Shown: piece after piece, positions 1-64,000 of the stretch | Position numbering within the stretch: position 1 is the stretch's first letter | Layout of the letters: each line of letters starts with the position of its first letter | The notes under the pieces: model-generated | What the model saw: the letters and a program-made list of their open reading frames with translations, nothing else | Database searches by the model: none | Told to the model about the DNA's origin: nothing | Program-made: the position numbers and the translations under genes | Source of the DNA: Candidatus Omnitrophota bacterium | GTDB lineage: Bacteria > Omnitrophota > Gorgyraeia > Gygaellales > Profunditerraquicolaceae | DNA length: 64,000 bases | Reading direction: 5' to 3' | NCBI GenBank assembly: GCA_028715785.1 | Contig: JAQURC010000006.1 | Coordinates: 21,630-85,629, forward strand

Positions 1-917
1 TCGGCTCCATCGGTTTTAATTTTGGCACGGCAGACGTCCATCGTTACGATGCCCGAATCACTGATGCGGGAAAATTTTTACTTTTAGCCAGCGGGCAAAA
101 TACTGCCGAATTTATGGGCCGGGTGAATAAAATCAGGGCATTAATTGGCCAAGCTCATGAAAAAGGCGCAGCAGCATTCGTTGTTTCAGGCTTAAAGAAA
201 GATAAGATAGAACTGCTGCTGGAGGCAGTTAACAATGTGCTGCATAAAGGTGATAAAGTAGTAGTGGTGGGCGCTATCAATGCCTATCCTTTAGCCGCCG
301 AAGGAAAGACTACCGGTAAAATGGAGATTAAAAAAGACGCTTTGGAAACCTGGAAAGAAGTAGTTGAAGCGGCAAAAGCCAAAGGTATTGATTTATACTA
401 TCCTAAGGCGCTTAAAATAGTGAAAGATTTAACTACAGCGAAAAACGAAGATATTCAGGTTATTCAGGACGGAAATATTCCTGAGGATTATGTGATTGGC
501 GATGTGGCTGAACAGGGGCTTACAGAGATATTTAATATTCTTGAGGATGAGAATGTTAAATTGGTATTACAATCCGGCCCTGTTGGGCCGTTTGACTTAA
601 ATGATGTTCTCGCTGAAGGCAGTAACAAATTTCAGCAAAAATTGGCAGAGTTATCGTTAAAGAAAAAAGTAGTTTCTCTTGGTTCCGATACTCAAAAGGC
701 CAATAAAAAAGCAGGCGTGGAGGGCAAATTCCCCGATCAATTTACCGACGGCGGTTCGTTCCTTGATGCCTTAACTTGTCCGAAAGGCGAAGATTGTCCG
801 GCTATTAGCGCATTAAAAGAATCGGCAAAAATATATGCTGGGGTTTTAGCCAAAGATATTGAAAAAGAGGCCGAAAAAGTAGAAACGGCTGCAGGTGAAG
901 TTACGACAAAGAATTAA
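1..917 (+). CDS. Phosphoglycerate kinase-like protein, strongly divergent (5' end outside window)
   Basis: Frame 3 is open from nt 3, so the listed Met at 114 is internal. Collinear with PGK from the FGTAHR region onward: FGTADVHR; AAFVVSGLKKDKI (cf. VAIVGGSKVSTKL); QSGPVGPFDL (cf. WNGPVGVFEF); LGSDT (cf. GGGDT); FTDGGSFLDAL (cf. STGGGAFLEF). The Gly-rich nucleotide loops are substituted. Confidence 0.55.
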   Translation, partial: GSIGFNFGTADVHRYDARITDAGKFLLLASGQNTAEFMGRVNKIRALIGQAHEKGAAAFVVSGLKKDKIELLLEAVNNVLHKGDKVVVVGAINAYPLAAEGKTTGKMEIKKDALETWKEVVEAAKAKGIDLYYPKALKIVKDLTTAKNEDIQVIQDGNIPEDYVIGDVAEQGLTEIFNILEDENVKLVLQSGPVGPFDLNDVLAEGSNKFQQKLAELSLKKKVVSLGSDTQKANKKAGVEGKFPDQFTDGGSFLDALTCPKGEDCPAISALKESAKIYAGVLAKDIEKEAEKVETAAGEVTTKN

Positions 918-939
918 ATTTGAAAAAGTTGGCATAAAA

Positions 940-975
940 GTAGGGGGCGTTTAAACGTCCCCTACAATGTGGATA
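940..975. repeat. Family A hairpin (GTTTAAAC apex), copy 1
   Basis: GTAGGGGGCGTTTAAACGTCCCCTAC (940-965) followed by AATGTGGATAAC. Copy 2 shares the 3' flank TGTGGATAA. Confidence 0.8.
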
Positions 976-996
976 ACTAATAGCTCCGGGAAGACA

Positions 997-3900
997 ATGC
1001 GTAAATCAAAATTCAGCCCCTGGATAAGGTCTGTTGCTTTATTAGTAGTGGCTGTTTTTCTGCCGCAGCAGGTAATTTACGCCGGCAGCATCACCGATGA
1101 AATTACGTCTCGTCTCCCCAGCGTATCCAGCCTTAAATCAAGCGTTCAATCCACCATCTCCACCGCCCAATCCTATGTTTCTAAAGCCAATAGCGCCTAC
1201 ACTTCCGCAAGCAATGTTTACAACGCCGTAAAAGCCTCTACCGGCCTATCGGTAAGAAGCTTTGTCTCTCCCTTAAGCAGTATCAATGTCCAAACTATTA
1301 AAACTACTGCCGGCATAGCTACTGCCGCCCTTACCCGTAATCCCCAGGCAGGAATAGCCATAGCCAATACCAATTGGGCCAAGACGATATCTAATGGCCT
1401 TCCCGCAATAAAAAATTCTATTTACGATAAAGCAATCTGGGCAAGAGACCAGACTATATTCAAACCCGGTTTTAACGATAGCCCGGAAGGCCAAGAACAT
1501 TGGAAAGCTCTTGGCACAGCTTTTATCTTTATAACCGGCCCGGCTGGAGCAGCTGAAGGATTGCTTTCAAGCGCTGGCGGATTAGTGACTGTCAGTGTTG
1601 CCCGATACGCGCCTTCTTTAGCGATAAGAGGCGGTTCTTGGGCTTTGCAGGGCAGCCGGTTAATAGAATGGGTAGGGCCGAAAGTGGGGCAGGGCAGCAG
1701 TTGGGTATTTAATAGCCGGCCGGTCGCAGCTTATGGCAAATATGTGCTTGTGCCTGCGGGAATAGAGGTAATGGGTAATACTCTTTACGGTTATTCTCCG
1801 TTTAAATCCGTCGCGTTTACAACTTATAACTCTAATCAAGGGCAGATTACTAATTTGATGGGGGATATCAGCAGAAGGCAGCACTCGCTTGAGGCAGGGA
1901 GTTTTGCCGCTGAAAATTATGAACCGCTGATCAGCGATTTGTCAACCGCGTTTCCCGGTAACACTGCTACGCCCGAAGGAGTAAAGAGTTATTTACAGAA
2001 GAATGAAGGTAAATATCGCGGGGTTATATCCAATGATGCGCAGATTTCCTCCGATTTGGCAGTAATAAGTAATTTAAGCAACGACAATAAACACCAGGCA
2101 GGTAAATTCAATTCTTTTGAAAAAGGGTTTACTGCGTTGGCAGAAGTTAATTATGCCGCAGTTAACGCATTAGGCAATGGAATAAATAGTTCAGGTATTC
2201 CTCTTGCGGGTGAATTTATTAAATCCGTAGGTTCTTTTACCCCGCTTACCGGGCTTTCAATCGGCGGCTCTGTGGGCGCTGACCCCGGCCAAGGATTATA
2301 TGGTTTTGCGAATTTCTTTGCCAGTCCGGTTGAAAATGGTATTGGGCTTCGCGAAGGTTCAATTATTGAGCGTTTATCAAACCGCGAATTTTCGGCGCTT
2401 TTAACAGGCGCAGATTATCATTCTAATTATAGAAACCTTGGGAAAGCCGCAGGCAGCGCTTTTATTATGTTGGGCGGCGGCAGGCAGGTTTCAGGAGCGG
2501 CTAAGTCCGTGAAAGCAAAAGCAGGGACGTTAGATTCATTTTTGTCCGTTCATCCGGATATTAACGCTGTTGTAGCGCACCCTTACTTTAAACCCGCGGC
2601 GCACGCCTTAATATTGACCCTGCCGCTGGTGGGCGCAGCGCTATGGGAAGGTTATCAAAATAATAACTTAGGTAAACCTTTTGCTGCTACTACAGTGATG
2701 GCGGCAAATATGTTTGCGCCTTCTCTTGTTGCCAGGAGTAGATTTAATTCTAACCAGCAACTCGATCCTTTAATGAGTCCTAAAAACGATTTTCCTAAGA
2801 AATCCCCTATACCGGTGAAGAGTTTATTCGAGGATCAGGTAATGACTCTTAAAAGCATGGTTTCCAGCGGGACAAACGACCGCTTGGCGGTAATAAGAGG
2901 TTTAGGCACCGGTAAGACCACAGCCTTGTTAGCTTATATTTTGCCGTATAAAATAGGTGATAACCTAAAGAGAGGCAAGGGCACTCTTATATTGACTCCT
3001 AATGATGGGGTTACTAATGATGTGAAAGCGGTTCTCCGGGGGGCCAATGACGTTGGATTCAATCATCAAGAAATTCAGAAGCGGTTAGGAACAAATGTTA
3101 ATTTCCCTAAAGAGATAACTGAAAAGAAACTAAAAATTGAAAGTGTAACCAAAACTGAAGATAAACTTAAGCAGGAGCAGGATTTTATCGATAAGGTTAT
3201 GAATAATGATGTAGTGGTTATGCCGTATGAACTTTATAGTTCAATTTATCATACTTATTTAATGCGGCCAGGCCGAATGGACGCGGCCAGAGAAAAAGTT
3301 ATCAACAGGATTAAAGACAGTAATTTTCTTATGGATGAAGTTGATCTGCCCGCGTTTCTTCCTTCTTTGATGATGAGTGAGGGCAGAATGTATGTTCCTG
3401 AGGGTAATCCAGAATACAATTACTGGCAGGATGTGGCGGGGAAAAGCCGGCAGATTTATGATAAAGTTAAATATGACAAGGTTAATTCTAATGATATGAA
3501 ATTAGATAAGATAGAAGGCGAAACAAGCGCGGAATTAGAGTTTAGAACTATGGCTCAGGGGCAGAAGTTATTGAGTGAACGAATTCCGGGAATAGAAGAA
3601 TTGCCTTTGCCGGATTCCGCAACAGTGCGGAACTTAGTCCGGGAAATAAAAAATAAACATTCAGAAATAGGATACACTGACCAGGAAATTGCCGAGCATA
3701 TAGCCCATGGAACCTGGGGGTATCGGTCATATGAATTAAGAAACTCGTTTACTAAAGAAGAATACGCTGTTAAGACCGAGGCTGTTCCGGCAGCCGATAT
3801 AGATACATACGGTCCCAAAAAAGCTGTGGATACCGTAAAGATCGGAGGCGTGGAAGGCAGGGATATTCATAATTTTGATTTGCATATACCCGCGGGCCAA

Positions 3901-6513
3901 CAGCAAATCTTAGAAATACTTCACGGTGCCAAGCTTATTTCCCGGCCCTTAAAAGGGGATCATGTGGGTAACGCTATCGATGCTTTAGAAATATTAGGAG
4001 GTAGTATTGGATTCACAGGCACTGTTTCTGATACAGCCAAGCCTGTTCTTGAAAAAGCAGGCTTTACAAAGTTCGATTATGGGCAGGTAAAAGCTTCTGA
4101 TTACGAAGCCCCGGTTGTAAACGCAGATTTGAGCCAGACAATAAAGCAAGTCACAGATGGTATTGTCAATAACCGGGGGGATCGGCTTGATATCGATATA
4201 ACCCCGAATAATCCCCTTTCCCGTCTTATTAAAAAAGTTTTAATATCCAAGGGAATTGCTCCCGCGAAATTGGCAAAAGAGGGGGAAAATTATAAATTTA
4301 TAGAAGGAAAATATGTTCATATCGGAGGCCGGACTCCGGAAAAGGCTGCCCAGGCATTATTGGATTCTTTGAAAACCGAAAAAGCCCCTTATGCTATCGT
4401 CGGGACCGCCAATGAAATCGGCAGAGGCCTGAATTTTGATCCCGCGCCTTATTTAGCCAAAGATGGCACAAAAGTAGCGGTAAATCTTATTGAGCCGGAG
4501 TTGATGACCGCCACCCAGGTTAACCAGGGAGCGGGCCGTATCGGGGGGAAATTCCGATTTACAAATATAAAAGATAAAGAAGGTAATCTTCATAATCCGG
4601 AAAAAATCGTCCGCCTTCTGATGAGCAAAGATATGATGCGGCCAATGCCTGAATTTGAAGAAGCGCTGAAATTAGATAATTCTCAAGATGGTGTAAAAAG
4701 CCTTAAAATTATGGAAGCCCTGCAGGATGTCTGGAATAAAAACGAGAGAGAGGTAGTTGCCAGATCGGGCCTTTCTTCAGAGAGAATCGACAATAAAGTA
4801 GTGAAAAGTGAATTCAAGGAAGTAGATATGCCTACTACTTTGGAGGAAATAAAAGAGAAAGATGCCAAGGATTACCTTGTTTTAAAAGGCTACACGACTG
4901 AAAGTATTGTTAAAAAAGGAGAAGCATATATAAAGGAGAATAAGCTTACGATTAAGGGATTACGGTTTATGCAATTGCTTAAGGAGGCCGAGGCATTATT
5001 GGATAAGCAGCATAAGATTTTGGATAAAATTACTGCGCTTCGCATTTTGAATATAGATAATCCCGTCCAATTCGCGATAGGTTTGACTGAAAAGGGCATC
5101 GTAGAGCTTGAAGATTACAATAAGAGAGGGTTAACTTCCGTTATGTGCTTAGGAAGGGTATTAAAGCCGTTTAATACGGATATTTCAAGCGAAGAAATAA
5201 AACAATATCAGGATATCATAAGCAGCGCTTTGGAACAGAAGCTTGAATTCGTTGAAGGGCTGATAAATAAAAATAAGATAAAAATAGACGATAACGGGAC
5301 AAAAGAGTTAATTCTAAAGAAATTAGGGCTGCTAAGGGGCTCTTTAGCCAATATCCAGGAAATATCCCGTCAGATATCCGACGGATATGCTAAAAATAAA
5401 GGCACTGTTCTTCCAGCAGACAAGTTGCGTTTAAAATCCGCCTACCGTGAATTCGAAAATATTATGGCGTATCAGGATTTAGAGGATATCAGCGCTAAAC
5501 TTGGTTCTCCGGCAATAACTGACCTGATTCCTTTGTTTATTCCCAATGCCGGCACCGATGAGATCGCGAAATTCTCCGCGATTTTTGATTTTGCCAAGGA
5601 TAACAATATTAACTTGGCCCCGTATAATTTATTTGAATTGTTTAATTTGACTGACGGTAACAATAAAATTGATTTTGCCAAATTTATTGACAAGAACACC
5701 GGGGATCCGTATCTAAAAATCTATGCGCAACGATTAGCCCTTTATGAAAACGTTTTAGCCAAACAAATGCAATATTATATCCAATTATTTAGCGGAAAAA
5801 CAAAAGATGCAAAAGAATATGAACAGGGCTTGCAGGAAGATGTCGATTTCTTGAGGAATTTTGACATCGATCCAACAAGGGGCGCCCGGCTTAATTTAGC
5901 TCAACTAAGAAAATTGTCGGATGGAAAGCTCTCCGATAAATTATTGTTAAGAATTTATTTGGGTTTATGCGTTTCCGATGAAGAAATCGAAAATTTTATT
6001 CTTGACGAAGGAATTAATAATATAGTTTTAAAGAAAGAAGGATCGCAAGAAGTATCCGAGGCCTTGGCAGAACTAATTCGCCTTGGAAAATTATACGGGA
6101 TGGAAAGGGCAATAAGAGAGGTGCAGGCAAAATATGCCCCTGATGTAGTAAATGGAGCAATAAAGGAATATTTAGCAAATATAGGACAAGGAAAGTATTT
6201 CAGGCCCGAATACTTTAATACAATACAGGGGGGTATTATTGATGCGGTTTCTACCCTGGCGCCTTTAATAAATAGAGAAGGAGCGATTAACGCAGCTGCG
6301 GTTATGGGTATAGGCCTTCTAAGATATCCGGTTTCAGCAAGTTTTAAGGCTATTACCGAGGCAATTTTTAATACCAATTCTCCGGAGCAACGGCTTCGGG
6401 CTATCAGCGATATCAAAGCAACCCTTGACATCCTTCCTCCAACAGTATCAACCGCGCCTGCCTTACCAGCAGTCGATTCGAAAACAGTTGAAGTGGCCGA
6501 AACCGCCGTATAA
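997..6513 (+). CDS. Giant (~1840 aa) membrane-anchored protein with SecA-like DEAD-motor ATPase core
   Basis: Uninterrupted ORF (track 967..6513). Met at 997 is preferred because 940-975 belongs to a repeat hairpin. Signal anchor RSVALLVVAVFLPQQVIYA, then ~600 aa of S/T/A/G-rich sequence with hydrophobic helices. Motor motifs follow: GLGTGKTTAL (Walker A), GKGTLILTPNDGVTNDV, FLMDEVDLP (Walker B), GFTGTVSD, IVGTANEIGRGLNF, QGAGRIGG. Long helical C-terminus. Confidence 0.6.
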   Translation: MRKSKFSPWIRSVALLVVAVFLPQQVIYAGSITDEITSRLPSVSSLKSSVQSTISTAQSYVSKANSAYTSASNVYNAVKASTGLSVRSFVSPLSSINVQTIKTTAGIATAALTRNPQAGIAIANTNWAKTISNGLPAIKNSIYDKAIWARDQTIFKPGFNDSPEGQEHWKALGTAFIFITGPAGAAEGLLSSAGGLVTVSVARYAPSLAIRGGSWALQGSRLIEWVGPKVGQGSSWVFNSRPVAAYGKYVLVPAGIEVMGNTLYGYSPFKSVAFTTYNSNQGQITNLMGDISRRQHSLEAGSFAAENYEPLISDLSTAFPGNTATPEGVKSYLQKNEGKYRGVISNDAQISSDLAVISNLSNDNKHQAGKFNSFEKGFTALAEVNYAAVNALGNGINSSGIPLAGEFIKSVGSFTPLTGLSIGGSVGADPGQGLYGFANFFASPVENGIGLREGSIIERLSNREFSALLTGADYHSNYRNLGKAAGSAFIMLGGGRQVSGAAKSVKAKAGTLDSFLSVHPDINAVVAHPYFKPAAHALILTLPLVGAALWEGYQNNNLGKPFAATTVMAANMFAPSLVARSRFNSNQQLDPLMSPKNDFPKKSPIPVKSLFEDQVMTLKSMVSSGTNDRLAVIRGLGTGKTTALLAYILPYKIGDNLKRGKGTLILTPNDGVTNDVKAVLRGANDVGFNHQEIQKRLGTNVNFPKEITEKKLKIESVTKTEDKLKQEQDFIDKVMNNDVVVMPYELYSSIYHTYLMRPGRMDAAREKVINRIKDSNFLMDEVDLPAFLPSLMMSEGRMYVPEGNPEYNYWQDVAGKSRQIYDKVKYDKVNSNDMKLDKIEGETSAELEFRTMAQGQKLLSERIPGIEELPLPDSATVRNLVREIKNKHSEIGYTDQEIAEHIAHGTWGYRSYELRNSFTKEEYAVKTEAVPAADIDTYGPKKAVDTVKIGGVEGRDIHNFDLHIPAGQQQILEILHGAKLISRPLKGDHVGNAIDALEILGGSIGFTGTVSDTAKPVLEKAGFTKFDYGQVKASDYEAPVVNADLSQTIKQVTDGIVNNRGDRLDIDITPNNPLSRLIKKVLISKGIAPAKLAKEGENYKFIEGKYVHIGGRTPEKAAQALLDSLKTEKAPYAIVGTANEIGRGLNFDPAPYLAKDGTKVAVNLIEPELMTATQVNQGAGRIGGKFRFTNIKDKEGNLHNPEKIVRLLMSKDMMRPMPEFEEALKLDNSQDGVKSLKIMEALQDVWNKNEREVVARSGLSSERIDNKVVKSEFKEVDMPTTLEEIKEKDAKDYLVLKGYTTESIVKKGEAYIKENKLTIKGLRFMQLLKEAEALLDKQHKILDKITALRILNIDNPVQFAIGLTEKGIVELEDYNKRGLTSVMCLGRVLKPFNTDISSEEIKQYQDIISSALEQKLEFVEGLINKNKIKIDDNGTKELILKKLGLLRGSLANIQEISRQISDGYAKNKGTVLPADKLRLKSAYREFENIMAYQDLEDISAKLGSPAITDLIPLFIPNAGTDEIAKFSAIFDFAKDNNINLAPYNLFELFNLTDGNNKIDFAKFIDKNTGDPYLKIYAQRLALYENVLAKQMQYYIQLFSGKTKDAKEYEQGLQEDVDFLRNFDIDPTRGARLNLAQLRKLSDGKLSDKLLLRIYLGLCVSDEEIENFILDEGINNIVLKKEGSQEVSEALAELIRLGKLYGMERAIREVQAKYAPDVVNGAIKEYLANIGQGKYFRPEYFNTIQGGIIDAVSTLAPLINREGAINAAAVMGIGLLRYPVSASFKAITEAIFNTNSPEQRLRAISDIKATLDILPPTVSTAPALPAVDSKTVEVAETAV

Positions 6514-6801
6514 TGCATACAGATAACCCTAAATTAATTGATAAGCCATATTTAAAAAGGCGAGGGAAAATGAAATTTATTTCCACGGTCGTAAAAATTA
6601 CCGGATATAGAACCCGCGCAGGAGATAAATGAGATTGTTAAAAATGACGCTGATTTAATTTCCAAGTTTATGGATAGTTTTATTTAAGGTTTTTATGTTC
6701 TTTGAAAATATCGGGCCAAATTTTTTCTTGATTAATTTGATAAATAAAGGATAATATGCGTAAGTTCACTTGGCTCACTAGGTTAGGGCGGGGAGAAAAA
6801 G

Positions 6802-7497
6802 ATGGGCGAACGCAGAAAATTAGCCAGATGGCAGGTAAATCAACACGCCGCGCTTAAATTGGAGCAGGCCGCCGAGGAATTATTCTGCCAAATCAAGGAT
6901 ATCAATTCTAAAGGGGCAAGGATTACTTTAAATACAAAATTGCCGCAGGATAGCCGGCTTAAGATGAGTTTACGGCTCTCTGAAAATTATGCCGTTGAGG
7001 CGGAAGTTTGGGTTGCCTGGCACAAGGTTATTAACGGCATTAACCACTACGGGCTTTATTTTAGCAGGATAAAGGATGCGGATAAGGATAAAATTTATAA
7101 ATTTATCAACAGGTATCGTTCTAATGGTTTGAAACAGGAACCGTCGCCGGCAGCTGCAAGGGTTGAGAAAGAGAAAGGAGGTGAAGGGATGCATGACCAT
7201 CGGATATTCGAAAGGTTCAGGAAGGAATTTTCCGCCCGCTTTATCGGCTTAGACGGAAAAGAGGGGCAGGCTCAAACATTTGATGTAAGCGCAAAAGGCC
7301 TGGGGTTATCAACCACAAATGAATTGGAATCCAAGACTCCTCTAGAGATCTGGTTGGATGTTCCTGGCAGCACCGATCCTTTATACACAAGGGGGCAGGT
7401 TGTCTGGTCAAGGTTGGCAGGGGTAAGCGGATATCGTTCGGGTATCGAATTGGAAAGGGCTGATCTTATGGGTGTTTCGCGCCTCCTGCGCGCCTGA
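6802..7497 (+). CDS. Tandem PilZ-domain protein (c-di-GMP receptor)
   Basis: Two PilZ signatures. Domain 1: RRKLAR (RxxxR) plus DINSKG (variant DxNxxG). Domain 2: RIFER (RxxxR) plus DVSAKG (DxSxxG). Confidence 0.75.
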   Translation: MGERRKLARWQVNQHAALKLEQAAEELFCQIKDINSKGARITLNTKLPQDSRLKMSLRLSENYAVEAEVWVAWHKVINGINHYGLYFSRIKDADKDKIYKFINRYRSNGLKQEPSPAAARVEKEKGGEGMHDHRIFERFRKEFSARFIGLDGKEGQAQTFDVSAKGLGLSTTNELESKTPLEIWLDVPGSTDPLYTRGQVVWSRLAGVSGYRSGIELERADLMGVSRLLRA

Positions 7498-7615
7498 TTT
7501 AGCCGATAAAAAACTTGATTTGTTGGCTAAAATATGCTAAATTTTTATATTAACGTCTTTTATAATCTATTCCTATAGGGTAGATCTCCCACTAAAAGCG
7601 GAAGGAGTTATTAAG

Positions 7616-8914
7616 ATGTGGTTTAAGAACATACTTCTGGGTATTTCTATATTATTTTCAGCATTAGGCTGTTCGGGCCAAAAAGTTGATTCCAAACCCA
7701 CCATAACTATCTGGCACTGGATGACCGACCGCGACGCAACCTTCCAGGATCTGGCAAAAAAATATGAAACTTTAACCGGCGTAAAAGTAAATTTCGAGCT
7801 TTATGCCCCTTCGGACGCTTATTCACAGAAGATCCGCGCCGCAGCCCAGGGCATAAACCTTCCGGATGTTTTTGGCATTTTGGGAGAAAAGAGGGATTTT
7901 GCTTCTTTTATCAAAGCCGGCCACATTTTAGATCTTACCTCCTATATGGAAGCCAATAATAACGGTTGGAAGAACAGTTTTTTCCCCAAGGCGCTGGCGG
8001 TAAATGAATTTGCCGCAGGCAATAGTTATGGGATAAATCCCGGCACCTACGGTGTCCCTGTCGATATTATGACCATCCAGATGGTCTATAACAAAAAACT
8101 TTTTACGCAGTTGGGATTAAATCCCAGCCGGCCTCCGAAGACCCTCCAGGAGTTTTTAGATATCGGTCCGAAAATCCAGGCCGCCGGAATGCAGGGGCTG
8201 GTTTCCGGATGGGGCGAGGTTTGGATGATTGATTGCCTGGCCAATGACTATGCCTTCAATATTATGGGTAAAGATAAGGTAATGGCGACGATCAGGGGCC
8301 AGGTCCCTTATACCGATCCGGATTGGGTCAAGGTATTTTCTATCTTTAAGCAGATGCAGGACTCCGGTGTTTTAGCCAAAGGCCTGGTAACCATGATCAA
8401 TAAATCCGCCGAGCAGCTTTTTGCCAATGAAAAAGCTGTTTTTGCTTTTAACGGTTCCTGGTGCGTGAATGTTTATAAGGGGATGAATCCTAATCTTGAA
8501 TACGGGGCAATACTTCCGCCGCAGGCCTCTGACAAATATCCGATGTCTATCTGGGGCGGGGCAGGTTCTTCTTTTATGGTCAACGCGCGTTCTAAAAATA
8601 AGGAAGAAGCAATTAAGTTTTTAGTCTGGCTGACCGGCCAGGACCAGCAGGCATATTTATCCAGGGCCACCAATAACCTGCCTGCCAACAAAAACTGTTT
8701 GGCTAAGATCCCCGAGGTGCTTGCCCAATTTGCCCGCGGCATGGAGTATGCCACCCATCCGAACGTCTGGGGGGTTTCGGAGTTTTCTTTGGTCATCGAG
8801 GCTTTTGACCGCGGTATCCAATCCATCATTATCGGAGAGAAAACCCCCGAGCAGGTTGCTGATGAAGTTCAGAAAGTAAAGGAAAGGGAATTAAATAAGA
8901 GAAGAGCCAAATAG
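7616..8914 (+). CDS. Sugar ABC transporter substrate-binding lipoprotein (family 1 SBP)
   Basis: Lipobox LFSALGCSG. Sequence has general family-1 extracellular solute-binding character. GGAAGGAG RBS. Followed by two permease genes. Confidence 0.85.
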   Translation: MWFKNILLGISILFSALGCSGQKVDSKPTITIWHWMTDRDATFQDLAKKYETLTGVKVNFELYAPSDAYSQKIRAAAQGINLPDVFGILGEKRDFASFIKAGHILDLTSYMEANNNGWKNSFFPKALAVNEFAAGNSYGINPGTYGVPVDIMTIQMVYNKKLFTQLGLNPSRPPKTLQEFLDIGPKIQAAGMQGLVSGWGEVWMIDCLANDYAFNIMGKDKVMATIRGQVPYTDPDWVKVFSIFKQMQDSGVLAKGLVTMINKSAEQLFANEKAVFAFNGSWCVNVYKGMNPNLEYGAILPPQASDKYPMSIWGGAGSSFMVNARSKNKEEAIKFLVWLTGQDQQAYLSRATNNLPANKNCLAKIPEVLAQFARGMEYATHPNVWGVSEFSLVIEAFDRGIQSIIIGEKTPEQVADEVQKVKERELNKRRAK

Positions 8915-8917
8915 TCA

Positions 8918-9811
8918 ATGACACACAAATCAATGAAGCTGAAAGATACATTAGAGAATTACACCTTTGTCCTGCCGGCAGTAACCATATTTTCCATATT
9001 CTATATTATTCCTTTTATCTGGGTTTTTCAGTTGGGCCTCTTTGATTGGGACGGGATCTCTTTTAGCAAGACGTTTGTGGGCTTGGCAAATTTCAAAGAG
9101 ATCTTCCTGCAGGATAAAAACTGGTGGCAATCGATGTGGAACGCCGGTTACATCACTTTGATCGCCCTTACTTTTCAGAATATCCTGGCTTTTATGCTCG
9201 CCTGGGCCTGCGACCGCGAAATGAGGATGAAAAATTTTTACCGGGTGATTTTTTTTATCCCTCCGGTCCTCTCGGAAGTGGTCGTGGGCATGGCCTGGCG
9301 TTTTATCATCAATGACATCGACGGGGCGAATGTCATCAATCGCACGCTTACACAAATGGGTTTTCCGCATTTAGTGCATAATTGGTTATCCGACCCCAAC
9401 ACCGCACTTACTACCGTTGCGATTGTGCATTGCTGGAAGGGTTTTGGCTGGGGGTTCCTGATTTTTCTGGCAGGTCTGCAGACCATACCGCGCGAACTTT
9501 ACGAAGCCGCCCGGGTTGACGGGGCAAGCGCCTGGCAGTCATTTAAAAAAGTAACCATACCTTTGATGATCCCGGTGATGGTGCTGGTGGCCATCCTTAC
9601 GGTATTGGGCACGATGCAGGTGTTTGTATTGATTGTCAGCCTGGTGGGAGGCGAATTTGCCGGGCATACTTCGGTTCCGGTTTTAAGGATCCTGGCTTCT
9701 ATGCGCGGCTCATCGCGTTTTGGTTATGCCTGCGCCCAGGGGATTACTTTCGGTCTGGTATTGATTATAATATCTTTTATCCAATACCGTTTTTCCAAAA
9801 AAGGGCAATAG
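8918..9811 (+). CDS. Sugar ABC transporter permease (MalF/UgpA-like)
   Basis: Six-TM profile with EAA loop region ELYEAARVDGASAWQSFKKVTIPL. Confidence 0.85.
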   Translation: MTHKSMKLKDTLENYTFVLPAVTIFSIFYIIPFIWVFQLGLFDWDGISFSKTFVGLANFKEIFLQDKNWWQSMWNAGYITLIALTFQNILAFMLAWACDREMRMKNFYRVIFFIPPVLSEVVVGMAWRFIINDIDGANVINRTLTQMGFPHLVHNWLSDPNTALTTVAIVHCWKGFGWGFLIFLAGLQTIPRELYEAARVDGASAWQSFKKVTIPLMIPVMVLVAILTVLGTMQVFVLIVSLVGGEFAGHTSVPVLRILASMRGSSRFGYACAQGITFGLVLIIISFIQYRFSKKGQ

Positions 9812-9817
9812 AGTTAT

Positions 9818-9860
9818 CAATGTAGCGGAGGTTTAAACCTCCGCTACATTGTGGATAATT
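9818..9860. repeat. Family A hairpin, copy 2 (between the two permease genes)
   Basis: CAATGTAGCGGAGGTTTAAACCTCCGCTACATTG is a perfect 34-nt palindrome, followed by TGGATAAT. Confidence 0.85.
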
Positions 9861-9886
9861 TTCAAGAAAGGCCAGTGAGATAAAGA

Positions 9887-10735
9887 ATGATGAACTCATT
9901 TTATTATAAGGGTAAAAAGATCGTGGTAAATACGCTGATCCATCTTTTCCTGATTAGCGTGGCAATAACCTGTCTTTATCCGCTGCTTTGGATGATCGTT
10001 TCAAGCCTTAAAACCCAGGATATGATCTTTAAGGATATTTCTTTGATCCCGCATCAGTTCCGCCTGGAGAATTATGTCCTGGCCTGGAAAGAAGGGGGAT
10101 TCGGCGGAAACTTTTTTAACAGTATTATTTATACCGTTTCGGTAGTCTTCGGGATAGTGATTATTTCTTCCATGGCCGCCTATGCTTTCAGCCGCTTACG
10201 TTTTGCGGGAAGTAAATTTTTGTTCATCATGTTTATGGCGGCAATGATGATCCCCATCCCGGGAAGTTTTGTCGCCCTCTATGTTTTATTAAATAAACTG
10301 CATTTAAGGAATACTCCCATCGGTTATATTCTGTGCATGATTAACGTGGGGCTCTCCACCAGCATATTTTTGCTGAAAACTTTTTTTGATAAGATGCCCA
10401 AGGAGCTGGAAGATGCCGCGCGCATCGACGGCTGCTCGAAAATCGGGATTTGGTGGCATGTTGCCCTGCCGCTGGCCAAGCCGGTGCTGGCGGTGGTGAT
10501 TGTTTTTAACGCTTTAGCCGTATGGAACGAATATATCCTGGCGCTGATTATTTTTGATAACCGCAAGTTCATGCCGCTTCAGGTGGCCTTGCAGTCTTTT
10601 CAGGGCGAGTTCGTCACCAATTATCCGCTGTTAATGGCCGGATTGACGATTACGGCCCTGCCGATTATTTTAGTATATCTTTTTATGCAGAAGTATATTA
10701 TCAAGGGCGTTACCCAGGGAGCGGTAGTAGGATGA
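9887..10735 (+). CDS. Sugar ABC transporter permease (MalG/UgpE-like)
   Basis: EAA loop ELEDAARIDGCSKIGIWWHVALPLAKP. Multi-TM. Confidence 0.85.
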   Translation: MMNSFYYKGKKIVVNTLIHLFLISVAITCLYPLLWMIVSSLKTQDMIFKDISLIPHQFRLENYVLAWKEGGFGGNFFNSIIYTVSVVFGIVIISSMAAYAFSRLRFAGSKFLFIMFMAAMMIPIPGSFVALYVLLNKLHLRNTPIGYILCMINVGLSTSIFLLKTFFDKMPKELEDAARIDGCSKIGIWWHVALPLAKPVLAVVIVFNALAVWNEYILALIIFDNRKFMPLQVALQSFQGEFVTNYPLLMAGLTITALPIILVYLFMQKYIIKGVTQGAVVG

Positions 10736-13119
10736 GTTGTATAAATTTAAAATTTAATGTGTCATTGCGAGCCCGCAGGGCGAAGCAATCTGGGCTTGGA
10801 TTGCTTCGTCGCCTTCGGCTCCTCGCAATGACACTGCCAGTGTTTTTCATTTGCCAATGTACTGACGTGCTGGCTTCCCAGCCTGTTCCTCCCGCTGCTA
10901 CCGCCAGGCCTTCCTCAAGCGAGTTGACCACTAAGGCCTGGATTGCCCACGGCAAAAGGGATATCGAGGCGACGAATAAATACACTCAGGAATGTATCGA
11001 TCTATACAGTTTCCAAGCGGATAAAGAGCAGGCAGCTTTAGCCGCATTGCCTAAGAATAAAAAAGAGATCGAGGCGGTGCAGGTATTAAACGATGTGGCT
11101 ACCTGTTATTTTATTCAGGCTGAGGGCCTGATGCGCCAGCAAAAAATCGATGAGGCCAAGAAAATATTTAAATTGATCATCGATAAATATTCTTACGGAC
11201 AAGCCTGGGACCCGCGCGGCTGGTTCTGGTCGATAAAACTGGCTGCCGAACAAACGATCAAAAAAATCGAAACCGGCTCGATAGAAGTGGAGCAGAAGAA
11301 AAAAGTCAGCCAGCTTGCGACAAAATTGACTTTATTCGATCCGGGTAAAGAAGAAATTGTCGATTACGCAAAATACGGCGAGTTTCAAAACATCGGGACC
11401 AAAGATTATCAGTATGTTGTCGGCGACCAGAAGGGTTTAATCGAGGCAGCCGGAGAAGGCGTCTACCCCAATAACAGCGCAGTCAGGAAAGACCCGATTT
11501 TTAAGCAGGTGATTAAAGACAAGCGCCTGGAGGGGGATGTCTGGGATTTTCTTTATTCCCCGGATCTAGAGGCGGCATTTGTCAAATGGACAACCTCCAG
11601 CGAGCCGCAAGGGGTGAGATTATATGGCACCGGTTTGATTTTGGAGAAGGCCGGTTTAATCACCCAGGCGATCAAATGCTATTATTCGATTGTCGTGCAT
11701 TTCCCCGGCAGCTACGGCTGGACTTACTGGCATACGCCTTGGTATGTGGGCCAGGCCTCGATTGCCAAAATAAATTTTCTTCTCAGGCGCAACCCGCAGT
11801 TAGGTTATAAACTGGAAGGCGCGCAGATCGATATCATCAATGGTTTTGATAATGATATTTCCAATGATGTTGCGGTGGCTAATCCCGGCAAATTCGTGAA
11901 AGTTGATATGGGCCAGGAAGCGGCCAAGGCCAGGCCTACGGCTGAATCCGTGGGGATTAAAAAGAAGGTAGGACGCGGCAAGGTGCGTTTAGTGCAGTAT
12001 AATAATAATGACTGGCAGCTTCTGGTCGAGGACAAGCCTTATATTATTAAAGCGGTTACTTACGCTCCCACTAAGGTTGGCCAGTCTCCGGATGACGGAA
12101 CGCTTAAGAACTGGATGGAGGAGGATTTGAATAAAAACGGCAAAATCGACGGCCCCTATGATGCCTTCGTGGATAAGAACAGGAACAACATCCAGGATGC
12201 CGATGAGCCGTCGGTCGGTGATTTTAAATTGATGCAGGATATGGGTATTAATACCATACGCCTCTACCATCATCCTTTAAAGGTAAACAAAGAATTAATG
12301 CGCGATATGTATAATGCTTATGGGATAGGCGTAATTATGGGGGATTTTTTAGGTAAATATGCCATCGGCTCCGGGGCTGCCTGGAATCCCGGGACCGACT
12401 ATAACAATGAAGCGCAAAAGAAGAAAATGATCGAGTCGGTCAAAGGGATGGTCAATGAATTTAAAGACGAGCCCTACATTTTATTCTGGCTCCTGGGCAA
12501 TGAGAATGTTTACGGTTATGCCTGCAACGCCAATGAATACCCGGAAGCTTATTTTAAATTCGCCAACGAGGTGGCCAGGATAATTAAGTCTATCGACCCA
12601 AATCATCCGGTAGCCATATGCAGCGGCGATATTTTATTTCTGGATAAATTCGGCAAGAGCGCCCCGGATATAGATATCTTCGGTACCAATGCCTACCGCG
12701 GGGATTATGGTTTCGGCGCTTTTTGGAGGCAGGTCAAGGAACAGGCAGGCAAGCCGGCTTTTATCACCGAGTTTGGCTGTCCGGCATACGCTGAAGGGAA
12801 AAGTGTCGATGAAGCCGAGGAGCTGCAGGCGCAATATCATTTGGGTTCCTGGGAGGACATTCAGGATAATATGGCGTTTGGCGGCACAGCAGGTAACGCA
12901 ATAGGCGCAGTGATCTTTGAATGGCTGGATGAATGGTGGAAGGCTTATGAGCCGGGGATCCATGACACCAAGGGTTTGTGGACCGGGCCGTTTCCCGACG
13001 GATATATGCATGAGGAGTGGCTGGGTGTCAGCGGCCAGGGGGATGGAAAACTAAGCCCGTTTTTGCGGCAACTGCGCAAAGCGTATTATATGTATCAGAA
13101 AAAGTGGAAACAGAATTAA
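10732..13119 (+). CDS. Clan GH-A (TIM-barrel) glycoside hydrolase, secreted; family unassigned
   Basis: GINTIRLYHH, WLLGNENVY (acid/base NE), AFITEFGCPAY (nucleophile E), FEWLDEWWK. ATGA overlap with the permease stop. Codons 1-32 lie inside a repeat element, so Met at 10828 is an alternative start. Confidence 0.6.
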   Translation: MSCINLKFNVSLRARRAKQSGLGLLRRLRLLAMTLPVFFICQCTDVLASQPVPPAATARPSSSELTTKAWIAHGKRDIEATNKYTQECIDLYSFQADKEQAALAALPKNKKEIEAVQVLNDVATCYFIQAEGLMRQQKIDEAKKIFKLIIDKYSYGQAWDPRGWFWSIKLAAEQTIKKIETGSIEVEQKKKVSQLATKLTLFDPGKEEIVDYAKYGEFQNIGTKDYQYVVGDQKGLIEAAGEGVYPNNSAVRKDPIFKQVIKDKRLEGDVWDFLYSPDLEAAFVKWTTSSEPQGVRLYGTGLILEKAGLITQAIKCYYSIVVHFPGSYGWTYWHTPWYVGQASIAKINFLLRRNPQLGYKLEGAQIDIINGFDNDISNDVAVANPGKFVKVDMGQEAAKARPTAESVGIKKKVGRGKVRLVQYNNNDWQLLVEDKPYIIKAVTYAPTKVGQSPDDGTLKNWMEEDLNKNGKIDGPYDAFVDKNRNNIQDADEPSVGDFKLMQDMGINTIRLYHHPLKVNKELMRDMYNAYGIGVIMGDFLGKYAIGSGAAWNPGTDYNNEAQKKKMIESVKGMVNEFKDEPYILFWLLGNENVYGYACNANEYPEAYFKFANEVARIIKSIDPNHPVAICSGDILFLDKFGKSAPDIDIFGTNAYRGDYGFGAFWRQVKEQAGKPAFITEFGCPAYAEGKSVDEAEELQAQYHLGSWEDIQDNMAFGGTAGNAIGAVIFEWLDEWWKAYEPGIHDTKGLWTGPFPDGYMHEEWLGVSGQGDGKLSPFLRQLRKAYYMYQKKWKQN
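10759..10834. repeat. Family B ~75-bp nested palindrome (GTGTCATTGCGAG ... CTCGCAATGACAC), copy 1
   Basis: Outer arms GTGTCATTGCGAG/CTCGCAATGACAC and inner arms CGAAGCAATC/GATTGCTTCG. Overlaps the 5' end of the GH ORF. Confidence 0.85.
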
Positions 13120-13133
13120 AACGGAGGTGTAAG

Positions 13134-14282
13134 ATGAGAAAGTTGTCAGCAGTATTACTGGCTTTAAGTCTTTTGGTCCCGGCAATGGCCGCTTCCGAAG
13201 AAAAAGCCGCAGGCCCCAAGGAGTTTGTGGTCTACTTGGATAAAAACGCCAAGGAGAATCATTATATTCCTAGCGGCTGGATGGGTGATTACGGCGATAT
13301 CAAAATGAATGACCAGTCAGCGGATAATCCGCATGGCGGGACAACCAGCATTCAATTCATTTATAGCGCCAAGAAATCACAGAATCAGGGTTGGGCCGGA
13401 GTTTACTGGCAGAATCCTTCGAACAACTGGGGAAACAAAAAAGGCGGTTTTGACTTGACCGGCATGACCAAACTTACTTTTTGGGCCCGCGGGGCAAAAG
13501 GCGGTGAAGTGATCCAGAAGGTGATGGTCGGCGGGATCAAGGGGACATATCCTGATACCGCGATGGTGGAGATGGGGCCCATTGAATTGACCAATGCCTG
13601 GAAACAGTATACGGTTAATTTAGTAGGTAAGGATCTTTCTTATGTTAACGGCGCTTTTGGCTGGACTTCAACCGCCGATTTAAATCCGGAGGGAGCCGCG
13701 TTTTATATCGATGATATAAAATTTGAGGCGGATGCGGCTTTGAAACCCGAGGGTAAAAAACAACAGGCAATGCCGTTCTATATTTATGCCGACCGCTCAA
13801 CCGCAGCCAACCATTTTATACCTAGCGGCTGGATGGGCGATTACGGCGATATAAAATATGACGGGGCTTCCAAAGAAGACCCGTATTTAGGCGATACTTG
13901 CGTTAAAATAATCTACAACGGAAAAGCCGCCCAAGGCGCGCGCTGGGCGGGGATTTTCTGGCAGAATCCGGCTAATAACTGGGGCAGCGTTGATGCGGGT
14001 TTTGATCTTTCCAAAGCCGCCAAGCTTACTTTTTGGGCCCGCGGGGCAAAAGGCGGAGAACGCATCGAAGAGTTCAAGGTCGGCGGGATTATGGGGGAGT
14101 TTTCGGATTCAGACAGCGCGACCATCGGCCCGGTCCTCTTGAATAAAGAGTGGACCCAATATACTATTGATTTAAAAGGCAAAGATTTGTCGTATGTTAT
14201 CGGCGGTTTTTGCTGGTCGGCAAATGTGGACAACAACCCGGAAGGCGCTACATTCTATCTGGATGAGATCAAGTTTGAATAA
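13134..14282 (+). CDS. Secreted protein with two tandem CBM-like beta-sandwich modules
   Basis: GGAGGTG RBS and signal peptide MRKLSAVLLALSLLVPAMA. Two ~170-aa modules share H(Y/F)IPSGWMGDYGDIK, WAG..WQNP.NNWG, KLTFWARGAKGGE and NPEGA.FY.D.IKFE. A 32-nt DNA stretch is identical at ~13474 and ~14024. Confidence 0.5.
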   Translation: MRKLSAVLLALSLLVPAMAASEEKAAGPKEFVVYLDKNAKENHYIPSGWMGDYGDIKMNDQSADNPHGGTTSIQFIYSAKKSQNQGWAGVYWQNPSNNWGNKKGGFDLTGMTKLTFWARGAKGGEVIQKVMVGGIKGTYPDTAMVEMGPIELTNAWKQYTVNLVGKDLSYVNGAFGWTSTADLNPEGAAFYIDDIKFEADAALKPEGKKQQAMPFYIYADRSTAANHFIPSGWMGDYGDIKYDGASKEDPYLGDTCVKIIYNGKAAQGARWAGIFWQNPANNWGSVDAGFDLSKAAKLTFWARGAKGGERIEEFKVGGIMGEFSDSDSATIGPVLLNKEWTQYTIDLKGKDLSYVIGGFCWSANVDNNPEGATFYLDEIKFE

Positions 14283-15540
14283 TAAAAATAGTAATTACAA
14301 AGCTACAGGTTACAGGCATTTCTTGCTTGCAGCCTGTAGCTTTTTGTTTGTATTTATTTTGTCCGCCTGCCAGCCCAAGCAAGGCGCCTATATCCAAAAG
14401 TTAAAAAATCAACACTACGTTCTTATCGTAAACGCCCGGCCGTATATCGTCAAAGGAGTTTGTTATAACCCCATCCCGATAGGTTCAAATCAGGAGTATG
14501 ACTGGTGGGGTGATCCGAATAAGCCCTGGATTACCGACGGCAAACTGATGAAGGATATGGGGGTCAATACTATCCGTCTTTATCAAGCGCATGAGCATCC
14601 CGAAGAAGTAAGGCAGGTAATCCGGGATTTATATAATTTATACGGCATCCGGACACTCCTGGGCGACTGGCTGGGGTTCTGGGAATACCCCTGTCCTTTT
14701 TACGGCGACCAGAAATTCCAGGATAAAGTAAAGGCTCAGGTGTTGGAGATGGTCAAGCTTTATAAAGATGAGCCCGGGATCCTCGGATGGATTTTAGGAA
14801 ATGAGAATAATTATTCCTGCCTGGGGCATGTCAATCCCTGGTCAAGCCCCGAGGTTGACCAGGAAACAAACCCCCAGAAACAAAAAGCGCTGCGCGCAAA
14901 AATTTATTATTCTTTTGTAAATGATATCTCCAAGGAAATACATAAAATCGACTCCAGGCATCCGGTAGGGTTAGGCAACGGGGAGTTGGTGGGGTTGGAT
15001 TCTGCCGACAAATTTTGCCGGGATGTTGATTTTGTGGCCTGTATAATTTACCGCGGCAAGACCTTCGGCAATCTTTTTAGATCCCTCAAGATGACATTCG
15101 ATAAGCCGGTATTATTGTCCGAATTCGGCGCGGATTGCCACGATGCCTACTTAAAAAAAGAAGACCAGAATATGCAGGCGTTCTTCCTGCAATCCCAGTG
15201 GCAGCAGATCTACGAAAACTTAGCCAATAATAAAACAGGGGCGGGCAATTGCATAGGCGGGACGGTTTTTGAATGGACGGATGAATGGTGGAAGCACAGT
15301 TCGGATAATCCGGAAAGCTGGAAGGTCCATGACACCGAAGGCGGCTGGTCCAACGGCAGTTATTATTTTGACATAAAAGTCCCGGGCGGCATGAATATGA
15401 ACGAAGAATGGTTCGGTATATGCGCTTTATCGGAAAACCTTGAAAATGGTCTAAATAAACGTATCCCGCGCAAGGCCTATTATGTTATCAGGGAATTCTG
15501 GAAGCATCCGGTAATTAAAAAAGCGCATAAGAAAAAATAA
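14263..15540 (+). CDS. Clan GH-A glycoside hydrolase lipoprotein, paralogue of 10732..13119
   Basis: VNTIRLYQAH, WILGNENNY, VLLSEFGADCH, FEWTDEWWK; lipobox FILSAC. The start is uncertain: track 14194 overlaps the previous gene, and Met at 14263 or the in-frame TTG before LAAC are both possible. Confidence 0.6.
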   Translation: MRSSLNNKNSNYKATGYRHFLLAACSFLFVFILSACQPKQGAYIQKLKNQHYVLIVNARPYIVKGVCYNPIPIGSNQEYDWWGDPNKPWITDGKLMKDMGVNTIRLYQAHEHPEEVRQVIRDLYNLYGIRTLLGDWLGFWEYPCPFYGDQKFQDKVKAQVLEMVKLYKDEPGILGWILGNENNYSCLGHVNPWSSPEVDQETNPQKQKALRAKIYYSFVNDISKEIHKIDSRHPVGLGNGELVGLDSADKFCRDVDFVACIIYRGKTFGNLFRSLKMTFDKPVLLSEFGADCHDAYLKKEDQNMQAFFLQSQWQQIYENLANNKTGAGNCIGGTVFEWTDEWWKHSSDNPESWKVHDTEGGWSNGSYYFDIKVPGGMNMNEEWFGICALSENLENGLNKRIPRKAYYVIREFWKHPVIKKAHKKK

Positions 15541-15551
15541 TATAGTTAGGC

Positions 15552-15698
15552 GTGTCATTGCCGGGAGCGCAGCGGTTGCGAGGCGAAGCCGAAGCAAACC
15601 AGCAGCCCCTCGCAACTGGATTCCTTCGCTTCGCTCGGAACAGGCTGCGCAATCCAAAGCGAGATTGCTTCGGGCACTTCGTGCCCTCGCAATGACAC
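15552..15698. repeat. Family B composite (~147 bp) with a nested variant unit
   Basis: Same outer termini (GTGTCATTGCC ... CTCGCAATGACAC). The interior contains a second unit with arms GGTTGCGAGG/CCTCGCAAC plus the GAGATTGCTTCG inner arm. Confidence 0.75.
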
Positions 15699-15713
15699 TA
15701 AAGGGGAGGCAAT

Positions 15714-17267
15714 ATGTCAGTATTTTTGAGATGCACTCTGATAATTTTTTTAAGCATATTTTCATGGGCACCTTCGGTTTATTGCGCTCAAACATCCGGT
15801 TGTTCCGGCATCGAAGAATCCAAATCGAAATATCTGGCGGCCAACCGGTATAATGAATTTGTCGAGTTTCTTGATAATTTTAAGGATAAGGATAAAGTTG
15901 ATCCGCTTTGCTTGAATTATTATAAGGCGCAAACCCGTTACCTGCAGCTCGAATACCTGGAAGAAAAACAATCCTGGGATGATTATTTTGCCAACGGCAA
16001 CAATTATCGCCAGCAATTAGAGCAGAATGCCCAAAAGGTTGTTGACCAGGCCGATGCCGCCAATCCCTTAAGGCCGAAAGCAAGGCTTTTGCTTTGGCAA
16101 TTCCATTATGGCCAGCAGGATGCTTTTGTCCAGGCCTCATTAGACGATCTGGTTAGCGACCTTGGCGCTTACGCTAAAATTAAAAGCGACCCGGAACTGA
16201 TCAAAAATGTTGCCGATGCTCTCTTGGCCGTCGAAGAAAAAACAAAGGCCCGCCAAATTTATAAGCTTTATGTAGATCAGCTTGTCGCAGGAACGATGAC
16301 CGATGCAAAGCTCAAAAGCCAGGCCGCCGGATTTTACAAGGAAGGCAACCTGGAATTAGCGCAGGCTGTTTATAATATTTATATAGAAAGGATTTCAAAA
16401 ACCCCGGCTCCGGAGAAACTCATCCAGGAGTTGTTTGAAATTGCCAGCCTTTTTGTTTATAAGCAGACAGGCTTCTATGATATGGCTTACGCGGAGGATA
16501 TTTACGCCAAGATAGAAAAATTGGGCGGTAAGGATGCTTTTAATCAGGCAGCAATCTACTTGCGCGCCTTTAACTTAGAGAAACTCAAGGATTATAAAGG
16601 AGCGCAGAAGCTTTATTTGCAATTAATCCAGCTTTATCCGGATACCAAGTATTTTGATGAGGCCGTTTATAAAATTGCCATGATCGAGGCGTATGCTTTG
16701 GCAAATATTAATGAAGCAAGAAAATATTTTGAAATACTTGCGGCTAAGACCGTATTCAGCCCGCAGGTTATTTCCAGCCTCTATCAGTTAGGGCTATTGG
16801 CGCAATGGGAAGGCAACTTAGTTAAAGCCCAGGAATATTATGGCCTGTTGTTAAAAAATTCCGCGGATAACCATGTTTCCACCGCGGCCCTTGTTAAGGA
16901 CAGGCTCAAGGAGATAGAAGAGAATAAGCAGCTCGATTACAATTTAAAGACTTTCCTCGACCTGTCTTTAAAAAATGAGAATACACTGGTTGAGCCGGGC
17001 AAGGCAGAATTAAGATCTTCCGGATACCTGCTCGATAAAAATCAGAAAGCCGTAATTTCCTCTTTAGTCGCTATGCCGCAGAGCGGCTGTAATCAAGTTG
17101 ACCTGCAGTATCTCTGGAGCGGCGACTTGGGCGGGGAAAACCCTGCGGTAACCGATGGAAGCTTTCAATGCGCCTATTCCGATGCCGGGACAAAAACGAT
17201 AAATATAGTGATAATTTCGCCCGCAGGAGCCATCGACCGCTTCTTTATAATGGTGGATGTCTATTAA
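15714..17267 (+). CDS. Secreted helical-repeat (TPR-like) protein with C-terminal PKD/Ig-like domain
   Basis: AAAGGGGAGG RBS. Signal peptide ending SVYCAQ. Repeated helical hairpins. C-terminus QYLWSGDLGG...FQCAYSDAGTKTINIVIISPAG. Confidence 0.4.
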   Translation: MSVFLRCTLIIFLSIFSWAPSVYCAQTSGCSGIEESKSKYLAANRYNEFVEFLDNFKDKDKVDPLCLNYYKAQTRYLQLEYLEEKQSWDDYFANGNNYRQQLEQNAQKVVDQADAANPLRPKARLLLWQFHYGQQDAFVQASLDDLVSDLGAYAKIKSDPELIKNVADALLAVEEKTKARQIYKLYVDQLVAGTMTDAKLKSQAAGFYKEGNLELAQAVYNIYIERISKTPAPEKLIQELFEIASLFVYKQTGFYDMAYAEDIYAKIEKLGGKDAFNQAAIYLRAFNLEKLKDYKGAQKLYLQLIQLYPDTKYFDEAVYKIAMIEAYALANINEARKYFEILAAKTVFSPQVISSLYQLGLLAQWEGNLVKAQEYYGLLLKNSADNHVSTAALVKDRLKEIEENKQLDYNLKTFLDLSLKNENTLVEPGKAELRSSGYLLDKNQKAVISSLVAMPQSGCNQVDLQYLWSGDLGGENPAVTDGSFQCAYSDAGTKTINIVIISPAGAIDRFFIMVDVY

Positions 17268-17288
17268 ATCCAGCCTCGCCGAAAACTA

Positions 17289-17342
17289 GGGGACGTTTCT
17301 ATTTTTTCATAGCCTCGGCTTCAAAAAAATAGAAACGTTCCC
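17289..17342. repeat. Family D long hairpin, copy 1 (after the TPR/PKD gene; probable terminator)
   Basis: GGGGACGTTTCTATTTTTT-catagcctcggcttc-AAAAAAATAGAAACGTTCCC, followed by TTTTTC. Confidence 0.8.
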
Positions 17343-17436
17343 TTTTTCTTGAAACTACTTGACTTGAGGCTTCTTTAGTAGTAAAGTAAAAATAAATATT
17401 TCCATTTATTTTTATAAAGCGAGGCAATTCCCTCCC

Positions 17437-18669
17437 ATGCATCTATTAGATCTACAAAAAGAAGATTTTAGCGAAAAAGAAAAACGCAATATCGAGATAC
17501 TGGGCATACTTAGGAAGCAGGGGCCGATAAGCCGCCCGGATATTTCCCAGGAGATGGGGATAAATATAGTGAGCGTTTCCAACTATATCGACGATTTCAT
17601 CAAGAGTAACCTGGTTTATGAAAAGGAGCTTGATGTGTCCGAAGGGGGCCGCAGGCCGGTGTTGCTGGATTTAAACCCGCGGGCCGGATACGCCATCGGG
17701 GTGGGGTTAAACCTGATGAACATGGTCGGGCTTCTTGTGGATTTAAAGGGCAACATTATTACCAAAACTCAAATTGTCCGGCCGCAGGCTTCGGTTAAGG
17801 AAGTCTCTGAGTGCCTTTTAGAAATTGTGCGCGAAATCTTAAGGCGCTCCAAAGGATATGTTGAAAATATAAAAGGTATCGGCGTGGGCGTTGCCGGATT
17901 GATCAATAAAAAAGACGGCTCTATCCGCTGGCCGCAGAAAATGGACCATTATTATACTTATGCCTCGGTAGACCTTCCTTTAAAGGGGTTGATCGAGAAA
18001 GAATTCAACCTGCCGACACTGATCGAGAATGACGCCAGCAGCGCCTGCTTTGGCGAACATTGGCTGGATTTAGGAGGGGCCTATAAAGATGTCATTTATA
18101 TGTTCTCCGGGGTCGGCTGCGGGATCATGATCAACGGGGAGCTTTATCGCGGCTGGCAGGGATATGCCGGCGAGGTTTCCGTTTATAATTATAAGGAGCA
18201 GGACCTTTTTAACTGCCCAACCGGATCCCCCTGTTTTGTCAAACGCTGGGATATGGATTTGGGGATTGTCGATGAGATAAAAGCAATTTTGCTTAAAGAT
18301 AAAGAAAAAGCAGCGGAGTTTTTGCGGGCCAGCTCAACCAGCATAGAGAGCATAGATTTAAAAAGCATATTCAGCGCCTCCCGCTTAAAGAATGAAGTGG
18401 CCTTGACGGTACTAGAGCGGGCGGCCAAAAGATTAGGGATAAAAATCGCTTACCTGGTTAACCTGCTTAACCCGCAGGTGGTAATCATCGGCGGAGGCTT
18501 CGAAGAGTCAGGAGAAGAGTTTTTAAATAAAGTCAGGAGCACGGTTATGGATTGGGCTTTCCGCGAAGTAACCAGTGATTTGAAAATCGTTTATTCTCAA
18601 TTAAGAGAGAATGCCGTGGCCATGGGTGCGGCAAGTTTGGTTTTAGAGAGAGTATTCGCTCAATTATAA
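17437..18669 (+). CDS. ROK-family transcriptional regulator
   Basis: N-terminal wHTH (ILRKQGPISRPDISQEMGINIVSVSNYI) plus a ROK sugar-kinase fold (GVGVAGLINKKDG, ENDASSACFGE). The Cys/His zinc motif is degenerate. Confidence 0.75.
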   Translation: MHLLDLQKEDFSEKEKRNIEILGILRKQGPISRPDISQEMGINIVSVSNYIDDFIKSNLVYEKELDVSEGGRRPVLLDLNPRAGYAIGVGLNLMNMVGLLVDLKGNIITKTQIVRPQASVKEVSECLLEIVREILRRSKGYVENIKGIGVGVAGLINKKDGSIRWPQKMDHYYTYASVDLPLKGLIEKEFNLPTLIENDASSACFGEHWLDLGGAYKDVIYMFSGVGCGIMINGELYRGWQGYAGEVSVYNYKEQDLFNCPTGSPCFVKRWDMDLGIVDEIKAILLKDKEKAAEFLRASSTSIESIDLKSIFSASRLKNEVALTVLERAAKRLGIKIAYLVNLLNPQVVIIGGGFEESGEEFLNKVRSTVMDWAFREVTSDLKIVYSQLRENAVAMGAASLVLERVFAQL

Positions 18670-18687
18670 GCCATAACAGGGGGGATT

Positions 18688-19560
18688 ATGGAACAAAAAA
18701 CAAAATTTATTATTATTGGCTTGATAGTTTTTTCCGTAGTATGCCTTTTTTTCCTTTTTCAGGCGACTAACCAGCAGCAGACGCTGCTTAGGGAAAACAA
18801 TGATTTAAAGAGCGAGAATGCCACCCTGTTGAGTAAAGTTAACCGGCTTGAAAATGACTTAAGAGGAAACCAGAGTAAAATAGATTCTCTTAGAGGCGAG
18901 AGGGATAAGTGGGCCGAGGAGTTGAATGATTTACAGAAGAAATACGAATCAGTAGCCAGGGTCAGGGACGAACTGATTGAGAAGTTAAAGAAGCAAAGCC
19001 AGCGTCAGCAGGAGATGTTCGTTGCCCAAGACGCGCTGAAAACGCTTAAGGCTGAGAATGAAGAGTTTACCCGGCAATTAAAGAGTTTAAGCAGCCGTAA
19101 AATTATTTTGGATCAAAAAATCCAGAGCCTTCAGGAAACTAACTCCGCGCTGGAGAAGCGCTTGAATGAAATGAATACGATGCTTGTCAACAGGATGCCT
19201 CAGGCGGGTTCTCTTGGAAGCGAATCGGATATGATTAAGAGCGGCGTCCCCGCGGCGACTTTAGAGAAAAAAAGAGAGTCTGTGGAGCTGCCGGCAATAA
19301 TAGTGCGGTCATCGTTTTCTCCGGAAAAGCCAGTGGTGCCGGCATTTGGCGGCAAGATCTTAGCGGTAAATACGGATAATAACTTTGTAATTATAGATTT
19401 GGGGTCTGCATCAGGAGTGAAGGTTGGAGATATGTTTAATGTTTACCGCGCGCAAAAATCAATTGGTTCTATCGCGGTAATCCAGATAAGAGACAGTATT
19501 TCCGCCTGCGACATAAAGAGGACAAGTACGCCGTTAAAAATCGGCGATAATATCAAATAG
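18688..19560 (+). CDS. Membrane-anchored coiled-coil protein, unknown function
   Basis: N-terminal TM FIIIGLIVFSVVCLFFLF, ~170 aa of heptad-like coiled coil, and a small C-terminal beta domain (VIIDLGSASGVKVGDMFNVYR). Confidence 0.4.
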   Translation: MEQKTKFIIIGLIVFSVVCLFFLFQATNQQQTLLRENNDLKSENATLLSKVNRLENDLRGNQSKIDSLRGERDKWAEELNDLQKKYESVARVRDELIEKLKKQSQRQQEMFVAQDALKTLKAENEEFTRQLKSLSSRKIILDQKIQSLQETNSALEKRLNEMNTMLVNRMPQAGSLGSESDMIKSGVPAATLEKKRESVELPAIIVRSSFSPEKPVVPAFGGKILAVNTDNNFVIIDLGSASGVKVGDMFNVYRAQKSIGSIAVIQIRDSISACDIKRTSTPLKIGDNIK

Positions 19561-19563
19561 CCA

Positions 19564-20595
19564 ATGGCACGTATTAAAAAAGCAGTATCTGCCTCCAGAA
19601 ATAATTCTATTGTTGATGTCGCGCGGGCCAGCGGAGTATCCATTACTACCGTTTCCCGGGTAATCAATAAGATCGGCTCGGTCAAAGAATCCAACCGTAT
19701 AAAAGTAATGAATGCGGTCCGTGAATTGAAATTCCAGCCGTCTGTCTTTGCGCAGCGCCTGGCAACCGGCAAAAGCAATGTTGTGGCTTTGGTGATCCCG
19801 CGCTATGAAGGGGTATTTTATTCATTCTATGCCCTGGAGCTTATCCGCGGGGTAGGCACGATGTGCGAAGCTCTCAAGCTGGATTTACTTTTGCATTTAA
19901 CCGATGCGCGCTCTCCATTATCTCTGCGCGGAGTAGGCGGGATAATCTTTTCCGATATTATCGGTAACCGCGCCCAGTTGGAGGAATGTTTGGCAAAAGG
20001 CATACCCAGCGTCGTGATTAATTATTATGTGGATGATTTGGACGTTTCATGTATCGCCATCGATAACGCAGGCGGTGCCGAGAGGGCGGTTAATTATTTG
20101 ATCGAGCTGGGGCATCGAAAAATAGCGCATATTACCGGGGACGTAATGACCCAGGCGGCAGCCAAGCGCCTGGAGGGTTATAAGCACGCACTAACGAAAA
20201 ATAATATCAAGGTCAGGGAGGATTATATATTCCACACCGATTATTCCCGCGGGGCGGCAAGGAGCGCGGCCGAGAAGTTGATCAAGGCGGCGGATCCGGC
20301 AACCGCTGTATTTGTCGCCTCGGATGCGATGGCCCTGGAAGTAATGGCTGTGGCCCGTGAGTCAGGCAAGAATATTCCGGATGATTTATCGATTGTCGGT
20401 TTTGATGATAATCCTTCGGGGCTTTATGGCCCGGTCGGGCTTACTACCGTGCGCCAGCCGTTGATCCGGATGGCCGAAGAAAGCGTTAAAGAATTGAACC
20501 GGCTGATTGTCTTAAATAAAAATGCGCCAAAAAAGATCCTGCTTCCGGCGGAATTAGTGATCCGGGAGTCCTGCAAGCCTTTTTCCGGCGGATAA
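19564..20595 (+). CDS. LacI/GalR-family transcriptional regulator
   Basis: HTH SIVDVARASGVSITTVSRVIN plus a periplasmic-binding-protein-like sugar-binding core. Confidence 0.85.
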   Translation: MARIKKAVSASRNNSIVDVARASGVSITTVSRVINKIGSVKESNRIKVMNAVRELKFQPSVFAQRLATGKSNVVALVIPRYEGVFYSFYALELIRGVGTMCEALKLDLLLHLTDARSPLSLRGVGGIIFSDIIGNRAQLEECLAKGIPSVVINYYVDDLDVSCIAIDNAGGAERAVNYLIELGHRKIAHITGDVMTQAAAKRLEGYKHALTKNNIKVREDYIFHTDYSRGAARSAAEKLIKAADPATAVFVASDAMALEVMAVARESGKNIPDDLSIVGFDDNPSGLYGPVGLTTVRQPLIRMAEESVKELNRLIVLNKNAPKKILLPAELVIRESCKPFSGG

Positions 20596-20603
20596 GCTTT
20601 TCC

Positions 20604-20648
20604 TACAATCTATTGTATATTGCATAAATATCTATACAATATGTTGTA
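20604..20648 (+). promoter_or_regulatory. Two NrdR-box-like palindromes upstream of nrdJ
   Basis: TACAATCTATTGTA (20604-20617) and TACAATATGTTGTA (20635-20648). Centres are 31 bp apart. Confidence 0.55.
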
Positions 20649-20656
20649 ATTTTTTA

Positions 20657-20685
20657 TTGACAACCGTTGCCTCCTTTGTTATATT
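20657..20685 (+). promoter_or_regulatory. Sigma-70-type promoter for nrdJ
   Basis: TTGACA (20657-20662), 17-nt spacer, TATATT (20680-20685). Confidence 0.55.
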
Positions 20686-20731
20686 GCTTAAGTAATTTGT
20701 CGTTAACCTTCCTAAATATTCGAGGTGAAAA

Positions 20732-23026
20732 ATGGAATTAAAGTTATCCCCCAACGCCGTCAAAGTCCTTGAGCGCAGGTATCTGCGCAAGGATCAAGAG
20801 GGTAAACTTATCGAAACCCCGGAGCAGTTGTTTGCCCGCGTAGCCGGCGCCATTGCTATCGCGGATAAACAATACGGCGCATCAGAACAGGATGTAAAAC
20901 TTCTTACGGAGGCATTTTTTAAGATGATGGCCAATTTAGAATTCCTGCCTAATTCCCCGTGCCTGATGAACGCGGGAAAAGAATTAGGGCAGCTTTCCGC
21001 CTGCTTTACCCTTCCCATCGAAGATTCGATGGAATCCATTTTTGAAACCTTAAAAGTTACCAGCCTTATCCATAAATCCGGCGGCGGCACAGGTTTTAAT
21101 TTTTCACGCCTGCGCCCCAAGAATGCCGTAGTCAAAACTACCGGCGGAGTAGCCAGCGGGCCGATTTCATTTATGCGCGTCTATGATGCGGCAACCGAGG
21201 CGGTCAAACAGGGCGGCACACGCCGGGGCGCAAATATGGGGATTCTGCGCGTGGACCATCCGGATATCCTGGAGTTTATTACCTGCAAGGAAAACAATAA
21301 TCATATTACTAATTTTAATATTTCCGTTGCCATTACCGATGAGTTTATGCAGAGATTGGCCAAGGGCGAGGATTATGACTTGATCGATCCGCACACGCAT
21401 AAGCCGGTGCAGAAAATCAACAGTAAAGATGTATTTAATTTAATCGTAAAACAGGCGCACAAAAACGGGGAGCCCGGGATTATCTTTATTGACCGGATTA
21501 ACCAGTATAACCCCACTCCGAAATTAGGGGAGATTGAAAGTACCAATCCCTGCGGTGAACAGCCTCTCTTGCCTTATGAAAGCTGCGATTTAGGCTCGAT
21601 AAACCTGGACCAGATGTGCAAAAAATCCGGGGCACGCTGCGAGATCAATTGGGAGAGGTTAAAAGAGGTTACGGCTTTAGCGGTGCATTTTCTGGATAAT
21701 CTGATCGATGTGAATAAATTCCCGCTTCCGGAGATCGAGGAGGCCACCAAGGCCACTCGGAAGATCGGCTTAGGGGTTATGGGCTGGGCAAGCTTATTGA
21801 TCCGCCTGAATATCCCTTATAATAGCGAAGAGGCCGTGGCTTTGGGGGAAAAAGTAATGTCATTTATCCTGGAGGAAGCCAATAAAAAATCCCTGGAATT
21901 GGGGAAAAATAAAGGCGTATTCCCGGCTTTTAAAGGAAGTATTTATGATAAAAAAGACGGTTCAAGCAGGATGCGCAGCGCCACGCTGACAACCATCGCC
22001 CCCACGGGGACGATCAGTATCATCGCCGGCCCCTGTTCTTCGGGAATCGAGCCTTTATTCGCCCTCTCATATTATCGTAATGTCATGGACAATGATAAGC
22101 TGGTGGAGGTGGAGCCGTTATTTGAGCAGGTTGCGCGGCAAAGAGGGTTCTATAGCACCAAGCTTATGGAAAAGATTGCCGAGAGCGCTTCAATAAAAGA
22201 TATTAAGGAGATTCCCGAAGATGTGCGCAGGATTTTTGTGACCAGCCACGACATCGCTCCTGAATGGCATGTGCGGATGCAGGCAGCTTTCCAGAAATAT
22301 GTGCATAATGCGACAAGCAAGACGATTAATTTTCCGCATGAGGCAACTATTGAGGAAGTGCGCAAATCTTATATCATGGCGTTTGATTTAAATTGCAAAG
22401 GCATAACTATTTACCGCGATAAGAGCCGCGAGGAGCAGGTGTTAAATGTCGGCAAGCCCAAGGAAAAGCAGGAAAGAATTATTCATGAGATCAAGAAAGA
22501 GATTGCCCCGCGCCCGCGGCCGGAAGTAATTATCGGCACGACCACCAAGGTTTCTACCGGTTGCGGCAATCTTTACGTGACCATAAATATCGACGAGGAC
22601 GGCAAACCCTTTGAGTTATTTACCCAGATGGGTAAGGCCGGCGGTTGCGCCGCCAGCCAGCTGGAAGCAACCGGACGACTGGTTTCTTTGGCTTTTCGCG
22701 CCAATATCGAGGTAAAGTCTATTATCGAGCAATTACGTAATATCCGCTGCCCGTCTCCCTCCTGGGAAAAGGGGCAGAGAATATTTTCTTGCGCTGATGC
22801 CATTGCCCGGGTTATCGAGCGCCGGCTGATCAATACGCAGCCAGTTGCTATGGTTGCCGCAGAATCCGCGACCATTCCGATGAAGCATTCGCACGATGAC
22901 CAATTACAATCATCGGATTTGGATGAGCAGGTCAATATTGTGGGAATGTGCCCTGATTGCGGAGGCGCCCTGCGTCATGAAGAAGGCTGCGTCAAATGCC
23001 ATGGCTGCGGATATTCCAAGTGTTAA
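20732..23026 (+). CDS. nrdJ: Class II (adenosylcobalamin-dependent) ribonucleotide reductase
   Basis: LPNSPCLMNAG, TNPCGEQPL, C-terminal CPDCGG...CVKCHGCGYSKC zinc ribbon; 764 aa. Confidence 0.9.
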   Translation: MELKLSPNAVKVLERRYLRKDQEGKLIETPEQLFARVAGAIAIADKQYGASEQDVKLLTEAFFKMMANLEFLPNSPCLMNAGKELGQLSACFTLPIEDSMESIFETLKVTSLIHKSGGGTGFNFSRLRPKNAVVKTTGGVASGPISFMRVYDAATEAVKQGGTRRGANMGILRVDHPDILEFITCKENNNHITNFNISVAITDEFMQRLAKGEDYDLIDPHTHKPVQKINSKDVFNLIVKQAHKNGEPGIIFIDRINQYNPTPKLGEIESTNPCGEQPLLPYESCDLGSINLDQMCKKSGARCEINWERLKEVTALAVHFLDNLIDVNKFPLPEIEEATKATRKIGLGVMGWASLLIRLNIPYNSEEAVALGEKVMSFILEEANKKSLELGKNKGVFPAFKGSIYDKKDGSSRMRSATLTTIAPTGTISIIAGPCSSGIEPLFALSYYRNVMDNDKLVEVEPLFEQVARQRGFYSTKLMEKIAESASIKDIKEIPEDVRRIFVTSHDIAPEWHVRMQAAFQKYVHNATSKTINFPHEATIEEVRKSYIMAFDLNCKGITIYRDKSREEQVLNVGKPKEKQERIIHEIKKEIAPRPRPEVIIGTTTKVSTGCGNLYVTINIDEDGKPFELFTQMGKAGGCAASQLEATGRLVSLAFRANIEVKSIIEQLRNIRCPSPSWEKGQRIFSCADAIARVIERRLINTQPVAMVAAESATIPMKHSHDDQLQSSDLDEQVNIVGMCPDCGGALRHEEGCVKCHGCGYSKC

Positions 23027-23034
23027 ATATTTAA

Positions 23035-23091
23035 GGGGACGTGCCAAAAGGGGACACCCTCTTAAAGGGTGTCCCCCAAGAGGACGTCCCC
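23035..23091. repeat. Family C nested hairpin, copy 1 (after nrdJ)
   Basis: GGGGACGT...GGGACACCCT-ctta-AGGGTGTCCC...ACGTCCCC. Outer 8-bp and inner 10-bp stems. Confidence 0.8.
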
Positions 23092-23114
23092 GACTACACC
23101 TCTAATTATTTTCC

Positions 23115-24941
23115 ATGGATAATTTTGATGTAATTATTGTCGGTGCCGGCCATGCCGGCATCGAGGCAAGCTTGGCGTGCGCCCGGCTTGGCGCTAAAAC
23201 CTTGATGCTTACCTTGGATATTAATTCCATCGGTAGGATGAGCTGTAATCCGGCTATCGGCGGGGTAGGCAAGGGCCAGCTGGTAAAAGAAATCGATGCT
23301 TTAGGCGGCCAGATGGGCCGGGCTGCCGATGCCTGCGCGATCCAGTTCCGTATCCTTAACTCCTCAAAAGGCGCGGCGGTGCAGTCATCACGGGCCCAGA
23401 TCGATATGCATAAATATAGCCGTTATATGCGGCGTATAGTTTTACATCAGAAAAATTTAACGGTAAAAGAGGCAGAGGCAAAGAAATTAATCGTTAGAGA
23501 TGGCAGGGTTTTAGGAGTAGTTACGGATAAGGGGGAGATTGGCTCTAAATGCGTAATTATTTGCCCGGGGACATTTTTAGACGGTATAATTCATATAGGG
23601 TTAAAACATTTCAGCGCCGGCCGGATTAATGAACGCGCTTCCGTGGGGCTGGCGGATCACCTGAAAAGTTTAGGTTTTAACACCTTGCGTTTTAAAACCG
23701 GGACCTGCCCGCGCCTGAATAAGCATACCATTAATTTTTCCAATCTAATAATCCAGGAAGGGGATTTAATCCCCAAGCCGTTTTCGTTCTCAACAAAAAA
23801 CATAAAGCAAAAACAGGTTTGCTGCCACATTACTTATACCAATAAAAATACGCATGAGTTAATTCGGGCTAACCTCAACCGCTCCCCGCTTTATGCCGGT
23901 ATAATCAAAGCTACGGGCGTCAGATATTGCCCGTCGATCGAGGACAAAATCGTTAAATTCGCGGATAAAGAACGCCATCAGGTATTTTTAGAGCCCGAAG
24001 GTTTAGGAGTGGATGAAATTTATCCTAACGGCATATCCACCAGTTTACCCGAAGATGTGCAGCTTAAGCTTTTGCATTCTATTGCAGGGTTAGAGACAAC
24101 AAAGGTCATCCGTTTTGGTTATGGCATTGAACATACCGTGGTTGACTCCACTCAGCTTTACCCCAGCCTGGAAACAAAATTAATCAAAAATCTTTTTTTT
24201 GCCGGACAGATTAACGGCACAACCGGTTATGAAGAAGCAGCGGCCCAGGGATTGGTCGCCGGAATTAATGCCGCCCTGCGCCTTAAAGATAAAGAAGCTT
24301 TTATTCTGGACCGCTCAAGCAGCTATATCGGCGTGTTAATCGATGATTTAACCACTAAAGGCACGGCTGAACCATACCGCATGTTTACCTCAAGGGTGGA
24401 ATACCGTTTAATTATCCGCGAGGACAACGCGGACTTGCGTTTAGCCAAGGCAGGCTTTGATTTAGGTTTGGTAAAAAAAGATGTTTACCGTAAAATAAAA
24501 AAGAAAGCCCAGGGTATTAAAGAAGGCCTGATTTTTTTAAGAAAAACCCGGATTAATTGCGCTCCTTTTCATAAACCGTTAACTTTGGAAAAATTATTAA
24601 AACGGCCGCAGATAAGCATCAAAGATGTAAATAAGCTGCATAAATTAAAACCGGCGATACCTGAATCCGCTTGGCGGCAGGTTGAAATTGAGGTAAAATA
24701 TGCCGGGTTTATCCAAAGGCAAGAGAAGGATGTGGAACGGTTTAAGCATATAGAGAAAATCAAGCTCCCGGCGAATTTTGATTACGGCAGTTTAGCCGGC
24801 ATATCCCGGGAGATAAGGGAGAAGTTGTCTAAATTTAGGCCGCTTAATTTGGGCCAGGCCTCGCGTATTTCAGGGGTTACGCCTGCGGCAATTTCCCTGC
24901 TTATGGTTTATTTGAGAAAACTAAAAGGCTGTCCAAGTTAG
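23115..24941 (+). CDS. mnmG: tRNA uridine-5-carboxymethylaminomethyl modification enzyme MnmG/GidA
   Basis: FDVIIVGAGHAGIEA FAD motif. Full-length (608 aa) GidA-like sequence, including the C-terminal SGVTPAAISLL. Confidence 0.95.
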   Translation: MDNFDVIIVGAGHAGIEASLACARLGAKTLMLTLDINSIGRMSCNPAIGGVGKGQLVKEIDALGGQMGRAADACAIQFRILNSSKGAAVQSSRAQIDMHKYSRYMRRIVLHQKNLTVKEAEAKKLIVRDGRVLGVVTDKGEIGSKCVIICPGTFLDGIIHIGLKHFSAGRINERASVGLADHLKSLGFNTLRFKTGTCPRLNKHTINFSNLIIQEGDLIPKPFSFSTKNIKQKQVCCHITYTNKNTHELIRANLNRSPLYAGIIKATGVRYCPSIEDKIVKFADKERHQVFLEPEGLGVDEIYPNGISTSLPEDVQLKLLHSIAGLETTKVIRFGYGIEHTVVDSTQLYPSLETKLIKNLFFAGQINGTTGYEEAAAQGLVAGINAALRLKDKEAFILDRSSSYIGVLIDDLTTKGTAEPYRMFTSRVEYRLIIREDNADLRLAKAGFDLGLVKKDVYRKIKKKAQGIKEGLIFLRKTRINCAPFHKPLTLEKLLKRPQISIKDVNKLHKLKPAIPESAWRQVEIEVKYAGFIQRQEKDVERFKHIEKIKLPANFDYGSLAGISREIREKLSKFRPLNLGQASRISGVTPAAISLLMVYLRKLKGCPS

Positions 24942-25014
24942 TGTCATTGCCAGGAGCGTAGCGACGAAGCAATCTAATACGAGATTGCTTCGCCCTTCGG
25001 GCTCGCAATGACAC
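24941..25014. repeat. Family B, copy 3
   Basis: GTGTCATTGCCAGG...CGAAGCAATC-taatacga-GATTGCTTCG...CTCGCAATGACAC. Begins at the mnmG stop and supplies the ATG at 25008. Confidence 0.85.
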
Positions 25015-25025
25015 GCTATTTTAGA

Positions 25026-25703
25026 ATGGATAAAAATAAGAACTATTCAATTTTAAAGAAATTCTGCCTCGATGAAGGTATTGATCTTTTTGGGGTTGCC
25101 GATATAAGCCGGATAAGGGGTGAATTTAAGATCTCTCCCAAAATTTCGCAGAATTTCGACAAGGCTATTTGTTTGGGGGTCATGCTTTCCGCAGCCGTGC
25201 TTTCCGAAATAGATATTGTGCCTACCAAGCTGTATTTCCATCATTATAAAATAGTAAATTCTTTCCTGGACCACATAGCTTTAAGATTATGTAATATAAT
25301 CCAGAAGCGGGGTTTTTTGGCCCTTGCCGTCCCCGCGACCCAAATCATTGATTGGGAAAATAACATTGCGCATCTTTCGCACCGGAAATTAGGGGTTTTG
25401 GCCGGGTTGGGCTGGATTGGCCGGAATAACCTTTTGGTGAACGAGAGATTAGGCAGCCAATTCCGCTTGGTTTCGGTATTAACCAACATGCCGTTAAAGG
25501 CAGATGAGTTAAGTAAAAAAGATTGTGGGCAGTGCAGGCTTTGTGTTAAGATATGCCCGTCAGGGGCGATTCAGGATAATCCGGCGGATTTTGACCATGT
25601 TAAATGTTTTGAAAAACTCAAGAGTTTTCAGAAACAGCGCCAGGTTGAGCAGTTTGTCTGCGGAGTATGCGTGAATGTTTGCAAAGGCAAGGAAAAACAA
25701 TAG
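25026..25703 (+). CDS. QueG-like 4Fe-4S protein (epoxyqueuosine reductase family, short form)
   Basis: HRKLGVLAGLGWIGRNNLLVNERLGSQFRL and CGQCRLCVKICPSGAI. The track start at 25008 lies inside a repeat, so Met at 25026 is preferred. Confidence 0.5.
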   Translation: MDKNKNYSILKKFCLDEGIDLFGVADISRIRGEFKISPKISQNFDKAICLGVMLSAAVLSEIDIVPTKLYFHHYKIVNSFLDHIALRLCNIIQKRGFLALAVPATQIIDWENNIAHLSHRKLGVLAGLGWIGRNNLLVNERLGSQFRLVSVLTNMPLKADELSKKDCGQCRLCVKICPSGAIQDNPADFDHVKCFEKLKSFQKQRQVEQFVCGVCVNVCKGKEKQ

Positions 25704-26396
25704 ATGAAAGAAAAAATATTAATCGTCGAGGATGAAAGAGATATCATTAAGATGCTTGAGTATAACCTTAAGAAGGAGGGTTTTAAGGTTATTAGCGCCG
25801 GTGACGGTGAGGATGCTTTGGACCTGGCGGTGCGCGGGCAGCCGGACCTTATTTTGCTGGATTTGATGCTTCCGGGAATGGACGGCCTGGAGGTATGCAA
25901 GGCCTTAAAAAAAGAAAGCAAGGCCGCAGCTATACCGATAATTATGCTTACGGCCAAAGGCCAGGAATCGGATAAAGTGGTCGGTTTAGAATTAGGCGCG
26001 GATGATTATATGACCAAGCCGTTTAGCGTGCGCGAACTGATCGCCCGTATCAAGGCGGTCCTGCGCCGGGTAGCTGAAAAAGAAAAACTTCCGGAGATAT
26101 TCCAAGCCGGGGATTTAAAAATAGATTTTGCCAAAATATCCGTAACGGTCAAGGATAAGCCGGTTGAGTTAACGGCCAAGGAGTTTGAGCTTTTAAGGAC
26201 TTTGCTTGCCGCCAAAGGCAGGGTCTTATCGCGGGATTATCTATTAGACACAATTTGGGGTTTTGATCATGCGATGGAGATCCAGACGCGCACAGTCGAT
26301 GTGCATATCCGCACCCTGCGTAAAAAACTAAAAAACGCATCCAAATATATTCTAACAGTGAAAAATTACGGTTACCGTTTTGAGGTAGAGGGATAA
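25704..26396 (+). CDS. phoB: OmpR/PhoB-family response regulator
   Basis: Receiver (LLDLMLPGMDG, TAKG, MTKPF) plus winged-helix output (TVDVHIRTLRKKL, VKNYGYRF). Adjacent to a PhoR-like kinase and the pst genes. Confidence 0.75.
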   Translation: MKEKILIVEDERDIIKMLEYNLKKEGFKVISAGDGEDALDLAVRGQPDLILLDLMLPGMDGLEVCKALKKESKAAAIPIIMLTAKGQESDKVVGLELGADDYMTKPFSVRELIARIKAVLRRVAEKEKLPEIFQAGDLKIDFAKISVTVKDKPVELTAKEFELLRTLLAAKGRVLSRDYLLDTIWGFDHAMEIQTRTVDVHIRTLRKKLKNASKYILTVKNYGYRFEVEG

Positions 26397-26399
26397 AAA

Positions 26400-27509
26400 T
26401 TGTTCAATTCCCGCCTAAAGAAAAAAATATCCGAGCTGGATTCCGAACTGGAAATATTCAAGCAGCGCATCGACCTTTTAGAAAATGAGAACAACCGCAT
26501 ACATGCCATATTAAACAGTATGGTTGAGGGGGTAATCGCGGTAGATAAAGACACGCGTGTTCTTTGGCTTAATCCAACAGCCGAAAATATTTTTAATATC
26601 TCCCAAAAGAACGCGCAAGGTAAGATTTTTCTAGAGGTATTCCCTAACAATGATATTGCTGATGTAATTGCCTTGGTCTTAAAAGGCAAAGAACCCGTTT
26701 CTAAAGAGCTGGCTCTTATTTGGCCGGTACAAAAAGTATTCCAGGTGAATGCCTCCCCGATTTTTGAATCCAAAGTAACCAGCGGCTGCCTTTTAGTCAT
26801 CCACGATATTACCGAGATCAGGCGCCTTGAGACGATGCGCCGGGATTTTGTGGCCAATGTTTCGCACGAGTTGAAAACGCCGCTTACCTCGATAAAAGGT
26901 TTTGTGGAAACCCTGCTTGAGGGGGCCCTGGAGGACAAAGAAAACAGCGTCAATTTCCTCAAGATCATCAATACCCACGCTGACAGGCTGAATACTTTAA
27001 TTAATGACCTGCTGGATCTTTCGCATATCGAATCCAAAGAAATTGTGCTTAAAAAAGATAAATTTGATTTAGCCGGGCTTGTCAATGAGGTTATATCGGG
27101 ATTTAAGTCTCAGGCAAAAAAGAAAGGGATAGAGATCAATTCGGCATTACCCCAAGGCCTGGAAATTTTTGCCGATAAGAGCAAGATCGAACAAGTTTTC
27201 ACTAACCTGGTTAATAATGCAATAAAATACAATAAAGAGAACGGTTTTGTGCGTATTTATTCTGAGCAGCTTGCCGATAAAATAAAAATTGTTGTCGAAG
27301 ATTCCGGTTCAGGCATACCCGCAAAAGATATCCCCCGTATTTTTGAGCGCTTTTACCGCGTCGATAAAGCCCGCTCCCGCCAGCTTGGAGGCACCGGCCT
27401 TGGGCTTTCTATTGTTAAGCATATCATCGAACTGCATGGCGGTAATGTTGGAGTGGAAAGCACCGAAGGCTTAGGCTCCAAATTTTGGTTTATCCTGCCA
27501 ATTTCCTAA
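26400..27509 (+). CDS. phoR: PhoR-like sensor histidine kinase, soluble (no TM segment)
   Basis: TTG start. Coiled coil plus PAS, H-box FVANVSHELKTPLTSIKGF, HATPase motifs (NLVNNAIKY, DSGSGI, GGTGLGLSIV). Confidence 0.7.
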   Translation: MFNSRLKKKISELDSELEIFKQRIDLLENENNRIHAILNSMVEGVIAVDKDTRVLWLNPTAENIFNISQKNAQGKIFLEVFPNNDIADVIALVLKGKEPVSKELALIWPVQKVFQVNASPIFESKVTSGCLLVIHDITEIRRLETMRRDFVANVSHELKTPLTSIKGFVETLLEGALEDKENSVNFLKIINTHADRLNTLINDLLDLSHIESKEIVLKKDKFDLAGLVNEVISGFKSQAKKKGIEINSALPQGLEIFADKSKIEQVFTNLVNNAIKYNKENGFVRIYSEQLADKIKIVVEDSGSGIPAKDIPRIFERFYRVDKARSRQLGGTGLGLSIVKHIIELHGGNVGVESTEGLGSKFWFILPIS

Positions 27510-27543
27510 TTACCACAATATCTTCTCGAGTGTCATTTTTAAT

Positions 27544-27597
27544 TTTACCCAGATTTTACCTCTCTTTGAAGTAGATTTAACCCCTTTATTTTATACT
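27544..27597 (+). promoter_or_regulatory. Pho-box array plus -10 element (R1)
   Basis: TTTACC-cagat-TTTACC-tctct-TTGAAG-tagat-TTAACC at 27544/27555/27566/27577 (11-bp phase). TATACT at 27592-27597 lies 9 nt after the last repeat. Confidence 0.6.
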
Positions 27598-27603
27598 TTG
27601 GCC

Positions 27604-28002
27604 ATGGTTAAGAAAATAATGATCGTAGAAGATGATAAAGATGTCAACGACCTTATTGCCTATAACCTGCGCAAAGAGGATTTTTATGTGGAGCAGGCTT
27701 TTGACGGCTTAAGTGCACAGGAGAGAATTAGAAAAGAAAGTTTTAATATTGTTATTCTCGATATTATGCTGCCCGGCATAGATGGGTTTGATATATGCAA
27801 ACTGATAAAAGATGACCCGCGGAATTTTCACACCTTTATTATAGTGGTGAGCGCTAAATCTCATGAACAGGATAAATTATATGCCCATCTTTTGGGGGCG
27901 GATTGTTATCTAAGCAAACCCTTCAATTTGGCAAGCTTATTAAGCACGGTAAGGGAAATAAGCGCCAACCTGGATAAAGAATTTTTAGTAAAAAGCAGAT
28001 AA
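27604..28002 (+). CDS. Single-domain response regulator (receiver only), PhoB-receiver paralogue
   Basis: IMIVEDDKDVNDLIAYNLRKEDF, LDIMLPGIDG, VSAKS, LSKPF. No output domain. The track start TTG 27598 is in frame; ATG 27604 is preferred. Confidence 0.8.
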   Translation: MVKKIMIVEDDKDVNDLIAYNLRKEDFYVEQAFDGLSAQERIRKESFNIVILDIMLPGIDGFDICKLIKDDPRNFHTFIIVVSAKSHEQDKLYAHLLGADCYLSKPFNLASLLSTVREISANLDKEFLVKSR

Positions 28003-28008
28003 ATTGAA

Positions 28009-28062
28009 TTTACACAGATTTTACCTGCGTTTAATTTAGAATCAATATGAAAAATGTAATAT
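28009..28062 (+). promoter_or_regulatory. Pho-box array plus -10 element (R2)
   Basis: TTTACA-cagat-TTTACC-tgcgt-TTAATT-tagaa-TCAATA at 28009/28020/28031/28042. TG-TAATAT at 28055-28062. Confidence 0.6.
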
Positions 28063-28107
28063 TGCAGTGATATCAGGGGAGGGTTAACAAAAAAAGGAGG
28101 GACAGGA

Positions 28108-29394
28108 ATGAAAAGGTTGTTAATCGCAGTATTGTTGGGAACTTTCTGCTTGATGAGCGCAGGTGTCCGGGTTTCATACGCAGGGGAAATCGATTTATTG
28201 TTACAAAAGTTAGTAGATAAAGGTGTTTTAACCGGCGCAGAAGCACAGCAGGTAAAACTTGAGACTCAGGAGCAGGTAAAGAAGGAAATTGCCCAGGGCA
28301 AGTATTCTTCTCTGCCGGCTTGGGTGCAGAATATCAAGTTAAAAGGTGATTTACGGCTGAGATATCAGAATCAACATGAAAAAAATAATGCTGATATACA
28401 AAAAGACGCCAACATCGGCCGTGTGCGTATGCGCTTGGGCTTAGAGGCCAAGGTAAACGATAAGATCCTCGCCGGAGTCGGTATAGCTACCGGAAGCGGA
28501 GATCCGCGCTCTACCAATATATCTTTCGGCGGTTACAATAGTAAAAAGACGGTTGTGCTGGATTATGCTTACGGTAAGTATGCGCCGCTTCCCTGGCTAA
28601 AACTTGTCGGCGGAAAAATGCTTCCTGGTGATGTATTTTGGGAGCCTACCGATTTAATATGGGATACGGATATAACTCCTGAAGGCGCGGTTATCGGGCT
28701 TAGCAAGGATTTGAATCCCAGAACCAATTTGTTTATGAACGGCAGTTTCTTAGTTGTCGAGACAGATTCTACATCAACTTCCGGGGCTTCGGCGTTCCTT
28801 ATTCAGCCGGGAGCAAGTTACAAATTTAATGATACCTACTCATTAAAAGGGGCGGTTTCTTTTTCCTCGTTCGATGTCAAAGACCAGGTTCCTTCAAGCC
28901 ACGATAAAGGCTCCAATACTAAATATAATAGCACTTCTGCTACTACGGGAAACTATGCCTTTAATTACGCGATGCTTAATCCTGCGTTAGAATTTAAGAT
29001 TATGCAGCCTTTTAAAGTTTTTGGGTTAAGCCCTGAATCTTTAAAGTTTTTTGGTGAATATGTGAATAACCTGGATGTTTCCAAGAAAAATACCGGTTTC
29101 TCGGCAGGGTTCCAGCTTGGCAATGAAAAAATCGAAAAGTGGGGTGATTGGCAGTTACGATACCTCTATGCTATGTTAGGCAAGGATGCCGTGCTTGATA
29201 TATTGCCTGACTCTGACCGTTATAGCGGTAAAACAGGCATAAGAAGCCATGAGGTTATTTTAAATTTCGGCTTAGCTAAAAATACCTCCCTTGGTTTTGA
29301 TATCTACCGTTCATGGGGAATAAACGGGATAAATAGCGGCGGAAGGGCGCAGCCTGAAACCTTGGCTCAGGTTGATCTTAATATGAAGTTCTGA
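28108..29394 (+). CDS. Outer-membrane beta-barrel porin, putatively phosphate-selective (OprO/P-like context)
   Basis: Signal peptide. N-terminal helical segment, then alternating beta-strand pattern and a C-terminal aromatic (LNMKF). Immediately upstream of pstS and downstream of a Pho box. Confidence 0.5.
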   Translation: MKRLLIAVLLGTFCLMSAGVRVSYAGEIDLLLQKLVDKGVLTGAEAQQVKLETQEQVKKEIAQGKYSSLPAWVQNIKLKGDLRLRYQNQHEKNNADIQKDANIGRVRMRLGLEAKVNDKILAGVGIATGSGDPRSTNISFGGYNSKKTVVLDYAYGKYAPLPWLKLVGGKMLPGDVFWEPTDLIWDTDITPEGAVIGLSKDLNPRTNLFMNGSFLVVETDSTSTSGASAFLIQPGASYKFNDTYSLKGAVSFSSFDVKDQVPSSHDKGSNTKYNSTSATTGNYAFNYAMLNPALEFKIMQPFKVFGLSPESLKFFGEYVNNLDVSKKNTGFSAGFQLGNEKIEKWGDWQLRYLYAMLGKDAVLDILPDSDRYSGKTGIRSHEVILNFGLAKNTSLGFDIYRSWGINGINSGGRAQPETLAQVDLNMKF

Positions 29395-29427
29395 CAAGCG
29401 TAATCAGCGAAAAGAGGAGGAATTAAA

Positions 29428-30246
29428 ATGAAATTAACAAGGTTAGCGGTAATGGGAACGTTGATTTTGGGCCTTGCGTTACCCTGCTACGCAGAGAAGA
29501 TTGTGGTTGAAGGCTCTACTACTGTGCTTCCTATCGCCCAAAAAACAGCTGAAGTTTATATGGACAAAAATCCCGGTGCCAATATTTCTGTGCGCGGCGG
29601 AGGTTCAGGAGTGGGTATTGCATCGTTGTTAGATAAAAATTGCGATATCGCTGATTCTTCCCGTCCGATTAAGGACACAGAGCTTGATAAAGCAGTAACT
29701 AACGGCGTTGATGCTACAGCTAATATAGTTGCCATGGATGGTTTAGCAGTAATTGTCAATCCGGAAAATAGCATTAGTAAATTAAGTAAAAAACAGGTAA
29801 AAGATATTTTTACCGGCACAATTTCTAACTGGTCTCAGTTAGGAGGCAAAGATGAGAAGATTGTAGTTGTATCCCGCGATACTTCAAGCGGGACATTTGA
29901 AGCTTTCCTCACGTTAGTATTGGAAGGCGGTAAAACCCGCTCTGATGCTTTAATGCAGGCATCTAATCAGGCAGTGGCAACTACTGTTGCTGGCACCCCG
30001 GGAGCTATAGGTTATGTGGGGTTAGGTTTTCTTTCATCTTCGGTAAAGGCGATTGAAATAAACGGAGTTATGCCTTCAAGGGATACGGTTGTCTCCGGTA
30101 AATATCCAGTTACCCGCCCGCTTTTTATGTACACCAATGGTAAACCTAAAGGGTTAGTTAAGGAATACATTGATTTTATTTTAAGCGATGAAGGACAGAA
30201 GTTAGTTGAAGAAGAGGGTTTTGTAGGGTTAAAGGAGAAAAAATAA
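29428..30246 (+). CDS. pstS: Phosphate ABC transporter substrate-binding protein PstS (copy 1)
   Basis: GSTTVLPIAQK...RGGGSGVGIASLLDKNCDIADSSRPIK...VSRDTSSGT. Confidence 0.9.
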   Translation: MKLTRLAVMGTLILGLALPCYAEKIVVEGSTTVLPIAQKTAEVYMDKNPGANISVRGGGSGVGIASLLDKNCDIADSSRPIKDTELDKAVTNGVDATANIVAMDGLAVIVNPENSISKLSKKQVKDIFTGTISNWSQLGGKDEKIVVVSRDTSSGTFEAFLTLVLEGGKTRSDALMQASNQAVATTVAGTPGAIGYVGLGFLSSSVKAIEINGVMPSRDTVVSGKYPVTRPLFMYTNGKPKGLVKEYIDFILSDEGQKLVEEEGFVGLKEKK

Positions 30247-30269
30247 AGCGTTTACTCGGTAACCCTAAG

Positions 30270-30300
30270 ATGGCACGGTGGATTTATTCTGCCGTGCCAT
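30270..30300 (+). other. Intercistronic stem-loop between pstS and pstC
   Basis: ATGGCACGG (13-nt loop) CCGTGCCAT, a 9-bp perfect stem with no U-run. This fits a 3' stabiliser or partial terminator that gives excess pstS mRNA. Confidence 0.5.
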
Positions 30301-30310
30301 TACTCCTATT

Positions 30311-31201
30311 ATGAAGATACTGCGTTTTAAAGAAAGACTATACAAATGGATTTTTACTATCCTTGCCTTTGCTTCGCTTTTTTTCCTGATGGGCATTGTG
30401 TTAGTGCTGGTTAAAGAAAGCCTGCCCATATTCCAGAAAGTAAACTTCTTTAAATTTATCTTTGGCCGCAGCTGGTATCCTACTTATAATCCCGCGGAAT
30501 TCGGAATCTTACCTTTAATTTTAGCTTCTATTTGGGTAACTTTGGGCGCGGTTGTAGTTTGTGTTCCTTTAGGGGTTGGCAGCGCGCTTTATCTAAATGA
30601 ATTAGCCGGGAGGCGCCAAAAAGCCGTACTCAAGCCAATCGTTGAATTGTTAGCCAGCATCCCTTCGGTAGTTTTCGGATTTTTTGGCGTGGTTATACTT
30701 ACGCCTTTATTACAGAAGGTATTTCATTTACCTACAGGGTTAACTGCCTTAAATGCCAGTATTATTTTGGGGGTTATGGCTACTCCTACGGTATGCAGTA
30801 TCGCAGAAGACGCATTAAATTATGTCCCGAATGCGTTTCGCGAGGCTTCATTTGCGGTAGGGGCCACACGCTGGCAAACTTTGACTCAAGTAATAATCCC
30901 GGCAGCGGGTTCAGGAATAGCTACGGCCATAATTTTAGGGATGAGCCGGGCGATCGGCGAAACGATGACTGTGTTAATGGTTGCCGGAGGTTCAGCAGTC
31001 ATACCTCATACATTCTTAGAGCCGGTGCGGCCGATGACCGCGGCGATTGCCGCGGAGATGGGGGAGGCTCCTATGGGCGGCAGCCATTATCACGCGCTTT
31101 TTGCCATCGCGCTCATATTATTTGTGATTACATTTATATTTAATGTTATCGCCGAGATAATCAGCCGGAGTTTTAGGGTAAAGCTGGGGTTAAGCGGATG
31201 A
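30311..31201 (+). CDS. pstC: Phosphate ABC transporter permease PstC (copy 1)
   Basis: PstC-like multi-TM protein with EDALNYVPNAFREASFAVGATRWQT. The track GTG 30278 lies in the hairpin, so ATG 30311 is preferred. Confidence 0.9.
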   Translation: MKILRFKERLYKWIFTILAFASLFFLMGIVLVLVKESLPIFQKVNFFKFIFGRSWYPTYNPAEFGILPLILASIWVTLGAVVVCVPLGVGSALYLNELAGRRQKAVLKPIVELLASIPSVVFGFFGVVILTPLLQKVFHLPTGLTALNASIILGVMATPTVCSIAEDALNYVPNAFREASFAVGATRWQTLTQVIIPAAGSGIATAIILGMSRAIGETMTVLMVAGGSAVIPHTFLEPVRPMTAAIAAEMGEAPMGGSHYHALFAIALILFVITFIFNVIAEIISRSFRVKLGLSG

Positions 31202-32046
31202 AGAAAGAGTTTTCGCAAAATTTGGGATTTTTTGGTTTATTCCTCTGCATGCTTACTACCATTTTGGCCCTGGGCTCAATTATTTATTTTATCGCGGCGC
31301 GTGGATTTAGCGTGTTGAGTTGGAGTTTTCTTACCCAGGTGCCGTATTCGGCGATGACTAAAGGCGGGATTGCGCCGGTTATCGTGGGCACATTTTATAT
31401 TACTTTGGGGGCGATTATGTTTGCTCTTCCGCTGGGGATTGCTTGCGCGGTATATCTTTGCGAGTATTCACCTAAGAGCATCGTGGTAAATATTATTAGA
31501 ATCAGCATCAATAATCTGGCCGGCGTGCCATCGGTTGTCTTTGGCCTATTTGGCTTAGCGGTGTTCGTTAAATTCTTCGGTTTTGGAGTTTCCATTCTCT
31601 CCGGAAGCCTGACTTTAGGGATTTTGGCGCTGCCAATGATAATCTCCTCAGCGCAAGAGGCGCTTTTGGCCGTTCCTCAATCAATCAGGGAAGCTTCATT
31701 ATCTCTGGGGGCGACGAAATGGGGAACTATCAAAAATATCGTCTTACCTACAGCTTTGCCCGGGATCCTTACCGGTGTGATTTTAAGTATTGGCAGGGTG
31801 GCCGGAGAAACTGCACCGATTCTATTTACCGCCGCCGCCTTTTATACGCGCGGCTATCCTAAATCCGTATTTTCCGAAGTCATGGCCCTGCCGTACCATA
31901 TTTACGCGCTGATGACTGAAGGAGCGCATCCGGATAAGCAAAGAGCGATTGCCTATGGTTGCAGCTTGGTGCTTTTATTTTTGGTTTTATTTATTTCAGG
32001 ATTTGCTATATTCTTGCGTCAAAGGCAGAGGAGTTTGTATGGATAA
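31198..32046 (+). CDS. pstA: Phosphate ABC transporter permease PstA (copy 1)
   Basis: [38 protein letters not shown] overlap with pstC. Confidence 0.9.
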
Positions 32047-32800
32047 CAAGATAAAAATGCAGGCAAAAAACGTGGATTTTTTTTACGGGAAAAACCAGGC
32101 GCTAAAAAATGTCAACCTCAATGTTTATGCCAATAAAGTTACGGCGATGATCGGGCCTTCAGGCTGCGGCAAATCAACATTCATCCGTCTGTTTAACCGG
32201 ATGAATGAATTAGTCGCGCATACAACCCTTAAAGGCAAGATTTTGCTGGATGATTTGGATATTAACAGCCCTCTGGTTGATGCCGTGGATATTCGAAAAA
32301 GGGTGGGGATGGTTTTTCAGAAACCCAATCCTTTTCCTAAAACTATATTTGAAAATATAAGCTACGGTTTAAAAGTGAACGGAATAAAAGATAAAGCGTT
32401 TATTGAGCAGAAGGTTGAAGATTCCTTAAAGAAGGCGGTTATCTGGGCTGAAGTAAAGGACAGGCTTAATGACAGTGCTTTGAAATTATCCGGCGGGCAG
32501 CAACAACGTTTATGTATTGCCCGGTGTTTGGCCGTAGAGACAGAGGTAATACTATTTGATGAGCCATGTGCCAGCCTGGATCCGATATCAACCGCTAAGA
32601 TAGAGGAATTGATTTTGGAGCTTAAAAAAGATTATTCCATTGTGATTGTCACGCATAATATGCAGCAGGCAGCGCGGGTCTCTGATTATACAGGGTTTTT
32701 CCTTTTGGGGGAGTTGATTGAGTTTGGAAAAACGCAGGATATATTTACCGCTCCCAAAGATAAAAAAACCGAGGCTTATATAACCGGTAGGTTTGGTTAA
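32039..32800 (+). CDS. pstB: Phosphate import ATPase PstB (copy 1, canonical motifs)
   Basis: [43 protein letters not shown]-type Walker [12 protein letters not shown]. Start at Met 32039 (8-nt overlap with pstA); the upstream part of the track ORF is out-of-frame overlap. Confidence 0.95.
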
Positions 32801-32829
32801 ACAAGGCAACTTATTAGCGAGGTCTGATT

Positions 32830-33507
32830 ATGGAAAGACATTTTGACGTAGAGTTGGCCGATTTAAAAAGTAGTATACTTCAGATGGGTGATTTAGTGGA
32901 GGAAGCGATTATTGATTCGGTGGAGGCGCTTAAACAGTTACGTAAAGATAAAGCTGCCAGGGTGATTGCCGAAGATAAGATTGTTGATGAGTGCGAACTT
33001 AAAATTGATGAAGAGTGTCTGGATCTTTTGGCTTTAAGGCAGCCGATGGCAGTGGACCTGCGTTTTATTACCATGGCGATGAAGATCTCTACTGATTTGG
33101 AAAGAATGGCGGATCTGGCTGTGGATATCTCCCAGCGGGTGTTGGAATTAGCAGATAAGCCGCTGCTTAAGCCGCTGGTAGATATACCAAAATTAACCCT
33201 GCTTGCGCAAAAGATGACTCGTGATGCCATAAGTTCATTTGTTAATAAAGACGCGGAATTAGCCAGGATAGTAATATCGAGCGATCGAGAAGCCGATAAC
33301 CTGCGTGATCTAGTTCAACAGGAGCTGCTCAATGATTATATCTCCAAAAATAAAACAACTATTCCACGCGCTATTCCTTTACTTTTGATTGCCCGCCATC
33401 TTGAGCGTATCTGCGATCACGCCACTAATATCGCCGAAGATGTAATCTATATGGTTGAGGCAAAGGTAGTAAAACACCACCTGGAAAAATTAGATGAAAA
33501 CAGTTGA
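32830..33507 (+). CDS. phoU: Phosphate signalling regulator PhoU (copy 1)
   Basis: Two PhoU repeats, with LERMADLAVDI and LERICDHATNIAEDVIYM. Confidence 0.95.
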   Translation: MERHFDVELADLKSSILQMGDLVEEAIIDSVEALKQLRKDKAARVIAEDKIVDECELKIDEECLDLLALRQPMAVDLRFITMAMKISTDLERMADLAVDISQRVLELADKPLLKPLVDIPKLTLLAQKMTRDAISSFVNKDAELARIVISSDREADNLRDLVQQELLNDYISKNKTTIPRAIPLLLIARHLERICDHATNIAEDVIYMVEAKVVKHHLEKLDENS

Positions 33508-33569
33508 TTTAAGATGGTTGCTGCAATATTATAATGTCGCGTTGTATTTTAAAAGGAGATACTTTTAGC

Positions 33570-34001
33570 ATGGATAAGAAAAAAGTTTTATTTGTTTGCG
33601 TGCATAACTCGGCTCGTTCGCAAATGGCCGAAGCGTTTTTAAAACAGATGGCTGGTGATAGATTTGAGGTGGAGAGCGCGGGCCTGGAGCCTGGCAAGTT
33701 AAATCCCACAGTTGTCGAGGTGATGAAAGAGGTAGGCATCGATATTTCACAGAACAAGACTAAGAGTGTGTTTGATTTCTACAAACAGGGTAAACGATAT
33801 GATTATGTTGTGACTGTGTGCGCTGAATCGCAAGCGGAAAAGTGTCCTATTTTTCCCGGGACAGCAGTCACACAAAGAATGCATTGGGGTTTTGATGACC
33901 CCTCGAGTTTTCAGGGGGGCCAGGATGAGAGAATGAAGAAAATCCGCCAGGTTAGAGATAAAATTAAACGCCGGATTATGGAATGGATTAATGAAAGATA
34001 G
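33570..34001 (+). CDS. arsC: Arsenate reductase, LMW-PTP/thioredoxin-coupled type
   Basis: CVHNSARS (CX5R P-loop) and the downstream Cys pair VCAESQAEKCP. AAAGGAG RBS before Met 33570. Confidence 0.8.
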   Translation: MDKKKVLFVCVHNSARSQMAEAFLKQMAGDRFEVESAGLEPGKLNPTVVEVMKEVGIDISQNKTKSVFDFYKQGKRYDYVVTVCAESQAEKCPIFPGTAVTQRMHWGFDDPSSFQGGQDERMKKIRQVRDKIKRRIMEWINER

Positions 34002-34875
34002 CCGGTGCAAAGTATTTTGCTTGCCTGTTATTATCCGCCCCCGTTTACTATCAGTTATTTTAATGGTATTAGCTTTATCCTTGAATACAGTTGTTCAGGG
34101 TTCCTTTGCCCAAGGTGCCGATTCTACTTATCGCAAAGGTATAGAATACGCTTCCGAAGGAAGATTCCCGGAGGCTGCGGATTGGTTTCAAGATAACCTA
34201 AAAAACAATAAATCAGATTCTACTTCACTTAGTTCCCTTATCGTTATTAAGGATTTAAATGACGGTAAAATTACCGATGTGTATGCCAAGTCTTTTTTTA
34301 CAGGATTGAATTTTCTACAAAACGGTAATATAGATGATGGGCTTAAGGAGCTCCAGAAGGCTATAGAATTTAATCCAGGCTATCCTAAGCCGTATAATGT
34401 CATTGGTGTGGTTTATGCTTCAGTTGGGGATAAATCCAAAGCCATTGATTATTTCCAAAAAGCCATAGAAATAAATCCTCAATATAGCCAGGCATGTTTT
34501 AACCTAGCCGCGTTGTATCAATCATCAGCCCAGCCGGAAGATGCCCTTAAGTATTATGAGAAAGTAATATCTTTGGATCCAAATTCTTTCGAAGCAATAA
34601 TTAATATGGCCGCAATTTATGCTTTACTTGGGAAATACTCCGAAGCGATTAGGTATTATCAAAATGCCATCGGGTTGGATGGGAATAACCCCGAACTGTA
34701 TTATAACCTCGCCCTATCTTATTTTATGTCTGATCAATTTAGAAAGTTTAAAGAAAATCTTCTTAAATCCCAAGAATTATATCAAGAAAAAGGTGATCGC
34801 CAGGGGCTTGAGAAAGTAGCAGTATATATGAATAAGATGAAAGAAATTGAAAGCAAGGCAAGGCATACCAAGTAA
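33991..34875 (+). CDS. Secreted TPR-repeat protein
   Basis: Signal peptide (LMVLALSLNTVVQGSFA) and several TPR units (AIEFNPGYPKPYNVIGVVY, AIEINPQYSQACFNLAALY ...). Confidence 0.6.
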   Translation: MKDSRCKVFCLPVIIRPRLLSVILMVLALSLNTVVQGSFAQGADSTYRKGIEYASEGRFPEAADWFQDNLKNNKSDSTSLSSLIVIKDLNDGKITDVYAKSFFTGLNFLQNGNIDDGLKELQKAIEFNPGYPKPYNVIGVVYASVGDKSKAIDYFQKAIEINPQYSQACFNLAALYQSSAQPEDALKYYEKVISLDPNSFEAIINMAAIYALLGKYSEAIRYYQNAIGLDGNNPELYYNLALSYFMSDQFRKFKENLLKSQELYQEKGDRQGLEKVAVYMNKMKEIESKARHTK

Positions 34876-34933
34876 GCAACTCCCCTCATTAGAACGGACA
34901 CTCCCTGATTGTTAATTGTAATTATGCGGTAAA

Positions 34934-34987
34934 TTTACAAAGAATTTACATTGCCTTAATAATTAGTTAACAAATTAATTGTATATT
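34934..34987 (+). promoter_or_regulatory. Pho-box array plus -10 element (R3)
   Basis: TTTACA-aagaa-TTTACA-ttgcc-TTAATA-attag-TTAACA at 34934/34945/34956/34967. TATATT at 34982-34987, 9 nt after the last repeat. Confidence 0.65.
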
Positions 34988-35021
34988 TTCTATGTAAGCA
35001 ATGGATTAAAAAGCCACGGAA

Positions 35022-35051
35022 GGGAAAGGTCTCGTAAAAGAGGCTTTTCCC
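35022..35051 (+). other. 5'-leader stem-loop upstream of 35077
   Basis: GGGAAAGGTCTC-gtaaaa-GAGGCTTTTCCC: a 12-bp stem (two G-U pairs) between the putative -10 and the start codon. Confidence 0.4.
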
Positions 35052-35076
35052 TTAAAATATCACCAGGGAATCAAAA

Positions 35077-35730
35077 ATGTTAAAAATAAGAGGCACTATT
35101 TTATCCATAATATTTATCCTTTTATTGTCGCGCTATGCCGTGGCCGAAGTAGTTACTCTCAAATCCGGCAAGGTTATTGACGGTGAAATTGTCGAAAGAA
35201 ATAAAGACTATGTTAAAGTTAAATATGATGGACAAGAGATTTATTATGAAAATAAATATATTAAAAATATAGAGGCACAAAATACGCCTGAGCCAGCCGT
35301 GAATGCGGAAAAAGAAAAAGCAGCGCAAGATCCAATGCCATCTTTTAAGAGCGCAATAGAGTTGGCTGCGGCAGGGAACTTCAGCCAGGCTAGGCAGGAA
35401 TTTCAAAAGCAGTTCAATGATATAAAAGGAGGGCTTAATATTCTTGATGATGTGGAGAAAGGCTTAATCAGTAAAGAGTATGCCATCTATTTATTTCAAG
35501 GGTCATTGCATATGATTAACGGGGAATATAATTTAGCCATAACATCTTTGGAAAAGGCCTGGGAAATTAATCCCAGGGATCCGGATCTAAATTATAACCT
35601 CGGTTCCGCTTATTTTTCCTTGGGGGAATATAAAGAATCAATCGTGTATTTGTCCGCTGTTTTAAAATTACAACCGCTTGATACCGAGGCCCAGGAGCTT
35701 CTAACCAGGGCTTATCATGGACAAAACTAA
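35077..35730 (+). CDS. Secreted protein with small N-terminal beta domain and TPR repeats
   Basis: Signal peptide ILSIIFILLLSRYAVA. TPR-like units (KAWEINPRDPDLNYNLGSAYFSLGEYKESI). Confidence 0.55.
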   Translation: MLKIRGTILSIIFILLLSRYAVAEVVTLKSGKVIDGEIVERNKDYVKVKYDGQEIYYENKYIKNIEAQNTPEPAVNAEKEKAAQDPMPSFKSAIELAAAGNFSQARQEFQKQFNDIKGGLNILDDVEKGLISKEYAIYLFQGSLHMINGEYNLAITSLEKAWEINPRDPDLNYNLGSAYFSLGEYKESIVYLSAVLKLQPLDTEAQELLTRAYHGQN

Positions 35731-35747
35731 ACAGCTAATTCCTCAAC

Positions 35748-38700
35748 ATGTTTAGAATGTTACGTAGAATCTTAGCCTGCCTGTTATGTTTTACGCTCCT
35801 CTTTGAACAGAGTGGTTTTGCCCAGTCTGTAGCGGAAGGCAATTTCTTAGGTTTTTTTGCCCCTCCTCACCTAAGCGGCGCCTTTAATCCCGCGCGTCTT
35901 CGCTATGTTGCATACGCCGAAAACATCAATAAATTTAAATTTTTATTTGACAAGGGTGATTTAAGAGATACTGACGATTTTACTTTAAAGGATTCAATCA
36001 GCGGACCTTTAAGTTATTTTTTGGTAGGGATAACTTTACCGAGCGAAAGTTTCTGGGTAAATCTGCGGCCGGATTCCCCGGCTAATGTTATCGATGATTT
36101 ACTGGCTGAAACTGATGTGGGCAAGATTTTCTTAGAAGCCGACTTGCAGTTAAAGAAGGAGTTTGCTCGTTACACTATGTCTGCCCAGCAGGGAAAAGAA
36201 TATCGGCTGCAAATCAGGAAAAAAGCCGAAGAGCTTTTTGGCTGCCTGGCGTTAGCTCCTTCAACTTTTACCCGCGTGTGGATTGACCCGGGTGAGATAA
36301 TCATCAGAGAAACTCAAAACAGCGCTTATATATATAAAGCAAATTTGAATGTGCTTACGGAGGAAGATTATTTTGGAAATTCCTTGGCCTCTGAAGATAA
36401 ACGGGTACAGGCTTTTAACGAATACGCGTCAGAACTTATAAAAAATTTAATTTTACCCAAGCTTATCAAGGAGGTGAATACCGGGAAAGAATTTGCCGCT
36501 TTAAGACAGGTTTATTATTCTTTTATTTTAGCTCAGTGGTTTAAAAATAGATTCTTGCAGCGTAACGGTCCAGCGCCCCGGTTTATCGATAGTAAAATTT
36601 TATCTGGTCTTAATTCTAAACATCCTTGGTCCAAGGAGGATTATTTTGCGCAATACCAGGAATCAGTACAAAGGGGGGACTACCGTTTTGATGAAAGAGA
36701 ACCTTTAGTTTTTGGAGAAATGGTAACTAGTTATTCTTGCGGCGGGGTAACTCTGGCATTAAAAATTCCGCCTTTTGCTTCTGCGGGGATGATCACTAGT
36801 GATGGGAGTATGACTTTAATAGGCGGAAGAGAAATAGAAGGTATTTTATCCCCTGACCGGGTTCTTGACCTAGGGTTAATCAGTGCAACTGCAAAATTTG
36901 ATCTAAAGGATCCGCTGGGTAATGTTATTGTTGAATCCGCAGCAAGTTCAGTTCGTAATGCTGCGTCAGCCGCTCCTGTTTCTGCTGCCAGCAGCGCGCA
37001 GGCGATGAATGACGGTGGAAGCCAGGTATTGAAAAAAGCAAAAGAAAAACTAAGTGTGTTAGAATTAAATAATCCGGCTTATTTAATTGCCGCGGAGCTA
37101 TTGCTTGGCGCTTTATTTATTTTTGGATTTTTTGTTGACGCCGGGAGTATGTTTTATAACTATGGGGTATTTGGACACTCCGTAATAGAAAGGTTTGTCG
37201 GTTATCCCTTGCCGAGTTTGAATGAGTATTTCCAGATTATCTCGCTTTCTTTTATTGCCTTTAACGCCTTGTTTGGATTATCAAAATCACCCGCGGTTAG
37301 GGCAAAAACCGGGCTTGCCCCCATTTTTTCAATACTTTCGGGATTTACGCTTTTTGGGATAGTGCCGCTGGCTATCAGCCTTACGGGTTTAGATAAATAT
37401 TTCAACTTGCAACTGGCGGTTTCTCCTTACGCGATGGAGGCCTTCGCGCTTTTGGGCGCGGCAGTTATAGGTCTATTGCCGGGGATGAATACTAAAAAGG
37501 AGAGCCCGGTTGATTTCCCTGAGAGTAGTCCGGATATAGAAAATAATACGGGTTGGGTGGAGCCTTCATGGGACGCTGTAGTAGAGGCGGCTTTGAATGA
37601 AGTAAACAAAAGGGCCGGTATTTCCGGCCTTACCGATGGAGCCTGTCTTGAGTTCCTGGAACAAACGCGCAAGCTCAGAAACCTCCTGCCTTTTGAATCG
37701 CATATCGTTACCGACAAAAGAGTCGCCTATTATCAGATTTACGACGAAGCTTTACAGTCTCTGTGCAAGAAACTCCAGGAAATTATGGATAGGCTGCGTG
37801 TAAGTACAGATGAGTTGGAACGAAAACGCCTGAATATCTACGCTTCTGAAATATTGGTTACTGCCGAATATTTTAATGAATGCCTGCGCGCTCTTAATGA
37901 GGTAGAGAATATCCCTCTTTCATCCGGTGACCGGCTTGACCGCAGCACCCCTTTTCGTAAAACAATCTCTTTTATTGTCGGGCATGCCTTTGGGTTTAAT
38001 AAGACATTTAACTATTCCAAGAAGGAGCTTATGAAGCAGCTAAAGGAGAAAATCATTCCGTTAGGCAATAGCTTGGATAACCTTTATTCGACAAAAGCCG
38101 ATATCGATAAGCAGGTTATTAAAAAGTGGGGGGAATGGATCCAAAACTGTTATGAAGGCAAAAGAAAAAGGCTGGGCGCCAGAAAAGGCTGGGTTTTTTG
38201 GAAAGAGATGTTCGGCCCGCTTGTCAGCCTGGTCTTGGTGGCTTCTGCACTTCCGATTGGCGGGAACATTGGTTTTCTAGAGTTCTTGTCCGCCCCTGAC
38301 TTTAGCGCGGGCGCTTTATGGAACGCAAAACCATTGGTAGGGCTTTCGCTTATTTTTTTGGGTTGGTATGTGTTACTGTTTCCCGGCAGAGGTAAAGCCG
38401 ACCAGACTTATAAAGAACACAATAAGACAATTGAGAAGTTAAAGCGGCAATTTAAAGACACTTTTTTCCTTATTGAGGGGGATTCAAGAAACAAGGCATT
38501 ACAATTTGCTTATGAGCAGTCTCTTGAAGCGGCTTGGAAAGAACTTTCTAGCGCCAGCGCAAGCGCGCAGGCAGTCATTGTTGTCACGGAACAGCCCAAA
38601 ATAATTCAGGATTTTCTTGAAAATTTGCGCGGTACGATATTACGAAAAGATGTCGAATTATTGGCTATTTCCGCCGAAAACAAAGGCAGTGCCGCGGCGT

Positions 38701-40094
38701 TTATCGAAGGTATGTTAGAAGCGCGGAAGTTTAAGAGAAGTATACTGTTGTTGGGAAGAGAGCAGGATATTGCGCGGTCATTGCAGCTTTTGCCGCTTCC
38801 GGCGTTTGAGCCGCTGGGGCGGCCATTGACCCCTTTGGAATTATCGCTGATTAATGGTTATCAGCTAACCCAGGCTTTAAAACAAAAAGGCCGTTGGGGT
38901 ACAGCGGTAGAAGTTACGCATAAATGCTTGATTCGTGATCTGAATTCATCATTGGAAGAAGTGCCTGACATGGAATTAACAACGGCATTGGTCGATATAG
39001 AGCAAATGGCCAGGCAGGATCTGGCATTAATTGTTGAAAATAACGGTAATGGCGGAAACGGTAAGCCAAAACCGTATGGGTGGATCCGCAAGATATTTAA
39101 ACATTTGAGTCTAGAAGACGTGAGAAATAAGACCGGGCCAAGGCATTTGCCCGCGTTTTCTGTTGACTGGCGCAATAAAGAAAAGCGGCAAATGCGCGTA
39201 TTCAGCGGAGAGATATTGGTAAGTATTCAGGATAAAGAACGCAATGAGTCTTTTATGTCGTTTCTTTCGCAAATGAAGGATTATATGGCTGAGCATTCCA
39301 AAGATAGTTTTCAACCCAATCTTACTACCCATTTTCTCGTTCCTCTGGTTATGCTTACTAATAACGAAGGAGCAGGGATTCACCGTTTTCGGGAGGGCCT
39401 GAATTTAAAAAATAAAGAGGATATTTTTTTAAAGGGGCTCTTCAATTTGTTTTGGCCTGAAGATGATACAGGGTATCACAGTAAATTAGCAGCTCTTCAA
39501 ATAGAAGCTCTTATACCCCATCAAAGTTCATTCTATACGCGTTTAGACGGCACTACGGATGCGGATGCGGTATTGAAACAACAATTAGGCGGCCTTTATA
39601 CTGAACCGCCTAACAAAGAAATTTTAACTTTACTGTACAGGGCTGCCCAAAACGAGGATACAGCCTCAATGCAACATGAATTAGACGGCGGGCATTCATC
39701 ATCCAATGTAATATCCTCCAGCCCGCAGAGAGTTGTAATTCCATCATTGGGAGCCGGCGTCGGCGGCATAGGTTTTTCTTCAATGAAAGTTGTCCTGAAC
39801 TACGATGATCTGTTGAAAATAGATGGGGAGTGGGGTCAAATTGAAAAGATGTTGGAGTCCGGAAACCTTCCCTCGATACCTTCGGTCACAAATTATGTGG
39901 AAACGGCGGTAAAAAATACTGATTCCGGTATGCAGTTATATAAAGCGATGGCCTGCGTTGCCGGTATCCTCAAACTGGAAGAAGAATTGGTAATCCCGGC
40001 GCAGATGGAAATTAAAAGGCTGTTGCTGGTGCTGGAAGAACATCTAAACCGGCAGGGCGGCCAAATGAATTCTAAGAATCTTGCTTTAAGGTAA
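35748..40094 (+). CDS. Giant (1448 aa) multi-pass membrane protein, unknown function
   Basis: Uninterrupted ORF. Signal peptide ending GFAQS, ~430-aa N-terminal exported domain, two TM clusters (~aa 445-590 and ~aa 820-880) around a helical soluble region, and a ~560-aa C-terminal domain. No motif I can assign securely. Confidence 0.5.
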   Translation: MFRMLRRILACLLCFTLLFEQSGFAQSVAEGNFLGFFAPPHLSGAFNPARLRYVAYAENINKFKFLFDKGDLRDTDDFTLKDSISGPLSYFLVGITLPSESFWVNLRPDSPANVIDDLLAETDVGKIFLEADLQLKKEFARYTMSAQQGKEYRLQIRKKAEELFGCLALAPSTFTRVWIDPGEIIIRETQNSAYIYKANLNVLTEEDYFGNSLASEDKRVQAFNEYASELIKNLILPKLIKEVNTGKEFAALRQVYYSFILAQWFKNRFLQRNGPAPRFIDSKILSGLNSKHPWSKEDYFAQYQESVQRGDYRFDEREPLVFGEMVTSYSCGGVTLALKIPPFASAGMITSDGSMTLIGGREIEGILSPDRVLDLGLISATAKFDLKDPLGNVIVESAASSVRNAASAAPVSAASSAQAMNDGGSQVLKKAKEKLSVLELNNPAYLIAAELLLGALFIFGFFVDAGSMFYNYGVFGHSVIERFVGYPLPSLNEYFQIISLSFIAFNALFGLSKSPAVRAKTGLAPIFSILSGFTLFGIVPLAISLTGLDKYFNLQLAVSPYAMEAFALLGAAVIGLLPGMNTKKESPVDFPESSPDIENNTGWVEPSWDAVVEAALNEVNKRAGISGLTDGACLEFLEQTRKLRNLLPFESHIVTDKRVAYYQIYDEALQSLCKKLQEIMDRLRVSTDELERKRLNIYASEILVTAEYFNECLRALNEVENIPLSSGDRLDRSTPFRKTISFIVGHAFGFNKTFNYSKKELMKQLKEKIIPLGNSLDNLYSTKADIDKQVIKKWGEWIQNCYEGKRKRLGARKGWVFWKEMFGPLVSLVLVASALPIGGNIGFLEFLSAPDFSAGALWNAKPLVGLSLIFLGWYVLLFPGRGKADQTYKEHNKTIEKLKRQFKDTFFLIEGDSRNKALQFAYEQSLEAAWKELSSASASAQAVIVVTEQPKIIQDFLENLRGTILRKDVELLAISAENKGSAAAFIEGMLEARKFKRSILLLGREQDIARSLQLLPLPAFEPLGRPLTPLELSLINGYQLTQALKQKGRWGTAVEVTHKCLIRDLNSSLEEVPDMELTTALVDIEQMARQDLALIVENNGNGGNGKPKPYGWIRKIFKHLSLEDVRNKTGPRHLPAFSVDWRNKEKRQMRVFSGEILVSIQDKERNESFMSFLSQMKDYMAEHSKDSFQPNLTTHFLVPLVMLTNNEGAGIHRFREGLNLKNKEDIFLKGLFNLFWPEDDTGYHSKLAALQIEALIPHQSSFYTRLDGTTDADAVLKQQLGGLYTEPPNKEILTLLYRAAQNEDTASMQHELDGGHSSSNVISSSPQRVVIPSLGAGVGGIGFSSMKVVLNYDDLLKIDGEWGQIEKMLESGNLPSIPSVTNYVETAVKNTDSGMQLYKAMACVAGILKLEEELVIPAQMEIKRLLLVLEEHLNRQGGQMNSKNLALR

Positions 40095-40109
40095 GGGGGC
40101 ATTTACGGC

Positions 40110-40385
40110 ATGAAAAATTACATTTTCAAAAATGATTTAAGGCGCAAGAATACAAAATTTCTTACAACAGCCAGCATGGTTTTAAAAACGTACGCTTGGT
40201 TTATTCTTATTTTAAGCGTATTGTCGGCAATATTGATAATGTCCGGGGTTTTAAGCAGCGTGCCGCCGTGGGCAGGCCTGGTTGTTTTATCCGCGTATAC
40301 ATTCTTCTTCTTTTTCTTCTACACCATAGCCGAAATTTCAGATTTATTGGTAGCGATCAAAGAGGCGTTACAAAGTAATTGTTGA
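40110..40385 (+). CDS. Small two-TM membrane protein
   Basis: AAGGGGG RBS. Two hydrophobic helices. Follows the giant gene after a 15-nt gap. Confidence 0.45.
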   Translation: MKNYIFKNDLRRKNTKFLTTASMVLKTYAWFILILSVLSAILIMSGVLSSVPPWAGLVVLSAYTFFFFFFYTIAEISDLLVAIKEALQSNC

Positions 40386-40483
40386 CTAAATCCCCGATTA
40401 ATTATTTACTTACTCATTAACATATCATATAATAATTCAGATTGTTTTACCCGCAATAATCTTTCCAAAGAAAGGTTAAAGAA

Positions 40484-41140
40484 ATGAATAAAACAGGCTT
40501 GGTGGCTATTGGTTTGATACTATTGTTATTAGCTAATGCCTATGCTTATGACGACGGTGATTTTCAGGTATGGAACACGGATGTCGAGGAAATCCAGCTT
40601 AAGAAAGATTTAAAGCTGGCCTTTGAGCAGGAGTTTCGCTGGGGGGATAACGCCAGTGAATTTTACTACCAGCATTATGATGTCGGATTAACCTATAACC
40701 TAAATAAATATTGGAGTGCCGGCGGTGGATACCGGCATGTGCTTAATAAAAGCAAAGATAAATTTTTGGTAGAAAACGAGCCTTATGTTACGGCCACTTT
40801 TGCCAGCCAATTTGCCGGATTTAAATATGATGACCGCAGCCGGCTGGAATATAACCATTTTGATTATAAAGATGACACCTGGCGCTACCGCAATAAGCTT
40901 ACGGTAAAGGCCCCCTGGAAATTTACTAAATTAGAGATCCAGCCGTTTGCTGCCGATGAGATATTCATTCTTTTTGATGATGGCCAGAGGTTAAGTGAAA
41001 ACAGGACGACTGCGGGTTTGGCGATGAATATCGCCAAAAACCTAAAAGGTGAAGTTTATTATATGTTCAGAACCGTAAAAAGCGGACTGAAGTGGACGGA
41101 TACGAATGTATTGGGAACAAAACTAAAGTTAGTGTTTTAA
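40484..41140 (+). CDS. Outer-membrane beta-barrel protein (DUF2490-like)
   Basis: Signal peptide. DDGDFQVWN...EQEFRWGDN...YYQHYDVGLTY alternating pattern. Terminal LKLVF. Confidence 0.5.
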   Translation: MNKTGLVAIGLILLLLANAYAYDDGDFQVWNTDVEEIQLKKDLKLAFEQEFRWGDNASEFYYQHYDVGLTYNLNKYWSAGGGYRHVLNKSKDKFLVENEPYVTATFASQFAGFKYDDRSRLEYNHFDYKDDTWRYRNKLTVKAPWKFTKLEIQPFAADEIFILFDDGQRLSENRTTAGLAMNIAKNLKGEVYYMFRTVKSGLKWTDTNVLGTKLKLVF

Positions 41141-41142
41141 AT

Positions 41143-41186
41143 TTTACTTAGATTTAACATGGATTTAGAGTAAATACAAGTATAAT
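41143..41186 (+). promoter_or_regulatory. Pho-box array plus -10 element (R4)
   Basis: TTTACT-tagat-TTAACA-tggat-TTAGAG at 41143/41154/41165. TATAAT at 41181-41186, 10 nt after the third repeat. Confidence 0.55.
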
Positions 41187-41220
41187 AAAGGTAATATAAA
41201 TATGAGCAAATGGAGGAGAA

Positions 41221-42075
41221 ATGTTTAAGAAAGGTTTGTTTATTTTAGCTTTGCTTATCTTTACGGTTCCGGCGTTTGCCGGAAAAGATAAAAATTCCAT
41301 CCAGATTAAAGGCTCGGATACTATGGTCAATCTCGGACAGGCCTGGGCAGAGAAATATATGGAAAAAAATCCCGGGGATTTTGTGGCGGTAACCGGCGGC
41401 GGCTCCGGGACAGGATTGTCCAGTTTAATCAGCGGAACCTGCGATATCGCGATGAGCTCAAGAAATATCAAGGATAAAGAGATTTCTTTGGCCGAACAAA
41501 AAGGGATTGATCCTTTTGAGATAAAAGTTGCTTTGGATGGTTTGGCGGTAGTCGTCAATCCGGCTAATCCGGTGAGCAAGCTCACAGTGGAACAGCTGGC
41601 CGGAATCTTTACCGGCAGTATCACTAACTGGAAAGAAGTGGGGGGAAAAGACGGGAAGATCGTCATTCTTTCGCGCGAAGTAAATTCCGGGACCCACGTT
41701 TATTTTAAAGAGCACGTATTAAGGAAAGGCAATGCCAACGGCAGAGAGGAATTTGCTCCCGGAGCCTTGTTATTATCTTCTTCGCAGGCGATTGCCGATG
41801 AAGTTGCCGGTAATTCCGCAACGATAGGTTATTATGGGATGGGTTATATCTCAAGCAAGCAAAAGCCCGTTGCTATTGCTAAAGACGCTAAATCCGAATA
41901 CGTTAATCCCAGTATCGAGAATGTTCTAAGCGGTAAATACCCCATATCCAGGCCGCTTTTTCTATATACTAATGGAGAGCCGCAAGGACTGATTAGGAAA
42001 TTCGTTGATTATGCCCTTTCTAAAGAAGGTCAGGATATTGTAGTCAAGACGGACTTTGTTCCCATTAAAAAATAA
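41221..42075 (+). CDS. pstS: Phosphate ABC transporter substrate-binding protein PstS (copy 2)
   Basis: GSDTMVNLGQA...TGGGSGTGLSSLISGTCDIAMSSRNIK...LSREVNSGT. Confidence 0.9.
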   Translation: MFKKGLFILALLIFTVPAFAGKDKNSIQIKGSDTMVNLGQAWAEKYMEKNPGDFVAVTGGGSGTGLSSLISGTCDIAMSSRNIKDKEISLAEQKGIDPFEIKVALDGLAVVVNPANPVSKLTVEQLAGIFTGSITNWKEVGGKDGKIVILSREVNSGTHVYFKEHVLRKGNANGREEFAPGALLLSSSQAIADEVAGNSATIGYYGMGYISSKQKPVAIAKDAKSEYVNPSIENVLSGKYPISRPLFLYTNGEPQGLIRKFVDYALSKEGQDIVVKTDFVPIKK

Positions 42076-42094
42076 TGCGAAAGTTATTAACAGT

Positions 42095-42122
42095 TGTAGG
42101 GGAGGTTTAAACCTCCCCTACA
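42095..42122. repeat. Family A hairpin, copy 3 (between pstS2 and pstC2)
   Basis: TGTAGGGGAGGTTTAAACCTCCCCTACA is a perfect 28-nt palindrome, preceded by TAACAGTT. Confidence 0.85.
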
Positions 42123-42141
42123 TTAAGGGTATCAGGCGGCT

Positions 42142-43005
42142 ATGCGGAAAATCAAGGAGTTTGTTATTGAGAAGCTAATCCTGGTCTGCGGCTTAGCTTC
42201 CATATTTTTTGTCATCCTAATTTTTTTATTTCTAACCAAAGAAGGCCTGTCCGTATTTAAATCGGTTAGTCCTTTTAATTTTCTTTTTGGCAAAAGCTGG
42301 TATCCCATCTCTGAACCGCCGCAATTAGGGATCTTACCGCTAATATTGGGTTCATTATTAGTGACCTTGGGAGCGGCAATTATTTCTATCCCTATAGGCG
42401 TAGCCTGCGCAGTTTATATCGCCGAAATCGCGCCATTAAAAATTAAAGAAATTCTAAAAGCCGGAATTGAATTATTGGCGGCTATACCCAGCGTGGTCTT
42501 AGGTTTTATTGGTATGGTAACTTTAGTCCCCTGGGTAAAGACTACTTTTCATCTGCCTACGGGTTTAACTGCCTTGTCCGGTTCGATAATTTTAGCTTTT
42601 ATGGCTATGCCGACGATAGTTTCGATTGCCGAGGACGCGCTTTATTCTGTTCCCAAAAGTTATAAAGAAGGCGCCTTTGCTTTAGGGGCTACGCATTGGC
42701 AGACAATTTACCGGGTTTTGCTTCCGGCTGCTTCTTCAGGGATAGTCGCGGCGGTAATGCTTGGTATCGGCCGGGTAATCGGCGAGACCATGGCGGTAAT
42801 GATGATTACCGGCAACGCCGCGGTCATTCCGCAGAGCATTCTTGTGCCGGTGCGCACTTTGACCGCCACCATTGCCGCGGAAATGGGCGAGGCGGTTGTG
42901 GGCAGCGAACATTATTTTGCGCTTTTTGCTATCGGCATAGTTTTATTCATCATAAGTTTTATCATCAATGTTACCGCGGACCTATTCTTGCACAAGAGGC
43001 ATTAA
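42142..43005 (+). CDS. pstC: Phosphate ABC transporter permease PstC (copy 2)
   Basis: EDALYSVPKSYKEGAFALGATHWQT. Multi-TM. Confidence 0.9.
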   Translation: MRKIKEFVIEKLILVCGLASIFFVILIFLFLTKEGLSVFKSVSPFNFLFGKSWYPISEPPQLGILPLILGSLLVTLGAAIISIPIGVACAVYIAEIAPLKIKEILKAGIELLAAIPSVVLGFIGMVTLVPWVKTTFHLPTGLTALSGSIILAFMAMPTIVSIAEDALYSVPKSYKEGAFALGATHWQTIYRVLLPAASSGIVAAVMLGIGRVIGETMAVMMITGNAAVIPQSILVPVRTLTATIAAEMGEAVVGSEHYFALFAIGIVLFIISFIINVTADLFLHKRH

Positions 43006-43853
43006 TGCGTAATACGCAAAGATCACAAAAGATCGCCTTCTTTTTTCTTTTCCTGGCTACGCTTTTAATTGTTGTGCCGGTTGGCTTGATTGTTGTGATT
43101 ATTATCCAGAAAGGCCTGCCGGCGATTAACTGGCAATTTTTAGCGGATATTCCGCGCCAGGGGATGCGCGCCGGAGGGATTTTCCCGGCGATCATCGGGA
43201 CAATTTATCTTGTTTTGGGCGCGATAATCTTTGCCCTGCCCATAGGCCTGCTGGCGGCAATTTATTTAAGTGAATACGCAAAGGACAATATTCTTAACCG
43301 CATAATCAAGCTGGCAATCGTGAATCTCTCCGGTGTGCCTTCGGTTGTCTATGGTTTATTTGGTTTGGCGCTTTTTGTGGTTTTCTTAAAATTTGGCGCA
43401 TCGATTTTATCCGGTTCGCTCACTTTAGGGATAATGATCCTGCCGATAATCATTACTACCTCCCGGGAGGCTTTGGAAAGCGTGCCGCATTCGTTTCGCG
43501 AGGTAAGCTTGTCTTTGGGGGCAAGTAAATGGCAAACCATAAGGCATATAGTTTTACCCAATGCCGTACCCGGAATTCTAACCGGGACCATTCTGGGATT
43601 AGGCCGCGCAGCGGGAGAAACCGCCCCGATTCTTTTTACTGTGGCGGCTTTTTATCTGCCGCAGCTGCCTAAATCTATTTTTGATCAGGCGATGGCGCTG
43701 CCGTATCACTTGTATGTAATTTCAACGCAGGTGCCTAATGTGGATGAAAAAATACGTTATGGCACGGCTTTAGTCCTGTTATCTTTGGTTTTGTTTATGA
43801 ATTTAGTGGCCATAATCATCCGTTATAATTTCAGAAAGAAGAAGAAATGGTAA
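43005..43853 (+). CDS. pstA: Phosphate ABC transporter permease PstA (copy 2)
   Basis: Met at 43005 (TAATG overlap with pstC). REALESVPHSFREVSLSLGASKWQT, ALPYHLYVI. The longer track ORF (42696) is an out-of-frame overlap. Confidence 0.9.
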   Translation: MRNTQRSQKIAFFFLFLATLLIVVPVGLIVVIIIQKGLPAINWQFLADIPRQGMRAGGIFPAIIGTIYLVLGAIIFALPIGLLAAIYLSEYAKDNILNRIIKLAIVNLSGVPSVVYGLFGLALFVVFLKFGASILSGSLTLGIMILPIIITTSREALESVPHSFREVSLSLGASKWQTIRHIVLPNAVPGILTGTILGLGRAAGETAPILFTVAAFYLPQLPKSIFDQAMALPYHLYVISTQVPNVDEKIRYGTALVLLSLVLFMNLVAIIIRYNFRKKKKW

Positions 43854-44593
43854 AACTTAACGCCAGGAACCTGAATATCTGGTTTGGCCAGATCCACGCT
43901 TTAAAAAGCGTGAACATCGAGGTAGAGGCCAATGAGATTTTAAGCGTAATCGGCCCGTCCAACAGCGGAAAGACCAGTTTCCTGCGCATGCTTAATCGTC
44001 TGAATGACCTGTATCCGGGTTTTAAAATGAGCGGCAGCTTAGAGTTTGATCAAGAGGATATCAGAAAAATAGATATTGAGGTTTTGCGCAAAAAAGTAGG
44101 CATGGTTTTTGCTTTACCCCTGCCCCTGCCTTTATCGATTTTTGAAAATGTGGCCTATGGGGTCAGGATGCACGGAGAAAATAACCGCGGCCGGATCTCC
44201 GGGATTGTCGAGCGTTCCTTAAAGCAAGCCTATCTCTGGGATGAGGTCAAGGACAGGTTGGATGTCTCGGCTTTTAAATTATCCGGCGGACAGCAGCAGC
44301 GTCTTTGCATTGCCCGGACCCTGGCGGTTGAGCCGGAGGTCATCTTATTCGATGAGCCTTGTTCCGGGCTTGACCCGATTTCAACCGCCAAAGTTGAAGA
44401 GGCAATGTTAAAGCTGAAAAAAGACTATACAATAGTTTTAGTAACTAACAATGTAAAGCAGGCGGCCAGGGTGGGGGACCGCACGGCTTTTTTTCTGTCA
44501 GGAGAGCTGATAGAATTGGACAAAACAGAAAAGATGTTTACGGCGCCCAGCGACCAGCGTACCGATGGCTATATTAGAGGAAAGTTTGGATAA
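43847..44593 (+). CDS. pstB: PstB-like ATPase with degenerate Q-loop and H-loop (copy 2a)
   Basis: Walker [19 protein letters not shown] replaces VFQKPNPFP. Signature LSGGQQQRL is intact. Walker [17 protein letters not shown] replaces VTHN. Confidence 0.85.
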
Positions 44594-45348
44594 TGGCGGA
44601 TATTTTAGTAAATAATTTAAATTTATGGTACGCTGATTTCCAGGCGCTGATAGGCGTAAAAGCGCATTTTACCCAAAAGCAGATTACCGCTATGATTGGG
44701 CCATCAGGGTGCGGTAAGTCGACTTTACTGCGGGTGTTTAACCGGATGAATGACCTTATCGAAGGGGTGCGCGTAGAAGGGGAAGTAATCATTGACGCCG
44801 AAAATATAATTTCCGATAAAACGGATTTAGTGGGCTTGCGTAAAAAAGTAGGCATGGTCTTTCAGCGGCCCAACCCCTTCCCGTTATCTATTTATGAGAA
44901 TATTGTTTTTGGCCAGAAGGTGCATGCCGAAGGCTTAACTAAGCTAAAACTCAATGAGATAGTTGAGGATAGCTTAAAATCCGTTCTTTTGTGGGATGAA
45001 CTTAAAGATAAGCTGAATAAATCCGCGCTGAGTTTGTCGCTTGAACAGAAGCAGCGGCTTTGCATTGCCAGGCTGATCGCGGTTAAGCCTGAGATTTTGC
45101 TGATGGATGAGCCCTGTTCGACCCTTGACCCGCAGGCAACCAGCCGTATCGAAGAATTAATGCGTGAACTTAAGAATAACTATACTATAATAATTGTTAC
45201 GCACAATATGCAGCAGGCAGCGCGCGTTTCGGACCAAACAGGTTTTATGCTTTTAGGCGAATTGGTTGAATTTGGTAAAACAGAGGATATTTTTACCCGG
45301 CCAAAAGATAAGCGGACAGAAGATTATATTACCGGCCGATACGGTTAG
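44593..45348 (+). CDS. pstB: PstB-like ATPase with degenerate ABC signature (copy 2b)
   Basis: Walker [11 protein letters not shown]-loop VFQRPNPFP, Walker [13 protein letters not shown] and H-loop VTHN are all canonical. The signature is LSLEQKQRL instead of LSGGQ. Confidence 0.85.
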
Positions 45349-45394
45349 ACACCCCGCGCTTATAAGGTATTGCGCGGGTATGGCCTTGTGGCCA
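45349..45394 (+). repeat. Family E element + satellite hairpin, copy 1
   Basis: ACACCCCGCGCTTATAAGGTATTGCGCGGGTA, then TGGCC-ttgt-GGCCA. Starts right after the pstB2b stop. The satellite abuts the phoU2 RBS. Confidence 0.8.
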
Positions 45395-45404
45395 AGGAGG
45401 ATAA

Positions 45405-46073
45405 ATGCTAAGGCATTTAGATGAAGAATTAAAGGAACTGCACAAAGATATTTTGAAGATGGCGGTATTTGCCCAGGAGTCGATATTTAAATCTATCGAG
45501 TCGCTAAAGAACCGCGATAAAAACCTGGCTCAGGATGTAATCGATACTGATAATAAGATCGATGAACTGGAGTTGGCAATCGATGAAAAATGCATTGATC
45601 TTATTGCCCGTTATCAGCCGATGGCAGGAGATTTAAGGTATATTACCACCGGGATGAAGATAAATACGGAGCTGGAGCGGATTGCCGACATAGCATTAGA
45701 TATCTCGCAAAAATCATTAGCATTGATGGATAAGCCTTTACTTAAACCATTAGTGGATATTCCCAAGCTTTCCCAGGTGGCGCAGAATATGGTTAAGGAT
45801 GCCATTGACGCATTTGTCAAAAAGGATGCCCAGTTGGCCCGGCAGGTGGTTTTAGCGGATTGCGAAGCCGACAGGTTGCGTAACCTGGTTCAGGATGAGC
45901 TGGTTAATGAATATCTGGCGCGCGATCCTAAAACCGCGGAGCGGGCGGTGGCATTATTGCTTATTGCCCGGTATTTGGAGCGTATCTGCGACCACACTAC
46001 CAATATTGCCGAAGACGTAATTTATATGGTCGAGGCAAAAGTAGTCAAGCACCATCCCGAAGAATTGAAATAA
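45405..46073 (+). CDS. phoU: Phosphate signalling regulator PhoU (copy 2)
   Basis: LERIADIALDI and LERICDHTTNIAEDVIYMVEAKVVKHH. Close paralogue of 32830..33507. Confidence 0.95.
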   Translation: MLRHLDEELKELHKDILKMAVFAQESIFKSIESLKNRDKNLAQDVIDTDNKIDELELAIDEKCIDLIARYQPMAGDLRYITTGMKINTELERIADIALDISQKSLALMDKPLLKPLVDIPKLSQVAQNMVKDAIDAFVKKDAQLARQVVLADCEADRLRNLVQDELVNEYLARDPKTAERAVALLLIARYLERICDHTTNIAEDVIYMVEAKVVKHHPEELK

Positions 46074-46084
46074 TTTCTAGTTGG

Positions 46085-46141
46085 GGGGACGTCCTCTTAG
46101 GGGACACCCTTTAAAAAGGGTGTCCCTTTTTGGCACGTCCC
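46085..46141. repeat. Family C nested hairpin, copy 2, inverted orientation (after phoU2; probable terminator)
   Basis: Its reverse complement matches copy 1 with a few substitutions. Followed by TTTTAATTT. Confidence 0.8.
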
Positions 46142-46161
46142 TTTTAATTTAATATATCCCC

Positions 46162-46190
46162 TTGACCCCTCGTATTTAGTGGTATATAAT
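46162..46190 (+). promoter_or_regulatory. Sigma-70-type promoter upstream of the Lrp-aminotransferase pair
   Basis: TTGACC (46162-46167), 17-nt spacer, TATAAT (46185-46190). Confidence 0.5.
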
Positions 46191-46260
46191 CCATTCAATA
46201 TCTGTTTAAATATTGTAAAATAATTTTTTAGGCCATTACAATAGCAAAAGGAGTGAAAAA

Positions 46261-46746
46261 ATGGATGAGATTCTAGAAATTTTAGAAAAAGACGGCCGGG
46301 CAAGCGTGGAAGATATCGCTAAAATGACCCGCAAGAATCCGGAGGATGTAAAAAAGGCGATCAAGAAATACGAAAAAGAGGGGGCAATTTTAAAATATAA
46401 GGCGGTAATCAATAAGGATTTGATTAAGGACAATGAATCCGAGGTCAGGGCTTTAATTGAGGTGAATATCATCCCCCAGAAGGACCTGGGTTTTGAGAAA
46501 ATTGCCGAGCGTATCTATTCATTCCCCGAGGTAACCAGTTGTTATTTAATCAGCGGAACATATGATTTATTGGTGGTTGTCGAGGGCAAGAACCTGCATA
46601 CGGTTTCCAACTTTGTGGCGGAGAAGCTTTCCTGTTTAGAGAATGTCCGCGGCACAGCCACCCATTTTTTATTGAAAAAGTATAAGGAAGACGGAGTAAT
46701 TTTGAAGCAGAAAGCGGAGAACAAAAGGATAGCCATATCCTATTAA
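46261..46746 (+). CDS. Lrp/AsnC-family transcriptional regulator
   Basis: HTH ILEKDGRASVEDIAKMTRKNPEDVKKAIKKYEKEG plus a RAM/ACT-like C-terminal domain. Confidence 0.85.
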   Translation: MDEILEILEKDGRASVEDIAKMTRKNPEDVKKAIKKYEKEGAILKYKAVINKDLIKDNESEVRALIEVNIIPQKDLGFEKIAERIYSFPEVTSCYLISGTYDLLVVVEGKNLHTVSNFVAEKLSCLENVRGTATHFLLKKYKEDGVILKQKAENKRIAISY

Positions 46747-46753
46747 AGGGCAA

Positions 46754-47914
46754 ATGCAAATATCAAAAGTTGTAGAAAAAATGCAGCCATCGGGCATCCG
46801 GGCGTTCTTTGATTTAGTGCTCGGGATGAAGGATGTTATATCTTTAGGAGTGGGGGAGCCGGATTTTGTCACCCCCTGGCAGATCCGTGAGGCCGGGATC
46901 TATTCCCTGGAGCAGGGTTTTACCAGTTATACCTCGAATAAAGGGCTGTATAAACTGCGTTTAGGAATCCACCGTTTTTTAAAAAGTGAATACGGCCTGG
47001 ACTATTGCCCGGATGAGGAAATATTAATTACCGTGGGAGTCAGCGAGGGCATTGACCTGCTTATGCGGGCGATCATTAACCCCGGCGATAAGATATTGGT
47101 TCCCCAACCCAGTTATGTTTCATACGGCCCGGTTACCGAGCTTGCCGGCGGCACTCCGGTTTATATCGATACCTCAAAAGATGGATTCAAAATCACGCCC
47201 AGGCTTTTAGAAAAACATATCGATAAGAAGACCAAAGGTATTGTTTTGAATTACCCCACCAATCCTACCGGTGTTTCATACCGCCGCAAGGAGCTGCTGG
47301 ATATAAATAAAGTTTTATTAAAACATAAAATACTTTGTATCAGTGATGAAGTTTATGGCGACCTGACTTATGATTTTGAGCATGTTGCTTTTCCGGCTTT
47401 ACCGGGTGCCAGGAAAAATACGGTTTATTTTAACGGATTTTCCAAGTCATACGCGATGACCGGCTGGCGCGTGGGATTTGCCTGCGGCCCGAAAGAGATC
47501 ATCGCGGCGATGACTAAAATCCATCAATATACGATTATGTGCGTATCGATCACCAGCCAGATGGCCGCGGCAGAGGCATTGGTCAGCGGCAGGAGATCGG
47601 TAGAGCAGATGAAACGCGAATATAACCGCAGGCGGGAGCTGATGACCTTTGAATTAAATTCTTTGGGATTAAAATGCTTCCGGCCGCAGGGAGCTTTTTA
47701 TGTTTTTCCCTGCATTAAAAGCGCAGGTTTGTCGTCTATGGAATTCTCGCGCCAATTATTGAAAGAGGAGAAGGTGGCGGTGGTCCCGGGAACTGCTTTT
47801 GGTCCCTGCGCGGAAGGTTATATCAGGATTTCTTACGCTTCCAGCATGGATAATTTAAAGGAAGCTTTGAATAGAATAAAAAGATTTTTAAATAGAAGGA
47901 CACCCCGCGCTTAA
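46754..47914 (+). CDS. Class I/II pyridoxal-phosphate aminotransferase (aspartate/alanine type)
   Basis: NGFSKSYAMTGWRVG (PLP lysine), NYPTNPTG; 386 aa. Confidence 0.85.
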   Translation: MQISKVVEKMQPSGIRAFFDLVLGMKDVISLGVGEPDFVTPWQIREAGIYSLEQGFTSYTSNKGLYKLRLGIHRFLKSEYGLDYCPDEEILITVGVSEGIDLLMRAIINPGDKILVPQPSYVSYGPVTELAGGTPVYIDTSKDGFKITPRLLEKHIDKKTKGIVLNYPTNPTGVSYRRKELLDINKVLLKHKILCISDEVYGDLTYDFEHVAFPALPGARKNTVYFNGFSKSYAMTGWRVGFACGPKEIIAAMTKIHQYTIMCVSITSQMAAAEALVSGRRSVEQMKREYNRRRELMTFELNSLGLKCFRPQGAFYVFPCIKSAGLSSMEFSRQLLKEEKVAVVPGTAFGPCAEGYIRISYASSMDNLKEALNRIKRFLNRRTPRA

Positions 47915-47945
47915 AGGTATTGCGCGGGTGTTGTCTTCGTAGACA
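47900..47945 (+). repeat. Family E element + satellite hairpin, copy 2
   Basis: ACACCCCGCGCTTAAAGGTATTGCGCGGGTGT, then TGTCT-tcgt-AGACA. Encodes the last four codons and the stop (TPRA*) of the aminotransferase. Confidence 0.8.
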
Positions 47946-47950
47946 AGATA

Positions 47951-48673
47951 ATGGCTGCTAAAAAAGACAATTTCCAGGTTTATGTAAAACAGATTGAGGC
48001 TATTTCAAAAGTGGCAAACCTGCTTACTTCCGGGATGTATTTGGAAGAGCTCCTGCGTTTAGTGGTGCAGGTTACCGCTGAAATTATGAACTCCAAAATT
48101 TCTTCTTTGATGCTGCTTGACCCGGAGAAAAAAGAGCTGGTGGTTAAAGCTACGCAGTCAATATCCGAGGCCTACAATAAAAAGCCTAATATCCGTTTAG
48201 GCGAAGGTATAGCCGGCATGGTTGCCCGGGAGAATAAGCCGATGTGTATCCTGGATGTTAAAAGCGATGCGCGCTATCTAAACCAGGATGTGGCTAAAAA
48301 AGAGGGCTTATGTTCTTTGGCTTGCGTGCCGTTGGCAGTCAAGGGAAGAGTCATCGGGGTACTCAACTGTTATACTTCTAAAAAGCACAAATTTTCTAAA
48401 CACGAATTGGATCTTTTGACGGCTCTGGCCAATCAGGCGGCCATTGCTATCGAAAACGCAGAGCTGGATTTACGCGTCCGCTCGGCAGAAGAGGCCCTGA
48501 CCATTCGTAAGCTGGTCGAGAGGGCAAAGGACATCCTTTCCCAGGAAGCAAACATTGCGCCTTCAGAAGCATACCGTTTGATCCAGAAGCAAAGTATGGA
48601 TATGCGAAAATCCATGCGCGAGGTGGCCGAGGCGATTATTCTGGCAAAAGATATAAGGACCAGGAAAAAATGA
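47951..48673 (+). CDS. GAF-ANTAR RNA-binding antiterminator-type regulator
   Basis: GAF domain ([17 protein letters not shown] ... VIGVLNCY) followed by ANTAR helices ([44 protein letters not shown]). Confidence 0.8.
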
Positions 48674-50355
48674 AAGATAAATCTTTGCGCCTGGCAATTG
48701 CGCAGGTAAATTCCACTGTCGGCGACCTGCGAGGGAATGCCGCTAAAATCAGCCGGTATATCGAAAAAGCAAAAGATTGCGGCGCAGATATCGTCTGTTT
48801 CCCGGAATTGGCGCTTTGCGGATACCCTCCCGAAGACCTCCTGTTAAAACCAAAATTCATCAGTGATAACCTCAAAGCCTTAAAAAAGTTGGCCAGGGCC
48901 ATAAAAGGCAATATCACCGCGATTGTAGGTTTTGCCGATGGCAGGGGCAAAGTGGCCTATAATGCCGCCGCGGTAATTTATAACCGGAAAATTAAAGGGG
49001 TCTACCGCAAGGTCCTTCTGCCCAATTACGGGGTTTTTGATGAGAAACGTTATTTTGAGCCCGGAGACAAGCCCCTGGTTTTTAAGTTTGGTGATTTTAT
49101 CTTTGGAGTAAATATCTGTGAGGACATTTGGTATCCGAGCGGCCCGACAAAATCGCAGGCGGAAGCGGGAGCAAAATTAATCCTGAATATCAATGCCTCT
49201 CCCTATTATGCGGCTAAATTCAAGCAAAGGCAGGCGGTTATTGCCGGCCAGGCCAAGAGCAACAGGGTGTTTGTGGTTTACGCTAACCTTGTCGGCGGCC
49301 AGGATGAGCTGGTATTTGACGGCCAGAGCATGATTGTCGATAATAAGGGGAAAACGCTGGCGCGCGCCAGGGCCTTTGCGGAGGATTTATTAATCCAGGA
49401 TTTAGATATTCCCGCAAGCAAGGTAAGCCCTTCTAGAAAGATAATTAGAATTTCGAACATATTGCAGCCGGCAAAGAAAAAAATAGTTACCCAGGAAGAG
49501 CCTGAGATTTTACGGCCTGTAGAAGAGATTTACCGGGCATTGGTCTTAGGATTAAGGGATTATGTGCTTAAAAACGGTTTTGGAAAAGTTATCATCGGTT
49601 TAAGCGGCGGGATTGATTCTTCTTTGGTGGCGGCGCTGGCAGTGGATGCTTTAGGTAAAGAAAATGTTACCGGCGTATTCATGCCTTCGCGCTATTCTTC
49701 CAGCCACTCACATGAAGACGCTATCATGCTAGCGAGAAATTTAGGGATTAAATTTATCACTATTTCTATCGAGCAAATATTCAAGTTTTACCTGTTGGCG
49801 CTTGAGCCGCATTTTAAAGGCCTGGGAAGGGATAGCGCCGAGGAGAACCTGCAGGCGCGCATAAGAGGTAATATCCTGATGGCTTTTTCCAACAAATTCG
49901 GCTGGCTGGTCCTGGCTACCGGAAATAAATCAGAGATGAGCACCGGTTATGCCACTCTTTACGGCGATATGGCCGGAGGGCTTGCCGTGATCAAAGATGT
50001 GCCCAAAACATTGGTTTATAAATTATCCAGGCACAGGAATTCTATCTGTCAAGTTATCCCCGAGCGCGTATTTACCAAGGCCCCTACTGCCGAACTGAAA
50101 CCAAACCAGAAGGACCAGGATACCCTGCCGCCTTATGAAATCCTGGATGCGATCCTGAAAGCCTATGTTGAAGAAGATAAGGATTTGGCAAAAATTGTCT
50201 CTTCAGGTTTTAATAAAGAAACAGTCAATAAGACTATTAGTATGGTGGATAAAAATGAATATAAACGCAGGCAGTCTCCGCCGGGTATCAAGATTACGCC
50301 CAAGGCCTTTGGCCGGGACAGGCGCATGCCGATTACCAATAAGTACCGCGGTTAG
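48670..50355 (+). CDS. nadE: Glutamine-dependent NAD+ synthetase (CN-hydrolase + NAD synthetase domains)
   Basis: N-terminal nitrilase-like domain ([21 protein letters not shown]) and a C-terminal PP-loop (GLSGGIDSS). ATGA overlap with the GAF-ANTAR gene. Confidence 0.9.
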
Positions 50356-50390
50356 AAAGATATAAAAGGCGAAAAGCAGCTGTGCAATTC

Positions 50391-51062
50391 ATGGAGTTAT
50401 TTCAAAAACTAATTAATATATTGCTTAATTTTGATACCCACCTTAGTGTCCTGATCCAGCAGTGCGGTTTGTGGACATATCTCATACTTTTCGGGGTTAT
50501 CTTTGCCGAGACCGGGTTTGTGGTAACGCCGTTTCTGCCCGGAGATTCGCTTCTTTTTGTGCTGGGCGCTTTTGCCGCGCAAGGGACATTCCATCCTTTT
50601 GTTTTGGCCGGCATCCTGATGTGCGCGGCAATATTGGGCGACAGTGTTAATTATGCCATTGGGAAATATTTGGGAAATCGCCTGGTCAACGCCAAACATA
50701 TCCCTTTTTTTAAGAAAGAGTACCTGGATCGCACCCATCACTTTTATAAAAAGTACGGCGGAAAAACTATTATTTTAGCCAGGTTTATACCCGTAGTACG
50801 GATGTTTGCGCCGTTTATAGCAGGAATCGTGCGTATGGATTACGCCAAATTCTTTATCTATAATGTAATCGGAGGCGTATTATGGGTGGCAATTTTTGTG
50901 TTCGGCGGTTTTTATTTCGGGAATATTCCTATTGTGAAAGAGAATTTTTCTTTAGTCGCGCTATTGATTATAGGTATTTCAATAATGCCGGTTATAATTG
51001 AATTTTTTAAAGCAAGAACAAGAATTAAGCAGGGAGCTAAATACGCCGCACCTTCGGAATGA
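50391..51062 (+). CDS. DedA-family membrane protein
   Basis: VTPFLPGDSLLFVLGAFA motif, multi-TM. The track start GTG 50382 is also possible. Confidence 0.8.
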   Translation: MELFQKLINILLNFDTHLSVLIQQCGLWTYLILFGVIFAETGFVVTPFLPGDSLLFVLGAFAAQGTFHPFVLAGILMCAAILGDSVNYAIGKYLGNRLVNAKHIPFFKKEYLDRTHHFYKKYGGKTIILARFIPVVRMFAPFIAGIVRMDYAKFFIYNVIGGVLWVAIFVFGGFYFGNIPIVKENFSLVALLIIGISIMPVIIEFFKARTRIKQGAKYAAPSE

Positions 51063-51134
51063 ATTTTAGTTGACAAATCCCTAAAATGTGTTAAACTTTA
51101 AATAGATTACAGCGTTGTAGTAAAAGACACAGAA

Positions 51135-51175
51135 GTCTTCTGGCAGGAAAGTTTGCCCAGAAGGCTTTTTTATTT
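51135..51175 (+). terminator. Intrinsic terminator after dedA
   Basis: GTCTTCTGGCA ... TGCCCAGAAGGC stem (one bulge, one G-U) followed by TTTTTTATTT. Confidence 0.6.
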
Positions 51176-51195
51176 GTCAGGACTAAGGCGTCCTT

Positions 51196-51241
51196 TGCCC
51201 ACCGGGGCACATCCGCGCAATACCTTATAAGCGCGGGGTGT
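51196..51241 (-). repeat. Family E element + satellite hairpin, copy 3 (inverted)
   Basis: TGCCC-accg-GGGCA, then ACATCCGCGCAATACCTTATAAGCGCGGGGTGT. This is the reverse complement of the copy 1 core. Confidence 0.8.
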
Positions 51242-51273
51242 ACCCATATGGGGCCAAAGGACGTTTTTGTTTT

Positions 51274-51319
51274 CCACCACCTGGTGGACATCCGCGCAAT
51301 ACCTATTAGCGCGGGGTGT
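51274..51319 (-). repeat. Family E element + satellite hairpin, copy 4 (inverted)
   Basis: CCACC-acct-GGTGG, then ACATCCGCGCAATACCTATTAGCGCGGGGTGT. Ends 16 nt before the sigma-factor start. Confidence 0.8.
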
Positions 51320-51334
51320 TATGAGGATTAAAAT

Positions 51335-51853
51335 ATGAGTTTTGAAGAGCTGCACCAGAAACTGTCGCCGACAATCAAGCGGATTGCCTATAAGCTAAAC
51401 GGGCGTTATCGCTCCTTTAACCATGACGACCTGTATCAGGAGGCATCAATCCACCTTTGGAGCAATTTTCTAAAAGGAAAGCTTAGCGATAAGACCGAAA
51501 GCTATATCCTGCAGGGGTGTTATTTTCATCTGAAAAATTATATCCGTAAGGTGAATGAACGCTCCAATGTTATCAGTATTGATGCTACGTTGAGCGCGGA
51601 TGGGGCAACTATAGAGGATGTGTTGGGGAAATATTGGTCTTCTCCGGATTGCCGGGGGCAATTGCATAATATATTTTTAGCGCGGAGTATCCAGAATAAT
51701 GGTTTCAACCTCAAAGAAAAAAAGCTGCTTGCCTATTTCAGCCAGGGCCTGACTACCAGAGAGATAGGCAAGCGTATGGGGATCTCTCACGTTAGCGTAG
51801 TAAAGCTGATGCAGAAGGTTAGAGCCAGGGCCCAAAAACATTTGGATAAATAA
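51335..51853 (+). CDS. Sigma-70-family (group 4/ECF-like) RNA polymerase sigma factor
   Basis: Region 2-like DDLYQEASIHLWSNF...YILQGCYFHLKNYIRK. Region 4 HTH LTTREIGKRMGISHVSVVKLMQKVRARAQ. 172 aa. Confidence 0.7.
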   Translation: MSFEELHQKLSPTIKRIAYKLNGRYRSFNHDDLYQEASIHLWSNFLKGKLSDKTESYILQGCYFHLKNYIRKVNERSNVISIDATLSADGATIEDVLGKYWSSPDCRGQLHNIFLARSIQNNGFNLKEKKLLAYFSQGLTTREIGKRMGISHVSVVKLMQKVRARAQKHLDK

Positions 51854-51920
51854 AAGAGATCCTTCGTTTGTAGATAAAAGCTTATTGTAGACTCAGGACA
51901 AATTTTGCTACGCAAAATTT

Positions 51921-51951
51921 GGTTACCAGATTTAAGCATTCTTTACTTGTA
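51921..51951 (+). promoter_or_regulatory. N-motif copy A: GGTTACCA-N12-CTTTACTTGTA
   Basis: One of three near-identical motifs (with 54591 and 56928). A perfect 10-bp inverted repeat CAAATTTTGC-tac-GCAAAATTTG (51899-51921) abuts it. Confidence 0.6.
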
Positions 51952-51988
51952 GTGACGTAAGGCACATTGAAGTGTAAGATTTAAACAT

Positions 51989-52020
51989 AGGCGTTCTATG
52001 AAAATAGAGCGCCTTTTTTA
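51989..52020 (+). terminator. Leader terminator/attenuator A
   Basis: AGGCGTTCTA-tgaaaa-TAGAGCGCCT (10 bp, one G-U) plus TTTTTTA. It ends 17 nt before the start at 52037, just upstream of the GGAAAGGAG RBS. Confidence 0.65.
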
Positions 52021-52036
52021 TTCGGAAAGGAGAATA

Positions 52037-52864
52037 ATGGCGAAACGAATTGGATTGATTTTTGCGGTTTTCTGCGTCTTTGTTTTATCAAATGCGTACG
52101 CAACTCCTTCAACGCACATCTGGGCTCCGTCAACGGATATCCAGCCTTATAAGAAAATCCACGTTACCTCGGATTTTTATTTTCCCACGACCGGCAAAGG
52201 CACCAACGCCGATAATTACGATCAGCATAATTATGTCCAGCAGGTATACGGCCTTACCTTTAGTTTATTATCGGATAAACCGGAAGAGAATCTTTTAGGC
52301 AAACTCTGGCAGCCGCTGGGAAAGATTATGGCGGAGACCGGTTTTGATTATAAAAAGGGGTTTGGTTCTTTCTATGATTCGACTCCCTGGTATTTTCATT
52401 TTAAGTTCGGCATCCCCGAAGGTTATTCAAAATTTACCTGCCCGTTAGGCAGCGCGGATATGCCCGCAATCGCCGCGGGTATGTATGACATGGGAACCAG
52501 AAGCCACCGGACGAATTATAACGTTGCTTATGTTAAGGCCGCAAAGACCGTTAATCTAGGCAAGGTTAATCTGGGAAGGTTTTCCGCCGGTTATTTTAAG
52601 GGAAATGGCAGGCTGCTTAGGGGCAGGGATGGTTTGCGGGATAACGCCGGGCCGATGTTTGCCTGGGAACGCACAATGTGCGAGATAAGCCCGAAGTTAT
52701 GGCTGTGCGTGGATTATCAGGGCACGCAATCATCTTACGGAGCGATTAATTACGGTTTTGCCTGGAGTTTTACGCCGGACATCTCGGCGATCCTTGCGTA
52801 TGATATTTATAATAACCGTAATTTAACCGACACTATTACGCTTCAATTGGATATTAATTTCTAA
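52037..52864 (+). CDS. Putative outer-membrane beta-barrel protein co-transcribed with amtB
   Basis: GGAAAGGAG RBS. Signal peptide MAKRIGLIFAVFCVFVLSNAYA. Beta-strand alternation. Terminal LQLDINF. The track start 51998 lies inside the terminator hairpin. Confidence 0.45.
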   Translation: MAKRIGLIFAVFCVFVLSNAYATPSTHIWAPSTDIQPYKKIHVTSDFYFPTTGKGTNADNYDQHNYVQQVYGLTFSLLSDKPEENLLGKLWQPLGKIMAETGFDYKKGFGSFYDSTPWYFHFKFGIPEGYSKFTCPLGSADMPAIAAGMYDMGTRSHRTNYNVAYVKAAKTVNLGKVNLGRFSAGYFKGNGRLLRGRDGLRDNAGPMFAWERTMCEISPKLWLCVDYQGTQSSYGAINYGFAWSFTPDISAILAYDIYNNRNLTDTITLQLDINF

Positions 52865-52879
52865 CAGAGGAGGAGCCAA

Positions 52880-54106
52880 ATGAATTCAGGCGATACAGCA
52901 TGGGTGTTAATCTCATCAGCCCTGGTTTTACTGATGACCCCCGGCCTTGCTTTTTTCTACGGAGGCATGGTGCGGCGAAAAAATGTTTTAAGCGTTTTGA
53001 TGCAGTGTTTTATTATTATGTGTGTCTTAAGCCTGCAATGGGTTTTGATTGGTTATAGCTTATCATTTCATCCGGGAAATGGGTTTTGGGGAGGTCTGCA
53101 ATGGCTGGGTTTAAACGGAGTGGGGTTGGAGCCTTACGCGGATTACGCCGGCACAATTCCGCATCAGGCGTTTATGATCTTTCAGGCGATGTTCGCCATA
53201 ATTACTCCGGCTTTGATTATCGGCGCGTTTGCCGAGAGGATGAAATTTTCCGCGTTTCTGATTTTTACTCTGCTTTGGGCAACTTTTGTTTATGATCCGT
53301 TATGCCATTGGGTTTGGGGAATGGGCGGATGGTTAAGGAATTTAGGGGCAATGGATTTTGCCGGAGGAACTGTCGTGCATATTAATGCCGGTATTGCCGC
53401 TCTTGTTACGGCAATAGTATTAGGCAGAAGAGGTAATTTAGAAAAAAATGTGCCTACTCCGCATAATATGCCTTTCGTGGTTTTGGGCACAGGGCTCTTA
53501 TGGTTTGGCTGGTTTGGTTTTAATGCCGGAAGCGCTTTGGCGGCAAATGGATTAGCGGTAAACGCCTTTGTCGTAACCAATACTGCCGCCGCGGCTGCGG
53601 GATTAAGCTGGGCGTTGATTGAATGGATACGCAATGGCAAACCCACAATTTTCGGCGTATGTTCCGGGGCGGTCGCCGGGTTAGTCGCGATTACTCCGGC
53701 AGCCGGGTTTGTGGGCGTGGTTGCGGCGATAATTATCGGTTTATTAGTCAGCGTGATTTGTTTTATCGCTGTAACTGTGATTAAGCCTCTGTTCGGTTAT
53801 GATGATTCTCTTGATGCCTTCGGCGTGCATTGCGTAGGAGGGATTTGGGGGGCCTTGGCTACCGGATTATTCGCTTCAAAATTAGTTAACCCTGCCGGAG
53901 CCGACGGATTATTTTTTGGCAACCCCAAACAATTCCTAACACAGCTTTTAGCCGTAGCCGTAACTATTGTTTATACGGCGGTTGTAACATTCGTAATTTA
54001 TAAATTAGTGGATATTTTTGTCGGGGTCAGGGTGGATGAAAAATCCGAAGCTATTGGCTTGGACCTTACGCAGCATCGCGAGAGAGCGTATACGATATTA
54101 GAATGA
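52880..54106 (+). CDS. amtB: Ammonium transporter AmtB
   Basis: DTAWVLISSALVLLMTPGLAFFYGGMVR, DFAGGTVVHINAG, FGWFGFNAGS, DDSLDAFGVHCVGGIWG. Confidence 0.95.
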   Translation: MNSGDTAWVLISSALVLLMTPGLAFFYGGMVRRKNVLSVLMQCFIIMCVLSLQWVLIGYSLSFHPGNGFWGGLQWLGLNGVGLEPYADYAGTIPHQAFMIFQAMFAIITPALIIGAFAERMKFSAFLIFTLLWATFVYDPLCHWVWGMGGWLRNLGAMDFAGGTVVHINAGIAALVTAIVLGRRGNLEKNVPTPHNMPFVVLGTGLLWFGWFGFNAGSALAANGLAVNAFVVTNTAAAAAGLSWALIEWIRNGKPTIFGVCSGAVAGLVAITPAAGFVGVVAAIIIGLLVSVICFIAVTVIKPLFGYDDSLDAFGVHCVGGIWGALATGLFASKLVNPAGADGLFFGNPKQFLTQLLAVAVTIVYTAVVTFVIYKLVDIFVGVRVDEKSEAIGLDLTQHRERAYTILE

Positions 54107-54113
54107 GAAACAT

Positions 54114-54168
54114 GGGGACGGTTCTATTTTTCCATAGCTAACCGTGTTCGAAAAATAGAACCGTCCCC
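54114..54168. repeat. Family D long hairpin, copy 2 (between amtB and glnB)
   Basis: GGGGACGGTTCTATTTTT-ccatagctaaccgtgttcg-AAAAATAGAACCGTCCCC is a perfect 18-bp stem. The loop starts CATAGC, as in copy 1. Confidence 0.85.
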
Positions 54169-54195
54169 AGGATTTTAAAAACTCGGGAGGTATAA

Positions 54196-54537
54196 ATGAA
54201 ATTAATTATTGCGATAATTCAACCCTATAAATTAGAAGAGGTAAAAGAAGAATTGTATAAAGCGGAAGTAAATCTAATTACGGTCAGTGAGGTTTTAGGC
54301 CACGGCCGCCAGAAGGGCCTGACCGAAGTTTACCGCGGCGCAAAGGAAACCGGAAATCTCCTGCGCAAAATCCGCCTTGAGATCGCGGTAAATGATAATT
54401 ATCTTGAGCCAACCATTAAAGCAATCGTCAAAGGTGCCAAAACCGGCGAAACCGGCGACGGAAAAATTTTTGTGCTGGATTTAAAAGAGTGTGTGCGTAT
54501 AAGGACTGAAGAGCGCGGAAGCTTGGCGATAGGATAG
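54196..54537 (+). CDS. glnB: PII nitrogen regulatory protein (GlnB/GlnK)
   Basis: 113 aa, collinear with E. coli GlnB. The T-loop reads [20 protein letters not shown] (position 49 = Ala, 51 = Glu). C-terminal GDGKIFV. Confidence 0.95.
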
Positions 54538-54545
54538 TAAAACAT

Positions 54546-54575
54546 GGGGGCTGTCCTCTTGAGAGGACCGTCCCC
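54546..54575. repeat. Family D-related short hairpin after glnB
   Basis: GGGGGCTGTCCTC-ttg-AGAGGACCGTCCCC. Shares the AACATGGGG prefix with 54109-54117. Confidence 0.6.
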
Positions 54576-54590
54576 TATTTTAAAAATTTA

Positions 54591-54621
54591 GGTTACCAAC
54601 GCTTTGTATTTCTTACTTGTA
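54591..54621 (+). promoter_or_regulatory. N-motif copy B: GGTTACCA-N12-TCTTACTTGTA
   Basis: Lies between the post-glnB hairpin (54546-54575) and leader terminator B. Confidence 0.6.
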
Positions 54622-54631
54622 ATTAGAGGAC

Positions 54632-54672
54632 GGGGGCGTTCTGGGGCCTTAAAGAATGCCTCTTTTATTTTA
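54632..54672 (+). terminator. Leader terminator/attenuator B
   Basis: GGCGTTCT-ggggccttaa-AGAATGCC (one G-U, extendable outward) followed by TCTTTTATTTT. 56 nt before the glnN start. Confidence 0.55.
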
Positions 54673-54727
54673 ACTTAATTGTGGTAAAATTAAACTTAAC
54701 GGAAGAATAGATAATCAGGAGGAAGGA

Positions 54728-56923
54728 ATGAGCATAAGACAGAAAGTTCTATTTAAAATTAAAAGCACCGAATTAGAAAAAATAGATTTTCCTAAAAAAG
54801 TTTCCTCTTATTTCGGCGTGAATACCTTTAGCACGGAAACTATGCAAAAGCATATTTCTAAAGGTACTTTTGAGGCATTCAAGACCTGGATGTCTGAAGG
54901 TAAAACCATAACTTTAGCGCAGGCAAACGAAATTGCCGATGCGATGAAGGAGTGGGCAATTGCCAAAGGCGCTACCTATTATACGCACTGGTTCCAGCCG
55001 ATGACCGGGCTTACCGCGGAAAAGCACGACAGCTTTATTTCGATAACCGCTCCGGGAAAAGTAATCGAAAAATTCTCGGGGAATAAATTAATCCAGGGGG
55101 AGCCGGATGCATCCAGCTTTCCTTCAGGAGGAATCCGGGCGACCTTTGAAGCCAGAGGTTATACTGCCTGGGATCCATCAAGTGCGGCGTTTATTATCGA
55201 AAGTACGCTTGGCAAAACTTTGTGTATCCCCACAATATTTATTTCTTACCACGGTGAAGCTTTAGACAAGAAGCTGCCGCTTTTGCGTTCGGATGAAGCG
55301 TTAAATAACGCCGCTTTAGGCCTGATTAAACTTTTCGGCCATAAAGATGTAAAAAAGATATTTTCTACCTGCGGTCCGGAGCAGGAATATTTCCTGATCG
55401 ATAAGAACTATTACAATTTACGCCAGGATTTGATCATGACCGGCCGGACCCTGGTTGGAGCGCCGTCTCCTAAAGGCCAGCAGTTAGAGGACCAGTATTT
55501 CGGCACGATTAAAGAGCGGGTGGTTAATTTTATGTTCGAGGTCGCTGAAGAGGCTTACAAGCTGGGCATACCGGTAATGACCCGGCACAATGAAGTTGCC
55601 CCGCATCAGTATGAATTTGCTCCGATATTCGAAGAATCAAATATCGCCGCCGATCACAATCAACTGCTTATGGAATTGATGAAAAAGATTGCCTTAAGGC
55701 ATGGGATGGTCTGCCTTTTGCATGAGAAACCTTTTGCCGGAATCAACGGCAGCGGAAAACACCTGAACTGGTCGCTGGCCGATGATAAAGGCAATAACCT
55801 GCTTAATCCCGGGCAGACTCCGGAGGATAACCTGCAGTTTTTGGCAGTTTTAGCCGCGGTATTAAGAGCGGTCTATCTGCACGCTGATCTCCTGCGTGCT
55901 TCGGTTGCCCTGGCTGGCAATGAACATCGCTTAGGCGCTAACGAGGCCCCTCCGGCCATTATCAGCGTATTTTTAGGCGAACAATTGACTTCGATCCTGG
56001 ACATGATTGAAAAAGGGGCTAAATCCAAAGTTTCTAAAAGCGACATTATCGATTTAGGGATAGGCCGCCTGCCCAAATTTAACAAGGATACAACCGATAG
56101 GAACCGCACCTCGCCTTTTGCCTTTACCGGGGCCAAATTTGAATTTCGCGCCGTCGGTTCATCGCAGAATATCTCCACACCCATCGCGGTAATCAATACC
56201 ATTATTGCTGAAAGCCTTGATTATGTTGCTGAGCAGATTAAAAAGGCCAAGTCCACGGGCAAGGATTTTAATTCCGCGGTATTGCTGGTAATCTCTAAGA
56301 TTGTTAAAGAGACCAAGGATATCCGCTTTGAAGGAAATAACTACGCGCAAGAGTGGATTAAAGAAGCTAAGAAACGGGGACTGCCGAACATCGCTTCGAC
56401 TTACCAGTCCCTGGAGGCTTTAACCAAAAAAGAGAATATCGCCCTTTTTGAGAAATACAAAGTCTTTTCTAAAGAAGAGCTGATCGCCCGTTACCATATC
56501 TGGATCCATATGTATAACCTGACCCTGGAAATCGAGGCCAATACCTTAAACGAAATGGTTAATGCTTCGGTAGTGCCGGCAGGTTATGAATATGAAAAAT
56601 TATTGGCGGCAAACCTGGACGCGTTAGTCAAATTACATAAAGACGCCAGCCTGAAAGTTGATAGCGGAGCGTTAAAAGACAAAAAGGATCATTTGGCTGA
56701 GATAGTTGCCAAGATTTATTATGTGCGCAGGAATGTCGGTGAAATGGTTAAGTTGCTTGAGGATGCCGGTAAACTAAACAACGAAAAACGCGCCGCGCTT
56801 TATTTTGATGAGCTTAAGCCTTTGATGGAGCATATTCGAAGGCACGTTGATCAGCTGGAATGCGTAGTTTCCGATGATGCCTGGGATCTGCCTAAGTATC
56901 GGGAAATGCTGTTCATAAAATAA
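54728..56923 (+). CDS. glnN: Glutamine synthetase type III
   Basis: 731 aa. GSIII-type N-terminus (FGVNTF...MKEWAIAKGATYYTHWFQPMTG) and catalytic core (NGSGKHLNWS, RTSPFAFTGAKFEFRAVGSS). Confidence 0.9.
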   Translation: MSIRQKVLFKIKSTELEKIDFPKKVSSYFGVNTFSTETMQKHISKGTFEAFKTWMSEGKTITLAQANEIADAMKEWAIAKGATYYTHWFQPMTGLTAEKHDSFISITAPGKVIEKFSGNKLIQGEPDASSFPSGGIRATFEARGYTAWDPSSAAFIIESTLGKTLCIPTIFISYHGEALDKKLPLLRSDEALNNAALGLIKLFGHKDVKKIFSTCGPEQEYFLIDKNYYNLRQDLIMTGRTLVGAPSPKGQQLEDQYFGTIKERVVNFMFEVAEEAYKLGIPVMTRHNEVAPHQYEFAPIFEESNIAADHNQLLMELMKKIALRHGMVCLLHEKPFAGINGSGKHLNWSLADDKGNNLLNPGQTPEDNLQFLAVLAAVLRAVYLHADLLRASVALAGNEHRLGANEAPPAIISVFLGEQLTSILDMIEKGAKSKVSKSDIIDLGIGRLPKFNKDTTDRNRTSPFAFTGAKFEFRAVGSSQNISTPIAVINTIIAESLDYVAEQIKKAKSTGKDFNSAVLLVISKIVKETKDIRFEGNNYAQEWIKEAKKRGLPNIASTYQSLEALTKKENIALFEKYKVFSKEELIARYHIWIHMYNLTLEIEANTLNEMVNASVVPAGYEYEKLLAANLDALVKLHKDASLKVDSGALKDKKDHLAEIVAKIYYVRRNVGEMVKLLEDAGKLNNEKRAALYFDELKPLMEHIRRHVDQLECVVSDDAWDLPKYREMLFIK

Positions 56924-56927
56924 AAAG

Positions 56928-56958
56928 GGTTACCAAAACAGCCCTTTTCTTACTTGTA
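56928..56958 (+). promoter_or_regulatory. N-motif copy C: GGTTACCA-N12-TCTTACTTGTA
   Basis: Begins 5 nt after the glnN stop. Followed by TATATA and leader terminator C. Confidence 0.6.
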
Positions 56959-57000
56959 TATATAGACACGCTGTTGTGTTTATCATAACGAATAGAACGT

Positions 57001-57052
57001 AGACGTTCATGCTGGCTAAAACTGTTTTTTGCCAAAATGAACGTCTTTTTTT
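57001..57052 (+). terminator. Leader terminator/attenuator C
   Basis: AGACGTTCAT...ATGAACGTCT (10-bp perfect outer stem, inner TGGC/GCCA) plus TTTTTTT. A competing small hairpin GAACG-taga-CGTTC (56995-57008) sequesters the 5' arm. Confidence 0.65.
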
Positions 57053-57084
57053 GTCAACAGCCATGCCTAAAGTTTGGGCATAAT

Positions 57085-57468
57085 ATGATTACTATAGTTA
57101 TTACCGAAGATGAAACAAAGGCAAAAGAGGCTTTGGCTAAGATGTTAAAGCAGGAGGGGTACACTTTATCCCCGGATACAAGCCGGGAAAATGTAATCCG
57201 CGTCGTGAAAAAGGATTGTATAAGGGACCTGGCTTTTATCAAAGACAGGGTAGTGGAATTAGAAAATTCATTGTTTATTGAAAAAAAGGGAGTATTGTAT
57301 AAATCCGTTTTGGAGGCAATCGAGAAACCTTTGCTTGAACAGACGCTAGAGCGTTGTGAAGGCAACCAGCTTAAAGCCGCCCGCATCCTGGGGATTAACC
57401 GCAACACCATGCGGGCCAAAATTAACAAATTAGGTATTGATGTTTCAAGGTGGAAAATAAATTTATGA
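57085..57468 (+). CDS. Small Fis/NtrC-type HTH protein (mini-NtrC: receiver-like N-terminal stub + HTH_8, no AAA+ domain)
   Basis: C-terminus KPLLEQTLERCEGNQLKAARILGINRNTMRAKINKLGI. N-terminus IVITEDETKAKEALAKMLKQEGYTL resembles receiver beta1-alpha1-beta2 only. ATGA coupling to gltB. The track start 57037 lies in the terminator. Confidence 0.65.
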   Translation: MITIVITEDETKAKEALAKMLKQEGYTLSPDTSRENVIRVVKKDCIRDLAFIKDRVVELENSLFIEKKGVLYKSVLEAIEKPLLEQTLERCEGNQLKAARILGINRNTMRAKINKLGIDVSRWKINL

Positions 57469-60400
57469 AACAGGCGCGTTTACCAAAAAAGCAGGGTCTA
57501 TACGACCCGCGGTTTGAGCATGATTCCTGCGGAGTAGGGTTTGTTTGCAATATCAAAGGCAAGAAAAGCCATGATATTGTTAAGCAGGGGCTGGAGGTTT
57601 TACGGCGCTTAAGCCACCGCGGAGCAACCGGCGCGGACCCTAAAACCGGTGACGGCGCGGGCCTGCTTATCCAGTTTCCTCATGAATTTTTTGTATCGAT
57701 ATGCGCGAAAGAAAAGATCAATCTGCCTAAAGAAGGTGAATATGCCTCAGGGTTAGTCTTCCTGCCGCAGGATGCCAAAGAGCGCAGGTTTTGTAAAGAG
57801 GCCTTTGAGAAAATAATTAATAGCGAAGGGCAGTTATTTTTGGGCTGGCGTAATGTACCGGTAGATAATTCTGATATCGGCCAGAGCGCCAAAGACACCC
57901 AGCCGGTGATCGAGCAGATATTTATTGGCGCTGCTGCGGTGTCATTGCGAGCCCCGAAGGGGCGAAGCAATCCAAAAGAGATTGCTTCGTCGCCTGCGGC
58001 TCCTGGCAATGACAATTTAGATAACCTGGCTTTTGAAAGAAAGCTTTATGTTATTCGTAGGCAGGTTGAAAATATTATCCGCGCCTCCAAAATAAAACAA
58101 AAAACATCTTTCTATATTCCCAGCTTGTCCGGCCGCACATTTATCTATAAGGGCCTGCTTATGCCGCATCAGGTAGAAAACTTCTTTTTGGATTTAAGTT
58201 CCCAGGAAATTAAAAGCGCTTTAGCCATGGTCCATTCGCGTTACTCTACCAATACTTTTCCCACCTGGGACCTCTCTCAACCGTTTAGATTTATCGCCCA
58301 TAACGGAGAGATCAATACTTTAAGGGGCAATATTAATTGGATGCGTGCCCGCCAAAACTTCTTAAAGAGCCAATTATTCGGCCAAGACTTAAAGAAAATA
58401 TTTCCGGTAATTGTTCCGGGCGGCAGTGATTCGGCGGCCATTGATAATGTTTTTGAGCTCCTGACCTTGTCCGGCAGAAGCCTGACGCAGGCAATCTCGA
58501 TGCTCATACCGGCTGCTTGGGAACAGAATAACCTGCTTACCCAGGAGGTAAGGGCTTTTCATAAATACCACACCTGTCTTATTGAGCCCTGGGACGGCCC
58601 GGCAGCCATGGTTTTTACTGACGGGATATCTATCGGAGCAGTGCTTGACCGTAACGGATTGCGGCCCTGCCGTTATATTGTTACCAAAGATGATTTTGTG
58701 GTGATGGCCTCCGAAGTAGGAGTTTTAGATATCGATCCTGCCAAGATCCTTCATTCAGGACGGCTTGAGCCGGGCAAGGCATTTTTTATCGATACCAAAG
58801 CCGGGTGCATAATTGAAGACAGCCGGATAAAAAAAGAGCTCAGCGAAGATAAGCCATACGATCAATGGGTTAAGAAGAATATACTGGAGTTAGACAGTTT
58901 AAAAGACAGAGGACAGAAGACAGAAGATAGAGGACAGAGGAGAGAAACAAATATTTTGACCCAATTAAAGGTTTTTGGTTATACCCGCGAAGATCTGAAA
59001 ATGATTATTAAGCCGATGGCTGAAAATGCCCAGGAACCGGTGGGCTCGATGGGCAATGATACCCCGCACGCCGTACTTTCAACCAGGCCGCAACTCTTGT
59101 TTTCCTATTTTAAACAATTATTCGCCCAGGTAACTAACCCTCCGATTGATCCTATCCGTGAGGAGCTGGTGATGAGCCTGGCCAGTTATTTGGGCCCGGA
59201 AAAGAATATTTTAAGCGATGGAGAGGACCACTGCCATAAATTATTAGTAAAACAGCCGATTTTAAACGACGCGGAATTAAAGAAAATCAGAAAAATTAGA
59301 ACAAGCGGATTTAGGACTAAAACAATCTCCATAAATTTTAAGATTTCCGAAAAGGACGCCTTCAAAAGGACATTGGAGAGAATACGTAAAGAGGCAGAGC
59401 AGGCGATATCCGCCAAAGGCGGATCCCTGCCTGTCCGGCAGGCAGGCGCCTCCGGCGGAAAAAAAGGCTATACTTTTATTATTTTAAGCGACCGCGGAGT
59501 GAATAAAGATTATGCCGCTATTCCCAGCCTCCTGGCGGTTTCAGCGCTGCACCATTATCTGGTGCGCCGTTCTTTGCGCACGCAGATCAGCATTATTTTA
59601 GAGAGCGCCGAGCCCCGCGAAGTAAATCATTTTGCCCTGCTTTTTGCCTACGGAGTTGATTGTGTTAATCCGTATCTTGTATTTGGCGCCTTGGAAAAGA
59701 TGGCTAAAGAGAAAGAATTGAACCTTGGCGCCGAGAAGGCAAAGCATAATTACATAAAAGCCATCGACAAAGGGATACTCAAAGTCCTTTCCAAGATGGG
59801 CATCTCGACTTTACAGAGTTACCGCGGGGCCCAGATTTTTGAAGCGGTGGGATTAAATAAAAGCGTAATTGATGAATATTTCACCGGCACAGTTTCCCGG
59901 ATTAACGGCGCATCTTTAGGGGTAATTGTTAAAGAAACTATTCTGCGCCATAAGGAGGCTTTTGCCGTAAGGAGCCAAGGCGAAAATCATCTGGCTTCCG
60001 GCGGCCTTTATCAGTGGAGGCGCGACGGAGAATTCCATCTCTGGAACCCGGACACGATTGCCGCTTTGCAGGATGCCGCGCGCAATAATGATGCCAAAAA
60101 ATATCAGGAGTTTGCCAGCTTAATTAATGATCAGTCAAAAAATCCGACTACTCTAAGAAGCCTGCTAAAATTTAAAATACAAAAATCTATCCCGCTAAGT
60201 GAAGTTGAGCCGGTTGAAGAAATTGTAAAAAGGTTTGCTACCGGGGCGATGAGTTTTGGCTCAATCAGCCGCGCCACGCATGAAACGATTGCTATCGCCA
60301 TGAATAGGTTAGGTGGAAGGTCTAATACTGGAGAGGGCGGCGAAGACCCCGCGCGTTTTGTTCCGTTGCCTGGCGGAGATTCTGCCAGAAGCGCGATAAA

Positions 60401-62132
60401 GCAGGTTGCCTCCGGGCGTTTCGGCGTAACCACGAATTATTTAGTTAATGCCGATGAAATCCAGATAAAAATGGCCCAAGGCGCAAAACCCGGCGAGGGC
60501 GGCCAGCTTCCCGGGCATAAGGTAAGCGCGATAATCGCCAAGACCCGCTATACTACCCCGGGAGTTACTTTGATTTCCCCGCCTCCGCACCATGATATAT
60601 ATTCAATCGAAGATTTAGCGCAGCTTATCTTTGACCTAAAAAACGCAAATCCCAAAGCGCGGATTAGCGTAAAATTAGTTTCTGAAATCGGCGTAGGCAC
60701 GGTAGCCGCGGGTGTGGCTAAAGGGCATGCCGATATGATCCTTATTTCCGGCCAGGACGGAGGCACCGGAGCTTCTCCTTTGAGTTCAATTAAACACGCC
60801 GGACTTCCCTGGGAGCTGGGGCTTTCCGAAACGCACCAGACTTTAGTCTTAAATGATTTAAGGAGCAGGGTGCGCCTGCAGAGTGACGGCCAGATGCGCA
60901 CCGGACGGGATGTGGCGATTGCCGCAATGCTTGGCGCCGAAGAGTTCGGTTTCTGCACCGCGGTATTAATCGTGTTGGGATGCGTGATGCTGCGTCATTG
61001 TAATTTAAATAATTGTTCGGTAGGGATTGCTACCCAAGATGAGATCCTGGAAAAAAGATTTACCGGCCGGCCGGAATATATTATTAATTATTTTACCTTT
61101 ATCGCCGATGAACTGCGCCAGATCATGAGCTCTTTAGGCATAAAAAAATTAGAGGATATGGTCGGCAGGGTGGATCTGCTGGAATTGAATCAGGAGATTT
61201 TACCCTGGAAGGCAAAAGAAATCGATTTTTCTAAAATCCTTTATAAACCTCAGGTGCCGGAGTCAGTAATTACGCATTATTGTAAAAAACAGGACCATGG
61301 TATTGATAAGATTCTGGATTTAAAGTTGATTGAATTATCCGAGCCGGCATTGGCAGAAGCTAAAAACGTGGAAATAAATCAAAAGATCGAAAACGTAAAC
61401 CGCGCCACCGGGGCAATGTTAAGCGGGGAGGTTTGCCGGCGGTTTGGCGAAAGCGGGCTGCCCGAAGATACGATTAAATGTAATTTTAAAGGGGTGGCCG
61501 GCCAAAGCTTCGGGGCTTTTTTGGCCAAAGGGATAACTTTTGCCCTGGAAGGCATGGCTAATGATTATGTGGGCAAAGGGATATCCGGAGGTAAAATTAT
61601 AATTTATCCGGATAAAAAAGTTGATTACAAACCGGATGAAAATATTATTATCGGCAACACTACTTTCTACGGGGCAATCAACGGAGAGGCATATATACGG
61701 GGGGTTGCCGGAGAGAGGTTCTGTATCCGGAATTCCGGGTTAAATGCGGTTATTGAGGGTTTGGGAGACCACGGTTGTGAATATATGACCGGAGGAAGGG
61801 TGGTTGTCCTGGGAAAATGCGGCAGGAATTTCGGGGCAGGGATGTCCGGGGGGATTGCCTATTGTCTGGATGAAAGAAGAGATTTTAAGAAAAAATGTAA
61901 TTTGGAGATGGTGGCTTTGGAGAAAATAAATGCCCAAGACGCAGAGACGATCAAAAACCTGCTGTTTAACCACCGCAAATACACGCAAAGCTTTAAAGCC
62001 AAAGAGATTCTCGATGATTTTCATAAGTATGCCAATCTTTTTGTCAAAGTCATGCCTTTGGAATACAAACGTATATTGGAAGAAAAAAAGGCTGTTGGGA
62101 AGGCTGACCTGGGAGAATATACTGATGGGTGA
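57465..62132 (+). CDS. gltB: Glutamate synthase large subunit
   Basis: Ntn Cys (HDSCGVGFV), GEINTL, the FMN/Fe-S central and synthase domains (GEGGEDP, KMAQGAKPGEGGQLPG, SGQDGGTGASP) and the C-terminal GXGXG domain. Contains three in-frame repeat-like insertions. Confidence 0.95.
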   Translation: MKQARLPKKQGLYDPRFEHDSCGVGFVCNIKGKKSHDIVKQGLEVLRRLSHRGATGADPKTGDGAGLLIQFPHEFFVSICAKEKINLPKEGEYASGLVFLPQDAKERRFCKEAFEKIINSEGQLFLGWRNVPVDNSDIGQSAKDTQPVIEQIFIGAAAVSLRAPKGRSNPKEIASSPAAPGNDNLDNLAFERKLYVIRRQVENIIRASKIKQKTSFYIPSLSGRTFIYKGLLMPHQVENFFLDLSSQEIKSALAMVHSRYSTNTFPTWDLSQPFRFIAHNGEINTLRGNINWMRARQNFLKSQLFGQDLKKIFPVIVPGGSDSAAIDNVFELLTLSGRSLTQAISMLIPAAWEQNNLLTQEVRAFHKYHTCLIEPWDGPAAMVFTDGISIGAVLDRNGLRPCRYIVTKDDFVVMASEVGVLDIDPAKILHSGRLEPGKAFFIDTKAGCIIEDSRIKKELSEDKPYDQWVKKNILELDSLKDRGQKTEDRGQRRETNILTQLKVFGYTREDLKMIIKPMAENAQEPVGSMGNDTPHAVLSTRPQLLFSYFKQLFAQVTNPPIDPIREELVMSLASYLGPEKNILSDGEDHCHKLLVKQPILNDAELKKIRKIRTSGFRTKTISINFKISEKDAFKRTLERIRKEAEQAISAKGGSLPVRQAGASGGKKGYTFIILSDRGVNKDYAAIPSLLAVSALHHYLVRRSLRTQISIILESAEPREVNHFALLFAYGVDCVNPYLVFGALEKMAKEKELNLGAEKAKHNYIKAIDKGILKVLSKMGISTLQSYRGAQIFEAVGLNKSVIDEYFTGTVSRINGASLGVIVKETILRHKEAFAVRSQGENHLASGGLYQWRRDGEFHLWNPDTIAALQDAARNNDAKKYQEFASLINDQSKNPTTLRSLLKFKIQKSIPLSEVEPVEEIVKRFATGAMSFGSISRATHETIAIAMNRLGGRSNTGEGGEDPARFVPLPGGDSARSAIKQVASGRFGVTTNYLVNADEIQIKMAQGAKPGEGGQLPGHKVSAIIAKTRYTTPGVTLISPPPHHDIYSIEDLAQLIFDLKNANPKARISVKLVSEIGVGTVAAGVAKGHADMILISGQDGGTGASPLSSIKHAGLPWELGLSETHQTLVLNDLRSRVRLQSDGQMRTGRDVAIAAMLGAEEFGFCTAVLIVLGCVMLRHCNLNNCSVGIATQDEILEKRFTGRPEYIINYFTFIADELRQIMSSLGIKKLEDMVGRVDLLELNQEILPWKAKEIDFSKILYKPQVPESVITHYCKKQDHGIDKILDLKLIELSEPALAEAKNVEINQKIENVNRATGAMLSGEVCRRFGESGLPEDTIKCNFKGVAGQSFGAFLAKGITFALEGMANDYVGKGISGGKIIIYPDKKVDYKPDENIIIGNTTFYGAINGEAYIRGVAGERFCIRNSGLNAVIEGLGDHGCEYMTGGRVVVLGKCGRNFGAGMSGGIAYCLDERRDFKKKCNLEMVALEKINAQDAETIKNLLFNHRKYTQSFKAKEILDDFHKYANLFVKVMPLEYKRILEEKKAVGKADLGEYTDG
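57939..58014. repeat. Family B, copy 4, in frame inside gltB
   Basis: GTGTCATTGCGAGCCCCGAAGGGGCGAAGCAATCCAAAAGAGATTGCTTCGTCGCCTGCGGCTCCTGGCAATGACA. Translated as VSLRAPKGRSNPKEIASSPAAPGND. Confidence 0.85.
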
Positions 62133-63567
62133 TCCAAAAGGATTCTTAAAAGTTAAAAGACAGCCCGGGACATACCGTCTGGTTTGCGAAAGAATAAAAG
62201 ATTTCGCCGAAGTTAATTTATTGCGGACTGAATTTCAAAACAAGGAGCAGGCATCGCGCTGTATGGATTGCGGCACGCCTTTTTGCCACTCCGGCTGCCC
62301 CATCGGTAATTATATACCGGAATGGAATGACCTTGTTTTTGCCGGCCAGTGGGAAAAGGCCTTTAGTTTACTTAACGCCACCAATAACCTTCCGGAAATT
62401 ACCGGAAGGATTTGCCCTGCGCTTTGTGAATATGCCTGTGTTTTGGGGATCAATGATGACCCGGTAACGATTCGGGAAAACGAATTGAGTATTATCGAGT
62501 ATGCCTTTAAGAATGATTTAATCCAGCCGCGAATTTTAAGCAAGAGGACAGGAAAAAAAATAGCCGTAGTCGGTTCCGGGCCGGCAGGCCTGGCCTGCGC
62601 CGACCAGCTGAATTGCGCCGGGCATAAGGTTGTGGTTTTTGAAAGGGATGATGCCATTGGAGGAATTTTGCGTTATGGGATCCCCGAGTTTAAGCTGGAG
62701 AAGAAAATAATCGACCGCCGGATAAAGATCCTGCAAAAGGAAGGGATAAAATTTAAAACGAATGTTGATGTAGGCGCGGATTTATCCGCGCGAAAATTGT
62801 TGCGGGAGTTTGACGCGGTTTGTATTGCCTGCGGGTCGCGGCAGCCGCGGGACCTGCATATTGAGGGCAGAAACCTTTCCGGCATCCATTTTGCCATGGA
62901 TTATTTGATTCAATCCAATAAAAGGATAAAAGGAGAGAGGATACCGGATGATTTATTGATTGACGCAAAGGATAAGCGCGTAGCGGTGATCGGCGGAGGA
63001 GATACCGGAGCAGATTGCGTGGGAGTGGCGCATCGGCAAGGCGCATCCTGCGTTACGCAGATCGAGATTATGCCTAAACCCGCCTCCTGCCGCACTAAAG
63101 ATTACCCCTGGCCAAAGTATCCTTTATTGCTTAAATCTTCGACCAGCCATGAAGAAGGCGGACAAAGAGATTGGTCAATATTAACCAAAAAATTTACCGG
63201 CTCAAGCGGAAAGGTAAAAAAACTTTCCTGCGCAAGGGTGGAGTTTAAAAAAGATGCCGCGGGGTGCCCGGTCATGCAGGAAGTAAGGGATTCGGAGTTT
63301 GAAATCGAAACCGACCTGGTGATTCTGGCTTTGGGTTTTTTGCACCCTGAGAAAAAAGGGATAATCGAGGAACTCAGATTGGATTTGGATCAAAAGGGAA
63401 ATGTAAAAACAAGCGATAATTTTATGACTTCTAACGAAGGCCTGTTTGCCTGTGGAGATATGCGCCGCGGCCAATCCCTGATTGTCTGGGCAATTGCCGA
63501 AGGCAGGCGCGCTGCCCACTATATCGACAAATACCTTATGGGTGATTCAATCCTGCCGGTGTTATAA
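62125..63567 (+). CDS. gltD: Glutamate synthase small subunit (NADPH-dependent)
   Basis: Met at 62125 (8-nt overlap with gltB). [50 protein letters not shown]. Confidence 0.95.
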
Positions 63568-63674
63568 AATTCGTAACAGTTCAACTCTTGGAAGCGCTCC
63601 GACAAGATTGTAGGGCAGGTTTAAACCTGCCCTACGACGATCTCCTTCTGAAAGCTGAACTGTTACTAAAATTC
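63565..63674. mobile_element. 94-bp MITE-like element carrying a family A hairpin, flanked by an 8-bp direct repeat
   Basis: Terminal inverted repeats GTAACAGTTCA (63573-63583) and TGAACTGTTAC (63656-63666). Central GTAGGGCAGGTTTAAACCTGCCCTAC (63610-63635). Direct repeats TAAAATTC at 63565-63572 and 63667-63674; the left one contains the gltD stop codon. Confidence 0.65.
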
Positions 63675-63753
63675 AAGCTTTTTTACTAATTTTAAGTTAC
63701 AATATTAAGAAAAAGACAAGGAGAGAGGTTTGTATTTATTAGAGTTTTTAATC

Positions 63754-64000
63754 ATGTTTCCGTTGTTAATCTCCGTAATCCTGCTTTTGTTAAAAGGGGA
63801 AAGATTGCGGGCCGGCCTGGTCAAGATATCCGCCTTAGCCATTTCTTCGGCAGCCATTGCCCTGCTCATAAGCACTTTCCATCGAAGTATCCAGTATTTT
63901 AAAGCCGAATCCCATCTGGTTGATAAAATCATGTTTTTTACGGAATGGGCTTTGGCAGGTTATATTTTATATTTAGGGTTAAAATTCAAACGCGCCCGCC
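63754..64000 (+). CDS. Partial hydrophobic membrane protein (3' end outside window)
   Basis: Frame open from ATG 63754 (or in-frame TTG 63730, 7 nt after AAGGAG) to the window end. MFPLLISVILLLL...ISALAISSAAIALLI...WALAGYILYLGL. It reminded me of the N-termini of NuoL/Mrp-type subunits, but I cannot support that. Confidence 0.35.
   Translation, partial: MFPLLISVILLLLKGERLRAGLVKISALAISSAAIALLISTFHRSIQYFKAESHLVDKIMFFTEWALAGYILYLGLKFKRAR

What the first reader, a model, noticed from the sequence alone, without database searches (positions are those of the whole stretch)
34934..40385. Operon encoding a TPR protein, a 1448-aa multi-pass membrane protein and a small membrane protein, sitting behind the best Pho box in the window
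**Promoter.** Four hexamers in exact 11-bp phase (TTTACA, TTTACA, TTAATA, TTAACA at 34934-34972) are followed 9 nt later by TATATT. The same architecture precedes the porin-pst operon and pstS2.

**Downstream genes.**
- A secreted TPR protein.
- A 1448-aa protein with a signal peptide, a ~430-aa exported domain, two TM clusters and a ~560-aa C-terminal domain.
- A two-TM peptide.

**Function.** I recognise none of the domains securely. A stretch at the start of the C-terminal domain (AVIVVTEQP...NKGSAAAFIEG) faintly recalls nucleotidyl-transferase or fucokinase-type N-termini, but this is a weak impression only. A giant envelope protein induced by phosphate starvation is not part of any described Pho regulon that I know.
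Basis: partly seen in the sequence, partly recalled or inferred. Interest (0 to 1): 0.7.

Follow-up and report, generated by a model that had tools for sequence, protein, structure and literature searches.

The report
Pho-controlled Omnitrophota membrane protein operon
An uncultivated Omnitrophota bacterium keeps a three-gene operon between its two phosphate-uptake operons, behind a textbook phosphate-starvation promoter; its 1448-residue membrane protein has a nucleotide-sugar-enzyme fold and belongs to a large, undescribed, phylum-specific family of modular proteins.

Summary
Four TT(T/A)A(C/T)A hexamers at exact 11-bp spacing (34934-34972), 9 nt before TATATT, are unique in the window and match the B. 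subtilis-type Pho box. They precede three tightly spaced genes: a signal-peptide TPR protein, a 1448-aa protein and a 2-TM protein.

The Pho link is conserved. All eight loci with enough flank (this window and seven related contigs from other assemblies) place a homologue of the big protein inside pst/phoU/phoBR or ppk/ppx loci. It is usually behind the same hexamer architecture.

New finding: the leader, the ~310-aa N-domain (no PDB fold match) and a ~100-aa C-terminal GGIDF module are shared by more than 400 Omnitrophota proteins. Their middles carry dozens of unrelated cytoplasmic-type enzymes.

Unresolved: the canonical signal peptide and the positive-inside rule disagree on topology, and motif substitutions leave catalytic competence open.

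Best reading: a Pho-regulon inner-membrane complex that makes or senses a nucleotide-activated metabolite. Expression and biochemistry are untested.

The parts
34934..34972 (+). Pho-box-like array: TTTACA, TTTACA, TTAATA, TTAACA at 11-bp phase, occupying the -35 position
   Evidence: Unique in the window. Matches the B. subtilis consensus of four TT(A/T/C)ACA repeats with 11-bp periodicity (PMC11870197).
34982..34987 (+). -10 hexamer TATATT, 9 nt after the last repeat
   Evidence: The same 9-nt spacing to TAnnnT is seen at 27544 and 28009 in the window and at the Pho-box-like arrays of L002, L005, L028, L029 and L032.
35018..35053 (+). 14-bp perfect hairpin in the predicted 5' untranslated region; role unknown
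   Evidence: MFE -24.7 kcal/mol for 34990-35080, z -3.25. No Rfam match.
35077..35730 (+). Gene 1: 217-aa protein with a signal-peptide-like N-terminus, a small beta-rich N-domain and TPR repeats
   Evidence: Homologues lie beside the big gene in L002, L005, L029 and L032. TPR genes also flank it in L086 and L087.
35748..35825 (+). Big protein, aa 1-26: family-specific leader (basic n-region, 12 uncharged residues, EQSGFA|Q)
   Evidence: Of 112 family members, 106 have exactly 12 uncharged residues followed by [EQ]Q.GFAQ.
35826..36767 (+). Big protein, aa 27-340: conserved N-domain of the Omnitrophota family (FWVNLRPD, AYIYKA, LRQVYYS, WFK motifs)
37080..37487 (+). Big protein, aa 445-580: first cluster of four hydrophobic transmembrane segments
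37569..38153 (+). Big protein, aa 608-802: all-helical domain, first part of the cargo module
   Evidence: pLDDT 85-93. Conserved together with the following hairpin and alpha/beta domain in homologues.
38223..38387 (+). Big protein, aa 826-880: transmembrane hairpin with K/R-rich outer flanks
38565..39602 (+). Big protein, aa 940-1285: alpha/beta domain with a sugar-1-phosphate nucleotidylyltransferase fold (closest to the FKP N-terminal half)
39762..40058 (+). Big protein, aa 1339-1437: family-wide C-terminal module (GGIGF here, GGIDFR in most members; then a helical ...IPS..RIKEYL...ILRLEEE segment)
   Evidence: present at the extreme C-terminus of 101 of 120 hits.
40110..40385 (+). Gene 3: 91-aa protein with two transmembrane segments
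   Evidence: Homologues sit directly downstream of the big gene in L001 (73% identity) and L005 (41%).
25704..27509 (+). Context: PhoB-like response regulator (25704-26396) and PnpS/PhoR-like histidine kinase (26400-27509), the inferred regulators
28009..28062 (+). Context: the same array plus -10 (TAATAT) in front of the Porin_5-pstSCAB-phoU operon

Best explanation
This is a phosphate-starvation (Pho regulon) operon of an Omnitrophota bacterium.

**Promoter.** Four direct repeats at 11-bp spacing sit where a -35 box would be, 9 nt upstream of TATATT. I infer that the phosphorylated PhoB-type regulator encoded 9 kb upstream binds them and recruits RNA polymerase, as at B. subtilis and E. coli Pho promoters.

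**Products.** The transcript encodes a periplasmic TPR protein, a 1448-aa six-pass inner-membrane protein and a small 2-TM partner.

**The large protein is a mosaic.**
- A leader plus ~310-aa N-domain and a ~100-aa C-terminal GGI(D/G)F module are shared by hundreds of Omnitrophota proteins. Their fold is unknown. They are probably a common anchoring, sorting or assembly device.
- Between them lies a cargo made of a helical domain, a TM hairpin and a domain with the fold of sugar-1-phosphate nucleotidylyltransferases.

**Inferred action.** Under phosphate limitation the complex sits in the inner membrane beside the two Pst transporters, with the helical and nucleotidyltransferase-like domains on the cytoplasmic face. 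There it makes, or binds and reports, a nucleotide-activated sugar or related phospho-metabolite as part of a phosphate-sparing adjustment of the envelope or of phosphate homeostasis.

**Shown:** promoter architecture and its conservation, synteny, domain folds, family membership.
**Inferred:** PhoB binding, induction, topology, chemistry.
For: **Promoter.**
- The array is unique and non-random.
- It has the same layout as the porin-pst promoter in this window.
- It matches the published B. subtilis Pho box (four TT(A/T/C)ACA repeats, 11-bp periodicity; PMC11870197).
- PhoB-like and PnpS/PhoR-like genes lie nearby.

**Conservation.**
- Homologues of the big protein sit in pho, pst or polyphosphate loci in 8 of 8 contexts with enough flank.
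- L086 has the same order as the window: pstSCAB, LMWPc/PhoU, TPR, big gene, pstS2CAB, phoU2.
- Equivalent hexamer arrays lie upstream in L002, L005, L028, L029, L032 and L087.
- Only 3 of 80 paralogue loci carry such arrays, so Pho control is specific to this subfamily.

**Operon.** Intergenic gaps are 17 and 15 nt. The small 2-TM and TPR partners are conserved.

**Topology.** K/R-rich flanks on the large-domain side of every TM pair, in this protein and nine homologues, place these domains in the cytoplasm.
Against: - No expression or binding data exist.
- The leader looks like a canonical Sec signal peptide. With an even number of TM segments, that would put all large domains outside the cytoplasm, where NTPs are absent.
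- The nucleotidyltransferase link is fold-level only and rests on a predicted model. Pfam, NCBIfam and PDB sequence or profile searches find nothing.
- In this protein and its closest cargo relatives, the family's GSG motif reads GSA (aa 980-982). The position that aligns with the Mg-binding Asp136 of FKP reads His-Lys (aa 1058-1059) (the alignment is not significant). The domain may therefore not be a working enzyme.
- No substrate or pathway partner (such as a glycosyltransferase) is encoded in the operon.
Confidence: 0.5

Rival explanations
1. The leader is a working Sec signal peptide. The N-domain, helical domain and nucleotidyltransferase-like domain then all face the periplasm or cell surface. 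The protein would be an envelope scaffold or a binder and scavenger of external phosphorylated compounds (nucleotides, NDP-sugars), comparable to the exported phosphate-scavenging proteins of classical Pho regulons. Its partners are likewise extracytoplasmic.
For: - The leader has a basic n-region (median 3 K/R), exactly 12 uncharged residues in 106 of 112 family members, and a G-F-A|Q site that fits the -3/-1 rule.
- Both TM clusters have an even number of segments, so all large domains share the side of the N-domain.
- Two preprints report that long Omnitrophota proteins with metabolic domains are predicted as signal peptide + TM or extracellular (10.64898/2026.06.07.730766; 10.1101/2023.11.21.568195).
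- The TPR partner has a signal-peptide-like N-terminus.
Against: - The positive-inside rule contradicts it at every TM pair, in this protein and in nine homologues.
- The fold is that of NTP-using enzymes.
- Sister family members carry kinases, HATPase, GGDEF, radical SAM, GAPDH and PGK with no other TM segment. These need cytoplasmic cofactors.
- Several orthologues carry a winged-helix-like insert (weak).
Confidence: 0.25
2. The nucleotidyltransferase-like domain is a pseudoenzyme. The protein would be a membrane-tethered sensor or regulator of phosphate homeostasis, for example reporting a nucleotide or sugar-phosphate pool to the Pst/PhoU/PhoR machinery, rather than a biosynthetic enzyme.
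For: - The Pho-linked clade (this protein, P0003, P0004, P0121, P0122) has GSA instead of GSG. It has His-Lys or His-Gln where the wider family mostly has Asp and where FKP has the Mg-binding Asp136 (catalytic residues from PMC11982464).
- The gene sits directly between two-component regulator genes and pst/phoU in L002, L005 and L087.
- Eight relatives carry a ~90-aa insert whose best, sub-significant PDB profile hits include wHTH regulators (PF0095, PerR; E 0.15-0.4).
- Catalytically dead nucleotidyltransferase-fold regulators exist (GMPPA, eIF2B gamma/epsilon; my own knowledge).
Against:
- The Asp position varies even in the wider family.
- Lys1115, Gln1148, Gly1154, Asn1036-Gly1037 and Gly980 are nearly invariant, as expected for a conserved ligand site, which is compatible with catalysis.
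- The window protein lacks the wHTH-like insert.
Confidence: 0.2
3. The hexamers are just an A+T-rich sigma-70-type promoter region. On this reading the position between two pst operons is an accident of gene order, and the operon is not phosphate-regulated.
For: There are no expression data. TTTACA resembles a -35 box, and a simple scan also reads 34934 TTTACA-18-AATAAT as sigma-70-like. The region is A+T-rich.
Against: - The four-repeat pattern is not seen in shuffles.
- The identical repeat + 9 nt + -10 architecture recurs at pho-related promoters only, both in the window and in unrelated contigs whose intergenic sequences differ.
- Synteny with pst/pho/ppk is retained between proteins only 20-45% identical.
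Confidence: 0.05

Closest known systems
PhoB/PhoP-activated promoters (Pho boxes), especially the B. subtilis type: four TT(A/T/C)ACA repeats with 11-bp periodicity
   Same: Four hexamers of that consensus at 11-bp phase replace the -35 element upstream of a good -10. The same architecture fronts the pst operon. PhoB-like and PhoR-like genes lie alongside (PMC11870197).
   Different: The organism is an uncultivated PVC-group bacterium in which no Pho box has been defined. Binding and induction are untested. The third and fourth repeats drift to TTAAKG/GTAACA in related genomes.
GDP-fucose pyrophosphorylase half of B. fragilis FKP (PDB 9iis/9iit) and other sugar-1-phosphate nucleotidylyltransferases (GMPPB, AGPase, RmlA, UGPase, PntC)
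   Different: Identity is only 13%. There is no Pfam or profile match. The GxGTR-type signature is not recognisable. Here the FKP Asp136-equivalent reads Lys (non-significant alignment). The domain is embedded in a six-pass membrane protein, and there is no kinase half.
Long and giant multi-domain proteins of Omnitrophota (West-Roberts et al. 2023 preprint; 2026 complete-genome preprint)
   Same: Same phylum. Both combine an N-terminal signal-peptide-like segment, scattered TM helices and cytoplasmic-type enzyme domains (methyltransferase, HATPase, GNAT, HD, PGM, radical SAM, glycolytic enzymes). Both raise the same localisation puzzle.
   Different: Those studies treat proteins of 10-147 kaa and classify by Pfam. 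Judging from term searches of their text, neither mentions the conserved leader, the ~310-aa N-domain, the C-terminal GGIDF module or any phosphate link. The family here is 0.8-2.5 kaa.
Modular secreted proteins with a conserved N-terminal delivery domain and variable cargo (two-partner-secretion TpsA proteins, polymorphic toxins): analogy only, from my own knowledge
   Same: A conserved leader plus a ~300-aa N-terminal domain is followed by highly variable domains across many paralogues.
   Different: The N-domain is alpha/beta with no beta-helix and no PDB fold match. The C-terminus is also conserved. The cargo is housekeeping-type enzymes, not toxins. No transporter partner recurs next to the genes.

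Membership tests
Pho regulon promoter (PhoB/PhoP-dependent) | Two or more direct repeats with 11-bp periodicity matching the Pho-box consensus | tested here: met
   Four repeats, with 23 of 24 positions fitting the scoring matrix T-T-[TAC]-A-[CA]-A, a relaxed form of TT(A/T/C)ACA. Unique in the window. Consensus from PMC11870197.
Pho regulon promoter (PhoB/PhoP-dependent) | Repeats take the place of the -35 element at a fixed distance from a -10 hexamer | tested here: met
   9 nt to TATATT. The same spacing occurs at 27544 and 28009 in the window and at the arrays in L002, L005, L028, L029 and L032; it is 10 nt in L087.
Pho regulon promoter (PhoB/PhoP-dependent) | Cognate PhoB/PhoR-type two-component system in the genome | tested here: met
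   Response regulator: best hit TIGR02154 PhoB, 264.5 bits (below the 296 cut-off). Kinase: NF046044 PnpS, 429 bits (above the 400 cut-off).
Pho regulon promoter (PhoB/PhoP-dependent) | Linkage and box conserved in related genomes | tested here: met
   8 of 8 contexts are linked to pho, pst or ppk.
Pho regulon promoter (PhoB/PhoP-dependent) | Binding of phosphorylated regulator and induction at low phosphate | not testable with these tools
   Needs EMSA or footprinting and expression data.
Sugar-1-phosphate nucleotidylyltransferase / FKP-N (Pfam NTP_transferase, Fucokinase) | GT-A-like alpha/beta fold of NDP-sugar pyrophosphorylases | tested here: met
Sugar-1-phosphate nucleotidylyltransferase / FKP-N (Pfam NTP_transferase, Fucokinase) | Match to the family's sequence models | tested here: not met
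   No Pfam or NCBIfam hit, even at E 10, for 20 family members. No PDB sequence or profile hit.
Sugar-1-phosphate nucleotidylyltransferase / FKP-N (Pfam NTP_transferase, Fucokinase) | Catalytic residues (FKP: Ser78, Arg79/80, Lys89, Asp136, Lys187, His272) | tested here: inconclusive
It puts Lys1059 opposite Asp136. The GS motif reads GSA. Lys1115 and Gln1148 are nearly invariant. Residue list from PMC11982464.
Sugar-1-phosphate nucleotidylyltransferase / FKP-N (Pfam NTP_transferase, Fucokinase) | Nucleotidyl transfer activity | not testable with these tools
   Needs a biochemical assay.
Unnamed Omnitrophota leader / N-domain / C-module family (defined here) | Leader: basic residues, 12 uncharged residues, then [EQ]Q.GFAQ | tested here: met
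   The window protein reads MFRMLRR-ILACLLCFTLLF-EQSGFAQ. 106 of 112 members share the exact spacing.
Unnamed Omnitrophota leader / N-domain / C-module family (defined here) | ~310-aa N-domain with the FWVNLRPD, AYIYKA, LRQVYYS and WFK motifs | tested here: met
   40-68% identity to the 32 other sequences in alignment A1, with 44 invariant columns. 432 loci in GTDB species representatives.
Unnamed Omnitrophota leader / N-domain / C-module family (defined here) | C-terminal GGIDFR + helical module at the extreme C-terminus | tested here: met
   Present at aa 1339-1437, with GGIGFS in place of GGIDFR. 101 of 120 hits carry it.
Sec-exported protein (cleavable signal peptide) | n/h/c regions and small residues at -3/-1 | tested here: met
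   Three Arg, a 12-residue h-region and G-F-A|Q.
Sec-exported protein (cleavable signal peptide) | Topology of downstream TM segments consistent with an exported N-domain | tested here: not met
   The K/R distribution places the N-domain side of TM1 and both flanks of the TM5-6 hairpin in the cytoplasm, in this protein and nine homologues. No dedicated topology predictor was available.

The most novel reading that the evidence does not exclude
The near-invariant leader, the N-domain (no PDB fold match) and the C-terminal GGIDF module together form a phylum-specific protein-addressing or tethering system. It takes dozens of otherwise cytoplasmic enzymes (glycolytic enzymes, kinases, methyltransferases, nucleotidyltransferases) to one cellular destination: the membrane, an envelope compartment or a host cell. 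The Pho-linked member would be the version deployed under phosphate starvation. This would explain why signal-peptide and positive-inside predictions disagree, and why cytoplasmic-type enzymes keep being predicted as extracellular in Omnitrophota.
Probability: 0.3. Interest if true: 0.85.

Novelty: new variant of a known kind. Interest (0 to 1): 0.62.

Why it matters
**For Pho regulons.** Described Pho regulons consist of transporters, phosphatases, polyphosphate enzymes and phosphate-sparing envelope pathways. This locus adds a conserved, large, uncharacterised membrane protein with a nucleotide-sugar-enzyme fold, wedged between two pst operons in an uncultivated phylum of ultra-small, possibly host-dependent bacteria. 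It gives a concrete and testable handle on how these cells respond to phosphate limitation.

**For Omnitrophota proteins.** The protein also exposes a family of more than 400 Omnitrophota proteins in which one leader, one N-domain with no PDB fold match and one C-terminal module bracket very different enzymes. That family makes an open question directly testable. Two preprints on Omnitrophota giant proteins ask whether the metabolic domains lie inside or outside the cell. These family members are small enough (about 1-2 kaa) to express and to map for leader cleavage.

Tried and rejected
- **Sequence models.** Pfam and NCBIfam scans of the big protein, the small protein and 16 homologues found nothing beyond TPR. 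Scanning 20 domain sequences at E up to 10 gave no weak nucleotidyltransferase hits.
- **PDB sequence searches.** phmmer and profile searches with the C-terminal half, the whole cargo alignment and the domain alignment gave only chance hits.
- **Word-index search.** A search with the cargo region returned nothing, not even the identical database protein, so it was uninformative. The exhaustive HMMER search replaced it.
- **FKP alignment.** I used it only as a lead.
- **wHTH-like insert.** In the PDB profile search the top-ranked hit was an unrelated aminopeptidase (E 0.056); wHTH regulators followed at E 0.15-0.4. None is significant.
- **Other large ORF.** The 1848-aa ORF at 967-6513 is unrelated.
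- **Secretion partner.** A search for a recurrent secretion or processing partner beside 80 paralogue loci found only housekeeping neighbours: rsmI, glmS and gyrA.
- **RNA families.** Rfam found no RNA family in 33000-42000.
- **Promoter and terminator scan.** It gave counts no different from shuffles.


Full report
**Observation.** A four-hexamer TTHACA pattern at 11-bp spacing, allowing 3 mismatches, occurs once in the 64-kb window and never in 100 dinucleotide-preserving shuffles. The two-hexamer core is also unique (0.08 expected). With a looser position matrix the array scores 23 of 24, the highest in the window. Arrays followed at exactly 9 nt by TAnnnT occur three times, at 27544, 28009 and 34934. 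All three are on the + strand in intergenic DNA of the pho region; locally shuffled sequence expects 0.47. [quoted passage not shown] The pstS2 promoter is only partly alike: it has three hexamers, and its -10 lies one helical turn closer.

**Genes and setting.** Downstream lie three ORFs separated by 17 and 15 nt:
- 35077-35730: 217 aa, with a signal-peptide-like start and TPR repeats.
- 35748-40094: 1448 aa.
- 40110-40385: 91 aa, with two hydrophobic segments.

The surrounding genes, in order, are:
- a PhoB-like regulator and a PnpS/PhoR-like kinase
- an orphan receiver
- Porin_5-pstSCAB-phoU
- an ArsC-type LMW phosphatase
- a TPR protein
- the operon
- a DUF2490 protein
- a second pstSCABB-phoU set

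The organism is an Omnitrophota MAG: the big protein is identical to NCBI 'hypothetical protein PHP73_05735'.

They are not.
- P0003 (L002/L003) and P0004 (L005) sit between phoB/phoR-like genes and an OmpR-type regulator, Porin_5, pstSCAB, phoU and LMWPc.
- P0080 (L032) lies between phoU and a TPR gene followed by pstS-pstC.
- P0014 (L086, a 470-kb contig) reproduces the window's order exactly: pstSCAB, LMWPc, PhoU, TPR, big gene, pstS2CA, two pstB, phoU2.
- P0101 (L087, an 868-kb contig) follows ppx, ppk1, CHAD, phoB and phoR, and precedes TPR, a regulator, Porin_5, pstSCAB and phoU.
- In L028 the gene is divergent from ppx-ppx-ppk1.
- L029 shares the gidA/Fer4/TPR flank.
- The contig of P0002 is too short to judge.

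That makes eight of eight informative contexts, between proteins only 20-45% identical in the cargo. The four-repeat + 9-10 nt + TAnnnT architecture lies directly upstream of the gene, or of its small upstream companion, in L002, L005, L028, L029, L032 and L087. In L086 the gene simply continues the pst operon. Among 80 loci encoding paralogues of the N-domain, only L028, L029 and L032 have strong arrays. Phosphate control is therefore a property of this subfamily and not of the whole family. Binding and induction remain inferences.

**The large protein is a mosaic.** A database search returned at least 420 relatives, but almost all match only aa 1-340 (45-50% identity) and aa ~1340-1430. Their middles carry very different Pfam domains:
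- MidA-type and other methyltransferases
- protein kinases, HATPase and GGDEF
- metallophosphoesterase, HD, Nudix and GNAT
- radical SAM and PPDK
- GAPDH, PGK, PGM, transaldolase, glucose-6-phosphate isomerase and FBPase
- M23 and M48 peptidases

(all)

*Leader.* It is almost invariant. 106 of 112 members have exactly 12 uncharged residues after a basic stretch, then [E/Q]-Q-x-G-F-A-Q.

*C-terminal module.* It reads S-S-P..., GGIDFR.LP, then helices with IPS..RIKEYL...C.ADILRLEEE, and ends 101 of the 120 hits. The window protein has GGIGFS.

*Distribution.* A pattern scan of GTDB species representatives found 432 loci. Nearly all are titled Omnitrophota, or come from MAGs with generic names, and the 80 loci listed include up to three from a single assembly. 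No other copy lies in this window. Term searches of two preprints on giant Omnitrophota proteins found no mention of these modules. Both preprints do note domain-poor N-terminal regions, signal peptide + TM predictions, and metabolic enzymes that come out as 'extracellular'.

**The cargo.** An exhaustive HMMER search with aa 585-1335 against 1.84 billion representatives found only 41 proteins. All are large. In some, the unit [helical domain - TM hairpin - alpha/beta domain] is repeated two to four times without the family leader or N-domain signatures. None has a Pfam domain in this region.

Foldseek independently ranked E. coli ADP-glucose pyrophosphorylase first (E 1.6e-3, probability 1.00). 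It is not confirmed at sequence level: profiles of the domain find nothing in the PDB or Pfam.

**Is it an enzyme?** In a 20-sequence domain alignment the nearly invariant positions are Gly980 (G-S motif), Asn1036-Gly1037, Gly1051, Lys1115, Gln1148, Gly1154 and Pro1199. That suggests a conserved ligand site. The window protein and its nearest cargo relatives (P0003, P0004, P0121, P0122) form a clade that differs in three ways:
- GSA replaces the wider family's GSG.
- A ~25-residue insert is missing.
- His-Lys or His-Gln (aa 1058-1059) stands where most others have Asp.

FKP Asp136 is a proposed Mg ligand (PMC11982464). Catalytic competence is therefore open.

**Topology conflict.** The leader meets every rule for a Sec signal peptide. 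Both TM clusters contain an even number of segments (4 and 2), so all large domains lie on the N-domain's side. Yet lysine and arginine are concentrated on the large-domain side of each TM pair. In the 15-residue flanks the counts are:

| Element | Outer flanks (K/R) | Connecting loop side (K/R) |
|---|---|---|
| TM5-6 hairpin | 3 and 4 | 0 and 1 |
| TM1 | 3 before | 0 after |

The same pattern holds in nine homologues with different TM arrangements. By the positive-inside rule (established knowledge), the N-domain end, the helical domain and the nucleotidyltransferase-like domain are all cytoplasmic. That also suits an NTP-binding fold and the cytoplasmic-type cargo of the sister proteins. 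I could not run a dedicated predictor, so the conflict stands. It is the same puzzle that both preprints raise.

**Partners.**
- The 2-TM protein recurs immediately downstream in L001 (73% identity) and L005 (41%).
- The TPR protein has homologues beside the big gene in L002 (two copies, one behind its own Pho-box-like array at 3513), L005, L029 and L032.
- A different small soluble protein accompanies the gene in L002 and L028.

**Conclusion.** The best-supported reading is a Pho-regulon operon conserved in Omnitrophota. It encodes an inner-membrane complex whose main subunit joins a family-wide leader/N-domain/C-module frame to a nucleotidyltransferase-fold cargo. What the cargo makes or senses is unknown. 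Three alternatives remain open: an extracytoplasmic location, a regulatory pseudoenzyme, and (unlikely) no phosphate control. The family frame itself is the most novel element, and the small size of this member makes it experimentally approachable.

Noticed in passing
window 27544-27597: A third Pho-box-like array (TTTACC, TTTACC, TTGAAG, TTAACC + 9 nt + TATACT) lies just before the orphan receiver-domain ORF at 27598-28002. Equivalent arrays precede the extra regulators in L002 (15183, 16033) and L005 (16389, 17185).
   Followed up: partly
window 35018-35053: A perfect 14-bp hairpin lies in the predicted 5' untranslated region of the operon (z -3.25 against shuffles). No T-run follows it and there is no Rfam match. 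It could affect mRNA stability or translation.
   Followed up: partly
window 40405-40433 and 41143-41186: A sigma-70-like TTTACT-17-TATAAT lies upstream of the DUF2490 gene. A three-hexamer variant of the Pho box, with TATAAT one turn closer, lies upstream of pstS2. The downstream genes may therefore have their own promoters rather than relying on read-through.
   Followed up: partly
window 33534-34875: An ArsC-type (thioredoxin) arsenate reductase / LMW phosphatase gene follows phoU. It overlaps by 11 nt a 294-aa TPR gene that ends the first pst operon. LMWPc next to phoU recurs in L005, L086 and L087. A 61%-identical TPR gene precedes the big-gene paralogue in L029.
   Followed up: partly
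P0002, P0003, P0004, P0014, P0121, P0122, P0126, P0127 (e.g. L002 about 13800-14100): Relatives carry a ~90-aa insert between the cargo and the C-module (..PRTT..RR.MIRDFF..EFTVRDIL...PSY.TVYRDLE.L..EGFL...NFYRLS). In a PDB profile search, wHTH regulators appear among the top hits, all sub-significant (E 0.15-0.4). The window protein lacks this insert.
   Followed up: partly
P0124, P0125, P0128, P0132, P0133, P0136, P0137, P0144, P0147: The unit [helical domain - TM hairpin - nucleotidyltransferase-like domain] is repeated two to four times in proteins of 2-5 kaa that lack the family leader and N-domain signatures. This suggests it is a mobile module of long Omnitrophota proteins.
   Followed up: partly
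L006-L085 (e.g. L053 234-5487): About 25 of the 80 paralogue loci share an rsmI / glmS / gyrA neighbourhood. At least one member of the N-domain family is therefore a positionally conserved orthologue in a housekeeping region.
   Followed up: no
L002 9564-9821; L028 5574-5762 (- strand): A small soluble protein (62-85 aa, shared ...W(M/L).(E/D)L...EK(Q)(V/A)WLWNS(L/M)V(E/A)M(A/K)KI...) lies next to the big gene behind a Pho-box-like array in two genomes. It is absent from the window.
   Followed up: no
window 967-6513: A second very large ORF (1848 aa) has no Pfam or NCBIfam hit and no similarity to the 1448-aa protein.
   Followed up: partly
window 43847-45348: The second pst operon carries two tandem pstB-type ATPase genes (248 and 251 aa). 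The same duplication is present in L086.
   Followed up: no
window 3-917: An ORF running off the window start matches only the C-terminal half of phosphoglycerate kinase (Pfam PGK positions 181-377). It has no GGIDF module, so it is not evidently a member of the family.
   Followed up: partly

Follow-up and report, generated by a model that had tools for sequence, protein, structure and literature searches.

Complementary motif changes in tandem PstB paralogs of an Omnitrophota phosphate importer suggest an asymmetric ATPase heterodimer

The second Pst operon in a 64,000-nucleotide stretch of a Candidatus Omnitrophota genome (the window, meaning the whole stretch of DNA that was analysed) encodes two adjacent PstB paralogs, PstB2a and PstB2b, whose departures from the canonical ATPase motifs would meet in a single composite ATP site. 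On the basis of this complementarity and of the coupling of the two genes, we consider it likely that the proteins form an obligate heterodimer in which one ATP site is consensus and catalytic and the other is conserved but noncatalytic. The initial annotation of the window had proposed such a built-in asymmetric dimer with one working site, and the proposal gained support from the complementarity of all 59 complete pairs that we collected, from gene adjacency, from codivergence of the two paralogs, and from purifying selection.

Results

Organization of the Pst operons

Coordinates of the features are given in Table 1. The genes pstB2a and pstB2b belong to a pstS-pstC-pstA-pstB(-phoU) operon (41221–46073) whose architecture is common to the loci L083–L087 and L171. 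The pstA2 gene shares 4 nt with pstC2 and 7 nt with pstB2a, and the stop codon of pstB2a and the start codon of pstB2b have one base in common (TAATG). The gene for a DUF2490 protein is possibly the first gene of the pstS2 transcription unit; a promoter-like site is present 5' of it (40405–40433), with such sites occurring at chance frequency in the region. A Pho-box-like direct repeat, TTTACTTAGATTTAAC, precedes pstS2, and the same 16-mer pattern recurs 5' of the porin gene of operon 1 (28009) and also at 27544, for a total of three exact matches and one match with a single mismatch, compared with 0.13 expected. In 15 Omnitrophota loci, the exact motif occupied the equivalent spot 5' of pstS2, and we regard the repeat as a putative PhoB site.

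Operon 1 comprises genes for a porin, pstS1, pstC1, pstA1, pstB1, and phoU1, with phoB and phoR located upstream of the operon, and its single-copy pstB1 served as a comparator. The score of pstB2a fell 2.9 bits short of the curated TIGR00972 cutoff, with the next-best family reaching only 243 bits; the profile scores thus mark pstB2a as a divergent paralog within PstB and not as an equivalog.

Table 1 Positions of Pst features and of the variant motifs in the window
Feature	Position	Strand	Support or remark
pstB1, operon 1 single-copy comparator	32039..32800	+	Canonical in all five motifs
DUF2490 protein gene	40484..41140	+	Pfam PF10677, E = 2.9e-34; directly 5' of pstS2
Pho-box-like direct repeat	41143..41158	+	63 bp upstream of pstS2
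pstS2, phosphate-binding protein	41221..42075	+	TIGR02136, 274 bits (cutoff 206.6)
pstC2, permease	42142..43005	+	TIGR02138, 294.5 bits (cutoff 196.45)
pstA2, permease	43002..43853	+	TIGR00974, 301.8 bits (cutoff 193.45)
pstB2a	43847..44593	+	248 aa; best family TIGR00972, 340.3 bits (cutoff 343.2)
PstB2a Walker A, GPSNSGKTS, residues 36–44	43952..43978	+	Lys 100% conserved in 2a clade
PstB2a codon A89, in Q-loop VFALPLPLP	44111..44113	+	E. coli Q98, by motif alignment
PstB2a codon N201, in H-loop VTNN	44447..44449	+	E. coli H210, by motif alignment
pstB2b	44593..45348	+	251 aa; TIGR00972, 373.3 bits (cutoff 343.2)
PstB2b signature, LSLEQ, residues 148–152	45034..45048	+	L150/E151 = E. coli G156/G157
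phoU2	45405..46073	+	TIGR02135, 201.7 bits (cutoff 130.25)

ATPase motifs of PstB2a and PstB2b

Motif columns were mapped onto E. coli PstB (PDB 9k3x) in a HMMER alignment that was gap-free through all motifs (E = 6e-79 for pstB2a), and they were rechecked in a three-way alignment with pstB1 and then in a 328-sequence alignment. With all of these references, the substituted residues of the two proteins indeed occupied the Q-loop, H-loop, and signature columns.

PstB2a had been described as retaining Walker A, Walker B, and the LSGGQ signature and as having lost the Q-loop Gln and the H-loop His. Both losses were confirmed, with A89 aligning to Q98 and N201 to H210 of E. coli PstB. Among 197 aligned 2a-type proteins, the Q-loop column contained Ala in 92%, Ser in 6%, and Gln in 0%, and the H-loop column contained Asn in 100% and His in 0%. 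The description of retained motifs held for Walker B (ILFDEP), for LSGGQ, and for the Walker A Lys, whereas Walker A as a whole is only approximate, given that the ABC-typical fourth Gly is replaced by Asn and the Cys by Ser. The fourth position is relaxed throughout the 2a clade (G in 50%, N in 35%, R in 8%), with Cys replaced by Ser in 91% and Ser by Thr in 98%. The LSGGQ sequence was at least 99% conserved among 2a-type proteins in the 328-sequence alignment, and the Asp-Glu-Pro of Walker B was found in 100% of the 197 proteins, with DAP in 1 of 111 further clusters. The A-loop aromatic residue is kept in ~85% of 2a-type proteins, and the D-loop is kept in PstB2a. The only columns that are conserved in 2a and differ from canonical PstB (E. 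coli numbering) are C47S, S50T, Q98A, F103L, I207L, H210N, and Q213K, all of which lie within or beside Walker A, the Q-loop, or the H-loop. The substitutes are near invariant, with Leu at F103 in 100% and Lys at Q213 in 98% of 2a-type proteins.

The claim that PstB2b is canonical save for LSLEQ in place of LSGGQ proved correct: E151 is located at the position of E. coli G157, and the other four motifs match, Walker B being LLMDEP and the H-loop VTHN. Key residues of Walker A, the Q-loop, Walker B, and the H-loop were 100% canonical across 2b-type proteins. The second signature Gly is replaced by Glu in 98% and by Asp in 2% of 2b-type proteins (n = 56), and the first is replaced by Leu in 92%; signatures of the 2b proteins in other pairs include LSAEQ, LPLDQ, LPLEQ, LSGEQ, LTEEQ, LPMDQ, LAPEQ, and LSPEQ. 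The 2b-specific motif changes are G156L and G157E, with the other 2b-specific columns showing conservative changes (K99R, A137V, V143L, F256Y). In 75 canonical PstB proteins, the Q-loop Gln, the H-loop His, and the Gly-Gly of the signature were each present in 100%, and none (0/75) carried 2a- or 2b-type changes.

Occurrence of the pair in other genomes

A 2a-type gene was accompanied by a partner with an acidic signature (Glu or Asp) in 59 of 59 operons for which both genes were readable. These complete pairs comprise that of the window, those of 48 species genomes (L001–L050 minus the truncated L005 and L018), and those of L083–L087, of L096, L105, L155, and L166, and of L171. The paired genes were always adjoining and in the same order, and they mostly overlapped. 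The metagenome-assembled genomes concerned are labeled as Omnitrophota, Planctomycetota, Verrucomicrobiae, and Hydrogenedentes.

Among close homologs of pstB2a (79–100% identity), Ala and Asn were kept in 120 of 120. Together with two further sets (120 and 111), these make up ~350 2a-type protein clusters, all of which lacked the Gln and the His and retained the Lys and LSGGQ; the labels of these clusters include Omnitrophota, Planctomycetota, Phycisphaerae, Verrucomicrobiae, Hydrogenedentes, and Desantisbacteria. Proteins of the 2a type score marginally below the TIGR00972 cutoff, and the public records examined give them only generic names ("phosphate ABC transporter ATP-binding protein" or, in some cases, "PstB") that do not set them apart as a distinct paralog. 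A metagenome scan with generic PstB peptide patterns covered 80 loci, mostly with ordinary single pstB genes, and yielded four further pairs of the NN/acidic type, one intermediate pair, and single-copy relatives lacking the Q-loop Gln. Three other unusual PstB-like representatives lay outside the pair system, P0269 and P0153 being single-copy genes and P0236 an orphan in an arsenic island.

Pair-type operons with sufficient downstream sequence were followed by phoU (phoU-phoB-phoR in L083), with the exception of L085, L086, and L087, in which the pair is kept without an adjacent phoU. The EAA coupling loops differed between pair-type and single-type operons (REA to KEG in PstC and REA to REV in PstA), a comparison that is confounded by phylogeny, with the pair-type loci being mostly from Omnitrophota and the single-type loci mostly from Acidobacteriota and cyanobacteria.

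Evolution of the two paralogs

In a first tree, the 2a and 2b paralog clades were each monophyletic and showed parallel branching; a second neighbor-joining tree was used for ingroup relationships only. Distance matrices for 2a and 2b were correlated (r = 0.93), with 0 of 2000 Mantel permutations yielding a value as high. The ω values were ~0.04 to 0.05 for 2a, 2b, and pstB1 alike, these being rough values with synonymous sites near saturation and based on 2, 10, and 1 pairs with a dS of <1.5, respectively. Such values indicate strong purifying selection, acting on 2a no less than on 2b and pstB1. The 2a clade is deep, extending down to ~45% identity.

The single-copy relatives L158, L092, and L125 lie within pst operons and have lost the Q-loop Gln, with the His and LSGGQ being retained. 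Loss of the Gln therefore probably predates the pairing. Given that these relatives presumably function as homodimers, the Gln loss is also probably not inactivating by itself. The changes that define the pair are His to Asn in 2a and Gly to Glu or Asp in 2b.

Discussion

A model for the composite sites

The head-to-tail arrangement of ABC ATPase dimers is well established, examples being MJ0796 and MalK. It has also been observed for the E. coli PstB subunits in PstSCAB (PMC12976172). The earlier assignment of both sets of lesions to one site, formed by Walker A, Walker B, the Q-loop, and the H-loop of 2a together with the signature of 2b (site 1), follows from this geometry. The counterpart of that assignment, a fully consensus site 2 formed by the catalytic loops of 2b and the LSGGQ of 2a, is consistent with the invariant key residues of 2b and the near-complete conservation of the 2a signature. 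A homodimer of either protein would have two defective sites, and only the heterodimer would provide one perfect site.

In the mechanism that we propose, PstB2a and PstB2b would pair obligatorily to form the heterodimeric ATPase that drives the PstS2-C2-A2 phosphate importer. Hydrolysis would take place in the pocket that combines Walker A, Walker B, the Q-loop, and the H-loop of 2b with the LSGGQ contributed by 2a. The other pocket, with its variant 2a Walker A, no Q-loop Gln, Asn in place of the H-loop His, and a 2b signature containing Glu, is predicted to be nonhydrolyzing and would probably still bind nucleotide, given that the Walker A Lys, the Asp-Glu of Walker B, and, in most 2a-type proteins, the A-loop aromatic residue are conserved. 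With one hydrolytic site, the importer might plausibly consume one ATP per transport cycle, and the noncatalytic site might act as a permanent hinge or as an allosteric site. Physical heterodimerization, the loss of catalysis at site 1, its occupancy by nucleotide, and the use of one ATP per cycle are all features that we infer from sequence.

By the precedent of CFTR G551E, a site 1 with an acidic side chain in place of the second signature Gly might be unable to close in response to ATP, in which case ATP would not serve there as a stable "glue." A further reading, which we put forward only tentatively, is that a deep and widespread clade of importers, labeled as Omnitrophota, Planctomycetota, Verrucomicrobiota, Hydrogenedentes, and Desantisbacteria among metagenome-assembled genomes, runs on a single hydrolytic site and has had its second site rebuilt to close without a γ-phosphate, in an ADP-bound or empty state. 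Such a site, in which a carboxylate invariably occupies the place of the signature Gly and Asn that of the H-loop His, would be neither decayed nor a classical "ATP glue" site.

Alternative explanations

It seems unlikely that both sites of a 2a/2b dimer are catalytic, with the substitutions either being compensated, as if the signature Glu or the H-loop Asn took over the roles of the missing residues, or serving to tune coupling to PstA and PstC. The H-loop His is generally required for the activity of ABC ATPases, as in the cases of HlyB H662 and MalK H192, and it was present in 100% of the 75 canonical PstB proteins and in all 2b proteins. The substitutes themselves might be taken to speak for active chemistry at both sites, since their near invariance (Asn in 100%, Glu in 98%, Leu at F103 in 100%, Lys at Q213 in 98%) resembles the result of selection and not of decay, and the single-copy Q-less relatives in pst operons as well as the invariant Walker A Lys and Walker B Asp-Glu of 2a (DEP in 110 of the 111 further clusters) point in the same direction. 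Confinement of all the changes to one composite site is nevertheless what a dimer with one active site predicts, rather than a general retuning, and, in CFTR, replacement of the second signature Gly by an acidic residue stops ATP-driven closure (PMC4178940).

We view as improbable the notion that PstB2a is mainly a regulatory or signaling protein, its state being read by PhoU and PhoR, or that 2a and 2b assemble as alternative homodimers, with PstB2a not being half of the motor. Whereas the conformation of the E. coli PstB dimer has been proposed as the signal to PhoU/PhoR (PMC5775613), and the tandem PstB proteins of E. faecalis have nonequivalent roles (PMC12096839), either homodimer would contain two defective sites, and a 2b homodimer would be a poor motor according to the CFTR G551E precedent. 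The perfect LSGGQ, the D-loop, and the nucleotide-binding residues of 2a make sense only if they complete a catalytic site with 2b. The presence of phoU after the pair-type operons with sufficient downstream sequence fits a signaling role, whereas L085, L086, and L087 keep the pair without it, and such a role would in any case be compatible with a heterodimeric motor. Finally, the TIGR00972 score of pstB2a just below the cutoff might suggest a decaying duplicate or incipient pseudogene whose complementarity to 2b is coincidental. We rejected this explanation as effectively refuted by the conservation data: ω is ~0.04, the same as for 2b and pstB1, open reading frames are intact and the substitutions invariant in ~350 clusters, and the clade is deep (~45% identity) and has codiverged with its partner.

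Comparison with known systems

The heterodimer that we favor has parallels in design among exporters. As the initial annotation pointed out for TAP, CFTR, and TM287/288, heterodimeric exporters with one degenerate site are well known; these include TM287/288, TmrAB, BmrCD, TAP1/2, CFTR, and MRP1 (PMC7756269). As in the 2a/2b pair, nonconsensus catalytic residues of one nucleotide-binding domain share a site in these exporters with the nonconsensus signature of the other, and the second site is consensus. The exporters consist of fused transmembrane and nucleotide-binding domains in half-transporters, however, whereas Pst2 is a type I binding-protein–dependent importer with free nucleotide-binding subunits. 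The usual hallmark of the degenerate site in exporters is loss of the catalytic Glu of Walker B (PMC7544095), a residue retained in 100% of the 197 2a-type proteins, which counts against a degenerate-site reading; the pair instead has Ala for the Q-loop Gln, Asn for the H-loop His, and Glu for the signature Gly.

The degenerate site NBS1 of Pdr5 has the signature LNVEQ together with an altered H-loop His (PMC7756269), and thus shares with LSLEQ of 2b a Glu at the fourth position. Pdr5, a full-length eukaryotic exporter of the fungal PDR type, also lacks the Walker A Lys and Walker B Glu that are kept in 2a, and its relationship to PstB2a/2b is that of the ABC superfamily only. CFTR G551 corresponds to the signature position of E151 in 2b, and the acidic side chain in G551D/E repels the γ-phosphate of ATP and blocks productive closure of the nucleotide-binding domains (PMC4178940). 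The CFTR mutations affect a consensus site and are pathogenic, whereas E151 is the conserved wild-type state at a nonconsensus site.

The statement that Pst normally relies on a PstB homodimer applies to operon 1, with its single canonical pstB1, but it does not extend to Firmicutes, which carry tandem pstB genes (PMC12096839). Like pstB2a and pstB2b, these genes are adjacent paralogs that come last in a pstSCA operon. Both copies are canonical, with the E. faecalis motifs matching those of E. coli exactly (PMC12096839), and no site is degenerate, whereas the present pair is without the H-loop His in 2a and without the signature Gly-Gly in 2b. In E. faecalis, the second gene encodes the essential ATPase, and PstB2 in excess can stand in for PstB1 (PMC12096839); tandem PstB proteins are accordingly not always obligate heterodimers. 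The B. subtilis pstBA/pstBB products have been modeled as a PstBA-PstBB-PstC-PstA-PstS complex (PMC11466899).

Among importers, the sugar and nucleoside transporters RbsA and NupO have fused nucleotide-binding domains with one ATP site that is degenerate by sequence (PMC11466899). The two domains reside in a single polypeptide and a Walker A Lys is missing, as are also the second Walker B Asp and the Glu in NupO, and both proteins belong to an importer family different from that of Pst2 and with a different substrate. E. coli PstSCAB (PDB 9k3x/9k3s) is of the same family as Pst2 and has the same operon architecture and EAA-loop coupling via PstA and PstC (PMC12976172), but it contains two identical PstB subunits and two consensus sites, whereas the Pst2 operon encodes two different PstB proteins. 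We found no description of a degenerate-site PstB in the open-access literature, in agreement with the earlier remark that the design appeared undescribed for the Pst importer.

Implications

Within the ABC mechanism, degenerate ATP sites pose a central problem that is still unsolved, and they have been studied almost entirely in exporters, with type I importers usually being viewed as symmetric two-site machines that consume two ATP molecules per cycle. An asymmetric PstB pair spread across several uncultured phyla would provide a simple test system, with separate soluble nucleotide-binding domains, a defined substrate, and an E. coli structure (PMC12976172). Studies of PstB2a/2b could reveal what a noncatalytic site contributes to an importer, whether one ATP drives one import cycle, and how an acidic residue at the CFTR G551 position is tolerated or exploited. 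If the reading of a rebuilt second site were true, the pair would be a natural, selectable counterpart of CFTR G551D/E, and the ATP cost of high-affinity phosphate uptake would be halved. Omnitrophota are described as ultra-small bacteria with host-dependent traits (PMC10066038), and we speculate that a second Pst system that is cheaper to run or under different regulation may be tied to this lifestyle.

Organization of the two pst operons

The window, part of a Candidatus Omnitrophota metagenome-assembled genome (MAG), contains two phosphate-specific transport operons, both on the + strand. In a database search the product of pstB2a (2a) matched an Omnitrophica MAG protein at NCBI with 100% identity. 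In operon 2, the overlap between pstA2 and pstB2a is 7 nt, and that between pstB2a and pstB2b (2b) is a single base within TAATG; such short overlaps are usual where the subunits of a complex are translationally coupled.

Features of the two pst operons and their surroundings (window coordinates)
Feature	Position	Strand	Remark
phoB	25704-26396		precedes operon 1
phoR	26400-27509		precedes operon 1
TTTACNNAGATTTWAC copy	27544-27559		exact; upstream of small receiver-domain ORF
Receiver-domain ORF	about 27606-28002	+	between phoR and porin gene
TTTACNNAGATTTWAC copy	28009-28024		exact; upstream of operon-1 porin gene
Porin_5 gene	28108-29394	+	operon 1
pstS1	29428-30246	+	operon 1
pstC1	30278-31201	+	operon 1
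pstA1	31198-32046	+	operon 1
pstB1	32039-32800	+	operon 1, sole pstB there
phoU1	32830-33507	+	operon 1
PF01451 gene	33534-34001	+	low-molecular-weight phosphotyrosine-phosphatase/ArsC-like; directly 3' of phoU1
TTTACNNAGATTTWAC copy	34934-34949		one mismatch; upstream of TPR gene
TPR gene	35077-35730		precedes 1448-aa ORF
1448-aa ORF	35748-40094	+	between the operons; predicted membrane segments; no Pfam match
DUF2490 gene	40484-41140	+	operon 2
TTTACNNAGATTTWAC copy	41143-41158		exact; 63 bp upstream of pstS2
pstS2	41221-42075	+	operon 2
pstC2	42142-43005	+	operon 2
pstA2	43002-43853	+	operon 2
pstB2a	43847-44593	+	operon 2
pstB2b	44593-45348	+	operon 2
phoU2	45405-46073	+	operon 2

The direct-repeat motif TTTACNNAGATTTWAC resembles a Pho box in its 11-bp-spaced repeats, and its four matches compare with 0.13 expected, the pattern itself having been derived from these sites. 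In 15 other loci from Omnitrophota, an exact copy precedes pstS2 at the equivalent place. Given that this Pho-box-like motif is present upstream of both operons, they probably share one regulon. Exact copies were also seen approximately 2.8 kb upstream of pstB in five unrelated metagenome loci. The ORF for a stand-alone response-regulator receiver domain (MVKKIMIVEDDKDV...) is under the 150-aa ORF listing threshold and was picked out by visual inspection of the sequence.

Motif states of 2a and 2b

The far best family for both proteins was TIGR00972 (PstB), with a cutoff of 343.2 bits. The 2b protein scored 373.3 bits and thus qualifies as PstB under the curated threshold, whereas 2a, at 340.3 bits, falls 2.9 bits short and is a divergent PstB paralog. 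When aligned by HMMER with Escherichia coli PstB (PstSCAB cryo-EM entries 9k3x/9k3s), 2a showed no gaps across all motifs, with its Ala89 falling at the Q-loop Gln (E. coli Q98) and its Asn201 at the H-loop His (H210). Identical columns were obtained from a three-way alignment including pstB1, in which every motif is canonical, and from an alignment of 328 sequences.

Motifs of the two operon-2 ATPases
Motif	2a	2b
Walker A	GPSNSGKTS	GPSGCGKST
Q-loop	VFALPLPLP	VFQRPNPFP
Signature	LSGGQ	LSLEQ
Walker B	ILFDEP	LLMDEP
H-loop	VTNN	VTHN

Since the three alignments agree, the motif description in the initial annotation is correct: the substituted residues occupy Q-loop, H-loop, and signature positions, 2a lacks the Q-loop Gln and H-loop His and keeps Walker B and LSGGQ, and 2b is altered only in its signature. 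Its statement that 2a retains Walker A holds for the essential Lys, but the sequence departs from the ABC-typical GxxGxGKST.

Conservation of the pair among relatives

The Ala and Asn of 2a are kept in all 120 of its closest database clusters (79-100% identity). A scan with one genome per species yielded 50 loci with a 2a-type gene (lacking the Q-loop Gln and H-loop His) at 58-92% identity. Wherever the contig continued (48 of 48 loci), the next gene encoded a PstB whose catalytic loops are canonical and whose signature is LSLEQ, LSLEK, LTLEQ, or ISLEQ, each without GG. Thirty more distant loci of the same scan had single, fully canonical pstB genes.

Searches of a 50%-identity representative library, together with two further searches, recovered 231 additional 2a-type clusters with 46-60% identity to 2a. 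None has the Q-loop Gln (replaced by Ala, Ser, or Asp) or the H-loop His (Asn in all except one, which has Ser); the Walker A Lys is present in all, and DEP and LSGGQ in all but one or two. Their labels, which for MAGs are sometimes unreliable, include Planctomycetota, Phycisphaerae, Verrucomicrobiae, Hydrogenedentes, Desantisbacteria, and one Bacillota MAG. All ten distant genes readable in context (loci L083-L087, L096, L105, L155, L166, and L171) lie in the order pstS-C-A-2a-2b, in most cases with phoU next. The partner signatures vary (LSAEQ, LPLDQ, LSLEQ, LPLEQ, LSGEQ, LTEEQ, LPMDQ, LAPEQ, LSPEQ), their constant trait being the replacement of the second signature Gly by an acidic residue, the sole change in L087 and L155. 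The survey of tandem pstB genes proposed earlier thus found complementary substitutions in 59 of 59 complete pairs.

The Verrucomicrobiae-labelled locus L084 carries both a pair-type and a canonical single-pstB pst operon (3462-8208 and 8911-12426), convergent and with only a response-regulator gene between them, mirroring the two-system layout of the window. Both permeases of pair-type operons differ in their EAA coupling-loop motif (PstC, REA to KEG; PstA, REA to REV), a comparison confounded by phylogeny.

Group-specific residues were sought among 197 2a-type, 56 2b-type, and 75 canonical sequences as columns at least 85% conserved in the group and differing from a canonical residue that is itself at least 85% conserved. 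In E. coli numbering, those of 2a were C47S and S50T (Walker A), Q98A and F103L (Q-loop), and I207L, H210N, and Q213K (H-loop); those of 2b were the conservative K99R, A137V, V143L, and F256Y and, in the signature, G156L and G157E. The elements of site 2 (2b Walker A, Q-loop, Walker B, and H-loop; 2a LSGGQ) are conserved as in canonical PstB. The proposal that both sets of lesions fall in one composite site, leaving the other consensus, is therefore supported by this alignment, and the partition is a clade-wide statistical property that extends beyond this genome.

Evolution of the pair

In a neighbor-joining tree, 2a-type proteins form one clade and 2b-type proteins another, nested among canonical PstBs, with parallel branching orders within the two. 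For 57 pairs, the 2a and 2b pairwise-distance matrices correlated with r = 0.93, a value reached in 0 of 2000 Mantel permutations, and 2a evolved only approximately 12% faster than 2b. Omega, taken from the few pairs whose synonymous sites were unsaturated, was approximately 0.04-0.05 for 2a, 2b, and pstB1 alike. From the clades, the correlation, and omega, the pair appears to have a single origin, to be co-inherited, and to be under strong purifying selection in both members. Together these data exclude decay.

In the sister group of Asn-type 2a the H-loop His is still present, as VPHN or VPHS, but Ala or Asp already stands in place of the Q-loop Gln, and the F103L and SGLD features are likewise already there. 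Its members L158 (2121-2888), L092 (239-1060), and L125 (1769-2536) are single pstB genes in pst operons, followed by phoU in L092 and L125, and retain LSGGQ; if such a protein formed a homodimer, both sites would lack the Gln. A fourth member, at locus L167 (2-1009 and 664-1779), belongs to what looks like an intermediate tandem pair, with Q-loop Ala and VPHS in the first PstB and a mildly changed partner signature, LSLGQ, that retains the second Gly. Given these single-copy genes and L167, loss of the Gln is probably older than pairing and apparently compatible with a homodimeric PstB, and we infer that the heterodimer-linked substitutions are that of the 2a H-loop His by Asn and that of the 2b signature Gly by Glu or Asp. 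The Q-loop lesion is thus real in 2a but not diagnostic alone.

Two further proteins have unusual motifs. P0269 (L088, 5001-5786) combines a Q-loop Asp with the signature LTADE and is encoded by a single pstB in a pstC-pstA-pstB-phoU operon adjoined by phoB and phoR; its homodimer would have two non-consensus sites. P0236 (L090, 5001-5825) is an orphan PstB-like ATPase with signature LLAGQ and a Q-loop Ser. Its surroundings in L090 contain no pst permease genes and are of arsenic type (ArsC, low-molecular-weight phosphatase, MIP channel, and Rieske and molybdopterin oxidase subunits).

Proposed mechanism and relation to known systems

In ABC dimers such as those of MJ0796 and MalK, each ATP is bound between Walker A/B, the Q-loop, and the H-loop of one nucleotide-binding domain and the signature of the other. 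This ATP-sandwich arrangement is also seen in E. coli PstSCAB, in its PstB dimer (PMC12976172). A 2a homodimer would lack the His and Gln at both sites, and a 2b homodimer would present an acidic signature to both; only 2a/2b would give one site with consensus in every motif. Together with gene coupling and co-divergence, this makes an obligate 2a/2b heterodimer the best explanation of the sequence data, and we regard an asymmetric form with a single catalytic site as likely.

Site 1 (2a catalytic loops, 2b signature) probably still binds nucleotide, because the corresponding residues of 2a are conserved (Lys, 100%; Asp-Glu, 100%; A-loop aromatic, approximately 85%). It is predicted to be unable to hydrolyse ATP, given that ABC catalysis generally requires the H-loop His and that CFTR and Pdr5 offer parallels. 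CFTR G551 is the exact position of the second signature Gly replaced by an acid in 2b, and G551D/E, unlike G551S/K, renders ATP binding at that site unproductive by repelling the gamma-phosphate (PMC4178940). The degenerate site of Pdr5 has the signature LNVEQ and an altered H-loop (PMC7756269). Site 1 may hold stable ATP, hold ADP, or be closed and empty with the carboxylate replacing the gamma-phosphate. That the acidic residue is nearly invariant points to selection for it rather than mere tolerance.

The premise that Pst normally uses a PstB homodimer fits operon 1, with its single canonical pstB1, but canonical tandem pstB genes occur elsewhere; they are known from Firmicutes, and tandem paralogs were described as unaddressed by earlier studies (PMC12096839). 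Degenerate sites are commonplace among exporters (PMC7756269), and RbsA and NupO, importers with fused NBDs, have been noted to possess them too (PMC11466899). As initially supposed, no description of a degenerate-site PstB pair was found in the open-access literature. The likeness to exporters extends to the complementary lesions of the 59 pairs but not to the catalytic Glu, which 2a keeps. What appears to be new here is that a type I importer follows the degenerate-site principle, and does so with an unusual residue set: catalytic Glu kept, H-loop His replaced by Asn, and the second signature Gly replaced by an obligatory acidic residue. In E. coli, PhoU/PhoR signalling reads PstB conformation (PMC5775613); a one-ATP cycle and an effect of the pair on PhoU/PhoR signalling are both plausible.

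Follow-up and report, generated by a model that had tools for sequence, protein, structure and literature searches.

Family E, a two-hairpin repeat of Candidatus Omnitrophota with features of a REP/MITE-like mobile element

The locus and its four repeat copies

The window, by which is meant the whole 64,000-nucleotide stretch of Candidatus Omnitrophota DNA analysed here, has a bulged 10-bp hairpin (the core) at exactly four places, followed directly at each by a 5-bp hairpin (the satellite), and these units, termed Family E, lie at the borders of genes (Table 1). The stop codon TAG of pstB ends at 45348 and directly abuts copy 1, which precedes phoU (start codon at 45405). Copy 2 reaches into the 3' end of an aminotransferase gene, to which it supplies the codons ACA CCC CGC GCT TAA, the loop TAA (47912-47914) serving as the stop codon; 3' of its satellite come AGATA, with no strong Shine-Dalgarno (SD) sequence, and then the ATG of a GAF-ANTAR gene at 47951. 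Copy 3 sits inside the loop of a GGACGTCCTTT/AAAGGACG hairpin, and the 5' end of the copy 4 core is found 3 nt from an SD (GAGGA) and 15 nt from the ATG at 51335. An earlier sequence-only reading of this DNA had placed four cores at the ends of pstB and the aminotransferase gene and next to these three start codons, and all of these positions are correct; its identification of the gene at 51335 as a sigma factor is less secure, as the product is weakly sigma-70-like, with Sigma70_r2 and r4 scores below the Pfam cut-offs.

Table 1. Family E copies in the window (bits, covariance-model score)
Feature	Positions	Strand	Description
Copy 1 core	45349-45381	+	ACAC(C)CCGCGC, 12-nt loop TTATAAGGTATT, GCGCGG GTAT; covariance-model match 45351-45394, 41.6 bits
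Copy 1 satellite	45381-45394	+	T GGCC ttgt GGCC A; invariant 3' A is 45394
Copy 1 3' flank, outside the repeat unit	45395-45407	+	SD AGGAGG 45395-45400; PhoU start ATG 45405
Copy 2 core	47900-47931	+	11-nt loop TTAAAGGTATT; 69.8 bits
Copy 2 satellite	47932-47945	+	TGTCT tcgt AGACA
Copy 3 core	51209-51241	-	antisense to flanking genes; 43.3 bits
Copy 3 satellite	51196-51209	-	T GCCC cggt GGGC A
Copy 4 core	51288-51319	-	antisense; 11-nt loop; 61.7 bits
Copy 4 satellite	51274-51287	-	CCACC aggt GGTGG

The gapped pattern CCGCGC-N8-16-GCGCGG matches the window four times against 0.08 expected from shuffles, and a covariance model run over the 64 kb with filters off gives 11 bits for its next best match. 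An ungapped 33-mer finds two copies only, missing copies 2 and 4 because their loop is of 11 rather than 12 nt. The basal helix of the copy 1 core holds one C·A mismatch, and in the predicted RNA fold of this copy both hairpins form with the SD unpaired; in the copy 3 core a C·A mismatch on the element strand corresponds to G·U on the transcribed + strand.

Structure and covariation

The core combines ACAC and a bulged C with a 6-bp GC-rich stem, whose loop of 11-12 nt reads T-W-A-W-N-N-G-G-W-A-T-T. Many unpaired bases are invariant, namely the bulged C and loop positions A14, G18, A20, U21 and U22, and the apparent invariance of the core is partly built in because both collection scans demanded the canonical stem sequence. 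The satellite, with its tetraloop, is conserved in fold only. A perfect 5-bp Watson-Crick hairpin abuts the core in 117 of 148 non-redundant members, compared with a mean of 1.4 and a maximum of 5 for shuffled flanks, while the 5' side of the core carries such a hairpin in only 7 copies. The satellite stems were said to pair always and to differ completely between copies. They do pair in all four window copies, but the stems share the consensus T-R-Y-C-Y / R-G-R-Y-A and fall into 32 recurring types among the 117 copies. The column immediately 3' of the satellite is A in 89% of copies.

Base pairing is found in 98.4% of alignment cells, and double changes occur at 13 of 15 pairs (5/5 in the satellite, 8/10 in the core), a covariation that none of 500 shuffles matched and no slid register approached. 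An independent mutual-information scan recovered exactly these two helices and no others. Compensatory changes occur within a single genome, and where copies at orthologous sites differ, 25 pair changes are fully compensated, 4 lead to or from a wobble and no satellite pair is broken. The inference first drawn from four copies, that compensatory variation implies selection on structure, holds up in the larger census.

Family size and host range

Public genomes and metagenomes supplied about 200 further copies (at least 120 loci in the metagenome scan), nearly all from Candidatus Omnitrophota. Fifteen of the 17 true matches in species-representative genomes are labelled Omnitrophota or Omnitrophica, and the PhoU of the window is 78-92% identical to proteins named Omnitrophota by their sources. 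The covariance model detects 201 copies in 0.84 Mb of Omnitrophota loci but only three matches, each of at most 25 bits, in 727 kb from other phyla in which the crude pattern occurs. No Rfam family matches the unit, and no paper describing this repeat family was found in the literature. Family E is apparently a large, undescribed family of two-hairpin repeats of about 47 nt that occurs almost only in Omnitrophota, where several hairpin-repeat families are present per genome.

Insertion sites and nesting

Filled and empty sites are observed between genomes whose flanking proteins are 85-93% identical, among them the sites of copies 1, 2 and 3. Five relatives have no element at the copy 2 site, and their two genes overlap there as TAATG or TAGTG. 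At one junction a different hairpin family takes the place of the element in another genome. Copy 3 is missing at the orthologous place in two of the compared sequences, L154 and L247; L154 has an antisense copy orthologous to copy 4, with a compensated change in the satellite. A paralogous pstB-phoU junction in the window lacks the element.

No fewer than 13 complete units lie, just before the conserved AATT, within the loop of an outer copy that has the same orientation. This nesting defines the borders of the unit and shows that the satellite travels with it. Tandem arrays are direct repeats with a period of 46-49 nt; the longest, in a single cluster, has 5 copies, and 13 copies occur within one locus of 9.5 kb.

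Probes consisting of E. coli RayT and consensus RAYT and IS200 sequences had no match with E below 0.4, either in the window or across 1.6 Mb of retrieved DNA. Neither the window nor some 0.85 Mb of Omnitrophota DNA bearing the element yielded a Y1/RAYT gene, a transposase or any other gene for mobilisation. Since neither terminal inverted repeats nor target-site duplications are visible at the element, recombination, slippage or gene conversion may have spread it.

Position relative to genes and strand of the constraint

The most distinctive property of the family, overlooked in the sequence-only reading, is that its copies are oriented in gene sense and keep an almost constant position relative to the Shine-Dalgarno sequence. 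Orientation agrees with that of the flanking genes in about 88% of copies, and about 10% are antisense; for the downstream gene the counts are 119 sense and 16 antisense (p ~1e-20). The distance from the satellite end to the start codon peaks at 11-14 nt, and the satellite typically abuts AGGAGG, which is not present 3' of nested or internal copies and therefore belongs to the target rather than to the unit. On the other side, the upstream stop codon often touches the core or falls within it, and in 12 cases the upstream ORF reads into the element and stops at the loop TAA. Downstream genes are diverse and often of the housekeeping type (EF-Tu, DnaK, L16, L20, L28, S6, NusA, SSB, PGK), and dnaK, pgk, argH and rpsF carry a copy across genomes with only 43-58% protein identity. 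Predicted accessibility of the ribosome-binding site is 0.517 with the element and 0.511 with the element deleted, but falls to 0.473 when it is shuffled (p = 0.003).

As closing pair, 62 copies have A-U and 33 have G-U. In sense-context copies the non-Watson-Crick pairs are mostly G·U on the gene-sense strand, with G·T to A·C at 63:10, as opposed to 4:5 in antisense-context copies, a contrast (Fisher p = 0.009) for which the antisense side comprises only 9 non-Watson-Crick pairs. The G·U bias thus follows the transcribed strand, which argues that the fold matters at the RNA level too. However, only 4 copies adjoin minority-strand genes, and in the window coding strand and G-rich leading strand coincide in the + strand (GC skew +0.115), so that gene-sense and replication orientation are inseparable, and the strand bias could reflect single-stranded DNA biology instead of RNA.

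What kind of element is Family E?

The sequence-only reading had offered two possibilities, a recognition hairpin for a REP- or IS200-type enzyme and an RNA element. Both the behaviour of mobile DNA and a G·U bias that follows the transcribed strand are seen, and neither possibility alone is confirmed. On balance, we favour the view that Family E is a non-autonomous, REP/MITE-like mobile hairpin repeat, endemic to Candidatus Omnitrophota, that is co-transcribed with its neighbours and kept folded as RNA. The unit probably moves by transposition rather than by recombination or slippage, and presumably by means of an enzyme. In such a scheme, the sequence-conserved core hairpin would be the part recognised by a trans-acting factor, and the whole unit would insert strand-specifically, with no evident target duplication, at sites such as the short spacer between stop codon and SD, the loop of another copy or, in at least one instance, that of an unrelated hairpin. 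Judged from its placement, the unit is likely to be transcribed into mRNA, which, because the unit lands in gene-sense orientation, would then bear a pair of self-contained hairpins directly 5' of its ribosome-binding site. Selection would then keep both hairpins intact on the transcribed strand, where intact folding would at least keep the ribosome-binding site free of interference by a GC-rich half-stem. The unit may be of some benefit to the host and may have adopted a role in gene expression, the hairpins possibly being used as an mRNA-end or processing/stability module.

A dedicated cis-acting RNA module of the host, with copies spread by duplication and retained for function, is an unlikely alternative. 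The invariant core would then serve an Omnitrophota RNA-binding protein or ribonuclease as its site of binding or cleavage, and this factor would punctuate polycistronic mRNAs or set their ends; the core hairpin would protect the upstream cistron at its 3' end, and the satellite would cap the 5' end of the downstream one with the SD left free. In its favour are the strong sense orientation with near-fixed spacing to SD and start codon, the copies that precede the same housekeeping genes in deeply diverged genomes and show compensated changes, the G·U bias on the transcribed strand, antisense copies included, and the many invariant unpaired bases of bulge and loop, where G-N-A-U-U bears what we take to be a candidate likeness to the RNase E preference R-N|W-U-U. 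Yet sites are gained and lost between close relatives and a paralogous pstB-phoU junction in the window does without the element, nested insertions interrupt outer copies within the loop, a disruption that a site with a function would not be expected to survive, and about a tenth of the copies are antisense. Nor is there a regulon-like association with particular genes or a predicted gain in ribosome-binding-site accessibility, and other genomes have unrelated hairpin families at the same junctions.

Somewhat less probable again is a classical REP family moved by a RAYT (Y1 HUH) transposase acting on single-stranded DNA hairpins, the strand bias being that of the lagging-strand template and any RNA effects incidental. 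IS200/IS605 elements use the lagging-strand template, and the structured strand of Family E is the G-rich + strand, which is that template. The short GC-rich imperfect palindrome with its conserved extrahelical base, the many extragenic copies in genomes with several such families, the strand-specific structure, the insertion into hairpin loops without evident target duplication, the presence and absence among relatives, and the letters GT[AG]G at the junction of satellite loop and 3' arm in about 70% of copies all point this way. Conversely, an unpaired GTAG or CGTC tag is absent from the foot of the palindrome, the units form direct repeats and not inverted pairs, they lie upstream of start codons and not downstream of genes, the wobble bias flips in antisense-context copies, and no RAYT/IS200 homologue was found in the window or the 0.85 Mb, where REP-flanked RAYT genes should be enriched.

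A double-stranded DNA site or a known hairpin signal is very improbable, even though the core forms a palindrome, a GAF-ANTAR gene follows one of the copies, arrays are periodic and copies lie, like attC sites, between co-oriented genes: the within-genome compensatory changes and G·U pairs point to a folded single strand rather than the operator of a dimeric regulator, no T-run follows the hairpins and a terminator scan made no call, the loops of 11-12 nt and 4 nt are not the paired hexaloops of ANTAR antiterminator targets, the neighbours are housekeeping genes and not integron cassettes, the "spacers" of a supposed degenerate CRISPR array are identical and no cas genes were seen, and Rfam offers no match at all.

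Comparison with known systems

Among the closest counterparts of a mobile hairpin repeat of the kind favoured here are the REP/BIME sequences of Proteobacteria, which are palindromic repeats tagged with GTAG or CGTC (Di Nocera et al. 2013, PMC3733652). Both are short (~32 nt), GC-rich, imperfect extragenic palindromes in many copies and several families per genome, probably co-transcribed, at sites that vary between relatives, with terminal inverted repeats absent and target duplication not evident. Family E differs in lacking the unpaired tag, in its second hairpin conserved in structure only, in forming direct tandems instead of inverted pairs, in its gene-sense position before SD and start codon where REPs follow genes or lie between convergent ones, and in its phylum and the lack of a detected RAYT gene.

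Co-transcribed MITE-like repeats that alter the fate of mRNA include the Correia/nemis elements of Neisseria and the enterobacterial ERIC sequences (background in PMC3733652). Like Family E they are non-autonomous, insert beside coding regions and yield transcribed hairpins whose orientation matters for the mRNA. They measure 100-150 bp and have terminal inverted repeats and a target duplication, whereas Family E, at ~47 nt, has neither and is coupled far more tightly to the SD.

The mycobacterial interspersed repetitive units (MIRUs; Supply et al. 1997) reportedly occupy the intercistronic spacers of operons in transcription orientation and in direct tandem arrays, and they resemble Family E in this as well as in touching the upstream stop and downstream start codons. 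However, MIRUs are tandem units of 46-101 bp with small ORFs and no defining covarying hairpin, while Family E is mostly single-copy per site and defined by structure.

The subterminal hairpins of IS200/IS605 elements, their miniature derivatives (PATEs) and the IS1397-type insertion into REP loops form a further set of comparisons. Shared with Family E are a strand-specific imperfect hairpin with an extrahelical base, oriented insertion without evident target duplication, and a tendency to enter single-stranded or loop targets, among them the loops of other repeats. In contrast to them, Family E has no nearby tnpA or tnpB and possesses one conserved hairpin in place of distinct left and right ends. 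The unit is bordered on its 3' side by the conserved flank (A, then GGAGG or ATT), whereas targets of the IS608 type lie 5' of the element.

The repeat unit and its gene junctions

Family E is a repeat of about 47 nt in which a sequence-conserved, bulged core hairpin is joined to a small satellite hairpin. The core, as read in three regions of the window, is 32-33 nt long: ACACCCCGCGC leads into a loop of 11-12 nt with GGTATT at its end, and GCGCGG(G/A)T(G/A)T follows. The four copies claimed in a sequence-only reading are all present, and a gapped pattern finds exactly these four in the window against 0.08 expected from shuffles; an ungapped 33-mer pattern matches two of the four, because the loop is one base shorter in the other two. 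On the same sequence a covariance model scores the four copies at 42-70 bits and everything else at 11 bits or less. As had also been described, each copy is followed on its 3' side, in its own orientation, by a satellite with a 5-bp stem and a 4-nt loop (TGGCC/GGCCA, TGTCT/AGACA, TGCCC/GGGCA, CCACC/GGTGG).

The gene positions proposed from sequence are upheld by gene calls and Pfam, with the start codons of PhoU, of the GAF-ANTAR gene and of the gene at 51335 lying 5-15 nt past the element ends. The last gene had been called a sigma factor; its start is where it was placed, but its identity is weak, the sigma-70-like match falling below the Pfam cut-offs. The leader of this gene carries a promoter-like sequence followed by a terminator-like hairpin, both kept in three related loci (L154, L243, L247), and may serve, separately from Family E, as an attenuator or a regulatory leader.

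Features of the window and of related loci (L numbers denote loci of related genomes or metagenomes)
Feature	Position	Strand	Context
Family E copy 1	45349	+	pstB stop codon ends one base ahead of the element
Family E copy 2	47900	+	TAA within the loop terminates the aminotransferase ORF
Family E copy 3	51209-51241 (insertion site 51186-51262)	-	in the loop of another repeat family's hairpin, GGACGTCCTTT...AAAGGACG
Family E copy 4	51288-51319	-	antisense, upstream of the 51335 gene
GT[AG]G in Family E	45388-45391, 47938-47941		junction of satellite loop and 3' arm
51335 gene leader	51070-51186		TTGACA-16 nt-TG-TAAACT, then hairpin with T-run
First pst operon (pstS-C-A-B-phoU)	29400-33510		
Second pst operon (pstS-C-A-B-phoU)	41200-46075		Family E at the pstB-phoU junction
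Second family, TGTAG(G/C)GGAGGTTTAAACCTCC(C/G)CTACA	939-975, 9821-9857, 42095-42131, 63609-63645		intergenic spacers, just upstream of genes; one ahead of the ORF at 42142
Third family, GTGTCATTGCGAG...GAAGCAATC	10759-10833, 15649-15697, 24942-25014, 57923-58014	both	inverted motifs
Fourth family, GGGGACACCC-loop-GGGTGTCCCC with GGGACGTCC motifs	23029-23091, 46085-46148		copy at 46085 directly 3' of phoU
AGACAAGATAATG	47941-47953; L244 about 13228-13240		satellite 3' arm plus flank of filled sites
AGACAAGATAATG in L243	L243 13470-13500		'empty' aminotransferase/GAF-ANTAR junction
TTGTGCTCAAGGAGG-flanked insert	L243 9842-10000		pstB-phoU spacer

Covariation in core and satellite

The compensatory variation reported earlier proves to be that of a conserved secondary structure, which covariation backs. 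The structure tested was ((((.((((((...........))))))))))(((((....))))). Over 131 distinct sequences 98.4% of cells are paired and 13 of 15 pairs change on both sides; the observed pairing and covariation values are matched by 0 of 500 shuffles, and every slid register collapses. Since the alignment was fitted to the model, satellite pairing was checked independently. A perfect 5-bp Watson-Crick hairpin was found in 117 of 148 non-redundant copies, against 1.4 in shuffled flanks, and these 117 hairpins comprise 32 stem types.

A mutual-information scan of the element and its flanks returned exactly the five satellite pairs and the core pairs 6-28, 7-27 and 8-26, and gave no pseudoknot or loop-loop contact. 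Core stems covary even inside a single locus (CCGCGC, CGGCGC, CGACGC, CAACGC, TGGCGC and TGGCCC, each with its complement). The ends ACAC and GTGT of the core are base-paired, the C after ACAC is invariably bulged, and A-U serves as closing pair in 62 copies, G-U in 33. The structure is strand-specific. The case for it rests on the comparative data, because single-sequence fold Z-scores are modest (-1.0 to -2.5). Loop length is linked to satellite type, as would be expected of subfamilies. About 70% of copies contain GT[AG]G where the satellite loop meets the 3' arm, a string read there because the loop ends in GT and the arm mostly begins with RG.

Placement ahead of ribosome-binding sites

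Neighbouring genes were classified by a simple ORF-based gene call. Among copies with both neighbours called, the element and both neighbours are co-directional in 108, the downstream neighbour alone is co-directional in 11 (divergent), both neighbours are antisense in 13, and the neighbours converge in 3; the downstream gene is thus in sense rather than antisense orientation by 119:16 (p about 1e-20). Start codons most often lie 11-14 nt beyond the satellite end, a sharp peak in the distribution of distances. In 89% of copies an A comes directly after the satellite, with GGAGG behind it in about 60%, and the usual site of the repeat is directly 5' of a Shine-Dalgarno (SD) sequence. The near-fixed distance to the start codon and the gene-sense orientation go together with this SD-adjacent placement. 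On the other side, the upstream stop codon falls within one base of the first base of the element in about 20 cases, and in 12 the TAA of the loop is itself the upstream stop codon.

The 75 SD-adjacent copies precede 59 unrelated gene families, and no consistent tie to one gene family or pathway was found among them. Downstream products confirmed by Pfam include ribosomal proteins L16, L20, L28 and S6, EF-Tu, NusA, SSB, PGK and an ArgH-type lyase. Recurrence upstream of the same genes across genomes is far above chance, as with dnaK in 4 genomes, pgk in 3, argH in 3 (42-58% identity) and rpsF in 3 (43-46% identity).

Filled, empty and nested sites

Many orthologous junctions are filled by the repeat in one genome and empty in another, the flanking proteins of the two sharing 85-93% identity. 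The copy 2 site is filled in the window and holds a compound form in L244; in L207, L124, L065, L243 and L247 it is empty, and there the aminotransferase gene runs into the GAF-ANTAR gene by a TAATG or TAGTG overlap. The copy 1 site is empty in L244 and L247 and holds in L243 a variant with a different, complementary core stem (CAAACC/GGTTTG), and the paralogous pstB1-phoU1 junction of the same window has a plain 29-nt spacer. The hairpin that houses copy 3 is present without the insertion in L154 and L247. Copy 4 is kept at the orthologous place in L154, where its satellite differs by a single compensated change and a single wobble change.

At least 13 complete units are nested in the loop of an outer copy, in the same orientation and just ahead of the conserved AATT. 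These cases set the borders of the unit, which begins with the first base of (A/G)CACC and ends with the A that follows the satellite; both satellite arms therefore belong to the unit and AGGAGG lies outside it. Tandem arrays reach five copies, and one 9.5-kb locus holds 13 copies. The borders are precise in filled/empty alignments and in nested insertions, and there neither a target-site duplication beyond an ambiguous 1-3 nt nor any terminal inverted repeat other than the hairpin arms themselves was found. An AGACAAG at the 'empty' L243 site prompted the idea that the satellite is an inverted copy of the target; it was rejected as a general rule because nested insertions bring both arms into a known target and most empty sites have no such arm.

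The same L243 junction contains AGACAAGATAATG, which codes there for the C-terminus of the aminotransferase. A footprint left by a deletion, or microhomology exploited during insertion, could account for it.

Abundance and host range

By the covariance model, which was built on 49 sequences, there are 4 copies in the 64 kb window and 201 in 0.84 Mb of Omnitrophota loci, a sample seeded by pattern search. Three loci selected by phoU, each of about 20.7 kb, hold 3 canonical copies and about 5 variants. Extrapolation suggests a copy number on the order of 100 per genome.

A loose pattern run over one genome per species gave mostly chance matches in GC-rich genomes, together with 17 unmistakable relatives, 15 of them from MAGs labelled Candidatus Omnitrophota or Omnitrophica. 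The chance matches were reused as a negative control: in 727 kb of other phyla sharing the crude pattern, the covariance model found three matches, all at 25 bits or less. A metagenome scan with the two stem arms fixed and the loop left free yielded at least 120 loci, nearly all of those listed being true members. In this sample the unconstrained loop reads T-W-A-W-N-N-G-G-W-A-T-T, with G18, A20, T21 and T22 almost invariant. Homologues 78-92% identical to the window PhoU are named Omnitrophota by their sources, and an Omnitrophota MAG (L065) encodes flanking proteins that share 86-94% identity with those of the window, which places the window in this phylum. Viral contigs gave one chance match and plasmids none. 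Family E is thus nearly confined to one phylum, Omnitrophota, and we conclude that it is a phylum-specific, non-autonomous mobile hairpin repeat.

With gathering thresholds applied to the entire window, Rfam gave 0 matches; a permissive search of the surroundings of copy 1, up to E = 10, returned noise alone. No description of Family E was found in the literature on Omnitrophota or Omnitrophica repeats, REPs, RNA motifs and hairpins, and it goes unmentioned in a 2026 preprint on intergenic features.

Other repeats and signals nearby

Of the two pst operons in the window, which share 70-80% DNA identity, the second alone bears Family E. Three further repeat families occur in the window. The second family and Family E occupy the same junction upstream of cysK in different loci, L194 and L224 respectively. 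The third is present in several copies. The fourth shares an ACACCC/GGGTGT foot with Family E and gives weak covariance-model matches of 9-11 bits. In the pstB-phoU spacer of L243 a direct repeat of 15 nt, TTGTGCTCAAGGAGG, brackets some 95 nt of inserted sequence with inverted repeats of its own, which appears to be a different element that landed at the SD beside the Family E variant.

Action at the DNA or RNA level

The sequence-only reading offered both a recognition hairpin of the REP or IS200 type and an RNA element. G·T and A·C combinations stand at 63:10 in sense-context copies and at 4:5 in antisense-context copies (Fisher p = 0.009), and both antisense copies of the window have one change that reads C·A on their own strand and G·U on the mRNA strand. 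At orthologous sites 25 changes are compensated, 4 are wobble and 0 satellite pairs are broken. Predicted accessibility of the ribosome-binding site is 0.517 with the element and 0.511 without it, against 0.473 with the element shuffled (p = 0.003). The wobble bias, the compensated orthologous changes and the accessibility predictions together point to a fold that is probably under selection in the transcript, indicating a constraint at the RNA level. An element that exposes the ribosome-binding site finds no support in the folding predictions, in which accessibility is unchanged against the deletion, and consensus scans for promoters and terminators put neither signal on the elements.

Other features fit a mechanism that acts on single-stranded DNA, as with IS200/IS605 elements or REPs: the hairpin is strand-specific and has an extrahelical base, insertion is oriented and favours loops, and no target duplication is evident. 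It is the G-rich + strand (GC skew +0.115), the template of lagging-strand synthesis, that carries the structure. Across window 1-64000 the + strand carries nearly all genes and GC skew stays between +0.09 and +0.13, which puts all of the window on a single replichore where genes run in the direction of replication. Only 4 copies adjoin minority-strand genes and can tell gene orientation from replication orientation, and the strand bias may follow either. Searches for RAYT or IS200 proteins with E. coli RayT and consensus probes gave nothing below E = 0.4 in the window or in 1.6 Mb of further sequence; as a control, the consensus probe picked up RayT at E = 3e-10. Beside this negative result, several traits that characterise REPs are lacking (the unpaired GTAG or CGTC tag, inverted pairs, a place downstream of genes), which speaks against such a mechanism.

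Because the bulged core is conserved and its loop bases are invariant, recognition would be sequence-specific and due to some factor, and of the second hairpin the fold alone would matter. In most cases an SD-type sequence follows the element directly, and nested copies stand ahead of the AATT that comes after the GG of another copy's loop. Once inserted, the element would be part of the mRNA and would be held folded by selection. We think it unlikely that the host also puts Family E to use, for example as a module that processes or stabilises transcripts where highly expressed genes adjoin in operons. Also unlikely is the idea that the core is the recognition site of a dedicated Omnitrophota ribonuclease or RNA-binding protein, and that the unit was adopted as a genome-wide 'punctuation and expression' cassette before SDs, separating cistrons, setting mRNA ends and tuning dozens of housekeeping genes; if true, this would be a post-transcriptional regulon able to transpose, in a phylum whose members are ultra-small and uncultured.

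Significance

Omnitrophota are abundant, uncultured and very small bacteria, and we know of no work on the control of gene expression in them. The covariance model and more than 200 examples provide a resource on a phylum-specific structured element that stands before the ribosome-binding sites of many core genes. In annotation the model flags Family E sites, including those that rewrite the C-terminus and stop codon of a gene, and in metagenomes the repeat is a sensitive marker of Omnitrophota DNA. Repeated insertion of a stable two-hairpin module between stop codon and SD is also a natural experiment on operon expression. Should a mobilising enzyme or an RNA-binding partner be found, REP-like elements would extend past the Proteobacteria and to elements associated with SD-like sequences.

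Comparison with known repeats and RNA elements

Small structured interspersed repeats are a well-known kind of element. REPs are imperfect palindromes of 20-40 bp, extragenic and present in many copies per genome, with an associated RAYT (Y1 HUH) gene flanked by repeats. Family E shares their size in its 32-33-nt core, their palindromic form and their extragenic, multi-copy nature. One end of the REP palindrome bears a tetranucleotide, GTAG or CGTC, that is left unpaired (Di Nocera et al. 2013, PMC3733652). This tag is missing from Family E, whose ends are paired and whose flanks lack GTAG and CGTC; the letters GT[AG]G in the satellite are those of the RAYT-associated tag, but in another structural position. 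REP units also lie mostly in opposite-orientation pairs (BIME/REPIN), downstream of genes or between convergent genes (PMC3733652), whereas Family E clusters are direct repeats, with the 108 copies in sense between co-directional genes and 3 between convergent ones.

Family E has neither of the two features of a MITE, terminal inverted repeats and a target-site duplication. With riboswitches and leader-type cis-regulatory RNAs it shares a covarying structure, but not the link to a single gene family or pathway, nor membership in Rfam. In an ANTAR antiterminator target both of the two hairpins bear six-nucleotide loops with A first and G fourth, and the second hairpin competes with a terminator; in Family E the loops are of 11-12 nt and 4-5 nt and no terminator follows, and an ANTAR gene was noted as neighbour for one of about 200 copies. 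Family E is set apart from REPs, MITEs and MIRUs in that it is built of two modules, lies in direct and sense orientation, abuts the SD and nests within itself, and by the phylum of its hosts.
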